Shown: piece by piece, positions 1-37,881 of the stretch | Layout: each line of letters begins with the position of its first letter | Position numbering within the stretch: position 1 is the stretch's first letter | DNA from: Elusimicrobiota bacterium | GTDB taxonomy: Bacteria; Elusimicrobiota; Elusimicrobia; F11 | NCBI GenBank assembly: GCA_046153645.1 | Contig: JBJXGI010000017.1 | Span: 1 to 37,881, forward strand | Length of the DNA: 37,881 nucleotides | Reading direction: 5' to 3' | Translations under genes and position numbers: made by a program | The notes under the pieces: model-generated | What the model saw: only the letters and a program-made list of their open reading frames with translations | What the model was told of the DNA's origin: nothing | Databases searched by the model: none

Positions 1-1
1 C

Positions 2-3000
2 ACTCAAGGATATAGTTCCAATGCCGATTGGGAAGGCAGTTTTGATGATCCTTATGCATCTCGAGTAACGGGTGCTCGTAACGCCTCTTGGACCATCACT
101 GATAATACCGCCAGTTATGTGGATACAGATCCCGCCACCATGGGTCGTATTGTTCGGAGCGCGGCCGGTGTTCCCAAAGTGTATGGCGGAAGTTGGAGTG
201 ATGATGGTTTCCAAAATGTGGTTCGCTCTGATAACTTCACTATTAATAATACGGAGGCCTGGGTTACCTCTGGCCAAACAGTTCCTTATACCACGCGCAA
301 TATGAGTTGGTCTTCCAATCGACAAAGAAGTTCATTTAATGCGGGTGTGATTACCGGTCAAAACGTTGTCGTTTTAGGTGCCAATGGAAATGTAATTGAT
401 TTTAATGTGATGGATGTGTGGGGCGAAGGAAGTTTTAATTCCCCTGTTGCGCGTATCACCGGAAGCTGGACGAAAACAGACACCTCAACATATTTTGACC
501 GAAGTTATAATAATTTTGGTCGTCCAACGGCAATTGCTCCTAGAAGTGTATCAAAAGCACTTTCTTATAATGGTCTTGCCCTTGAAACGGTGGACGACGC
601 CTATTCAGCCAGCCTGACTTATACCACCAGCAATGATGCCATTTGGGCCGCCACTGCAGAACAAAGAACACTCATGCAAGTGACTTTCGGATACAGTTCA
701 AATGCCAATTGGGGTGGAAGTTTTGATGATCCTTATGCTTCTAATATGACCGGGGCTCGCAACGCTTCTTGGTCGGTGGTAAATTACAAAAATAGTTATG
801 TTGATAATGATCCCCTTCGAATGGGACGTTTGATTCGAAGTGAAGCAGGTATGCCTCAAGTTATTGGTGGAAGCTGGAGTGATGACGGATTCCAAACCAT
901 TACAAGATCAGACAACACAACTTTTAACAATCCTCTTGTTTGGGCCACGATGGGACAAACAACGCCATTAGAAGTCAGAAGTAAAAGTTGGAGTTCCGAT
1001 CGCAGTCGTGTCACTTGGAATGCACAAGCCGCTTTGGGAGAAAATATTGTGGTTTATAACGCGGCGGGCAATTCCTTAAACTTTAACGTAATGAACGTTT
1101 GGGGAGACGGAACATTTGAAGCCCCCATTGCAAAAATAACAGGCAGTTGGAATAAATCTGAATCAACCACTTATTTTGATAGAAGCTACAATCAATATGG
1201 TCGTCCCACCGCTCAAGCGCCACGAACCATTTCTAAAGGTCTTAATTTTAATGGACTGGCCTTGCCTCATTTAGATGATGGTTATAGCGCGTCTTACAGT
1301 TATACCAGTAATAATAATCTCATCTGGGAAAAAACCGGCGAGCAGAGAACCTATCAACAAGTCACTTTCGGATATAGCTCCAATGAAAACTGGGGTGGTA
1401 ACTTTGATAATCCTTATACTTCAACGGTGACAGGAGCTCGTCAAACTTCTTGGAATGTGGCTGATTACTCTCATAGTTATGTAACAGACAATGAGGCCCA
1501 AATAGGGCGAGTGATTCGTTCTCAAGCAGGAACTCCGAAAGTATTTGGTGGAAGTTGGAGTGATGATGGTTTCCAAAACGTCACTCACGCTGATACGGTT
1601 ACCATTAACAATTCCATTATCTGGTCAACCATGGGACAAGCGATTCCGCTTGAGTCGCGGGCTCTCAGTTGGTCTTCTGATCGTTTGAGATCCACGTGGG
1701 ACGCTCGCCTTGCTGTTGGAAATGATGTGATTATTTATGACGCTTCAGGCCAAGCCATCAATATGAATGTGATGAATGTATGGGGGCGTGGGACTTTTGA
1801 AAATCCGATTCCTAGAATGACCGGAAGTTGGAATAAATCAGACGCGACCACTTATTATGAATTAAGTTACAACCAATATGGGCGTCCGACAGCCATCGCT
1901 CCTCGAACTCTTTCTAAAGGTTTAAATTACAACGGACTTTCTGTTCCTGGCCTTGATGACGCTTATTCCGGAAGTTTCACCTACATTAGTAACAACGATA
2001 TTATCTGGCAAAGAACGGGTGAACAAAGAACGTTCCAGCAAATTTCATTCGGATATAGTTCGAATGCCAATTGGGATGGAGATTTTGATAATCCCTATAC
2101 TTCAACAGTAACAGGCGCTCGTCAGACTTCATGGAATGTCACAGACTATTCAAAGAGTTATGTTACGGCAAATAACAATCAAATCGGTCAGGTGATTCGC
2201 ACTCAAGCCGGTGTTCCTAAAGTTTATGGTGGAAGCTGGAGTGATGATGGTTTCCAAACCATTACACGCGCTGACACCTTTACAACCAATAGCACTCTTG
2301 TCTGGGCGAATATGGGGCAAGCCACACCTGATCAAGTGCGCAATATGAGTTGGTCTTCTAACCGTCGTCGAGATACTTGGGATGCTCGCGCTGCGGTGGG
2401 GTCTGATGTCATGGCCAGAGACAAAAATGGGAATATCATCAACTTTAATGTCATTGATGCTTGGGGAGAAGGGAGTTTTGATGTGCCTATTCCCAAATCA
2501 ACAGGAAGTTGGAATAAAACAGATTCCTTTACTTATTATGATTTGAGTTATAACGAATTTGGTCGGCCCACCGCGACAGCCCCTAGAACTGTTTCAGACA
2601 GTCTCAATTACAACGGTCTTTCTATTCCTGGGTTAGACGACGCTTATACCGCTTCAAAAACTTATATCAGCAATAATGATTTTATTTGGAAAATCACAGG
2701 TGAGCAGCGCTCGCTTATGCAGGTTTCTTTCTCTTATAGTTCTAATGCGGCCTGGCAAGGGAGTTTTGATAATCCTTATACATCAACGGTGACGGGAGCC
2801 AAACAAGCGTCCTGGTCAGTGACTGATTTTTCAAAGAGTTACATCACGAATGATCCTGAGAAAGTAGGTCAAGTCAATCGCACAGAAGCGGGTGTTCCTA
2901 AAGTTTATGGAGGTTCTTGGAGTGATGACGGTTTCCAAAATGTGACTCGCGCCGATACTTTCACGACCAATAATACAATCGTCTGGATGAATGTTGCCAC

Positions 3001-6000
3001 GACCGTGCCTTTGGAAGTTCGTTCGTTAAGTTGGAGTTCCAATCGAAATCGATCTACTTGGGACGCCCGGCAAGCGGTAGGACAAGATGTCATTGCCTAT
3101 GACGCTCAAGGAAATACGCTTAACTTTAATGTGGTTAATGTTTTTGGTGAGGGATCTTTTGATGTCCCAGTCCCAAAAACAACAGGATCTTGGAGTAAAA
3201 CAGATTCTTCTACCTATTATGATTTAAGTTATAACCAATTTGGTCGTCCAACGGCCGTTGCTCCTCGGTTTGTATCCAGGTCGCTTGGGTATAACGGCTT
3301 ATCTCTCGATACGTTAGATGATGGGTATACCGGTTCGCTTACCTATGGAAGTAATAGTGACGTCATTTGGTCTGCCACTGGCGAACAAAGATCGGCTTTA
3401 CAAGCGACATTCTCTTATAGTTCCAATGCCGCTTGGGAAGGTAGTTTTGACAATCCTTATCAATCTCAAACAACTGGTGCTCGTTCTGCTTCTTGGAGCG
3501 TTACTGATTACACTCAAAGTTATGTCAATAATGATCCTGATCATATGGGTCAAATTATTAGATCTGAGGCGGGTGTTCCAAAAACCTACGGCGGAAGTTG
3601 GAATGATGATGGTTTCCAAAATGTCGTTCGAGCTCAAACAACCACTAAAAACAGCACAGAAATTTGGTCGACGGTGGGACAAGCGACGCCCTTTGAGACG
3701 AATGTAAAGAGTTGGAGTTCCAATCGCAGTCGTGGAACATGGGATGCTTTAAGCGAAATTGGACACGATGTCATTGTTTATGACGCTTTGGGCCAAGCAC
3801 TTAACTTTAATGTGATGAATGTTTGGGGAGGCGGCGAATTTAATAATCCCATCGCAAGAAATACCGGAAGCTGGACCAAATCAGATTCAACAACTTACTA
3901 CGACTTAAGTTATAACCAATTTGGTCGTCCAACCGCGCGAGCCCCACGGACGATTGCCAAAAGTCTCAGCTATAATGGCTTGGCCATGCCTGATTTAGAT
4001 GACGCTTACTCTGCCAGCGTTACCTATACCGCAAACAACAATCCGATTTGGCAGTTAACCGGAGAACAAAGAGCGCTTACACAAGTGACCGTTGGTTATA
4101 GTTCAAACGCCAATTGGGACGGCGATTTTGATAACCCTTATATCTCGTCAATAACAGGGGCTAGATCAGCTTCGTGGTCTATCGTTGATTATTCAAAGAG
4201 TTATGTTGATAGTAACGCGAGCTCCATGGGGCAAATTATTAGAACCGCCGAAGCTGCTCCCACCACCTATGGCGGAAGTTGGAGTGATGATGGTTTTCAA
4301 AATGTCACTCGAGCTGAAACCACGACAATTAATAATGCAGCACCTTGGATCAATGCGGGTTTAAGTATTCCCTTAACTTCTAACTCGAAGAGTTGGACAT
4401 CAAATAGAAATCGAGGAACGTGGGACGCTCAAGCTGCAGTGGGGCATAATGTTTATGCTTATGATGTTTATGGAAACCAAATTGATTTTAATGTGATGTC
4501 CGTTTGGGGTGAAGGAACGTTTGATGACCCTAAAAAACGAGTGACTGGCGGTTGGACCAAAAATGATTCCACCACTTATTTTGAAAAAAGTTACAACGAA
4601 TTTGGTCGCCCGATGAGTGATGCTCCCTATAGTGTTTCAAAGAGTTTAACTTACAATGGGTTATCGCTCCCCAATTTAGATGATGGCTATTTTGCTTCGG
4701 TTTCGTATTTAACCAACAACAATCAAATATGGCAGGGCACTGGTGAACAGCGGTCACTCTTACAAGTTACTTATGGTTATAGTTCAAATGCAGCCTGGGG
4801 TGGTAGTTTTAATGATCCCTATGCTTCGCAAACAACTGGTGCTCGTTCTACTTCTTGGTCTATTGCAGATTACTCAAAGAGTTTTGTTAACAATGATCCT
4901 GCCACGATGGGTCGGGTGATTCGATCAGAAGCTGGCGTGCCCAAAGTTTATGGGGGAAGTTGGAGCGATGATGGTTTCCAAAATGTGACACGGGCCGATA
5001 CGTTTACCAAAAATAATACTGAAATTTGGAACACCATGGGCCAAGCGGTTAACCAAGAAGTAAGAAGTCTTAGCTGGAGTTCAAACAGAAGTAGAGAAAA
5101 TTGGAACGCGTCTTCTGTGGTTGGTCAACCCATTATTGTTTATAACGAACAAGGACAACAAATCAACATGAGTAATATCAGTGTTTGGGGAGGGGGATCT
5201 TTTGCCTCTCCTGTTCCTAAAACAACGGGTAGCTGGAGTAAAACGGATTCAACAACTTATTTTGATCTCAGTTACGACCGGTTTGGTCGTCCCACTGCTA
5301 TTTCTCCTCGAACCATTTCTAAGTCGTTATCTTACAATGGGCTTTCTATTCCAATTATGGATGATGCCTACACGGCTTCTTTAACTTACATTTCCAATAA
5401 CGACATTATTTGGGCGGCTACAGGTGAGCAGCGAACACTTATGCAAGTTTCTTTTAGTTATAGCTCGAATGCCGCGTGGGGAGGAAGTTTTGACAATCCT
5501 TATGCGTCTGCTTTAACCGGAGCGCGTTCTGCTTCATGGAGTGTAGCTGATTATAGTCGTAGTTATGAAATGAATAATGCTGAGTCTATGGGGCAAATTA
5601 TTCGCACAGTAGCTGGTGTTCCTAAAAATTATGGGGGCAGTTGGAGTGATGATGGCTTAGATAATATTAATCGATCTGATATCTTTACAACCAATAACGC
5701 CAATGCGTGGATCAACTCAGGGCAAGTTGTTCCTGAAGAAACAAGAGTAAAAAGTTGGACGTCCAATCGAAACCGAGGAGCATGGGACGCGCAATCTGTA
5801 GTGGGTTCTGATGTTGAAGTAAGGGACGCACAAGGTCAAGTGCTTAACTTTAATCAAATGACTGTTTGGGGAGAGTTTAGTTTTGATCAACCCGGATACA
5901 AAAAATCAGGCGGTTGGAATAAATCGGATTCAACAACTTATTACAAACAAAGTTATAACCAATATGGTCGCCCAACGACGAGAGCGCCTCACACGATTTC

Positions 6001-9000
6001 CAAGGGATTAAGTTATAGTGGTTTACCATTAGAAACCATTGACGATGCTTTTAGCGCAACATTAAGTTACACCACCAATAGCGATGTTATTTGGGAATTA
6101 ACCGGAGAACAAAGAAGTGATTTCCAAATTGTTCAAGGATATAGTTCCAATTCAAATTGGGGGGGAAGTTTTGATAATCCTTTTGCTTCAAGGCAGACGG
6201 GCGCGCGTTCAGCAACATGGTCTGTTTCAGATTATTCCCTCAGTTATGAAAAATCAGATCCATTAAAAATCGGTTCTTTAAAAGCGGCGCAACTTCCAAA
6301 AGTATTTAGTGGAAGCTGGAGTACTGATGGAAAACACAGTTTTAACCGAACAAATAATGAGACAACCAATAACATCACGGTTTGGGGAAATACGGGGGCT
6401 TTGGTTCCTACTGAAGTTGTTTCTCGTACGTTTAGCTCAAATGCTGCTCGTGTCAATTGGGATATCGCCAGTCTCACGGGACAAAATGTTTTTGCCTTTG
6501 ATCCGAATGGAAACCAAATTAGTTTTAATAATTTAAATGTTTGGGGTGGTGGAGAGTATTCGATACCGATCGCCAAACCCACTGGAAGTTGGAATAGTTC
6601 TGAAAGCCGCACTTCTTTTGCGGGATCTTATAATTCATTTGGTCGCCCGACAGCATTGGCTCCTATCACCATTACAACAGGGATTAATTTTGATGGTTTG
6701 GCTCCGGCCGCTTCAGGGGGAGGCAAGAGCACTTCAATAACGATCGCGAAAAATAATGATGTGATCTGGCAGGCCACGGGTGAACAGCGAGCTCTTAATA
6801 CAAAAACCACAACCAATAATGAGACCCCTGGTACAGGGGCTTATTCTGAATCTGTTTCTGAAACAGATTTTAGTCAGAGTTATGAAGACAGTGATCCTGA
6901 AAAAATGGGACGGGTGAGACGTGAGAGTACACCCACTTCAAAAGGAACCTCATTTAGTTTCGATGGATTTTTAAGTTATGTTGGTTCAGAAAGTGAAACA
7001 AAAAATAATGGGGTCATTTGGTCTAATATGGCTCAAGTCACTCCCTTGGAAGTGCTTAGTCGAAGTTGGAGTTCAAACCTAGGAAAGGCAGGCTCATTTA
7101 ATTCTCCCATAGCTCAGATTACAGGTGCCTGGTTTAAGAGTGAGTCAAAAACATTTTATGACTTGAGTTATAATCAATATGGAAAAAATATTTCCGCAGC
7201 ACCCCGAACTGAAACACGAACACTCAATTACAGTGGGAGTTTAATCGACGGCTACTCTGCCTCACAAAGTAATCTCTCCATGGTGGATGCCATTTGGGAA
7301 GAATATGGAGAGCAGAGAAATAAATTTCAGTCTACTGCTGGTTGGAGTTCAGACGCTGGATGGAATGGTTCTTATAACAGCCCTGTTGTTGGTGAGTTAG
7401 AAGTTTCTACCAATTGGAGTCAAACCGACTACGCTGGGAGTTATTCCGCCACAGGACAGTTAACCGGTGTGTTACCACAGACCCAAGGCGGTTTTTGGAA
7501 TTACGATCTAAAATTAACCTATACCGCCGGAACCACAGAAACAACTCACGATGACAAGTTGTGGAATTTAACAGGAAACCTCTACAACGGTAGCGTCAAA
7601 ACACGAAGTTGGTCATCAGATGAAACTTCTGCTGGAAGCCTTGATAGTCCGCTTGCATTGAAAGACGGGTCTCTCTTCAGATCTCAAAACACAGTTAATT
7701 ACGCCGGTTCCTATAGCACGGTTTATGGGACTTTTGGGCGCCCCACCGAATCGGCCCCCACTGCTGAAGGGTGGAGATGGAGCGATAATGGTTTGGGTGA
7801 TGGGGTTATGCTTGTTGGCATTAGCAAAGCGATCACAAAACAAAGCAATCGAAATGATATTTGGTACAACCTTGGCGAAATAAGAACAGAATCATCCACC
7901 GATATTTCTTGGTCGTCAGATCGATCTTTGGTGAGTGGACAGACTGGCTCATCAGGCAGTGAATATGGCGCGGGATCTTTGTCCCAACCTGTTATTCAAG
8001 AAGACGGCACCTCTTTCCGCGCATTTACAAAAATGACGTATGAAAACAGTTTCTTCGCCTCTAATGGAAAAGCCAATGCGGCCGCGGCTCCCTTATCGGA
8101 AGGATGGGTTTTAAGTCATGATGGATTTCGTTTCACCAAAACAATCAATAAACAAACACACAATGGAACAGTGTTTGGTAACACGTCTAGAGTGGTTGCC
8201 TTATTAAATGACAATAAATCATTTTCTTCCGATGACCGAATGATCAGTTCTGATGTGAGTAACCCTGATTGGGGAGGTGGAACTTATTGGACACCGGTGT
8301 TATCCAAAGAAAACAGAACCTTTAGAAGATCGTCCTCCGTAACAAATTATGCAGCCTCTTATGATGGTTTAGGAAGAAACACAACTATAGCCCCTATTGT
8401 TGCAAATTCTATTTCTGAAAGTGGTGAACTTTGGAGAAAACGCGAGTTTAATTCTCAAACTGAAATGGATGGAATGGTTTCCAATATAAAATCTTCAATT
8501 GACGTTCTTGTTGATCAATTTTTAGCTTCTGAAGAAAATCAATTAAAAGCCAATTTACTTCATGAAACACAACATCAGATTTTGTTAGACGAGGTTGGCA
8601 CAATAAAAGCCAATCTAAAATCTGCAATTGATAATTGGGCTTTGTCTCACACAGCGGCCAACACCAGTTATGATGATTTCTATGATTTTATTGTGGACTG
8701 GCTTTCTCAGTTTCCTTCACTTGAAGAGTGGAAAAATGTGAGCAATTTCGATATTCAGCACGAGTTATACAATGTGATTCAGAAAGATTCCGAACATGGG
8801 CCGAATACGAAATTTATTGGTTCTTTAACAGGGTTGAATTCTGGAAATACAACGGTCGACAATAATATCGCAGCCGCACTCAGTTCAGGTGGGGACTTTA
8901 AGTCTATTGTCGCTGGTGTAACGAGTGCCACCACTGAAGTCTCTTCCAATGAAACCTTTTTGAAAGATTTGGGCGAAAAAATTTATCACTTCTCTGATAA

Positions 9001-12000
9001 GAAAAATGTGAAGTTCGATCATACATGGCGCTCAATGTCTTTATCAAAAGTAAAACAAGAAAATCTGGGAAGTGTGTGGAAGAATTTAGGGAAGCAAGTC
9101 GTTAGTAAAATGGAATCGAAATCAACTTCGATTTCGTTAGATGAAGTGGAAACAAGCACAGTTGAAGAAACTGATTATGTTTATGACACCGAAACCGGAG
9201 ATGTTATTTCCGCCTCCGGGTCTGGAACAACGATCACCATTGATGTTTACGGAAATAAACAAACACAGACCTTCACTAAAGATTATGCCCAAGTCGCCCT
9301 AAATCAAGCATTGTTAACAGAGCAAATCACGACGTCAATGACATCAAACAATGCGGACGGATCCAGTGTGATCATGAATGGCGAAAATTCCACTCAATTT
9401 TCTTACAACAAATACGCTCAGTTAACCGACCAGACCAGTCAGAGTTCCGTTACAAATAACGATGGATTTGGGAATCTTTCTCATTCAGATTCGTCCACAA
9501 CATTCATTATCATTCAAGGTATTGCACGCGCTGATAAAACAACGTCACATTCTACTTCTTACTCTAATGATGGAAGCGTTACAGTCGCTGATGATTCTGT
9601 TTTGGATTATGACTATGACAATTTTGGAAATTTAACTAAGGTCACAATGACAGATGGGTCTACAAAAACGACGGATATTTACGGAAACACTCAAGAGCGT
9701 AAGGCTGTCACAAATTATCGACTTTTCATGGGGCAAGCGCGCGTTTATCTCATCTCAGCTACAACGGAAAGTAATAACACAGATGGATCAAAGAGTACCA
9801 CTCAAACAGAAACCTTAAACCGGTGGCAGTCTTCCGGTGCGATGGCTAAAAACATTGCCTCTACGACACGCGGAACGATTATTTCTGATGACGGATATGG
9901 AAACTTAACCGTTGGTTTACGCTCTGAGGGAAAAGGTATTTTCCAAGAGACCAAAAATTACAAAGGATTTGCCAAACAAAGGGTCAATGTCACAAAAGCC
10001 AAAACCAGTCTTTTTGATGGTTCTTGGAATGAATCAACTTCTTGGTCGGTAAGTCAATACAGCGCCAATGGTGTTCTCCTTGGAGGCAATGGTTGGAGAG
10101 ACGGAAAAGGTGACGATGGAAATGGCAATACTGAAATTACTTATGGAACCGATCAGTTAGAAGTCATTCGCGGGGTTCTCAAAATAAAAACCTCAAATGT
10201 TCGGAGTTTAAATTCAGGCTTAGATGGTTCGTTTAACCATACGGTGTTAGATATTAATTACACGAATGCTCAAACAGGCGTTGTTAAACTTCTTGATGCG
10301 CAAGCATCGGGCCGAAGAAAATCAAACGATGGTTGGGGCAATCTCACCAGGGGAATTATTCTCCAGAAGTTTGACAAAGTGGTTATTGCCAATGCCGGTC
10401 GTGCCCTGGCAGAAGAGGTGACAACCAGAAGTACCACTTATGCGATGACGGGTGCTGTTACCGAATCTGAACAAATCACCTTTACAAGGAGAGATGGAAC
10501 AGGAAAAAGTTTAAGTCAATTTTCTTTGGCCAATAGTCGAACCGATGATAGTTTTGGAAATCTGAGTTTTGAAAGTAATCGGCAGGAATTTGAATTTAGA
10601 CAGGGTTTATTTAAGGTGACTTCAGTTATCTCCGAAGGCGGTTTTAGTAAACGAGATTTATCTGAGGGGCTTTTAACAACTATTACCACCTATAAATATA
10701 GTTCTAACTTTAAATTGATCGGAGCCAATGGAACAACTTTGAGCATTGGTTGGGACCGGTGGAATAACAGAAATCGTTCTTTCACTATTAATACCTACGG
10801 TATATTTGCTGGGCAGGCGAAAATTATCCGTTCTGATACGAGAACCCAACTTAGCAATATAGATGGATCCTGGCAGGATCGTGGTCAAACACAGTTATTC
10901 GGATATACCGATAACGGTCGCATATACGATTCTTATAGTTATTACTCGTTTGTGGGAGGAGATGGTTTCTTAACGAATACTTTTGGAAATGGTTTTTCAA
11001 ATTATGATATTTGGTTTGGCCAGGCTTATCAAACAACGGGTTTCAATCAACAGGGTTCAGATAGTCTTCGTGGTGGATGGAGTGAGTCCCAAGAAAACGT
11101 GGTTTATAATTACACCTATGGGTTGGGGCAAGGGAATAATCCATATCTAAACCTCAATAGCTTTAATGATGTCACACCTTTTGCGATGCCAAAATTCTTA
11201 ACGGTCTCCAGTCAAGGGATTTATAATTCACAGTCATTTGATAATGGAATTCTCTCTATTGAAACAAATGGCGTGAGAAACTCTTATATTATTGGAAATA
11301 CCAATATTCTCAAAGTAACAGATGAAACCGTCCTTAATTATCGAACCTACAACCAAACAGGCTGGTACCCAATCGATCAAACTGCCGGAAGTAAAGTGGC
11401 CACCTATACTTACGATAACGGAACAGCCGAATTCGTTAGTGGATATTCGTTGGCGCAAACCAATGTTTTTAGGTCGGAGAAAACCTCTGGTGTGGTGAAT
11501 TATTTTGGAACCAATAAAAAAGAAACCTTTTTCGCCAATATGGCTGGCAAACGTGTTGTGCTTTTGGACGTAACCACTTCTAAGTTAACGACGACTTACA
11601 ATGGTGTTGTGAAAAGCGTTTCAAATTCCAGTGCAATCACAGATTTTTATTATAACGCTGTTGGAAATAGCACTTATAGTATTGAAGATTCAAATTCCAC
11701 TTCAACCAGTGAAGGTGTGTTTTCTCGTTCTCATTCCATTAAAACTTCTCTGAACTTATTTGGAGTGTTAGACTCTATTTCAACGGTCACCACATCAACG
11801 AGTATTGGAAAGCTTCAAGAGTATGTGACAACCTCACGTAGTTGGGTCAACCGAACATGGAGTATTTTTGGCCAAACCGGGGCTACTGGTGGATTTTCAA
11901 ATTCAACAACGAGAGTTGTTTTTAACAATGCCACCGGCGCCATGGGCGGTCACATCCAAGGTTCTACTACCAGCGGATCATCGGGAACAAATAAGTACGC

Positions 12001-15000
12001 GATTTATTATGGGGTGGGTGAGCAAGTGATGGTAACTCGCTCTAGTGATGGGAATTCTCAGACAGTAACAACTTATAAACGTAATGCGGTGGGATTGGGG
12101 CTTTCTTCTGTTTCAGTGAATACCCGCATTAGCGGAGGCGGAGATTGGGTTTCTGTGGCAGTCACTTCAAGCGTTCGTGATTGGGGTGAACATTTCCGGA
12201 TTAACACAGTTGCCTTAACAGAGGTTCAGCCTCTGTGGGTTTTTGAAATGGTTAAGCCAGTTGCAGTTAATTTATCTCTAGTCAGAAACTATTCTTATAA
12301 CGGTGCGGGTGTTCTTGTTGGGGTGGATGTTACTGACGTCAAAGCGAGGGTTGCCTTTAATAACTCTAGTTATTTAAATGTCCATGATTTAGCCAAAGCC
12401 ATTCAAGGTCCTTTGGCCGCGCAAAACGGCATTCTTTATTTCAATACTTTGGTTCTCGATGAAAAAGGAATTGAGGTAGATTATAGAGAAGATTGGATTG
12501 TGGTTGATGGAGATGCGTATCGCACAAAAACAAGTCATGATTTTGGGTTTATGGGTTTCAAGAATAACGGAATTAATTTTACTGGTGATTATATCCGCGT
12601 TCATACCTCCAAACAGTTCACTTATTTTAATAATGCTTTCAGGCAGTTAACCCATGTTGAAAACACGAATTACAAAGAACATTTATCAACGAATCAAAAC
12701 TCATTCCAGATTGACCCGCGTTTCGTTGAAACAGGTGAAATTTATTCTTATTCCCATGCCAACCGTTTTGGAATGAAAATTGAAAATGGGGCTGAAACCA
12801 AAGCGGGCGATATCATTGACGAAGAAATTAATGAAGAAATTGTGAAAATCACTCGCGGAGTGGCTCCTCCAGGGGGCGTTCCACCGATGATTATTGATTG
12901 GAAATCACTTTGGACCACTGGAGGAGTATGGACCCAGCGAGCACCTGGAAGTCGTCTTAAAAGTTCCCTTGTTTCCAATGTAGGGGCCAGTGGTTTCATG
13001 TTCCATTGGGGGAACTTAGGTAATTTTGGATTCCCGATTAAAGGGAATATTAAAAATCATAAATTTACTATTGGTTATGGTAATCAATTTGGCGCAGGAG
13101 CTTTTTGGGATCCAACCTGGTTAAGGCCAGGTGGTTTCTTAAGTTCGAGAAGTGCCGCGTGGCAGCCTATTGCGGTAGCGACAGTCCCTGGTGATGGGTT
13201 AGACCCTACAGATGATGATTTTAGACACAACGGGCCTGGGGCTTTGAATCGAATTGATCCCGATAAAGGAGAAGGAGACAAAGCGGCCGAGGCGCCTAAA
13301 GGCAATCAAAAACCTGCTGAAGAAAAAGATAAAGCCAAAGACAAAGATGGAAACCAAGAAAAGAAAGGACCCGGAGTTGGAACGGAAGAAAAGAAAGACG
13401 CACAGGGGCGTCCTATCCCCGGTGATAAAAATCCTGGCAATAATAATGGTGCTGGCGCTGGTAGGGATGGTGCCAATGAGAAACCGAAGGATAATAGAAC
13501 GGCCGATCAAATTCGCCAAGACACAAAAAAAGTTGGAGATGCCACAGCCAAGCAGAAAGATCTCTTTAAAGATGAAAAAGGAAATATTCCTCAAAACGTT
13601 CGTCCTATTTATGATCCTAAGTCAGGTAAATTGATCGGATATCAGGCTGAATATGAAAAAGGAAAAACACGCATATTTGCTAATCAGCTTGTAGCCGGGA
13701 GAGTTGTTCCTGTGAGATTAAATGAAGCTCAATCCGCATTTATCGAACAAGGGCTTTCCGGTGTTAAAAATGGTAAAGGAGAGTTTGTCAATAATGAGCG
13801 ATTTATTTCGATTGAGTCATTCGCTCGTGCATTATCTCCAGCTCAATTAAAATCTTTGGTCGTGTTATCCGGCACTGCTGAAGGAAAAGCTGTAGGTGAA
13901 TCAATTGGAAATGGGCGAACTCATAAAACTTTTGAAGTTGATGGTCGTGGCCGATCTCCGGGAGCTGGTCTAGGAAAAGTAAATAACCGTACGACAAAAT
14001 CAGTAAAAACCGAATTGGTTCCATCTGCTCAGGGCGCTGCCGGAAATGGAGCAAATGCTCAGCAACAAGCGAAGAACGGAAATGGTGCGCCCAGACAACC
14101 TGGAGAAAAGAAAAATGAAAAACCAAAGAGTTTACAGCAGGCCACTCGCGACGCTATTCGAGAGCTGACTAAAAAAATTAATAACTTAAAAGAAGGTGAA
14201 CAGCTTTTAGATAAAGCAGGAAATCCGCAATTTTTCCAGGTAACTTTCATTCGTTACGACAAGAAAACAGGACAGTATTTGAAAGAAACAATCGTTGTTA
14301 GTGTTCATCGACTTGCAGACGGTCGGCATGTCATAAAAGGCGCTAACGCAGAAGAGCAAAAGAAGCTTGATACAGTTGATCGAGTTGCGGTGGGAAATTC
14401 TACCACAAAGCCTGATCCTAAACAGGGCCTCATTTTATATTCCAATCAAATTGCATCTATTCTCGTTTCAGGTGTTGTTCTTTATCAGGAAAAAGTTGAG
14501 AAGAAAGCCCCTGCTAACCCCAATAATCAGGCAGACAAACCCAATCAAGGTAAAAAATCTGAGCCTCAACAGGCTCAAGGGTTAAATGGGCAAGGTCAAT
14601 TAAATACTCCAGCTCAAAAATTATCAGAACCTTTCAAAGCAGTCCTCATGGAAAAAGGGCCTACTGGCAAGGTTAAGAAAAAAGAAGTTGAGTTGGTTAT
14701 GGCTATCATGAATGATGGAACAGTTACTCTAAAAGATAAAAAAACCGGAGAAATTGTTAAGTCTGGGACCAACATCTTATTGGTTGGAGGAGTCAATGGT
14801 CAAATTCAGATTAATAAAAAGGGAGAGCTCGTGGTCCCTTCTGCACTTCAGGCCATTGTTGGTGCGAAACTGACATCAATGCTTCAAGCCAAATATAACG
14901 GAGATAAATCTAAATTTGTTGGACTTCAAAAAACCTCGGCAGGAGCTGTGTTTAAAGTATTTCATGTGAAGTTAGATGTTGATCGAGGTTTAACTCTAAA

Positions 15001-17134
15001 AACTGTTGAGAACGGAAAAACTGGGGACGTGAGTCTTGAAAAAGGAGAAGTAAGTCTTTTTACTCCTGCTGGAGTTACCACTCTTCGAGTAGATTCAAAT
15101 ACGGAGAAAGGCACGGCGTTTAAATTAGCTTCACCTAAAACAGCTTCAAGTGCTTTTGTTATTGGTGCGCTTATTAATAGTTTAGAAACAGGTCCGGATG
15201 CTAAATCCTCAGATATGAAGGCATTGGTGGTCACCTCAGATGGAAAGTTAAGTGTTGCTACCATTAAAATTGAGGGGGGAAAAGTCTCTATAAAAGAAGA
15301 CCGAGGGCAAACAATGGGCCAAGTGACTGTTTATACGAGGACGGCCAGAATTGATGCCAATATGGTTCAAGGTAAAGTTTCAGAAGTTCAAAAGATTCGC
15401 GGTGGCGCAGGACTTGCGGGGGCCTCTCAAAATATAAATCAGTTCTTTGCAAAAATTGAACTATCAAAAGCTGTGAGCGTGTTAAAAGATTTACAAGGGA
15501 AATTGAATGCACTTCCAGCGGGGGCACTCCCAGCGAATGTGCTGGCTCTCAAAGGGGCGATTAATAATTTAATTTCTGGAAACAAAGTTATTGATAGACC
15601 GACTTTGCTTCATTTTGTGAATTTAGTTTTTGGCTCTAGTGTTGATGCGGCCGCAAATCTTCAAGATCGTATTGGTAGCTTTAATGCGTTTTTAAGTAGC
15701 GGTTTAGATGTTAAACCGTTATTCGACCTTTTAAAGAGTGGTCCTGACACAAGCAAATTTGATCGAGTAGAAGTCATTGCCCCTAATAACCCACTCATAA
15801 TTTATGAAATGCCTCAGAATCTCATGTTAAGCACCAATTTGCCTGGGCTTTTTGCGGCGCTCGGAGATGCAAATCTTTCTGTTCAACAATTACCAGGTCA
15901 ATATGTCGCTAAATTTGGTGCTGCCATGGCTCAAAATTTTAAAGAAGGTTTTTCTAAAGTAAAAAATGACCCCAGGCTTCAAAACGGTTATATGGCGATC
16001 ATAAATCAAGGTGGGGTTCCCCAAATTGCTGTCATTGCAATGGACCCAGCCAATCCAAAACAAAGCACCATTTGGACTCCGCTGAATGGGTTTACGAAAA
16101 GCATTGTTTATGAAGAACCCAGCAAGGCCAATCTCAGCAAATTGCCTATGCCAGGTATCAATAACGATTTTCGTCCCGGGGTGATTAATAGTGGAAAGTT
16201 TGATTTGCAAAAATCATTTGCCCCTGTGGTTAAATCAATTTGGAATGAGACTCAGTTATTCTCCGCTGCTGGACATGCCTTTGGAAATGATCTTCATCAT
16301 TCTCAGGTATCTCTGTCTGCCCAACAGCTGGTAGGTGGGTTGAACGGTTCAGGTATAACCGATCACCATGAGACAGCTGGTGTGATTTTGGTTTCTGAAA
16401 ATAAAGGCAAGTTACAATTCAACGGGACTCATGTTTTTAGAACAGTTCATTTTAGAAGTGAAACATCAATTTATCCAACGACAGCGCAGTTTGAAGTGGC
16501 TCAAACAATTAACGATATTTGGAATCAAAATGATGATGAAGAAAATGTGAGAGCTGAAATTCAACGCTTGCTTGAAGCGCGACCAGAAATGCAGGATATG
16601 TTTGTACTCTCTGCATCATTCAAAGATGACGAGGAAAAACTTCTAAACGTTCTCTTGGGTGCAGAAGCTTTCTCCACAGAAGCTGGAATTATGGTGTTAG
16701 ATAAGAGTTACCGCCATATTCAGGGCACGTTTGTTCCATTCCATACTCATTTGGGTCACCCCGAAAACTTTACGCAGTGGGCTCCGTATTCCCCGACTCC
16801 TGAGGATATAAGCGCGCATAAATCTCTTATGGTGAGCTATCGCAAAACTCACGGCATACACTTGAATTTGCCTGGCGTTATTTTCCATTCAGCAGGGCAA
16901 ATTTCAATGTTCTGGGTTTCACAAGATGGGAGTGGTAAAGTTCAACTTCAAGTATTTGATGGTGAAGGAAAGATATTTGATGTCATCACTTCTGAAAAAA
17001 CACTTGCTTATGCCTATTTAGGAGTTGACCCCGCTAGTGATCACGATCGTCCTCTTGAGCAAAAGCGCTCAGGGCTGGAAAACATCTATATTCATAAAGT
17101 CATTCTTTGGGATAATCGCCGCCGCTTGTTTTAG
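2..17134 (+). CDS. Giant repetitive beta-rich protein, 5'-truncated (at least 5710 aa visible); tandem repeats, YD/RHS-like region, C-terminal JAB/MPN-like motif
   Basis: The frame is open from position 2 (TQGYSSNADWEGSFDDPY...) to TAG at 17132-17134. The GTG at 119 in the ORF track is an internal Val inside a repeat. The repeats are conserved at protein level with many synonymous differences, which supports coding. Confidence 0.95.
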   Translation, partial: TQGYSSNADWEGSFDDPYASRVTGARNASWTITDNTASYVDTDPATMGRIVRSAAGVPKVYGGSWSDDGFQNVVRSDNFTINNTEAWVTSGQTVPYTTRNMSWSSNRQRSSFNAGVITGQNVVVLGANGNVIDFNVMDVWGEGSFNSPVARITGSWTKTDTSTYFDRSYNNFGRPTAIAPRSVSKALSYNGLALETVDDAYSASLTYTTSNDAIWAATAEQRTLMQVTFGYSSNANWGGSFDDPYASNMTGARNASWSVVNYKNSYVDNDPLRMGRLIRSEAGMPQVIGGSWSDDGFQTITRSDNTTFNNPLVWATMGQTTPLEVRSKSWSSDRSRVTWNAQAALGENIVVYNAAGNSLNFNVMNVWGDGTFEAPIAKITGSWNKSESTTYFDRSYNQYGRPTAQAPRTISKGLNFNGLALPHLDDGYSASYSYTSNNNLIWEKTGEQRTYQQVTFGYSSNENWGGNFDNPYTSTVTGARQTSWNVADYSHSYVTDNEAQIGRVIRSQAGTPKVFGGSWSDDGFQNVTHADTVTINNSIIWSTMGQAIPLESRALSWSSDRLRSTWDARLAVGNDVIIYDASGQAINMNVMNVWGRGTFENPIPRMTGSWNKSDATTYYELSYNQYGRPTAIAPRTLSKGLNYNGLSVPGLDDAYSGSFTYISNNDIIWQRTGEQRTFQQISFGYSSNANWDGDFDNPYTSTVTGARQTSWNVTDYSKSYVTANNNQIGQVIRTQAGVPKVYGGSWSDDGFQTITRADTFTTNSTLVWANMGQATPDQVRNMSWSSNRRRDTWDARAAVGSDVMARDKNGNIINFNVIDAWGEGSFDVPIPKSTGSWNKTDSFTYYDLSYNEFGRPTATAPRTVSDSLNYNGLSIPGLDDAYTASKTYISNNDFIWKITGEQRSLMQVSFSYSSNAAWQGSFDNPYTSTVTGAKQASWSVTDFSKSYITNDPEKVGQVNRTEAGVPKVYGGSWSDDGFQNVTRADTFTTNNTIVWMNVATTVPLEVRSLSWSSNRNRSTWDARQAVGQDVIAYDAQGNTLNFNVVNVFGEGSFDVPVPKTTGSWSKTDSSTYYDLSYNQFGRPTAVAPRFVSRSLGYNGLSLDTLDDGYTGSLTYGSNSDVIWSATGEQRSALQATFSYSSNAAWEGSFDNPYQSQTTGARSASWSVTDYTQSYVNNDPDHMGQIIRSEAGVPKTYGGSWNDDGFQNVVRAQTTTKNSTEIWSTVGQATPFETNVKSWSSNRSRGTWDALSEIGHDVIVYDALGQALNFNVMNVWGGGEFNNPIARNTGSWTKSDSTTYYDLSYNQFGRPTARAPRTIAKSLSYNGLAMPDLDDAYSASVTYTANNNPIWQLTGEQRALTQVTVGYSSNANWDGDFDNPYISSITGARSASWSIVDYSKSYVDSNASSMGQIIRTAEAAPTTYGGSWSDDGFQNVTRAETTTINNAAPWINAGLSIPLTSNSKSWTSNRNRGTWDAQAAVGHNVYAYDVYGNQIDFNVMSVWGEGTFDDPKKRVTGGWTKNDSTTYFEKSYNEFGRPMSDAPYSVSKSLTYNGLSLPNLDDGYFASVSYLTNNNQIWQGTGEQRSLLQVTYGYSSNAAWGGSFNDPYASQTTGARSTSWSIADYSKSFVNNDPATMGRVIRSEAGVPKVYGGSWSDDGFQNVTRADTFTKNNTEIWNTMGQAVNQEVRSLSWSSNRSRENWNASSVVGQPIIVYNEQGQQINMSNISVWGGGSFASPVPKTTGSWSKTDSTTYFDLSYDRFGRPTAISPRTISKSLSYNGLSIPIMDDAYTASLTYISNNDIIWAATGEQRTLMQVSFSYSSNAAWGGSFDNPYASALTGARSASWSVADYSRSYEMNNAESMGQIIRTVAGVPKNYGGSWSDDGLDNINRSDIFTTNNANAWINSGQVVPEETRVKSWTSNRNRGAWDAQSVVGSDVEVRDAQGQVLNFNQMTVWGEFSFDQPGYKKSGGWNKSDSTTYYKQSYNQYGRPTTRAPHTISKGLSYSGLPLETIDDAFSATLSYTTNSDVIWELTGEQRSDFQIVQGYSSNSNWGGSFDNPFASRQTGARSATWSVSDYSLSYEKSDPLKIGSLKAAQLPKVFSGSWSTDGKHSFNRTNNETTNNITVWGNTGALVPTEVVSRTFSSNAARVNWDIASLTGQNVFAFDPNGNQISFNNLNVWGGGEYSIPIAKPTGSWNSSESRTSFAGSYNSFGRPTALAPITITTGINFDGLAPAASGGGKSTSITIAKNNDVIWQATGEQRALNTKTTTNNETPGTGAYSESVSETDFSQSYEDSDPEKMGRVRRESTPTSKGTSFSFDGFLSYVGSESETKNNGVIWSNMAQVTPLEVLSRSWSSNLGKAGSFNSPIAQITGAWFKSESKTFYDLSYNQYGKNISAAPRTETRTLNYSGSLIDGYSASQSNLSMVDAIWEEYGEQRNKFQSTAGWSSDAGWNGSYNSPVVGELEVSTNWSQTDYAGSYSATGQLTGVLPQTQGGFWNYDLKLTYTAGTTETTHDDKLWNLTGNLYNGSVKTRSWSSDETSAGSLDSPLALKDGSLFRSQNTVNYAGSYSTVYGTFGRPTESAPTAEGWRWSDNGLGDGVMLVGISKAITKQSNRNDIWYNLGEIRTESSTDISWSSDRSLVSGQTGSSGSEYGAGSLSQPVIQEDGTSFRAFTKMTYENSFFASNGKANAAAAPLSEGWVLSHDGFRFTKTINKQTHNGTVFGNTSRVVALLNDNKSFSSDDRMISSDVSNPDWGGGTYWTPVLSKENRTFRRSSSVTNYAASYDGLGRNTTIAPIVANSISESGELWRKREFNSQTEMDGMVSNIKSSIDVLVDQFLASEENQLKANLLHETQHQILLDEVGTIKANLKSAIDNWALSHTAANTSYDDFYDFIVDWLSQFPSLEEWKNVSNFDIQHELYNVIQKDSEHGPNTKFIGSLTGLNSGNTTVDNNIAAALSSGGDFKSIVAGVTSATTEVSSNETFLKDLGEKIYHFSDKKNVKFDHTWRSMSLSKVKQENLGSVWKNLGKQVVSKMESKSTSISLDEVETSTVEETDYVYDTETGDVISASGSGTTITIDVYGNKQTQTFTKDYAQVALNQALLTEQITTSMTSNNADGSSVIMNGENSTQFSYNKYAQLTDQTSQSSVTNNDGFGNLSHSDSSTTFIIIQGIARADKTTSHSTSYSNDGSVTVADDSVLDYDYDNFGNLTKVTMTDGSTKTTDIYGNTQERKAVTNYRLFMGQARVYLISATTESNNTDGSKSTTQTETLNRWQSSGAMAKNIASTTRGTIISDDGYGNLTVGLRSEGKGIFQETKNYKGFAKQRVNVTKAKTSLFDGSWNESTSWSVSQYSANGVLLGGNGWRDGKGDDGNGNTEITYGTDQLEVIRGVLKIKTSNVRSLNSGLDGSFNHTVLDINYTNAQTGVVKLLDAQASGRRKSNDGWGNLTRGIILQKFDKVVIANAGRALAEEVTTRSTTYAMTGAVTESEQITFTRRDGTGKSLSQFSLANSRTDDSFGNLSFESNRQEFEFRQGLFKVTSVISEGGFSKRDLSEGLLTTITTYKYSSNFKLIGANGTTLSIGWDRWNNRNRSFTINTYGIFAGQAKIIRSDTRTQLSNIDGSWQDRGQTQLFGYTDNGRIYDSYSYYSFVGGDGFLTNTFGNGFSNYDIWFGQAYQTTGFNQQGSDSLRGGWSESQENVVYNYTYGLGQGNNPYLNLNSFNDVTPFAMPKFLTVSSQGIYNSQSFDNGILSIETNGVRNSYIIGNTNILKVTDETVLNYRTYNQTGWYPIDQTAGSKVATYTYDNGTAEFVSGYSLAQTNVFRSEKTSGVVNYFGTNKKETFFANMAGKRVVLLDVTTSKLTTTYNGVVKSVSNSSAITDFYYNAVGNSTYSIEDSNSTSTSEGVFSRSHSIKTSLNLFGVLDSISTVTTSTSIGKLQEYVTTSRSWVNRTWSIFGQTGATGGFSNSTTRVVFNNATGAMGGHIQGSTTSGSSGTNKYAIYYGVGEQVMVTRSSDGNSQTVTTYKRNAVGLGLSSVSVNTRISGGGDWVSVAVTSSVRDWGEHFRINTVALTEVQPLWVFEMVKPVAVNLSLVRNYSYNGAGVLVGVDVTDVKARVAFNNSSYLNVHDLAKAIQGPLAAQNGILYFNTLVLDEKGIEVDYREDWIVVDGDAYRTKTSHDFGFMGFKNNGINFTGDYIRVHTSKQFTYFNNAFRQLTHVENTNYKEHLSTNQNSFQIDPRFVETGEIYSYSHANRFGMKIENGAETKAGDIIDEEINEEIVKITRGVAPPGGVPPMIIDWKSLWTTGGVWTQRAPGSRLKSSLVSNVGASGFMFHWGNLGNFGFPIKGNIKNHKFTIGYGNQFGAGAFWDPTWLRPGGFLSSRSAAWQPIAVATVPGDGLDPTDDDFRHNGPGALNRIDPDKGEGDKAAEAPKGNQKPAEEKDKAKDKDGNQEKKGPGVGTEEKKDAQGRPIPGDKNPGNNNGAGAGRDGANEKPKDNRTADQIRQDTKKVGDATAKQKDLFKDEKGNIPQNVRPIYDPKSGKLIGYQAEYEKGKTRIFANQLVAGRVVPVRLNEAQSAFIEQGLSGVKNGKGEFVNNERFISIESFARALSPAQLKSLVVLSGTAEGKAVGESIGNGRTHKTFEVDGRGRSPGAGLGKVNNRTTKSVKTELVPSAQGAAGNGANAQQQAKNGNGAPRQPGEKKNEKPKSLQQATRDAIRELTKKINNLKEGEQLLDKAGNPQFFQVTFIRYDKKTGQYLKETIVVSVHRLADGRHVIKGANAEEQKKLDTVDRVAVGNSTTKPDPKQGLILYSNQIASILVSGVVLYQEKVEKKAPANPNNQADKPNQGKKSEPQQAQGLNGQGQLNTPAQKLSEPFKAVLMEKGPTGKVKKKEVELVMAIMNDGTVTLKDKKTGEIVKSGTNILLVGGVNGQIQINKKGELVVPSALQAIVGAKLTSMLQAKYNGDKSKFVGLQKTSAGAVFKVFHVKLDVDRGLTLKTVENGKTGDVSLEKGEVSLFTPAGVTTLRVDSNTEKGTAFKLASPKTASSAFVIGALINSLETGPDAKSSDMKALVVTSDGKLSVATIKIEGGKVSIKEDRGQTMGQVTVYTRTARIDANMVQGKVSEVQKIRGGAGLAGASQNINQFFAKIELSKAVSVLKDLQGKLNALPAGALPANVLALKGAINNLISGNKVIDRPTLLHFVNLVFGSSVDAAANLQDRIGSFNAFLSSGLDVKPLFDLLKSGPDTSKFDRVEVIAPNNPLIIYEMPQNLMLSTNLPGLFAALGDANLSVQQLPGQYVAKFGAAMAQNFKEGFSKVKNDPRLQNGYMAIINQGGVPQIAVIAMDPANPKQSTIWTPLNGFTKSIVYEEPSKANLSKLPMPGINNDFRPGVINSGKFDLQKSFAPVVKSIWNETQLFSAAGHAFGNDLHHSQVSLSAQQLVGGLNGSGITDHHETAGVILVSENKGKLQFNGTHVFRTVHFRSETSIYPTTAQFEVAQTINDIWNQNDDEENVRAEIQRLLEARPEMQDMFVLSASFKDDEEKLLNVLLGAEAFSTEAGIMVLDKSYRHIQGTFVPFHTHLGHPENFTQWAPYSPTPEDISAHKSLMVSYRKTHGIHLNLPGVIFHSAGQISMFWVSQDGSGKVQLQVFDGEGKIFDVITSEKTLAYAYLGVDPASDHDRPLEQKRSGLENIYIHKVILWDNRRRLF
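11..6139 (+). repeat. Nine intragenic tandem repeats of exactly 681 bp (227 aa)
   Basis: The Tyr codon of the YSSN motif starts at 11, 692, 1373, 2054, 2735, 3416, 4097, 4778, 5459 and 6140, all 681 bp apart. Shared motifs include GGSWSDDGFQ, SWSS[ND]R, [YF]GRPT and [TA]GEQR. Confidence 0.97.
6140..9130 (+). repeat. Degenerate, shortened continuation of the 227-aa repeat
   Basis: xGEQR-like anchors at 6101, 6776, 7304 and 7871 are spaced 225, 176 and 189 aa apart. The last trace is VWKNLGKQ near 9080. Confidence 0.8.
9176..11113 (+). repeat. Nine cryptic 69-75-aa beta-rich repeats (YD/RHS-like)
   Basis: DxxGN-like anchors at 9242, 9461, 9674, 9890, 10115, 10328, 10547, 10754 and 10961. Most are followed by GQA[RK]-like, DGS and YxY[DN]xxG-like turns. 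Confidence 0.75.
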
Positions 17135-17136
17135 GT

Positions 17137-17152
17137 GTATCACTTATGATAC
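17137..17152. promoter_or_regulatory. Inverted repeat GTATCA-N4-TGATAC, probable TA autoregulatory operator overlapping a -10-like TATGAT
   Basis: Perfect 6-bp inverted repeat 27 bp upstream of the antitoxin ATG. TATGAT lies at 17145-17150 and an SD-like GAGGGGG precedes 17180. Confidence 0.65.
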
Positions 17153-17179
17153 CCTTAATGAAAAAGAGGGGGATTAAAA

Positions 17180-17431
17180 ATGCCTACAAAAAATCCACGA
17201 ATAAATGTTGTTTTGGAAGAGTCTATCTATAAGGCCATCGCCAAGCTTGCGAAGCAAGATCATGTTTCTCTCTCTCTTAAAACCAGAGACTTAATTAGAG
17301 AAGCTTTAGAGATTTATGAAGATCATGTTTTAGTACAAATAGCTGAAGGACGAGAAAAAACCTTTCACCGGTCTAAGGCATTAACACATAGTCAGGTATG
17401 GGGTTCCTCCAAAAGGAAAAAGGCGGCGTGA
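17180..17431 (+). CDS. Ribbon-helix-helix antitoxin (RelB/CopG-like)
   Basis: 83 aa with an N-terminal RINVVLE strand and SLSLKTRDLIREAL helix pattern, followed by an acidic YED segment. It is coupled to a RelE-like gene. Confidence 0.85.
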   Translation: MPTKNPRINVVLEESIYKAIAKLAKQDHVSLSLKTRDLIREALEIYEDHVLVQIAEGREKTFHRSKALTHSQVWGSSKRKKAA

Positions 17432-17721
17432 CATTTCAGGTTCTTTATCACCCCCATATATCGCGAGACATCAAGCGTATCAGCCATGAGATGCATTCTC
17501 GCATTGAAACCATGCTTTCAACAAAATTATTGATCGCACCCGAAATTTATGGCAAACCATTGTCAGGCAGTTTGGGTGGGTATTGGAAATTAAGAGTCGG
17601 AAATTACCGTATTGTTTTTAAAATCGTTAAAAATGAAATCTGGATTTTAGCTATTGTTCATCGTAAAAGTGTGTATGGTGATGTCATCAAACGGTTATTA
17701 TGGAGCCCCATTCACTCGTAA
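17428..17721 (+). CDS. RelE/ParE-family type II toxin (mRNA interferase-like)
   Basis: 97 aa from GTG at 17428, overlapping the antitoxin stop (GTGA). Motifs YGKPLSGSLGGYWKLRVGNYRIVF and IVHRKSVY. Confidence 0.9.
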   Translation: MTFQVLYHPHISRDIKRISHEMHSRIETMLSTKLLIAPEIYGKPLSGSLGGYWKLRVGNYRIVFKIVKNEIWILAIVHRKSVYGDVIKRLLWSPIHS

Positions 17722-17725
17722 TAAA

Positions 17726-18421
17726 TCAAGTTCCTGGTAAGTATCGATATCCAATTCTTTCAACAGTTTCAATTCGGTTTTCGTAGGGGGTTAGTTTTTT
17801 TCGTAGACGACCTACGTGGACATCCACTGTTCTGGTACTACCCACCAATTCATGACCCCAAACTGTTTCGCAAAGAACTTCTCTGGTTAAAACACCATTT
17901 TTAGAACGCATGAGAGCGACCAATAGGTCGAATTCTTTCGGGGATAGGTCTACGGTTTTTTTATCTACTTCTAGGCGGTGTTGATCGAGGAAGAGTTTTA
18001 TTCCCGCATCTTCTATCAATATCTGAGTTGATTCTTTTGGTTTGCTTCTTCTTAAAACAGCTTTAATGCGAGCAAGAAATTCTCCTTGGTTAAAAGGTTT
18101 AACAATATAGTCATCCGCACCCATTTCAAGGCCGGTAATTTTATAGGAATCTACCGACTGAACGGTTAACATGACAATCGGAAAGTTTGATGTTATTGGA
18201 TTGGCCTTTAATTTTCGAATAATTCCAAAACCATCATCGTCAGGAAGTTGTAAGTCTAGAATAACTAAGTTTGGCTTAAAGTTTGGGACCTTTTTCATGA
18301 ACTCTTCTGCAGTTGAGGCAGAGTCGACATTAAACCCTTCTCTTTGTAAAACAGTTTCAACCAATCGCCGAATATCCGGATCATCATCAACAATGAGAAT
18401 TTTTTGTTTTACTTCTGCCAT
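17726..18421 (-). CDS. OmpR/PhoB-family response regulator
   Basis: REC domain (ILIVDDD, LVILDLQLP, GADDYIVKPF) plus winged helix (LSPKEFDLL, RTVDVHVGRLRKKL). Confidence 0.96.
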   Translation of the reverse strand: MAEVKQKILIVDDDPDIRRLVETVLQREGFNVDSASTAEEFMKKVPNFKPNLVILDLQLPDDDGFGIIRKLKANPITSNFPIVMLTVQSVDSYKITGLEMGADDYIVKPFNQGEFLARIKAVLRRSKPKESTQILIEDAGIKLFLDQHRLEVDKKTVDLSPKEFDLLVALMRSKNGVLTREVLCETVWGHELVGSTRTVDVHVGRLRKKLTPYENRIETVERIGYRYLPGT

Positions 18422-18445
18422 GTGGCCCCCTTGCCCTTATCTAAG

Positions 18446-19918
18446 TTACTGCTTTATTTTATCTGTGTACCGAGGAACTGTGAAGTGAAAAGCTGTTCCT
18501 TTTCCCCATGAAGCGGGGCTTTTAATCCAAATTTTTCCACCGTGGGCTTCAACAATTCCTTTTGTAATAGTAAGGCCAAGCCCCGTTCCTTTGTGTTTTC
18601 GTGCATATCCTTGGTTGGATTTAACCTGTTCAAATTTATTGAAAAGCTTATTAATCATATCAGGAGGAATCCCTACTCCGGTGTCTTCTAATATTAATTC
18701 AATGAAATGATCAGAAAGAGTACAGATGAGCTGAATTTTTCCTCCTTCTGGGCTAAATTTAATCGCATTAGAAGTTAAATTAATGAGAACTTCTGCCATT
18801 TTTTCTTTATCAGTATAAGAAATGATACCTTCTCTTGGGATGTTATTTTCAAAAGTGATTTTCTTTTCATCTAATTGTGGTTTAAATAATACCTGCATTT
18901 CATGTCCGAGATCAAAAAGATTTTGAAGTTCAGGAGTTAAAACCAATTTGTGCGCCTCAATTTTCGCGACATCTAAAAGATTGTCAATAAACCGACTTAA
19001 GCGAACAGAGCTGTTTTTTATCACAGAAAGGTAATCTTTTTGGAGATCGGTTAACGCTCCCCCTGCTCCTTGGAGCAGGAGATCCATATAACCTCGAATA
19101 GATGTCATGGGGGATCTCAATTCATGTGTGACGTTCGAAACGAAATCCCGCTTCATTTCATCAAGCTCGCTTAATTTATGAGCCATTAAATTGAAGTCAT
19201 CCGCTAATTCTTGAAGTTCATCTCCGGTTGAAACTTGAATCCGGTGATCTAATTTTCCTTCGCCAATTTTTTGGGCACCTTCTTTTAATATTTCAATGGG
19301 GCGTGTGATAAAGCTGGCGAGTAAAAATGCACCAATAATTCCGATAAAAAAAGCCAACCCAAAAGCTTTCAGGAGACGTTTGTCTGTTTGTTGAAGGGAA
19401 GTATTAATTTCTTGATCAATAACACTTTTATCAAAACCAATGCGAGCCACTCCTTTATAGGTTGAATCAAACCCCACATAAATAGGAATAGACATATCAA
19501 TAATATTGTGACCATCGGTGGTTTTAAAATTTTGCGTTAATATTTGTTCTCTTTCTTTGTTGGTGAAAGTTTTTTCGCTCTCCGAGTCTTTCAGGGTTTG
19601 GCCAATTAAGTTGGCATCATTGTGAACGCGAATACTGCCGTCTTCATTTACAACCATCGCATAAGAAATATTCAAAGACTTTCTTAAGAGGTTGAGATAG
19701 TTAATCATGTAAGTATCGTCGTCCATGAGAATGGCTTCTCTGGCCACTAATCTTAAGGCTTTCACTGTTTCTCGATGGGAACTTTCAAGCCCTTCGACAA
19801 TAGCCCTTCTTTGGCCAGTGCGGACGTAATAACTAAGACTGCTCGTTACCAAAACCACCAGCAAAGACGCGAAAAAAACCAACTTTGTTTTTAATGAAGA
19901 TCTTTTTTTATTAGTCAT
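18446..19918 (-). CDS. Membrane sensor histidine kinase (2 TM, extracytoplasmic sensor, HAMP, HisKA, HATPase)
   Basis: Two hydrophobic segments, HAMP (TRPIEILKEG...DELQELADDFNLM), H-box THELRSPM, N-box NLTSNAIKF, and G-boxes DTGVGI and GTGLGL. Confidence 0.96.
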   Translation of the reverse strand: MTNKKRSSLKTKLVFFASLLVVLVTSSLSYYVRTGQRRAIVEGLESSHRETVKALRLVAREAILMDDDTYMINYLNLLRKSLNISYAMVVNEDGSIRVHNDANLIGQTLKDSESEKTFTNKEREQILTQNFKTTDGHNIIDMSIPIYVGFDSTYKGVARIGFDKSVIDQEINTSLQQTDKRLLKAFGLAFFIGIIGAFLLASFITRPIEILKEGAQKIGEGKLDHRIQVSTGDELQELADDFNLMAHKLSELDEMKRDFVSNVTHELRSPMTSIRGYMDLLLQGAGGALTDLQKDYLSVIKNSSVRLSRFIDNLLDVAKIEAHKLVLTPELQNLFDLGHEMQVLFKPQLDEKKITFENNIPREGIISYTDKEKMAEVLINLTSNAIKFSPEGGKIQLICTLSDHFIELILEDTGVGIPPDMINKLFNKFEQVKSNQGYARKHKGTGLGLTITKGIVEAHGGKIWIKSPASWGKGTAFHFTVPRYTDKIKQ

Positions 19919-20014
19919 TTAGATAATAAGGATGGTATATGAAAAGGATATTGGAAAGGTTTTTTTTAAAAAACATAGTGAAATTTCAGCACATTCACTT
20001 AACACTTACAATCT

Positions 20015-20944
20015 ATGAAAATAGAATCCCTCAAAAAACACCGGGCCAGGATATTGGCTGTAGACAATGACGAGACCTCTCAAAAACAGCTGAAAATGAT
20101 TTTAAATGAGGAAGGTTGTGATGTTCATATTTTAAAAGCAGATGAAACGGCATCCAAGCAAGTTGATGAAAACCCTCCCGATATGATTTTAGTTAACCCT
20201 CATAATACGCATCATGATGGACTTCGTTTTTTATGGGATTTTAGGCAGAAAAATAATAGTAGAGGTGCGTTTATTCCTGTTATTTTTTTAACTCCGTTTA
20301 AAGATCAAAGTCGTTATGAAAAAACTTTTTGGGATAGTATGGACGATTTTGTTTCCGATCTTAATAATCCTCAAGAGTTAACAATGCGTGTAAGAAACCT
20401 TTTGAAAGTTCAAGAGTTTTATCGTCGCTCACAATTTTTGTCAACTCATGACGCGTTGACCAAATGTTATAACCGGCCATTTTTGATTGATTTTTTAAAC
20501 CGTTCTTTTGAGAGATACAAAAGATTCAATGAGCCGGTGACTTGTTTAAGAATTGAAATAGGAGGAGTTGGGGTAATCAACGATCAGTTAGGGCATGAAT
20601 CCGGAGATCATCTTATTCGGCAAGTTGGTTTTGCCCTCCAAGATTTTTTTAGGGCTGTTGATTGCATCTCTCGATGGGGTGGGGACGATTTTACTGTTTT
20701 GCTCCCTGACTGCAATATCGGAGATATTCCCAGTATTCAGGAAAGATGGGGCCGTTTTATTGAAAAGTTTTATGACCAATTGGGTTTTCCTCCCAATTTA
20801 AAAGAAATCATTAAATTAAGTGTAGGTGTTGCTTCGCTTCCTTGGCATACGCGCGAAAGAGATGACCTTTTTAAATTGGCGGATCGTTCCATGGAGCAAG
20901 CCAGAATGGAGAAAAAACCGGGTTTTGTTATTTCCAAAATATGA
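20015..20944 (+). CDS. REC-GGDEF protein with degenerate motifs (GGDDF; RxxD I-site intact)
   Basis: N-terminal receiver-like domain, HDALTKCYNR, INDQLGHESGD, RAVDCISRWGGDDF and LSVGVA. Confidence 0.88.
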   Translation: MKIESLKKHRARILAVDNDETSQKQLKMILNEEGCDVHILKADETASKQVDENPPDMILVNPHNTHHDGLRFLWDFRQKNNSRGAFIPVIFLTPFKDQSRYEKTFWDSMDDFVSDLNNPQELTMRVRNLLKVQEFYRRSQFLSTHDALTKCYNRPFLIDFLNRSFERYKRFNEPVTCLRIEIGGVGVINDQLGHESGDHLIRQVGFALQDFFRAVDCISRWGGDDFTVLLPDCNIGDIPSIQERWGRFIEKFYDQLGFPPNLKEIIKLSVGVASLPWHTRERDDLFKLADRSMEQARMEKKPGFVISKI

Positions 20945-20972
20945 TTGAAAAACAGTGTCAAACCTTTATACT
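20945..20972 (+). promoter_or_regulatory. Putative sigma70 promoter TTGAAA-N16-TATACT upstream of the ATPase
   Basis: Both hexamers match consensus at 5/6. The -10 ends 11 nt before the ATG at 20984. Confidence 0.45.
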
Positions 20973-20983
20973 GGAAATAGATT

Positions 20984-22717
20984 ATGGCTTCTAACCCCGC
21001 ACCCATTGGACGAAAAACCATCAAGGATATTTTCCTTGAACATAAATTATTGGCGGCAGAAGAATTAGAAAAGGCCGCTGCCGAATCAAAATCTTCCCAA
21101 AAACCCCTGCAACAAGTTGTTGTTGACCTGAAAATGGTTGACCGCGTTGACGTATTACAAGTTCTTTCCAAGGAGTGGAGAGTCAGAGCGGTTGATTTGG
21201 CCGAAATGGATGTTGACCCAGATGTTGTAAAAGTGGTTTCAGAACAAAATGCCCGAAGACATTTTGCTATTCCTTTTGCGAAAGAAGATAAAGTTTTACT
21301 GGTCGCGATGGCTGATCCGAGAGACTTTTTTAGTTCCGAAGACATCCATTTGAGAACGGGATTTGACGTGCAAAGTTATTTGGCTTTGCCCGAAGATATT
21401 TTAAGAGAGTTGAATAAAGTGTACGGCGTTACAGCAGGTGTGAGCGCTGAGGACATGGTAAAGGGAATTTCCGAACAAATCCCAGGTGATGACGGCGGAA
21501 TTTCTCTGGAAAAAATTGAGGAATCAGTAGATGTTACTGAGGTTGACGCTTCCGCGCCTGAAGTAGAAAGAATTGTTAATGCGGTCATTGTTGGCGCACT
21601 TCAAGCGAAAGCATCAGATATTCATATAGAACCTTTTGAAACGAAGTTTATTGTTCGTTACCGCGTTGATGGTATTTTAAGAGAGGCCGCATTCCAAATT
21701 CCGATGTCCTACCGTAATGCTGTTATTGCAAAAATTAAAATTATGACCAATCAAATGGATATTACCGAACGTCGTAAACCCCAAGACGGGCGTATCCAAG
21801 TGAACGCGAAAGGGAATCCTGTTGAATTTCGTGTCAATATTCTTCCAACGGTGTTTGGAGAATCTTGTGTTATGCGTGTGTTAGATAGGGCCAGCGTCCG
21901 TGTGGATATGAACAAATTGGGGTTTCATCCAGAATTATTGGAAAGATTTAATGCTGTTATTCGAAAACCCTATGGGTTGGTACTCGTTTGTGGGCCGACA
22001 GGTTCGGGTAAGTCAACCACGCTTTATGCGGCGCTTAATTCTATTAATGATCCTGAGACCAAAATTTTAACGGCTGAAAATCCTGTTGAATATAACCTTC
22101 CTGGAATTGTCCAAGTTAATATAAATACGGATATTGGTTTTACGTTCCCTGACGCGCTTCGTTCATTTTTAAGGCAAGACCCTGACATTATTATGGTCGG
22201 AGAAATACGTGATAAAGAAACGGCTCAAATTGCGATGGAAGCGGCGATGACAGGGCATATGGTGTTCTCTACTATTCACACCAACGATGCGCCTTCTGCA
22301 GTGGCGCGTTTACATGAAATGGGAGTTCCTAGTTTTCTTATCAGTGGAACTGTAGAAGGTGTTTTGGCTCAGCGTTTGGTAAGACGCGTTTGTTCTCAGT
22401 GTGCCAAACCCGTGCAAGCTGATGATTTGTCTAAAAAATTATTTGATGAATATAAAGTCGATATTTCTAAAGCCAAACTGATGAAGGGCAAAGGTTGCGA
22501 CCTTTGCAATAAGACTGGTTATAAAGGAAGAGCCGGTATTCATGAATTGTTAGTGATGGATAGTGACATTCGCCGGTTGTTAACGGATGAAGTGTCCTCT
22601 AGTCCTATTAGAGATTTGGCTGTCAAAAATGGAATGCGCCTTATGATTGTAGACGGCCTCATTAAGGTTGCTCAAGGGGTCACAACGACGGATGAAATTG
22701 TGGCGGCCACTCAATAA
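20984..22717 (+). CDS. PilB/GspE (PulE)-family type IV pilus / type II secretion assembly ATPase
   Basis: ASDIHIEP, PQDGR, Walker A GPTGSGKST, LRQDPDIIMVGEIRD, His box GHMVFSTIHTND, tetracysteine CSQC...CDLC and an N-terminal extension. Confidence 0.95.
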   Translation: MASNPAPIGRKTIKDIFLEHKLLAAEELEKAAAESKSSQKPLQQVVVDLKMVDRVDVLQVLSKEWRVRAVDLAEMDVDPDVVKVVSEQNARRHFAIPFAKEDKVLLVAMADPRDFFSSEDIHLRTGFDVQSYLALPEDILRELNKVYGVTAGVSAEDMVKGISEQIPGDDGGISLEKIEESVDVTEVDASAPEVERIVNAVIVGALQAKASDIHIEPFETKFIVRYRVDGILREAAFQIPMSYRNAVIAKIKIMTNQMDITERRKPQDGRIQVNAKGNPVEFRVNILPTVFGESCVMRVLDRASVRVDMNKLGFHPELLERFNAVIRKPYGLVLVCGPTGSGKSTTLYAALNSINDPETKILTAENPVEYNLPGIVQVNINTDIGFTFPDALRSFLRQDPDIIMVGEIRDKETAQIAMEAAMTGHMVFSTIHTNDAPSAVARLHEMGVPSFLISGTVEGVLAQRLVRRVCSQCAKPVQADDLSKKLFDEYKVDISKAKLMKGKGCDLCNKTGYKGRAGIHELLVMDSDIRRLLTDEVSSSPIRDLAVKNGMRLMIVDGLIKVAQGVTTTDEIVAATQ

Positions 22718-22718
22718 T

Positions 22719-23783
22719 ATGGAAGAAATGAGCCCAACCCCATCGAATGATATTTTTGAATTGGCGCGAGTTCTTTGTTCGATTCGAGATGTTGATAATT
22801 TGCTCGCTGAAATATCAGCCGCGGTAGAAAGAATGACGCAATCGGAAGCTGCCTCTATTTTGCTATTGGATCCAGAAAAACAACAATTGGTTTTTAGAGT
22901 AGCAACAGGAGAAAAAGGATCCTCTGTTAAGAAATTTTATGTTCCCATTGGAAAAGGTGTTGCCGGATGGGTTGCTGAGAAATCAGAAGCCGTGATCGTC
23001 AATGATGTTTTACGAGACACTCGATTCACGGGACAAATTGATAAATCAAGTGGGTTTTCTACTAAGTCTATTTTAGCTGTTCCTATGATTGCCAATGGCG
23101 AACTCATTGGCGTATGTGAGGCACTGAACAAAAAGTCTGGAGAGTACTCAAAAGTTGATCGACAGACATTAGAAAATTTGTCTGCCCTTGCGGCCGCCAC
23201 CATTAATAATGCCCGTATGGCAGAAGACTATAAAAACTTTTTTACTCACACCATTGAGATTATCACCATGGCCATTGAAGGCAATGATTCAAATAAAACG
23301 GGTCATTCCTATCGTGTGGCGGAACTGTCTTGCCGAATTGGGCGTGAGCTTGGATTTGAAGGGAATAAATATCGCGATTTGTATTATGCGGCGATTTTGC
23401 ATGATATTGGGATGGTGGCTCTTCATGATTTACGATATTTACCAAATGTTCTGAGTAAAACCATTGAACGGACGCCTGAAAAGCTTCACCCTCTTGTTGG
23501 TGCTGAGCTCGTAAAAAATATTAAGTTATTAGCTGATATTGCTCCTATTATTCTTCATCATCATGAGCACTTTGATGGAACAGGGCATCCCAACGGTTTG
23601 GTTGGAGATGATATTCCTTTGGCCAGCAGAGTTATTTGCCTAGTAGAGCATTTAGACGAGCATCATATGCGGGGGTTGGTAGGGGAAGAGTACATTCAAG
23701 CTTGTGAAAAAACCGCGATAGAAGGGTCTGGATCTAAGTTTGATAAAGCAGTGGTTGACGTTTACCTCTCCCTTCCTCATTAA
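22719..23783 (+). CDS. GAF + HD-GYP-like domain protein
   Basis: The likely start is ATG 22719, 1 nt after the ATPase stop. GAF domain (GKGVAGWV, TKSILAVPM, LNKK) followed by GHSYRVA, LHDIG and HHEHFDGTGHP. Confidence 0.88.
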   Translation: MEEMSPTPSNDIFELARVLCSIRDVDNLLAEISAAVERMTQSEAASILLLDPEKQQLVFRVATGEKGSSVKKFYVPIGKGVAGWVAEKSEAVIVNDVLRDTRFTGQIDKSSGFSTKSILAVPMIANGELIGVCEALNKKSGEYSKVDRQTLENLSALAAATINNARMAEDYKNFFTHTIEIITMAIEGNDSNKTGHSYRVAELSCRIGRELGFEGNKYRDLYYAAILHDIGMVALHDLRYLPNVLSKTIERTPEKLHPLVGAELVKNIKLLADIAPIILHHHEHFDGTGHPNGLVGDDIPLASRVICLVEHLDEHHMRGLVGEEYIQACEKTAIEGSGSKFDKAVVDVYLSLPH

Positions 23784-23810
23784 GAATCCCCTGTTTCGCC
23801 TGGGATAATT

Positions 23811-23845
23811 TTGACTCTTGCTATCCAATAAGGTTATGCTATAAT
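23811..23845 (+). promoter_or_regulatory. sigma70 promoter of the rpsB operon
   Basis: TTGCTA (23818-23823)-N16-TATAAT (23840-23845) with an extended TGn. An overlapping alternative is TTGACT-N18-TATGCT. Confidence 0.7.
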
Positions 23846-23944
23846 CCTCACCTCGTTTTGTATGAAGAGTCTATCCTGCCTATGGTTGATCGACTTTCTT
23901 TCCGCAAGTGAGATTACAATTATATTTAAGGAGATTGCCGTTTA

Positions 23945-24751
23945 ATGAGTAATAATACGACACCGACTGCCACAACTGAACCAGCCATTTCAATGAAATC
24001 TTTGTTGGAGGCAGGTGTTCATTTTGGACATCAAACACATCGCTGGAATCCTAAAATGGCCCGATATATTTACGGTAGCCGTAACAATATTCACATTATT
24101 GATCTCCAGAAAACCGTCAGAGAATTAAAAAAAGCCCTCATTTTTATTAAATCACTTGCTCTCAATGGAAAAGACATTCTCTATGTCGGCACTAAAAAGC
24201 AAGCGCAAGAAGCGGTTATCAATGAAGCCATTCGTTCCAAATCTCCTTTTGTTGCTGAAAGGTGGTTAGGCGGAACCCTCACTAATTTTGAAACCATTCG
24301 TCGCTCATCCAAAAGATTGGCTGACTTAGAGGAATTAAGGGTGAAGGGCATATTAGATGCGCTCTCCAAAAAAGAAAAAGCCATGCGTGAAAAAGATATT
24401 AAACGTTTGGCCAAATCTCTTATGGGAATTAAAGATATGAAAGAGCTCCCTGCCTGCTTATTTATTATTGATCCTTCCAATGAAATGACAGCTATTGCTG
24501 AAGGGCGAAAAATCGGAATTCCGATTGTCGCTATTTGCGATACCAACACTGACCCCGATTTAATTGATTACCCCATTCCAGGAAATGATGATGCCATTCG
24601 TGCTATTCGCTTGATCACCAGCCTTGTTTCCGATTCAATTATTCAAGGCCGACAGGAAATTAATATGGAATTAGCTGTTCAAGATGACGCTGCAGCTTCT
24701 CCTGAACAAAATCCTGAAGCTGAGAATGAAACAGTTTCAACCAACGCTTAA
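23945..24751 (+). CDS. rpsB: 30S ribosomal protein S2
   Basis: [33 protein letters not shown] and PGNDDA. Confidence 0.99.
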
Positions 24752-24775
24752 TTTAAATCTATTTGGACGGTACTT

Positions 24776-25630
24776 ATGACACAATCTACTGAAGTCAAAG
24801 CAACAGACGTACAAAAACTTCGCCAGACGACTGGCGCAGGAATGATGGAATGTAAAAAAGCTTTGCAAGACGCAAGTGGTGACTTTGAAAAAGCCATTCA
24901 ACTTTTAAGAGAAAGAGGCATTGCCAAATCTTCCAAAAGAGCTGACCGCGCCGCCGCAGAAGGAATTATTGATTTTTGGATTTCACCTGATCAGAAAGAG
25001 GGTATTCTCCTTGAATTAAATTGTGAAACAGATTTTGTCGCTCGAAATAGTGAATTTATCAACCTCGCCAAGTATTATTTAGGTTATGTTCAGTCAAATT
25101 CTCAAATTACCACTGCCGAGCAAATTCCCATAGAAAAATTAGAAGAGTTTTCAGGCAAAGTGGGTGAAAAAATGGGGATTAGACGTTTTGTCCGATTCCG
25201 TACAAATTCTGGCATTGTTGCTCCTTATATTCATTCAGGGTCAAAATTAGGCGTGTTGGTCCAGATTGACTCAAATAAGGGTGTAACCTCTGAATTGTCT
25301 TTATTATCAAAAGAAATTACCTTACAAATTGCCGGTGCTAACCCACTTTATCTCACCAAAGATGAAGTTCCTCAGGAAATTTTAGAACGAGAAAAAGACA
25401 TTGCTAAAAAGCAAATGGCCGATCAAAAGAAACCACCAGAGATTTTAGAGAAGATTGCTGTTGGAAAACTTCAACAATTTTTTGATGCTAACTGTTTAGT
25501 TGATCAGCCGCATATCAAAGACGGTTCTGGCAAAACAAAAATGAAAGATCTCGTTGAGGCCACTCAACAGAAAGAAGGATCTCAAATCAAAATTATTAAG
25601 TTTGTTCGCTTTCGGGTCGGAGCTGAGTAA
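24776..25630 (+). CDS. tsf: Elongation factor Ts
   Basis: LRQTTGAGMMECKKAL and ELNCETDFVA; follows rpsB. Confidence 0.99.
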   Translation: MTQSTEVKATDVQKLRQTTGAGMMECKKALQDASGDFEKAIQLLRERGIAKSSKRADRAAAEGIIDFWISPDQKEGILLELNCETDFVARNSEFINLAKYYLGYVQSNSQITTAEQIPIEKLEEFSGKVGEKMGIRRFVRFRTNSGIVAPYIHSGSKLGVLVQIDSNKGVTSELSLLSKEITLQIAGANPLYLTKDEVPQEILEREKDIAKKQMADQKKPPEILEKIAVGKLQQFFDANCLVDQPHIKDGSGKTKMKDLVEATQQKEGSQIKIIKFVRFRVGAE

Positions 25631-25648
25631 GCTTCGTTATTCCCGCCA

Positions 25649-26350
25649 ATGAAGCGAATTGTACTTAAGCTTTCAGGCGAAGCTCTCCTCGCAGAAAAGG
25701 GGTCTGGAATTAGTCTCCAGAGTCTTTTTAGAATTGCCGAAGAAATTAAAGCGGCTTTCAATCGATCTATTCAACTTGGTATTGTTGTCGGTGGTGGTAA
25801 TATTTGGCGTGGCGCACGCGATCAGGGGTTGGGTCTAGAACGGGCTATTTCTGATAATATGGGCATGTTGGCCACTCTCATCAATGCTTTAGCCATGCAA
25901 AATGTATTAGAGCAAATTGGTGTTACTACTCGGGTCATGTCGGCCATTCCTGTTTCTCACGTTTCCGAACCTTATATTAGAAGAAGAGCTATTCGTCATA
26001 TGGAAAAAGGGCGAATTGTCGTTTTTGCTGCCGGTACGGGCAATCCTTATTTTAGTACCGATACCGCCGCTGCTCTTCGCGCTTCTGAAATAGGCGCTTC
26101 TTTGCTTTTAAAAGCAACTCAAGTTGACGGCGTGTATACTGGCGATCCCAAAAAAAGTAAAAAAGTGAAATTGTATAAGCGAGTGACTCTGACCGAGGCG
26201 ATTCAACAGCGATTGGGAGTCATGGATACAACAGCACTCGCCCTTTGCCGTGAAAACAACCTTTCAATTAGAGTTTTTAATTTACATAAACCTCATAACA
26301 TTACCCAAGCATTAAAGGGTAAAGATGTGGGGACATTAGTGACGCCTTAA
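25649..26350 (+). CDS. pyrH: UMP kinase
   Basis: LKLSGEAL, VGGGNIWRG and GTGNPYFSTDTAAALRA. Confidence 0.99.
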   Translation: MKRIVLKLSGEALLAEKGSGISLQSLFRIAEEIKAAFNRSIQLGIVVGGGNIWRGARDQGLGLERAISDNMGMLATLINALAMQNVLEQIGVTTRVMSAIPVSHVSEPYIRRRAIRHMEKGRIVVFAAGTGNPYFSTDTAAALRASEIGASLLLKATQVDGVYTGDPKKSKKVKLYKRVTLTEAIQQRLGVMDTTALALCRENNLSIRVFNLHKPHNITQALKGKDVGTLVTP

Positions 26351-26364
26351 CCCGGAGGATTTCT

Positions 26365-26925
26365 GTGCCAATTCAAGATATTTTTTCTCAAACTGAAAAT
26401 ATTATGAAAAAAACGATTGAGAAGTTGCTTGTTGATTTGTCAACTGTACGGACAGGGCGGGCTTCCCCTACTTTGTTGGATCCTGTTCGTGTTCCTTATT
26501 ATGGTTCGACAGTCCCTGTTAGTCAGGTTGGGAATATTGTTGTCGCAGATGCAAGAACCATTGAAATTCGCCCCTGGGATGTCAAGGTTCTGCACGATTT
26601 AGAAAAAGCTATTATTGCGGCGAACATAGGGGTTAATCCTAATTCTGATGGAAAAATAATGCGATTGGTTTTTCCGCCGCTCACCGAAGAGCGACGTCGT
26701 GACCTTGTTAAACTTGTTAAAAAAATTGCGGAAGATTTTAAAGTTTCCTTAAGAAATGAGCGACGGGATGCCATTGAACAGGTGAAAACATTAGAAAAGA
26801 ACAAAGAAATCACGCTTGATCAGAAAAAACAAGCTGAAGAGAAAGTCCAACATCTGACAGATGCGTCCATCAAAAAAATTGATGAAATCGTTGTTCTGAA
26901 GGAAAAAGAAATTCTTGAAGTTTAA
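26365..26925 (+). CDS. frr: Ribosome recycling factor
   Basis: VRTGRASP and PPLTEERRRDLVK; GGAGG SD before the GTG start. Confidence 0.99.
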   Translation: MPIQDIFSQTENIMKKTIEKLLVDLSTVRTGRASPTLLDPVRVPYYGSTVPVSQVGNIVVADARTIEIRPWDVKVLHDLEKAIIAANIGVNPNSDGKIMRLVFPPLTEERRRDLVKLVKKIAEDFKVSLRNERRDAIEQVKTLEKNKEITLDQKKQAEEKVQHLTDASIKKIDEIVVLKEKEILEV

Positions 26926-27653
26926 TGTTCTCCTCTGTAGAAGACCATTTTAAGAAAATTGATTTAAACAGACTTCCTACGCACATTGCTATCATTATGG
27001 ATGGGAATGGTCGCTGGGCTAAGAAAAGGCATATGCCTCGGCTTTGGGGCCATCGTGCAGGGGCCAAAACCGTTCGCCGAATTGTAGAAATTGCTGGCGA
27101 AATAGGGGTACAAGTTCTCACCCTCTATGCTTTTTCAACTGAAAATTGGAGTCGCCCTTCCACTGAGATTTCAGGTCTTATGCGACTTTTGAAATCCACC
27201 CTCAAAAGTGAGTTCCCAAATCTGAATAAGAATAATGTTAGACTCGAAACGATTGGTGATATTTCACGTCTTCCAGCAGATGTTCAAGACCAGATTGCAA
27301 GAACCAAAAAAGAATTAGAGTCAAACACGGGGCTTCGTTTGGTGTTAGCTTTAAATTATGGAGGAAGACAAGATATTATTCGAGCTTTCAATACAGTTTT
27401 AAAAGAAGGGCACACCGAAGTAAATGAAGATATTATTTCTTCCTATCTCGATACAAAAAATCTTCCAGATCCTGATTTGCTTATTCGAACTTCTGGCGAA
27501 AATAGAGTTTCTAATTTTTTATTATGGCAAATTGCTTATTCTGAGTTGTACATTACACCTGTTCTCTGGCCTGATTTCGATAAGAAAGACTTTTTTCAAG
27601 CCATTATTGATTTTCAATCACGTGAACGTCGTTTCGGTGGGGTTTTAGTTTAA
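26925..27653 (+). CDS. uppS: Undecaprenyl diphosphate synthase (isoprenyl transferase)
   Basis: HIAIIMDGNGRWA, YAFSTENWSRP and DLLIRTSGENRVSNFLLWQ. Confidence 0.99.
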   Translation: MFSSVEDHFKKIDLNRLPTHIAIIMDGNGRWAKKRHMPRLWGHRAGAKTVRRIVEIAGEIGVQVLTLYAFSTENWSRPSTEISGLMRLLKSTLKSEFPNLNKNNVRLETIGDISRLPADVQDQIARTKKELESNTGLRLVLALNYGGRQDIIRAFNTVLKEGHTEVNEDIISSYLDTKNLPDPDLLIRTSGENRVSNFLLWQIAYSELYITPVLWPDFDKKDFFQAIIDFQSRERRFGGVLV

Positions 27654-28505
27654 ATGTTGCCTCGAATCATTACTGGAATTCTCATTGTCCCCTTTATTTC
27701 CATTGTGGTTTGGTATGGAAGTGTTCCTTTTTTATTGTTTGTGGCTGCTATTTGTTTACTGTCCGTTTGGGAATATTCAGTGATGGCTGATGAAGCCGGA
27801 TATCCCAACCAATTATTTCTTGGCTTATTGGGCGTGGGCCTCATCCTTTTATCTTTATACTTTGATGGGATTTCAATGGGTCGCATTCAAAAGACACCAT
27901 CTCCCTTTTTTATTCTCATTTTTTGGTGTTTTATTAGTTTCTTAAGGGAATTGATTCGCAAGGATAAAGGGCATTCCTATCTTATTTTCATTTCTACTTT
28001 GTCTGGCGTTATCCTTTTTGGTCTTTTACTAGGACATTTATTGCTTCTTCGAGACTTAAGATTTTTGGGAGGGGAAGGGGTTCAAATGGCTGGGAAAAAA
28101 ATCACTTTTTTCTTGATTATTGTTATTTGGTTGGTAGACACGGGAGCGTGGTTTGTGGGTAAATTAATGGGGAAATCGCACCTTGCGCCTGTGGTTTCTC
28201 CCAAAAAAACCTGGGAAGGTGCCATTGGTGGAACAATCATTGCCTGCTTAGCTGCTTTTATCTTTAGAGAAGCTTTTTTAAAAGTGGAAATGGCTCGAAT
28301 GGAAGCTATTTTTTATGCGATTATTATTTCTGTGACCGCGCAGTTTTCTGATCTTATTGAATCATTATTAAAGAGATCTTTTGGTGCTAAAGACTCTTCG
28401 CAAATTCTTCCTGGTCATGGTGGAATTTTAGATCGGTTTGATTCTTTTATTTTCTCTGCCCCTTTCTTCTATTATTTACTTCTTGCAACGGGACGATTTC
28501 AGTGA
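27654..28505 (+). CDS. cdsA: Phosphatidate cytidylyltransferase
   Basis: Multi-TM protein with SPKKTWEG and KDSSQILPGHGGILDRFDS. Confidence 0.98.
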   Translation: MLPRIITGILIVPFISIVVWYGSVPFLLFVAAICLLSVWEYSVMADEAGYPNQLFLGLLGVGLILLSLYFDGISMGRIQKTPSPFFILIFWCFISFLRELIRKDKGHSYLIFISTLSGVILFGLLLGHLLLLRDLRFLGGEGVQMAGKKITFFLIIVIWLVDTGAWFVGKLMGKSHLAPVVSPKKTWEGAIGGTIIACLAAFIFREAFLKVEMARMEAIFYAIIISVTAQFSDLIESLLKRSFGAKDSSQILPGHGGILDRFDSFIFSAPFFYYLLLATGRFQ

Positions 28506-29674
28506 GCAATCAACGCCAAGTTGTGGTTTTGGGTTCTACTGGAACAATTGGAAAAAATACGCTTGATGTTATTTCTAAAAATAAAAATCAATTTCAAGTT
28601 CTGGCTCTTTCTGCGCATCAAAATGTGGAGTTACTTTTAAACCAAATTAAAGAATTCATGCCTCGCATTGTTGTTATTTCTCGTGAAGTTGATGCGGTTC
28701 TTATTCGTCAAAAAACTAAAAATCTTAAAAATAAACCTGTCATTTTATTTGGATCAACCGCGATTGAAAAAGTAGCGTCGTTGAAAGAGGCTGACATTGT
28801 TATTTTGGGAATTGTTGGTGCGAAAGCATTATTGCCACTCATTGCCGCTGTTAAAGCAGGAAAACAAGTGGGATTGGCAAATAAAGAGGCTCTTATCATT
28901 GCTGGTCAAATCATTATGGATATGGCCAAAAAGTATAAGGCGAATATTATCCCTGTTGATAGTGAACACTCTGCTATTTATCAATGTTTACAAGGCGGCC
29001 AACGTGAGGACGTTGCCCGGCTTATTTTAACCGCCAGCGGAGGCCCTTTTTATCGTCAGACCAAGCGACTTCATAATATTTCTGTAAAAGAAGCATTAAA
29101 TCATCCGACTTGGAAAATGGGGGCTAAAATCACCATTGATTCATCAACATTAATGAATAAAGGGTTAGAGGCGATTGAGGCGCATTATCTTTTTGGTGTT
29201 CCGATGGATCAGATTTCTATTGTCATTCACCCTCAGTCTATCGTTCATTCATTGGTTGAGTATCATGACGGAGCGATGCTGGCTCAACTTTCAATTCCTG
29301 ATATGCGTTTACCCATTCAATACGCGTTGACTTTTCCCAATAGAATTAAAACCTCTGTTCGATCCCTAAAATTAGAAGAAGTGAAAGAACTTCATTTTGA
29401 TAAACCTGATTTTTCTCAATTTCCTTGTCTAAAGTTGGCTTTAGACGCAGGAAAACGGGGGGGAACCACTCCCGCCGCGTTATCCGCCAGCAATGAGGAA
29501 GCTGTTCATTCATTTATTCAGGGGAAAATTAGATTCACGGAAATTTCAAATATAGTGGGAAAAGTTCTCAAAAAACATAAAATGACAGTGACTCCCAATT
29601 TGCAAGATGTTTTAGATACAGATCAGTGGGCGAGAAATGAAGCCCAAAAAATTATTCAATCATTGAGGAATTAA
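28502..29674 (+). CDS. dxr: 1-deoxy-D-xylulose-5-phosphate reductoisomerase
   Basis: LGSTGTIG, LANKE, PVDSEH, LTASGGPF, HPTWKMG and MNKGLE. Confidence 0.99.
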   Translation: MSNQRQVVVLGSTGTIGKNTLDVISKNKNQFQVLALSAHQNVELLLNQIKEFMPRIVVISREVDAVLIRQKTKNLKNKPVILFGSTAIEKVASLKEADIVILGIVGAKALLPLIAAVKAGKQVGLANKEALIIAGQIIMDMAKKYKANIIPVDSEHSAIYQCLQGGQREDVARLILTASGGPFYRQTKRLHNISVKEALNHPTWKMGAKITIDSSTLMNKGLEAIEAHYLFGVPMDQISIVIHPQSIVHSLVEYHDGAMLAQLSIPDMRLPIQYALTFPNRIKTSVRSLKLEEVKELHFDKPDFSQFPCLKLALDAGKRGGTTPAALSASNEEAVHSFIQGKIRFTEISNIVGKVLKKHKMTVTPNLQDVLDTDQWARNEAQKIIQSLRN

Positions 29675-29675
29675 A

Positions 29676-30791
29676 ATGGCATATGTGATTTCATTTTTAG
29701 GCGTGGTTTTTGCTTTTGGTTTGGTGATTTTTGTTCATGAATTTGGACATTTTATTGTCGCTAAAAAATCAGGTGTTAAAGTAGAGCGATTTTCTTTTGG
29801 TCTCGGGCCAGAGATGTTTGGTTTTCAGTGGGGAGAAACCAAGTACTGTGTTGCCTGGCTTCCTTTGGGTGGCGAAGTGAGAATGGCAGGTGAATTTGGT
29901 GAAGAAGAAAAAGTAGAGGATCCTCCCCGTGATAAGTCTCGGGATTTTTTCTCCCAACCATGGTACAGGCGAATAGCCATTGCCTTTGCGGGGCCCTTTA
30001 TGAACTATATATTGGCCATTATCATTTTTTTTGGAATTTTGTTTATTAATGGGGAACCCAATCAAACGAATAAGACTCAAATTGGTGAAATCCTTGCTGG
30101 AATGCCCGCAGATTTAGCCGGAGTTAAAACAGGGGACACCATTCTCAAGGTTCAAGGAGAAGCTGTTGTTGATTTCTTTGACATGGCGCAAAAAATTCAA
30201 GCTCGTCCCAATCAGCAAACTGACCTTTTGATTTTCAGAGATAACCAGGAATTAACACTGAGTGTCACCCCAAAAGCTGATGAAGGACAAAAAACGGGAC
30301 TCATTGGAATTCGTCCTGCAGATCCTATTTATGAGAGAAAAAAAATAGGAGTGGTTCAATCCTTAACACTTTCTCTCAGGCAGTGTTGGACGATTAGTTC
30401 TACAACTGTTTATTATTTATGGAAGAAAATTTCCGAAAGAGAGAAACCTGATTTAGCCGGTCCTTTGGGAATCACACAGGTTATTGTTAAGGCTGTAAAG
30501 TCAGGTTGGGAAGATTTTTTTGGGCTTATCGGAATGATTTCGGTGGCTATTGGACTCTTTAACTTATTTCCTATTCCCATGTTAGATGGAGGTCATGTTG
30601 TGTATTACGTGATCGAAGGCATTCGTGGGAAACCCGTGAGTCAAAAAATAATGGGTAAGGCCAATATGGTGGGGATGGCTCTCTTACTGAGTCTTTTGGT
30701 TTTTGCCACTCTTAACGATGTCCAACGATTTAGAGGCAGTAAAAAAGCTCCTGAAACTGAGTCCTCAAGTTCTAAGAAAATTCAAGAATAA
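29676..30791 (+). CDS. rseP: RIP metalloprotease RseP
   Basis: HEFGH, a PDZ segment and NLFPIPMLDGG. Confidence 0.97.
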   Translation: MAYVISFLGVVFAFGLVIFVHEFGHFIVAKKSGVKVERFSFGLGPEMFGFQWGETKYCVAWLPLGGEVRMAGEFGEEEKVEDPPRDKSRDFFSQPWYRRIAIAFAGPFMNYILAIIIFFGILFINGEPNQTNKTQIGEILAGMPADLAGVKTGDTILKVQGEAVVDFFDMAQKIQARPNQQTDLLIFRDNQELTLSVTPKADEGQKTGLIGIRPADPIYERKKIGVVQSLTLSLRQCWTISSTTVYYLWKKISEREKPDLAGPLGITQVIVKAVKSGWEDFFGLIGMISVAIGLFNLFPIPMLDGGHVVYYVIEGIRGKPVSQKIMGKANMVGMALLLSLLVFATLNDVQRFRGSKKAPETESSSSKKIQE

Positions 30792-32497
30792 TGAAATTTT
30801 CTCGTTATTTCATTCCCACATTAAAAGAAAATCCAAGCGACGCTGATAATATTAGCGCGAAGCTTATGCTCCGCTCTGGTATGATTCGTAAGGTCGGAGC
30901 TGGGATTTATGAGTGGCTTCCGTTAGGATATAAAGTTCTAAAAAAAGTGGAACAAATTGTCCGAGAAGAAATGGATGCTGCTGGTGCTTTTGAAGTTTGG
31001 CTCCCACATGTTCAGCCCTCAGAACTCTGGCAAGAGAGTGGCCGCTGGCAATATTATGGAAAAGAACTCTTAAGGTTTAAAGATCGAAAAAATAATGAGT
31101 TTTGTTTTGCCCCAACCGCTGAAGAAATGATTACCGATTTAGCCCGCCGTGAAATTAAAAGTTACAGAGATTTGCCTGTTAACTTTTATCAGTTTGGAAC
31201 CAAATTTAGAGATGAAATTCGCCCTCGATTTGGAATCATGAGAGCGCGTGAGTTCCTTATGAAAGACGCCTATTCATTTCATGCTTCTGATGAAGATTTG
31301 GATACAACCTACAATATCATGGTAGAAGCCTATACTCGAATTTTTACTCGCTTGGGTCTTAAATTTAGACCTGTGGAAGCTGATACAGGATCCATTGGGG
31401 GAAGTTCCTCTCACGAATTTATGGTGCTGGCAGATACTGGTGAAGAGCAAATCGCTTCGTGCTCAAAATGTGGTTATGCGGCCAATATTGAACGAGCTGA
31501 AACCAAACCCGGAATCTTCCCTGAAGAAGCACTGAAAAATTTGGAAGAAGTTCATACTCCGAATGCGCACAAGGTCGTCGATGTTGCTAAAACACTTGGC
31601 ATAGGGGCAGAAAAAATAATTAAAACTGTATTTATGATTGCCGATAGTGAACCTGTTGTCGCGTTGGTAAGAGGGGACCACGAATTAAACGAACATAAAT
31701 TTCAAAGACTTTTGGGAGCAAAACTTCTGCGCTCTGCCAAAGACGAAGAATACCGAGAAATAGCCGGGTGTGATGTTGGTTTTGCAGGCCCGATGAATTT
31801 AAAAGCCAAATTGGTGGCTGATCTAGATGTAATGGCGCTTTTTAATGCTGTTTCTGGCGCCGGTAAAAAAGATTTTCATATAAAAAATGTGAACCCCAGG
31901 AGAGATTTTAAGCCTGATATGGTAGGGGACATTCACAATATTAAGCCCAATGACCCTTGTCCGAAATGTAATGAGCCAGTGGTGTTTTATCGAGGCATTG
32001 AAGTTGGTCATGTGTTTAAGCTTGGAATAAAATATTCCAAAGCCATGAAAGCGGAATTTTTAGATGAAAAGGGCCAAAGTTATCCGATGATTATGGGATG
32101 TTATGGAATTGGTGTTTCACGTATTGTGGCGGCTGCTATTGAACAAAATTATGACGAGTGGGGGATCAAATGGCCATTTCCGATTGCCCCATTTGAAGTT
32201 ATTGTTTCTCCGACCAATGTGACTGATGAAAATCTAAAAAAAGCGTCTGAGAAAATTTATTTGGATCTTCAAAAAAATGGTATTCAAGTGTTATTAGATG
32301 ATCGCGATGTCCGGGCGGGTTTTAAATTTAAAGATGCGGATTTAATTGGAATTCCTTTGCGAATAACGATTGGTGAAAAATCCTTTGCCAAAGGAATGGT
32401 TGAATTTAAGTTGAGGACTGAACCTAAAGCCGAAGAAGTAGAATTCGACAAAATTATTGAAAAGGTTATAACCACAGTTAAACTTAATCGTCGATAG
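30791..32497 (+). CDS. proS: Proline--tRNA ligase (bacterial type with editing insertion)
   Basis: PTAEE, FRDEIRPRFG, REFLMKDAYSF and MGCYGIGVSR; 568 aa. Confidence 0.99.
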   Translation: MKFSRYFIPTLKENPSDADNISAKLMLRSGMIRKVGAGIYEWLPLGYKVLKKVEQIVREEMDAAGAFEVWLPHVQPSELWQESGRWQYYGKELLRFKDRKNNEFCFAPTAEEMITDLARREIKSYRDLPVNFYQFGTKFRDEIRPRFGIMRAREFLMKDAYSFHASDEDLDTTYNIMVEAYTRIFTRLGLKFRPVEADTGSIGGSSSHEFMVLADTGEEQIASCSKCGYAANIERAETKPGIFPEEALKNLEEVHTPNAHKVVDVAKTLGIGAEKIIKTVFMIADSEPVVALVRGDHELNEHKFQRLLGAKLLRSAKDEEYREIAGCDVGFAGPMNLKAKLVADLDVMALFNAVSGAGKKDFHIKNVNPRRDFKPDMVGDIHNIKPNDPCPKCNEPVVFYRGIEVGHVFKLGIKYSKAMKAEFLDEKGQSYPMIMGCYGIGVSRIVAAAIEQNYDEWGIKWPFPIAPFEVIVSPTNVTDENLKKASEKIYLDLQKNGIQVLLDDRDVRAGFKFKDADLIGIPLRITIGEKSFAKGMVEFKLRTEPKAEEVEFDKIIEKVITTVKLNRR

Positions 32498-32675
32498 GTG
32501 GAAGATCATCATCCTAAAATATTTTTTCCTTTTTTCCTTACTTTTATCCTCCCCGATTTTTTCCCAAAATAAGCCAACTCGGTCCGATTGGAAATTAAAT
32601 GATCAATACGAGGGGAAATACCCGCAAGTTTTTAATAGGTTAAGGTGGGAGATTCCCATTTTTTTTCGCCAAAAT

Positions 32676-33314
32676 ATGATTGATGCCTCTGTTCGTATGG
32701 GCCTTGATTTTGAAGAGGGTTGGATTTACCCACTTACCATTCAGTTTGTTGATTCCGCTCCTAGCGGTATTGAAAACGCACTTGCTTACGTTCAATTAAG
32801 AGAGAATTCTCAGGGAATTTATCAATCACTCAATATCAATCTAGCGCTTTTCCAAAAAGACGATGTGAATTTCCGAGGAGTTTTAGGGCATGAGCTTGTT
32901 CATGCCATGTTGAATGATGCAGTAGGGGCGCAAGCGAGTTCTCTTTTGCCTTTATGGTTCCATGAAGGTCTGGCGGTTTATGGTGGGAATCAAGGGGAGG
33001 AAATGTTTTTACGATTCCTTTCTAGTGTTGATGAAAAAGAGGCCACTCGTATTTTGGATGGTCTTGATGAATTTCATTCCGCTACCGATTATTTAGAAAG
33101 TTATTTGGCGTTTCATTATATTTATGAGAGAAAAGGGATTAGTTCCCTCCGAAATTTTGTCAAAGAGGTAGTCAAGAGGAAGGGAGATATTTCTGGGGCC
33201 CTTAGTTATACCTGTTTTGAGTCATGGGACGATTTTCAGAAAAATACCAAAGAATATTCTTTAGAAAAGTTCAGAGGGTTTTATAGAGAAAAGGATCGGT
33301 CGTTACGAAGATAA
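32676..33314 (+). CDS. Gluzincin (peptidase MA-like) zinc metallopeptidase; start uncertain
   Basis: GHELVH followed by PLWFHEGLA. The frame stays open upstream to 32472. Confidence 0.75.
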   Translation: MIDASVRMGLDFEEGWIYPLTIQFVDSAPSGIENALAYVQLRENSQGIYQSLNINLALFQKDDVNFRGVLGHELVHAMLNDAVGAQASSLLPLWFHEGLAVYGGNQGEEMFLRFLSSVDEKEATRILDGLDEFHSATDYLESYLAFHYIYERKGISSLRNFVKEVVKRKGDISGALSYTCFESWDDFQKNTKEYSLEKFRGFYREKDRSLRR

Positions 33315-33321
33315 ATGGCAT

Positions 33322-33378
33322 AAAAAAAACGTCATCCCCGAGCTGATTGACTTTGATAACTTTAAGTCGGAGATGACG
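33322..33378 (-). terminator. Probable intrinsic terminator for the minus-strand gene (long loop)
   Basis: On the minus strand, CGTCATCTCCGA-N25-TCGGGGATGACG forms a 12-bp stem with one G-U pair, followed by T8. It lies between convergent genes. Confidence 0.7.
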
Positions 33379-33387
33379 CTTTAGTGG

Positions 33388-34011
33388 TTAAATAGTTTTT
33401 CCGACGTTTTTAGATGCTTTATATGCAGCTGAAACCGCAAGCATTGCTATAGAAATAACAATAAGCATAGATAGAAAGCTTGCTGACCCATAATGGGGAG
33501 CAGCCAACATTCCAAAAAGCATGGGACCAGACAAGAAGGTGTTAATTCGTGAGAATTTAGCGGCCTTGGTTCTTAACGCTGGAAGCTGATCAGCAGGAGC
33601 TTTCCCACCCAAAATAAGTTTTTGTGTTGGCCAAATAATAAACCACACATTAAACCACATAATAGATCCAAGAGTCATGCCCATCAAAATCCATATGGCC
33701 CGACCTGTAATTCCTTCATAGGAGCTAAATGTATTGGAAGGCCCAAACCCAACGCCAGGGGTATACATATAGATCATTGTGAAGAGAATAAGTCCTGAAA
33801 TAAAAGTAGACATGGCACCCCATCTAAACCACCAAAGAGCTCTGGGCATTAATTGTGGGTTAACTGCTTTTTTAGTGACGTCGTCAATAGAGGCTTGCAA
33901 TTGAAGATTTACGAAATTAAAGAAGTAGAGATGCCCAACCCAAACGATACCAGAGATAACATGGATCCATCGAAATAGTAAGTTAAAATTTGAAAATAAA
34001 TCAGACAACAT
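33388..34011 (-). CDS. PuuD / urate-oxidase-N-like integral membrane protein (no cytochrome c domain)
   Basis: The start is re-called to ATG 34011, which has an AGGAGG SD. Motifs FRWIHVISGIVWVG, ALWWFRWGAM, IMWFNVWFIIWPTQK and SRINT. 207 aa with no CxxCH. Confidence 0.7.
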   Translation of the reverse strand: MLSDLFSNFNLLFRWIHVISGIVWVGHLYFFNFVNLQLQASIDDVTKKAVNPQLMPRALWWFRWGAMSTFISGLILFTMIYMYTPGVGFGPSNTFSSYEGITGRAIWILMGMTLGSIMWFNVWFIIWPTQKLILGGKAPADQLPALRTKAAKFSRINTFLSGPMLFGMLAAPHYGSASFLSMLIVISIAMLAVSAAYKASKNVGKTI

Positions 34012-34069
34012 GGTTAATCCTCCTAAAAACAATTTATCGGAAATTAGCAAATATCGCTTACTGAGGAAA

Positions 34070-34543
34070 CTACGATTTCTTGCGTTTTTTAACCACTGAG
34101 GGTGGGGCAGGAGTATCTTTCCATTCGGGGACTGCTTTAACGTTGTATTTGCCAACATCAATGAACTTTTCGATATGATTTTTGTCTTTATAAGAAATTT
34201 TTCTAAGGACATTGAGAGTAAATAATTGACGATCTCCTGGGTTTAAAGTGGGTGTTTCTATCTTTTGATAGAAAAAAGTTCGGGGACGAGTATTTTTCAT
34301 TCCTCCAATTTCTATTCTTAGGCGAGTTTGATAAGCAGGTTGAAGACCTTTATTGTAGAGAATGCCTTCAAAACAAACTTTATCATCATCGCAATTGTCT
34401 ATCACTGTGAAATCTTCAGTTATAACTTCAGCGCTGAGAGAAGGTCGACTGGGTGTTTTTTTCATTTGGAGATTGGGATCTAGAGCAAAACCATGGCTGG
34501 GCAGAAAGAATAATCCCCATAAAATTAGTATTGTTTTATTCAT
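34070..34543 (-). CDS. Hypothetical exported protein
   Basis: The signal-peptide-like MNKTILILWGLFFLPSHGFA starts at ATG 34543. Beta-rich body with a basic tail. Confidence 0.65.
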   Translation of the reverse strand: MNKTILILWGLFFLPSHGFALDPNLQMKKTPSRPSLSAEVITEDFTVIDNCDDDKVCFEGILYNKGLQPAYQTRLRIEIGGMKNTRPRTFFYQKIETPTLNPGDRQLFTLNVLRKISYKDKNHIEKFIDVGKYNVKAVPEWKDTPAPPSVVKKRKKS

Positions 34544-34566
34544 GAACTGAAATGGAGACAAAAAAT

Positions 34567-34995
34567 ATGATTTTTAAAAAAACATTGATCTTTCTTTTGA
34601 GCATGCTGGTTGTTTTACCTCTTTTTCCCGCTAAAAACGACCCCCCTATTTGTCCGGACCCAAATGTAACTGAGTCTTTTTCAAAAATAACGGCCTATAG
34701 TTGTGCTCCGGTTCCAAAAGAAGTGAGTAACGAAACTCAGGCGAGAGCAATTTCCCGAGAAGCTTCTGTGTCATTGGGGCAAGAAGCAATTTTAAAAAAG
34801 ATTCTTTCTAAAAAGACGCATTCAGGAAAAACCCTGGCCGAAGCGGAGGTTCCCTCCTTAGATCTTCAAAAAAAAGTGAGAGACACAATAAAGGGATCAA
34901 TTGTCAAAAAAACTCAATGGAAAGACGGTCTTTGTTGGACTTTAATTGAATTGCCGAAATCTCGTGTCAAAACCCTTCTCAAAAAAAATAAATAG
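34567..34995 (+). CDS. Hypothetical exported protein, LPP20/FlgP-like pattern
   Basis: GGAG precedes ATG 34567 (ATG 34552 is an alternative). Signal peptide MIFKKTLIFLLSMLVVLPLFP. The SGKTLAE...VRDTIKGSIV segment resembles the LPP20/FlgP family by eye. Confidence 0.6.
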   Translation: MIFKKTLIFLLSMLVVLPLFPAKNDPPICPDPNVTESFSKITAYSCAPVPKEVSNETQARAISREASVSLGQEAILKKILSKKTHSGKTLAEAEVPSLDLQKKVRDTIKGSIVKKTQWKDGLCWTLIELPKSRVKTLLKKNK

Positions 34996-35014
34996 AAATG
35001 TTAATCTGGGGAAA

Positions 35015-35635
35015 TTAAAATGGCCAGAGGATGTGGGGGAGAGAGTCAAATTTCCCAGACAAAATCATTTCTTTAATAAACTCAATTCCCTCAACGACTA
35101 GAATTAACCAAACAAACCACATCGATTCGGTGATTGTCGGAAAAATTCTTTTTTGTTCCACTAAAATTGAGTTACCATTTTTAAAAAGTTTTGGATTGAT
35201 CCAGAAACAAGGGGTGGTGGTTAAATATTTTTTAAAGGAATCTCCAAAAATACCAAGAAGAATTTTTTCCTCAGATTTGATAACAAAAGAATAATAAGTT
35301 AAAAATACAATCCCAACCAACAGGCTTAAAGAAACATTTTGTGTCGCCAGCGGGACTCCCATTGCACCTAAAAAAGAGAAAAAATAGAGAGGGTTTCTGC
35401 AGAGCGAATAAGGCCCTTCAACACAAAGTTCTTTGTTCTTTCTTCCTGCAATATATATTCCACACCAAGTTCTACCGATGGTGGCTATAATCATCAATAT
35501 AAATCCCGTAAATTCAATTGATTCCAAAATGACGAGATTTGTTATCGCTGTGGTAGAAAATATAAGTAGATAAATGAGCGTCGCTGCAAACAACCAAGTA
35601 ATGAATATTCTTTTTCTCACCAACCAGGTCATCAA
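35015..35635 (-). CDS. Isoprenylcysteine carboxyl methyltransferase / PEMT-family membrane protein
   Basis: Multi-TM protein with GPYSLCRNPLY and EEKILLGIFGDSFKKY. Confidence 0.88.
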   Translation of the reverse strand: MMTWLVRKRIFITWLFAATLIYLLIFSTTAITNLVILESIEFTGFILMIIATIGRTWCGIYIAGRKNKELCVEGPYSLCRNPLYFFSFLGAMGVPLATQNVSLSLLVGIVFLTYYSFVIKSEEKILLGIFGDSFKKYLTTTPCFWINPKLFKNGNSILVEQKRIFPTITESMWFVWLILVVEGIEFIKEMILSGKFDSLPHILWPF

Positions 35636-36232
35636 TTAGTAAATGATATGAGACTTTTCATATGAAGATATTTTATCTTCATATTGAAGAGTGAGTCCTA
35701 TATCATCTAATCCATGAAGGAGGCAGAACTTTCGGAAGTCGTTAACTTCGAATTTATAGGTTTTTCCAGTCGAACTAACAATTGTTTGAGCTTCTAAATT
35801 AACTGAGAATGACGCGCCTTCTTTATTTTTAACTTCCTGAAAAAGTTCTTCGACTTCGATATTTTTCAGAACAATTGGCAGAATTCCATTTTTAAAACAA
35901 TTGTTATAAAAAATGTCGGCAAAAGAGGGTGCAATAATGCATTTGAAACCATATTCTAATATGGCCCAAGGGGCATGTTCGCGCGAACTTCCGCATCCAA
36001 AATTATCCCGAGTTAAAAGAATAGAAGCTCCTTTATAACGAGGTTTGTTTAATTCGAATTCTGGATTTGGCGTTTTCCCGTCGTTAAGAAATCTCCAATC
36101 GAAAAAAAGAAACTCACCAAAACCGGTTCTTTCAACACGTTTTAAAAACTGTTTGGGAATAATTTGATCGGTGTCGACATGTTGAGCATCAAGTAAGGCA
36201 ACTACTCCGGTTAATTTGTTAAACGATTCCAT
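35636..36232 (-). CDS. leuD: 3-isopropylmalate dehydratase small subunit
   Basis: [23 protein letters not shown] and SFADIFYNN. Confidence 0.99.
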
Positions 36233-37638
36233 TATTTATACTCCCAGTTTCTGATATCGGTAAAACTTCCTTTAATAGCAGCAGCTGCGGCCATGGCAGG
36301 GCTTACCAAATGAGTTCGACCGCCTTTGCCTTGTCGGCCTTCAAAATTTCGGTTGCTGGTGCTGGCGCAGCGTTCACCCGGAACTAAAATGTCTTCATTC
36401 ATTCCCAAACACATGCTGCATCCTGACTCACGCCACTCAAAACCTGCTTCAATAAAAGTTTTATCTAGGCCTTCTTTTTCAGCATCAGCTTTTACCCATT
36501 GAGAACCAGGTACAATCATGGCTCTTACAGTGGAAGACACTTTGTACCCTTTAACAACCTTTGCTGCGGCGCGCAAATCACTTAAACGTCCATTTGTGCA
36601 ACTGCCAATGAACACACGATCAATTTTTAATCCCTCGATGGGTTGTTTGGGCTCAAGCCCCATATAAGCAAGAGCTTTTTCAAAAGTGTGTTTTAGATTG
36701 GGGTCTTTAATAGAGGCTAAATCAGGGGTGTGTCCTTTGATGTTTGAGCCCATGCCAGGACTTGTTCCCCAAGTCACTTGGGGGAGAATGTCAGCGGCAA
36801 TCAGTTCAACCACTTTATCGTATTGGGCGCCTGGGTCAGTTGTTAATTTTTTCCAGCTCTCAACGGCTTTTTCAAAAGCTTCACCTTTGGGCGCGCGAGG
36901 GCGGGACTTCACATAATTAAATGTTGTTTCATCTGGAGAAATAAGTCCGGCTCGAGCTCCGGCTTCAATAGACATGTTACAAACTGTCATTCGTTCTTCC
37001 ATTGTAAATGACTTGATGCATTCTCCGGTGTATTCAATAACATATCCGGTGGCACCATCTGTTCCTATTTTTTCTATAACGGCTAGCGTGACATCTTTGG
37101 CCGTAATGCCATGAGGAAGTTGCCCTTTGATATTGACCTGCATGGTTTTGGGTTTAAATTGTTGTAAGCATTGGGTGGCAAGTACATGCTCAACTTCGCT
37201 TGTGCCAATTCCGAAAGCAAGGGCTCCAAAAGCACCGTGAGTGGAAGTGTGACTATCACCGCAAACCATGGTTTTCCCTGGTTGAGTAATTCCGAGTTCT
37301 GGTCCAATAATATGGACAATTCCTGAATTGGGGTGTTTCATATTGAAACACTCAATTCCAAATTCTTTGCAATTGTTTTCAAGAGTATCAATTGCTTTTT
37401 TAGAATTTGGATCACTGACAGGAAGAGAACGATCAGTGGTGGGAATATTATGATCCATGGTTGCCAAAGTTAAATGGGGTTTTCGAACTTTACGTTTGTT
37501 TAGTCGAAGTCCATCAAAAGCTTGGGCACTGGTGACTTCATGAATGAGATGTTGGTCGATATAAATAACGGATGCTTTTCCAGGTTCTTCCATAACAATA
37601 TGGTTGTCCCAGATTTTTTCAATGATCGTTTTTGCCAT
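36232..37638 (-). CDS. leuC: 3-isopropylmalate dehydratase large subunit
   Basis: [35 protein letters not shown] and [12 protein letters not shown]. Confidence 0.99.
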
Positions 37639-37716
37639 AGCAGTAATCCTTTATAAATTAAAGCGCTTTCCCTTGATAGGTTGGAGTTTCACTTCCGAGG
37701 AAAAAAGCAGGACCCT

Positions 37717-37745
37717 ATAATACTCAACCTAAACAAAAATTGCCA
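37717..37745 (-). promoter_or_regulatory. Putative sigma70 promoter for leuCD (TGGCAA-N17-TATTAT)
   Basis: The hexamers lie on the minus strand at 37745-37740 and 37722-37717, about 80 nt upstream of the leuC ATG. Confidence 0.4.
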
Positions 37746-37881
37746 TACGAAATTGAGCATATTCCAATCCAAGAATGAGCCTCAAATAAGAATCAAGCCG
37801 TGCGTCGTAGAAATCAAGTTGTACCGAGAGAAGAAAAGAGTTTTTCTTTAGCTTTGAGCATCTGAGATGCGAAATGGTGAT

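Follow-up and report, generated by a model that had tools for sequence, protein, structure and literature searches.

The first 17 kb of the window (the whole stretch of 37,881 nucleotides that was analysed, from an Elusimicrobiota bacterium) open inside a tandem array whose units keep their length while their sequences differ widely. What does such an array encode, and what holds its length? Giant proteins are common and almost unannotated in Elusimicrobiota, according to passages of PMC11573180. We consider it slightly better than an even bet that the array forms the regular middle part of a giant protein, likely secreted, whose four-strand modules coil up as a single hollow tube with a fixed module count, and that this tube holds or delivers a metalloenzyme of JAB type at a defined distance from the cell.

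The giant gene and its neighbours

The features of the window are collected in Table 1. Complete orthologues from Elusimicrobiota relatives have 18,016 and 18,143 aa and a signal-peptide-like start; from its sequence, the giant protein is likely to be secreted. One to three hydrophobic stretches were found per giant protein, and neither the G008 orthologue nor the window protein gave matches to SecA, glycosyltransferase or dockerin families or contained a run of membrane helices.

Table 1. Features of the giant gene and its downstream context in the window
Feature	Position	Strand	Basis
3' part of a giant gene, 5,710 aa, open at the contig start	2..17134	+	Frame call and orthologues
Nine gap-free 227-aa units, each with a predicted eight long strands, two short helices and one small insert (unit positions 106-137), forming two four-strand half-modules	11..6139	+	Alignment and model
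Unit 10, 225 aa, with a 2-aa deletion; 45% identity to unit 4	6140..6814	+	
Edge units 11-12, without the 35-aa insert, and the two last half-modules	6815..8431	+	Same-edge collinearity in orthologues
About 235 aa without module matches, probably helical (judged from sequence), kept in orthologues	8432..9136	+	
Successive four-strand modules of ~70-75 aa with YD-like turns; both halves of the 227-aa unit are homologous to them	9137..11026	+	
Ser/Thr-rich, probably beta region, ~30% conserved in orthologues	11027..13105	+	
D-P-x-W/Y...P-x-G-G motif ending the conserved region	13106..13135	+	D-P in 7 of 8 aligned orthologues
Charged low-complexity linker and ~930 aa of basic, variable region	13172..16351	+	17-26% identity to orthologues
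Likely C-terminal JAB/MPN-fold domain with ~70-aa helical insertion	16352..17131	+	Residues and model
Convergent response regulator and histidine kinase, downstream context outside the giant protein	17726..19918	-	Conserved neighbours

The response regulator and histidine kinase lie downstream in all nine loci found with the JAB-like domain. A ParE-type pair stands between the giant gene and the response regulator in the window, and none was seen at the corresponding place in the relatives' listed loci; no immunity gene was seen beside the JAB domain in the window or in the relatives' loci. On the upstream side, a Tad/Omp85 cluster precedes the giant gene only in G008 and G003, and in G000 it precedes a different gene. 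The 5' part of the giant gene found no match in the genome's other 104 contigs. Contig C20 was considered as the 5' continuation and rejected: the upstream cluster is present on it but leads into a different gene.

An old array in which strands are kept and loops are free

The ten YSSN anchors reported by the first-pass annotation are indeed 681 bp apart (starts at 11, 692, 1373, 2054, 2735, 3416, 4097, 4778, 5459 and 6140). The bounds that it gave to the array, 11..6139, enclose the gap-free units but are not the limits of the repeat, which continues to about position 8431 (units 10-12 and two halves) and is cut at its other side, where the contig begins inside the array. An alignment of the nine complete units contains no gap in any of its 227 columns, of which 64 are invariant. 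Pairs of units share 53-70% amino acid and 60-68% nucleotide identity; identity is 0.45 at third positions and 0.35 at four-fold sites, compared to 0.27 expected from composition. Synonymous sites between the window units are near saturation (pN 0.27, pS 0.72), with dS saturated in eight of 36 unit pairs and 1.4-5.4 in the other 28, and with dN of 0.24-0.40. Pairwise dN/dS, proposed earlier as a check on which a value near 1 would count against the structural reading, is at most 0.28 and points to an old array under purifying selection.

The longest exact DNA run shared by window units is 29 bp, and the array is therefore no assembler duplication, as had been argued from its divergence. Contigs from four runs of one study, which may be the source of the window and so are not independent, match it mostly at 99% or more, and neither differences nor indels were listed. 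The same runs also contain parts of additional units that the window lacks; all nine of these parts with computable offsets keep the 681-bp register, in one case minus the 6 bp missing from unit 10.

One earlier claim finds no support, namely that the structural register needs an exact unit length. Loop indels occur in the arrays of three of four relatives, and at equal divergence the distinct gap blocks number 6 in G003, 12 in G009 and 30 in G006. Inside the eight predicted strands, by comparison, 78 units show no deletions and a single insertion site (2 rows). What is conserved is thus the length of the strands and the number of modules, whereas loops are free to vary in length. The window array is gap-free because all of its units descend from one compact unit type, although zero gaps are still somewhat unexpected (P 0.02 at the rate of G003, 0.0007 at the pooled rate of the relatives). 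These gap and identity counts omit edge units (unit 10 of G000, unit 19 of G008, and 7 of 19, 7 of 16 and 3 of 14 units in G003, G009 and G006, respectively).

A match to a known Pfam repeat, which would have counted against the structural reading, was not found: Pfam, NCBIfam and PDB sequence searches with the repeat gave no family above cut-off. Tandem Repeats Finder reported nothing, the 681-bp period being above its limit. The two halves of the 227-aa unit are homologous to each other (HHalign 98.6%, E 6e-16). They also match the ~75-aa module (HHalign 90%, E 1e-6, 72 columns), whose rows were chosen with the half-unit profile, which favours the match; a 69-73-aa period is visible without the profile. 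Reversed-sequence controls reach 1.7 bits. Over aa ~2,450-16,000 there are 125 modules in G008 and 127 in G003, and none in reversed copies. Module coverage is 50-70% in aa 6,000-10,000, and several kb of chain have no module match; such module-free stretches may break the tube.

Predicted structure

AlphaFold2 predicted three units with high confidence (pLDDT 94.0, pTM 0.88; five models at 92.8-94.0), giving 24 long strands, two helices per unit and strands that cross the unit boundary, with no low-confidence segment. The model spans 1.7 turns and was built from 35 alignment rows. Its residues 59-442 and 288-661, 14 strands each and one unit apart, align with nearly the entire FadL barrel (Z 7.8-9.2, rmsd 3.7-4.1, 174-198 aligned) and residues 289-669 with the whole of OmpG (Z 9.3, rmsd 3.3, 158 aligned), although curved sheets commonly reach Z-scores of 7-9.6 against barrels, and such values indicate curvature only. 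A ring closed by about 14 strands, with 1.75 units per turn and ~25-29 A across, is predicted. The proposal of a rigid super-helical beta sheet is supported by the model, in which three units fold as one rigid body and the 14-strand rings span unit boundaries. No match was found in a viral structure library at E 0.001.

One face of the strands consists of small, uncharged residues: with strand parity set by eye, it is 85% S/T/G/A/N and 0% charged in the window, and 79% and 4% in 78 units. This face is kept in all five lineages. The Ser/Thr/Gly face would line the lumen, and the aromatic and charged face, with the short helices, would lie outside. The inward face is inferred, as are the handedness and the turn-to-turn contacts. 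The array would make about 13 turns and measure 30-40 nm; the whole meander would measure at least ~90-110 nm if continuous.

Module number in relatives

Unit number, which had been proposed to set the length of a filament or tube, looks fixed. Between the same anchors, 45 half-modules were counted in all four countable relatives (G008, G003, G006 and G009), which represent two genera and of which two were summed across contig breaks; G005, whose array is interrupted by a gap, was left out. The same number despite changed repeat sequence and length suggests that tube length matters. Identity between the relatives' arrays is 20-47%. Between G008 and G003 the array interiors are 24% identical, compared to 47-66% for the flanks and 91% for PilB, and the window's edge (6815..8431) shares 33-49% with these two genomes in 250-aa bins. 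If the count is fixed, eight more full units and three half-modules are expected upstream of the window.

One alternative, which we rate as rather unlikely, holds that the equal count merely follows from gene conversion in the absence of crossover and that tube length is not selected. In a unit tree from a quick search, interior units cluster by genome and edge units pair across genomes, as homogenisation would predict; exact runs reach 47 bp among the G008 units; and G006 and G009 are still collinear and may therefore count as one observation. However, unit types of 231 and ~245 aa, 24% identical, have been swapped within one genus with no gain or loss of units, and the near-saturated synonymous sites of the window leave room for little recent conversion. 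A further point against this explanation is that tandem arrays of 15 kb should change in copy number through unequal crossover.

In six of the family's 11 other genomes (71-96% complete) no array was found, and 29 genomes of other families gave nothing beyond one weak match; fragmented assemblies may hide it. A pattern scan of genome contigs with the window units gave 132 candidates, none confirmed. A database search with a module-rich piece returned five matches, all named Elusimicrobia or Elusimicrobiota (7,989 candidates of 1,295-3,695 aa). No description of the family was found in the open-licence literature, where preprint supplements may contain Elusimicrobiota examples, and the passages of the Ca. 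Obscuribacterium preprint contained none on giant proteins.

The C-terminal domain

The protein likely ends in a JAB/MPN-fold metalloenzyme domain with putative activity. First, E5457, H5581, H5583, T5599 and D5602 are invariant in 11 of 11 orthologues, so that the E ... H-x-H ... S/T-x-x-D motif is intact. Second, the domain model (pLDDT 81) matches BRCC36, PfJAMM1, RadC and Sst2 (Z 7.0-7.7, rmsd 2.5-4.1, 99-126 aligned). Its top VIA rows are all MPN-domain proteins (Z 7.7, rmsd 2.5, 110 residues), the first clearly unrelated row standing at Z 4.9, and the titles of 45 among 47 Foldseek rows name MPN proteins or complexes, at E-values of 0.04 or weaker. Third, the nearest named Atlas clusters are DUF4329, Toxin-JAB1 and Prok-JAB. 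At the sequence level, none of the 11 orthologues matches a curated JAB family at E up to 10, all lie below the Pfam thresholds, and a PDB sequence search with the domain gave no match. In canonical JAMM motifs seven residues separate the second His from the S/T. Compared to the JAB/MPN+ (JAMM) enzymes PfJAMM1 (5ld9) and RadC (2qlc), the domain shares the fold and the E, H-x-H, S/T and D residues, but has 15 residues between the second His and the Thr, carries a helical insertion and is constant across the family. The same JAB-like domain ends all 11 orthologues; the tip is not polymorphic.

This constancy bears on a further alternative, in which the tube is no more than a rigid stalk or adhesin shaft through which nothing passes, and the JAB domain processes its own protein or has its substrate at a surface. 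Synteny of the gene and the constancy of its end domain (nine loci, the window and G003) are as for a housekeeping surface structure; there is no immunity gene; and a fixed count suits a spacer. We nevertheless hold a mere shaft to be unlikely. The small, uncharged strand face of all five lineages exceeds what a plain shaft needs, and the conserved D-P motif and the variable basic region stand before the enzyme as in cargo-bearing RHS proteins. JAB domains are known as such cargo, Tox-JAB-1 and Tox-JAB-2/DUF4329 domains occurring behind RHS repeats according to passages of PMC3482391.

Comparison with known systems

The RHS/YD shells (T6SS RhsA 7q97, Tse15 8uy4, Tc TcB-TcC 6suq, teneurins 7bam, TLP 9ifo) resemble the giant protein in their long antiparallel beta meander with Y-x-Y-D-x-x-G-type turns and in the order of beta region, D-P motif, variable region and enzyme. 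Could the protein then be an oversized RHS-type polymorphic toxin, whose meander closes into one or more cocoons around a self-cleaved toxin? Besides this order of parts, and the ParE-type pair that comes next in the window, the repeat profiles lend some support: outside the array, RHS_repeat reaches 19.4 bits in the window (cut-off 22) and 25 bits once in G008, and YD_repeat_2x reaches 17.7-19 bits (cut-off 15.8) in three of 13 pieces; neither profile matched within the array. Foldseek lists shells of RHS, Tc and teneurin proteins in its first 14 rows (E 2e-6 to 2e-4), yet at TM of at most 0.15 and rmsd of 23-30 A, which indicates the same kind of meander in a different shape; shells are absent among the 50 VIA matches listed for the three-unit model, an absence that does not exclude them. 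We regard a cocoon as quite improbable. The meander exceeds 13,000 aa (aa ~2,450-16,000), more than ten times the roughly 1,000-1,500 aa of an RHS core, and is made of four-strand modules of 70-110 aa with helices. The conserved region ends without the canonical DPxG, the only DPxG of the window protein sitting in a loop of unit 10, although the D-P-x-W/Y at the end of that region is a possible analogue. The tip is constant, and the relatives' listed loci have no ParE-type pair at the matching place. That the units are independent bead-like domains on flexible linkers, as their large size and small insert subdomain might suggest, is scarcely credible given a three-unit model of such confidence and rings that extend over unit boundaries.

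Similar in architecture are giant proteins of Omnitrophota, for which passages of West-Roberts et al. (bioRxiv 10.1101/2023.11.21.568195) describe predicted hollow antiparallel beta tubes of ~1,500 aa with outer helices. Compared by description, these predicted architectures share a single chain of antiparallel strands forming a hollow tube with regularly spaced short helices, a partial likeness to RHS shells, and giant proteins near type II secretion or Tad-like genes. By the same passages, the present case differs in belonging to Elusimicrobiota, in a meander that makes up most of an 18,000-aa protein, in the periodic array of fixed count and terminal JAB domain, and in lacking a membrane-helix run and SecA or glycosyltransferase matches. 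The many membrane helices and the SecA, glycosyltransferase and dockerin domains of Archaeovorin/Dockerin-type giants were likewise not found here. Cag_663 and Cag_665 of 'Chlorochromatium aggregatum' are giant beta proteins, each a single chain of 240-400 nm, that have been proposed to reach and enter a partner bacterium, but, in the passages of bioRxiv 10.64898/2026.03.19.712371, they form parallel beta-helices that carry haemagglutinin motifs and calcium sites, whereas an antiparallel meander with no such Pfam match is present here. The giant protein resembles RHS shells and the predicted Omnitrophota tubes, yet departs from RHS toxins in core size, DPxG, polymorphic tip and immunity.

A proposed mechanism

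For the tube of fixed length that carries a JAB enzyme, the N-terminal signal would start export by Sec. The basic, variable stretch of 900-1,300 aa and the JAB domain would form the cargo, or a tip in contact with a partner, prey or host cell, and the tube would likely bring this far-end enzyme to a neighbouring cell. Gene conversion or balanced expansion may renew the interior units while selection holds their number. One point against delivery is that, in contrast to toxin cargo, the JAB domain stays constant across the orthologues and lacks an immunity gene. A bolder version, which we put forward as doubtful, is that one gene encodes its own injection tube: an 18,000-aa chain forming an antiparallel beta conduit of at least 100 nm, its length counted out in modules (45 in the array, a number retained although the sequence is wholly replaced), through whose Ser/Thr-lined lumen a self-cleaved basic cargo ending in the JAB enzyme would pass into a contacted cell.

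The family gives one Elusimicrobiota giant protein a predicted structure and a testable job. With its regular unit it offers a small part, suited to expression, of an RHS-like tube fold without a solved example, and the fixed module count under full sequence turnover is a clean natural case of a protein ruler. The genome as a whole contains 53 frames of at least 1,500 aa, which make up 18% of it.

Authenticity and extent of the array

The first-pass annotation described a tandem array of 681-bp (227-aa) units at 11..6139, diverged in sequence, exact in length and not duplicated by the assembly. Its ten YSSN anchors are indeed spaced by exactly 681 bp, and the nine complete units align without a gap at 53–70% protein identity and 60–68% DNA identity. 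The longest exact DNA run that units have in common is 29 bp, and the window sequence agrees with contigs of four runs from a single study, which may be its source. The array is thus genuine and not an artefact. Among the nine units, pN is 0.27 and pS 0.72; of the 36 unit pairs, 8 have saturated dS, and in the remaining pairs dN/dS does not exceed 0.28, far from 1. The span was drawn too narrowly: shorter, older units extend the array to ~8431, and the runs contain unit pieces absent from the window, so that it also extends upstream. Loose ends and joints in the runs can be read as at least five different out-of-window pieces at one unit position, and the 681-bp register fits all nine computable offsets of such pieces.

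A periodic section of a long beta meander

HHalign shows homology between the two halves of the unit (98.6%, E 6e-16 with the family alignment; 34%, E 4e-4 when only the nine window units are used). A ~75-aa module of four strands with YD-like turns recurs outside the array, and each half of the unit matches it (90%, E 1e-6). The same-family relatives G008 and G003 carry 125 and 127 modules, respectively, over aa ~2,450–16,000, and the same count on reversed copies of both proteins gave zero. Given this homology and the span of the modules over the chain, the array is the periodic section of one very long beta meander. A known Pfam repeat had been named as a possible refutation; no family in Pfam or the PDB accounts for the repeat, and RHS/YD matches are weak and all lie outside the array.

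Of the 11 other genomes in the family, 5 were found to have the repeat, and a search of 1.84 billion representative proteins gave 24 with it. With a module-rich piece as query, 251 genomes of the phylum gave giant frames in 10, which belong to five families; the two largest of the sampled families (79 and 70 genomes) gave none. Literature searches, supplements apart, found no published description of this protein family.

Predicted shape

An AlphaFold2 model of three units, built from 35 in-register rows, reached pLDDT 94.0 and pTM 0.88 with no weak linker; bead-like domains on flexible linkers, the other outcome held to count against a rigid array, are not predicted. Each modelled unit has eight strands of 9–11 residues, two short helices and one small insert. 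In Foldseek, RHS, Tc and teneurin shells rank first, with TM of at most 0.15. In VIA-align, 14 consecutive strands cover almost entire 14-strand barrels in two registers shifted by one unit (FadL, Z 7.8–9.2, rmsd 3.7–4.1; OmpG, Z 9.3, rmsd 3.3), scores that show curvature and not kinship. The model suggests a spiral of ~14 strands per turn, 25–29 Å in diameter by the barrel formula with an assumed shear. Small polar, uncharged residues make up 85% of one strand face, and the opposite face is 29% aromatic and 31% charged; to judge from this composition rather than from coordinates, the small-polar face would line the lumen. At 25–30 Å per turn, the array would be roughly 30–40 nm long and the whole meander, if unbroken, at least 90–110 nm.

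Unit length and module number

Gap blocks are absent from the arrays of the window's genome (G000, 9 units) and G008 (18 units), and number 6 in 12 units of G003, 12 in 9 of G009 and 30 in 11 of G006, at unit identities of 60%, 62% and 48%. Strand positions in 78 units show no deletion and one insertion site (2 rows). Exact unit length thus belongs to the compact unit type of G000 and G008 and is not something that the fold requires. The proposed array thus stands as old, real, under purifying selection and predicted to be a rigid beta structure, and exact unit length as its constraint does not.

The number of half-modules between one and the same pair of anchors is 45 in both G008 and G003, and also in G006 (32+12+1) and G009 (8+35+2), where the array lies over three contigs and each break is bridged by the other genome. 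Interior units are 20–28% identical between most genomes (39% for G000–G008, 47% for G006–G009), and the array flanks of G008 and G003 are 47–66% identical. The count is probably fixed at 45, as judged from a small sample of four genomes in two genera. Since 26 of these 45 lie in the window, eight more units and three halves are predicted upstream. The suggestion that unit number sets length gains from the constant count in all four relatives; against it, conversion without crossover could also keep the count, without selection.

A quick tree places interior units with others of their own genome and joins some edge units from different genomes. The interior type of G008 is 39% identical to that of G000, from another genus, and 24% to that of G003, from its own genus; here and in edge unit 19 of G008 (see the table), an old type may have been retained, or a unit type transferred between genera.

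The C-terminal end

The conserved beta region is followed by a D-P-x-W/Y motif, seen in 7 of 8 orthologues, then by a charged linker and a basic region of variable sequence, and last by a conserved domain. In all 11 sequences compared, this domain has the same E, H-T-H, T and D residues (one of nine loci having been dropped as a repeat of a sequence already included). The domain model (pLDDT 81) superposes on MPN domains over 110 residues (Z 7.7, rmsd 2.5), the Foldseek list is weak but uniform, and the nearest named Atlas clusters, as a lead only, are JAB families (0.87–0.89). No curated profile matches the domain, which we take as a predicted JAB/MPN-like domain. According to PMC3482391, RHS repeats can be followed by JAB domains, which are proposed to act as nucleases; there they are polymorphic and accompanied by immunity genes, whereas the domain here is constant and has no immunity gene.

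Proposed function

The best reading, which we hold to be somewhat probable, is a secreted single chain that would form a tube of fixed length and hold or deliver a putative JAB-tipped part at a contacted cell. That the protein forms a tube is quite probable; passage through its lumen is doubtful. The main rival to a tube that holds or delivers this part is a plain stalk. In its working the protein would amount to an elongated, tubular RHS protein. It falls short of an RHS-type toxin in three respects: core length, DPxG before the tip, and a variable C-terminus with an immunity gene. Predicted Omnitrophota tubes look similar, but the membrane and enzyme content described for them in 10.1101/2023.11.21.568195 is absent here; RHS, JAB and Elusimicrobiota go unmentioned in the portions consulted of a 2026 Omnitrophota survey (10.64898/2026.06.07.730766).

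Gene family and neighbourhood

Complete orthologues have 18,016 aa (G008) and 18,143 aa (G003), and their N-termini are basic, followed by a hydrophobic, signal-like stretch. The window protein is collinear with both through to the last domain, and the G000 assembly lacks the first ~10,000 residues. Nine loci with the last domain were recovered, all titled Elusimicrobia/Elusimicrobiota, one being Ca. Obscuribacterium magneticum; a response regulator and a kinase lie 3' of the giant gene in all nine, as in the window. Upstream in G008 and G003 are an Omp85/POTRA gene and Tad genes; the link is weak because in G000 this cluster precedes another gene. Genes after the kinase hint at c-di-GMP and pilus control nearby.

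Coordinates of the giant gene, its neighbours and related loci
Location	Feature	Remarks
Window 2..17134 (+)	Giant-gene frame, 5,710 aa	Open at contig start, the window being all of contig C6 of G000; no cysteine
Window 16450-16670	~70-aa helical insertion inside JAB-like domain	Common to 3 of 11 orthologues
Window 17180-17721	ParE-family toxin gene (Pfam, above cut-off), between giant gene and response regulator	83-aa gene upstream probably its antitoxin; pair not seen at corresponding place in relatives' loci listed
Window 20015-23783	Receiver-GGDEF, PilB-type ATPase with MshEN domain, GAF-HD genes	PilB and GAF-HD position kept in relatives listed
G000:C20:2-14390	Omp85/POTRA gene, Tad-like genes, CHASE2 cyclase, ABC pair	Same genes upstream of giant gene in G008, G003; the gene that follows here runs off contig
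L032:14746-15432	Unit 19 of G008, edge unit	44–52% identical to window's units 1–9, 41% to own array
L014 (G008 aa 4300-5950)	Module length rises along chain, ~70 to 85–100 aa	Intermediate forms resemble array's halves
G005:C91:46481-78911	Orthologue in a relative, two overlapping frames, 3,651 + 7,191 aa	Collinear with G008 aa 11-3576 and 3569-10829; frameshift or assembly error
G024:C20:2-56953	18,984-aa frame, another family of the class	Open at contig start; same ~75-aa modules, different C-terminus

Among the large frames of G000, only the window's frame matches the module profile. That genome has 53 open frames of at least 1,500 aa, up to 10,189 aa in length, which together account for 18% of its assembled 2.6 Mb.

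Follow-up and report, generated by a model that had tools for sequence, protein, structure and literature searches.

Near the end of a giant gene of an Elusimicrobiota bacterium lies a region whose predicted fold resembles that of the zinc enzymes which remove ubiquitin from proteins, and the locus raises the question of whether this C-terminal tip is an enzyme and, if so, what it acts on. Kept by a family of uncultured Elusimicrobiota, the giant is one of the largest proteins that are both conserved and single-copy in this poorly known phylum. It is contained in part in the window, the whole stretch of 37,881 nucleotides that was analysed. The tip is predicted to be a zinc-dependent JAB peptidase or isopeptidase.

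Layout of the giant protein

The window carries the last third of the gene, with the following features.

2..17134 (+): 3' third of the giant gene; an ORF of 5,710 aa is seen, open at the contig start, with the 5' end absent
2..8251 (+): array of 227-aa beta-type repeats, decaying toward an end whose position is approximate
9002..13051 (+): YD/RHS-type repeat region, the last part of the conserved scaffold, placed by TIGR01643 and PF05593 scores
13103..13168 (+): junction motif DP..W..P..GG..W.P, the end of the conserved scaffold, from two alignments
13169..15985 (+): linker, hypervariable and ~940 aa long, its first half rich in Lys, Gly, Gln and Pro
15986..16120 (+): short, loosely conserved module directly before the JAB domain, probably made of beta-strands, from an alignment of 19 homologues

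No contig matching the missing 5' part was found elsewhere in the same genome. Complete orthologues measure 18,006 and 18,142 aa, and the window's ORF aligns with residues 12,217-17,839 of one orthologue (G008) at 32% identity over 5,869 columns. In the repeat array, GGSW recurs nine times with an exact 227-aa period, and units 1-9 share 60% mean identity without gaps; the period in the G008 orthologue is 231 aa. The following region belongs to the YD repeats by one above-cut-off match each in the window (TIGR01643, 18.5 bits against a cut-off of 15.8, weak) and in G008 (PF05593, a single weak match of 25 bits). In the window, PF05593 reaches 18.3 bits, under its cut-off of 22. An ESM search of the repeat region returned only unnamed Elusimicrobiota clusters (0.76-0.83). 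Hydrophobic segments are almost absent from the giant, and it is likely exported.

Among 11 distinct junctions, counted by eye from two alignments, DP is present in 8, GG in 8 and DPxG in none. Identification of the junction with the RHS DPxG site was rejected because of this absence and because the Asp is not invariant. Four junction sequences gave no NCBIfam match, and an RHS-associated core with its bipartite DPxG autoprotease was not recognised. Between 1,236 and 1,341 residues follow the junction. Across 7 orthologues, mean identity is 19% in the linker (14-27%), 32% in a scaffold segment and 46% in the JAB core, so that the tip is better conserved than the scaffold.

A predicted JAB/MPN domain

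The features of the tip are as follows.

16202..17134 (+): predicted JAB/MPN-fold domain, plus a family-specific C-terminal hairpin and helix with a conserved LWD end motif
16370..16372 (+): E5457, predicted general acid/base; the first core strand that follows helix 1 starts here
16439..16660 (+): optional acidic helical insert of 74 aa (aa 5480-5553), which follows the first strand hairpin and precedes the HTH strand
16742..16750 (+): H5581-T-H5583, closing a core strand; both His are predicted to bind zinc
16793..16807 (+): P5598-T5599-x-x-D5602, with Thr replacing the usual Ser and Asp as predicted third zinc ligand

A sequence-only reading had placed the Glu at 16370, HTH at 16742-16750 and the Asp at 16805, and all three positions hold on the 5,710-aa ORF. 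ETAGVILV begins at E5457 (nt 16370), H5581 and H5583 lie at nt 16742 and 16748, T5599 and D5602 at nt 16796 and 16805, and PGVIFHSAGQISMF begins at nt 16871. That reading began the domain at 16360; S5405, which is conserved, and helix 1 both precede this point, and the start moves about 160 nt earlier, to near 16200.

The motif is beyond chance. In the genome's own reading frames of at least 300 aa (639,668 aa), H[ST]H occurs 25 times and H[ST]H-x(6-16)-P[ST]xxD once, at the giant's tip; with frames down to 150 aa included, one further case appears, an ordinary Prok-JAB gene on C92. One public DNA contig spans 16352-16790 with zero differing bases, and it is not independent because it possibly derives from the source sample.

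Structure prediction and structural matches support a JAB/MPN fold, and a fold other than MPN did not appear. The model has a deaminase-like core, in which a helix and a strand hairpin are followed by the HxH strand, the Asp helix and a last strand hairpin. In alignment and model, strand 1 carries the Glu, strand 3 (model positions 186-193) ends with HxH, and D5602 falls in the next helix (210-222). The modelled positions of E, HxH, T and D agree with the strands and helix given for JAMM enzymes in the accessible part of PMC3239186.

The motif residues are conserved among homologues. E-x-[ASV]-G is found in 29/33 homologues, the remaining 4 ending before that position, and HTH is kept in 27/27 sequences of a homology-selected alignment. 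P, T and D of PTxxD are each present in 27/27 of that alignment and in all 33 homologues. The JAMM spacing is H-x-H-x10-D, with Ser three residues before the Asp. Here 18 residues separate the second His from D5602 and Thr takes the place of Ser in 33/33, as the sequence-only reading had remarked of this copy; the change of residue is conservative. BubCD has 10 residues at that place (available text of PMC11601596). The distance from E5457 to the first His, noted earlier as unusually long, is indeed so in the window (123 residues) but is not a family trait, being 39-52 residues in 18/29 homologues. The intervening insert is acidic and helical as described (15 D/E against 7 K/R, helices in the model). 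It occurs in 11/29 homologues, and the sequences that bear it form one group in the tree (support 86/86, not starred).

Profiles of known JAB families did not recognise the tip. DUF4329, Tox-JAB and RadC Pfam profiles gave no match in 19/19 members at E <= 5, nor did PF14464 (Prok-JAB/Mec+) in the same 19. PF14220 (DUF4329) found nothing in G000, G003 or G005, and the tip clade was matched by no Pfam, NCBIfam, PHROGs or PADLOC profile. The genome's only PF14464 match is the separate gene on C92, to which hhalign relates the tip at 0.8%. The tip's neighbours include no Ubl/E1 or sulfur-transfer genes as for Prok-JAB/Mec+, and RadC (PF04002) is represented neither by a profile match nor by an HhH/DNA-enzyme fusion. 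Against DUF4329, hhalign gave a probability of 1.8% and an E of 0.027 from a shallow alignment of four sequences. In an ESM feature search, a DUF4329 cluster scored 0.88 and viral clusters without a name scored 0.91-0.92; these are leads only (recognition 2140, below the 2300 mark). A distant kinship with DUF4329 is possible.

Distribution of the tip and its possible roles

The same tip is present in 11/12 family genomes with one match each, the single miss being an assembly break, and no second copy was found in any family genome searched. The JAB sequences are mutually 27-59% identical and keep all five catalytic positions. Their distances correlate with those of the neighbouring regulator (Mantel r 0.40, p 0.035) and kinase (r 0.40, p 0.066), and four genomes of one genus cluster in the JAB tree (92/83); inheritance appears roughly vertical. 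The next gene is a convergent response regulator alone in 12/15 loci, and differing small genes stand there in 3/15.

Our leading reading, a tentative one, is that the tip is a zinc-dependent JAB (iso)peptidase, likely exported on the giant, and that its substrate is an amide bond of a non-kin cell such as prey or host, at its surface or inside it, rather than one in the producer or its kin. It draws on the motif, its conservation, the fixed C-terminal position, the presence of a single copy in each genome and the absence of any downstream gene common to the loci. Because the same tip is kept family-wide without a shared antidote gene, its target is likely on or in another kind of cell. The giant would be exported by Sec through an N-terminal signal-like segment; the tip, made last, would then not fold in the producer's cytoplasm, and hence no immunity protein would be needed. 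The repeats may form an elongated shell or tube of wound beta-sheet, with the variable linker tethering the enzyme at the far end. H5581, H5583 and D5602 would hold zinc, E5457 would activate water and T5599 would stabilise the intermediate, and the bond cut would be a peptide or isopeptide bond. Such a bond might be found in ubiquitin-like conjugates if the partner is a eukaryote or archaeon, or in the isopeptide cross-links that some cell envelopes contain; specificity may be determined by the loop from HTH to T, which is long and conserved.

A self-processing peptidase, a role that the sequence-only reading did not raise, is possible but rather doubtful; it would act a single time, while the giant is exported or assembled, on a partner protein or on the giant's own precursor, for instance where scaffold and linker meet. 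Single copy, family-wide retention and roughly vertical inheritance suit it, and it needs no immunity gene. The junctions lack the RHS aspartyl-autoprotease motif, so C-terminal release would require another protease; a Gly-Gly lies inside the junction motif, and BubCD offers a precedent of a JAB enzyme cutting a pre-protein after glycine (PMC11601596, in part). Yet Gly-Gly is absent from 3/11 junctions although the JAB loop is nearly invariant, and BubCD recognises a folded Ubl. Pfam, a weak test, detects no ubiquitin-like domain in the giant. A C-terminal tip after a variable linker is also the usual place of RHS-type effectors (PMC13018210, in part).

That the tip is delivered into a non-kin cell to act on nucleic acids, as a nuclease or a deaminase-like enzyme of the sort predicted for RadC/Tox-JAB, is unlikely. 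The combination of RHS-type repeats and a C-terminal JAB domain parallels Tox-JAB-1/2 (PMC3482391, in part), the ESM leads point the same way, and the homologue alignment places a conserved Arg and His close to the site. The profile and hhalign results speak against it, as do a core that is neutral to acidic in 28/33 homologues and the absence of the conserved loop Arg from the window's copy; JAB nuclease activity is itself only a prediction in the accessible part of PMC3482391.

A non-enzymatic tip that binds zinc or a partner protein, as a structural cap or adhesin tip, is improbable. Thr for Ser, a 15-residue loop able to cover the site, the optional insert and the known inactive MPN domains among the top structural matches would fit it, but the five catalytic positions, including a Glu that binds no metal, are kept despite the divergence of the sequences.

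A classical polymorphic toxin of kin competition (the sequence-only reading had pointed to polymorphic-toxin tips as an analogy) is largely refuted and very improbable: despite RHS/YD-type repeats, a C-terminal enzyme and two small co-directional genes after the tip in the window (an RHH-like protein and a ParE toxin) as possible immunity, the tip is the same across the family, where a common scaffold with varying toxins and orphan tips would be expected, that gene pair has no match 3' of the tip in 8 other loci, and no cognate immunity gene lies directly downstream in the 15 loci.

An activity established for the tip, be it that of a peptidase or of a nuclease, would tell how a secreted JAB domain functions, and from the substrate one could learn what these bacteria live on or attack. 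Were the tip a deubiquitinase, bacterial effectors would gain a new chemical class; as an autoprotease, it would explain the maturation of such giant chains. Compact 200-residue members of the JAB clade are expected to be easy to express.

Comparison with known systems

To our knowledge, characterised JAB enzymes act inside cells, on ubiquitin-like tails. The JAMM/MPN+ enzymes compared here, P. furiosus JAMM1 (5ld9), Sst2/AMSH (4jxe), CBASS Cap3 (9ild), BubCD (9ea4/9ea5), BRCC36 and Rpn11, are intracellular, whereas the tip is fused to a likely exported giant. It differs from them in its x18 His-Asp spacing (10 in BubCD), Thr in place of Ser, the optional 74-aa helical insert, the extra C-terminal hairpin and helix, the lack of a sequence-profile match and a position outside any Ubl/E1/E2 operon.

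Tox-JAB-1 and Tox-JAB-2 (DUF4329), tips of RHS polymorphic toxins, are proposed nucleases, an activity only predicted in the accessible part of PMC3482391. Like the giant's tip, they are C-terminal JAB domains with E, H[ST]H and D (same source) on RHS/YD-repeat proteins that are secreted, as the giant probably is. Unlike them, the giant's tip is conserved and single-copy, has no shared immunity gene, DPxG core motif or PF14220 match, and ends 1,236-1,341 residues after the junction of an 18,000-aa scaffold.

In Tc toxin C subunits and bacterial teneurin-like proteins, too, YD-type repeats precede a variable, enzyme-bearing C-terminal region. In the available text of PMC13018210, their shells enclose a variable toxin, which is set free by an aspartyl autoprotease of the DPxG type, and immunity genes are co-expressed. 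No DPxG release or co-expressed immunity gene was found for the giant, whose scaffold is several-fold longer and has a strict 227-231-aa repeat array.

The giants of Omnitrophota (Archaeovorins, Dockerin-type) are huge proteins of related uncultured bacteria (bioRxiv 10.1101/2023.11.21.568195, in part) and are exported, as is likely for the giant described here; a further shared trait is secretion-type genes upstream. They are predicted to form RHS-like hollow beta-tubes of ~1,500 aa, and a role in predation has been proposed; the term JAB is absent from the main text of that preprint. As far as that text describes them, they carry many transmembrane segments and glycosyl-enzyme, C39/S8 peptidase and SecA-like domains, whereas the Elusimicrobiota giant, almost free of hydrophobic segments, bears a single recognisable enzyme.

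The JAB-like tip and its distribution

The giant protein is encoded by the frame at 2-17134 (+), which spans 5,710 aa; it is open at the start of its contig, and the window starts inside it. The protein ends in a domain with a predicted JAB fold (the tip). The motifs picked out in the sequence-only reading are exact: E5457 at 16370, H5581 at 16742, H5583 at 16748 and D5602 at 16805. E and the first H are separated by 123 residues, the second H and D by 18. The long frames of the same genome, 639,668 aa in total, contain a single match to H[ST]H-x(6-16)-P[ST]xxD, in the tip, and inclusion of shorter frames adds one match, an ordinary Prok-JAB gene on contig C92. All 27 sequences of the homology-based tip alignment have the same H, T, H, P, T and D. 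Of 33 distinct tip sequences, 29 have the upstream Glu, and the remaining four are truncated before its position. The first His lies 126-198 residues before the C-terminus in 31/33 tips; the two exceptions appear fragmentary.

An acidic insert between E and HTH had been described as well. It is present and acidic in the window (74 aa, 15 D/E vs 7 K/R), but it is optional, because E-to-H spacing is 39-52 in 18 homologues and long (103-144) in only 11 of 29. The insert-bearing tips form one tree group with moderate support (86/86). The window tip is divergent: it has a long branch and lacks a loop Gly (kept in 31/33) and a loop Arg (29/33).

A phmmer search of 1.84 billion cluster representatives returned 22 matches, comprising the protein itself, 19 relatives and two spurious ones. 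In genome searches, ten of the 11 further members of the family had the tip, with one match each, and none of 49 genomes from other families of the class did; a profile likewise matched none of 298 genomes from other families of the phylum. True absence from the one family genome lacking a match was ruled out. Its scaffold is one open frame spanning a 7,424-bp contig and the neighbouring regulator gene is cut by a contig end, therefore the missing tip is an assembly break. Each of the eight named records that have the domain belongs to Elusimicrobiota. They include Ca. Obscuribacterium magneticum, described as a soil bacterium, probably respiring, with twitching motility (10.1101/2022.07.08.499144). 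Four further metagenome loci carry the tip, and none of these is a viral contig.

Scaffold, junction and linker

Giant proteins are described as frequent in Elusimicrobiota and poorly characterised, and JAB is not mentioned in the main text of either source (PMC11573180; 10.1101/2023.11.21.568195). The window's own genome has more than 70 frames over 1,000 aa, including ones of 10,189, 8,738 and 7,736 aa, many with a short Ala-rich C-terminal tail. Two complete orthologues of the giant have 18,006 and 18,142 aa, and the window protein aligns from residue 12,217 of the former onward; no other contig of its genome carries the absent 5' portion. A signal-peptide-like start, judged by eye, is common to nine N-termini, and the giant is presumably exported. 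The N-terminus is strongly conserved (44-61% identity; L020:19210-19998 and loci L100-L108). About 50 residues past the predicted signal cleavage site it has a DPRG-like motif (DPRG in 7/9) that resembles the RHS DPxG cleavage motif. Genome G004, which is 14% contaminated, has two copies of this N-terminus (L108, L105), probably a binning effect.

The scaffold body contains YD/RHS-type repeats, as single matches just above the cut-off. The repeat array at 2-8251 (+) has an exact 227-aa period; the period is 231 aa over ~19 units in relative G008, and the array of relative G003 is much less regular by the same motif. One period could correspond to one turn of a beta-spiral. The conserved scaffold ends at a DP..W..P..GG..W.P motif at 13103-13168, the junction, where DP and GG each occur in 8/11 sequences. 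An RHS DPxG site was rejected here, as DPxG occurs in 0/11. Several orthologues have hydrophobic or amphipathic helical stretches right after the junction (L023, at G008 residues ~16,826 and ~16,939; L012; L019), which the window's copy has weakly or not at all and which could be membrane-entry segments. Downstream of the junction lie 1,236-1,341 mostly hypervariable residues. Mean pairwise identity is 46% in the JAB core (11 sequences), 32% in a scaffold segment and 19% in the linker (seven sequences each). The JAB distances show a loose correlation with the distances of the neighbouring regulator (Mantel r 0.40, p 0.035) and kinase (r 0.40, p 0.066).

Gene neighbourhood

Features around the giant gene, in the window unless stated otherwise
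17180-17721 (+): RHH-like antitoxin and ParE-family toxin, separating the giant gene from the convergent regulator
17726-23783 (-): response regulator and HAMP histidine kinase of a family-wide block, named by sequence look
17726-23783 (+): receiver protein with GGDEF-like part, PilB-like ATPase and GAF/HD-type protein of the same block, named by sequence look
33388-34212 (-): membrane protein, 274 aa, WGNL/WFNV-rich pattern
Locus L020, 4999-12132, and own-genome contig C20, 6092-13483: Tad (Flp) pilus cluster with TadG-like, CpaB, TadA and TadB genes

The convergent response regulator is the next gene after the giant in 12/15 loci. The exceptions have the RHH-like/ParE pair (window), a 114-aa ORF (L012) and several other genes (G003). 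As the regulator is directly adjacent in 12 loci and the other three differ, there is no shared immunity gene. The pair (83 aa, best Pfam E 0.003, below cut-off; 107 aa, E 8e-8) has no match in the loci of eight relatives, and the other small genes in L012 and G003 suggest that this spot is an insertion site. The 274-aa membrane protein presumably resembles the urate oxidase N-terminal (PuuD-like) family.

Upstream of the giant's start, 8/9 cases have a CHASE2 cyclase gene together with ABC genes, the ninth contig being too short. Of the six loci that reach far enough, five have Tad pilus genes there. An Omp85/POTRA gene lies inside the Tad cluster in 2/4, and on C20 a different gene comes after the cluster, where the contig ends. 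This linkage may simply reflect synteny within the family. Tad-like systems reportedly serve contact killing in Myxococcus (PMC8460266, PMC12075869), a parallel that is suggestive and no more.

Possible roles and known families

The motif, conservation, terminal position and single copy of the tip and its lack of a shared partner gene are established. We tentatively favour an exported peptidase or isopeptidase acting on a non-kin cell, and we infer its export, zinc binding, hydrolysis and target alike. This reading is preferred because characterised JAB domains have peptidase chemistry, the core is neutral to acidic in 28/33, the position is effector-like and own ubiquitin was found in none of 12 genomes. 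Self-processing of the giant by its tip is more doubtful. It would account for a conservation like that of housekeeping genes and for the lack of an RHS autoprotease, with BubCD as a precedent (PMC11601596), but the candidate Gly-Gly at the junction is not invariant. A nucleic-acid role is unlikely; it is in line with the Tox-JAB prediction (PMC3482391), and its other support is at the level of leads. A non-catalytic cap fits poorly and is improbable. The suggested likeness to polymorphic-toxin tips falls away, since the tip is conserved and single-copy and has no shared immunity gene; a kin-directed polymorphic toxin is thus a poor fit and highly improbable.

No paper on this tip family was found in the main texts of the openly licensed literature. 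Profiles do not place the tip in Prok-JAB, RadC or DUF4329, as had been considered. A true DUF4329/Tox-JAB-2 tip follows a DPLG motif in an 804-aa frame of another Elusimicrobiota family (L058, genome G215, contig C60), and three further aligned DUF4329 matches are short stand-alone proteins. RHS-borne JAB tips are already known as predictions, therefore a JAB tip on a giant YD scaffold is not a new category. Its predicted fold and its motif place the tip in the JAB/MPN superfamily, and most plausibly it works like the JAMM peptidases.
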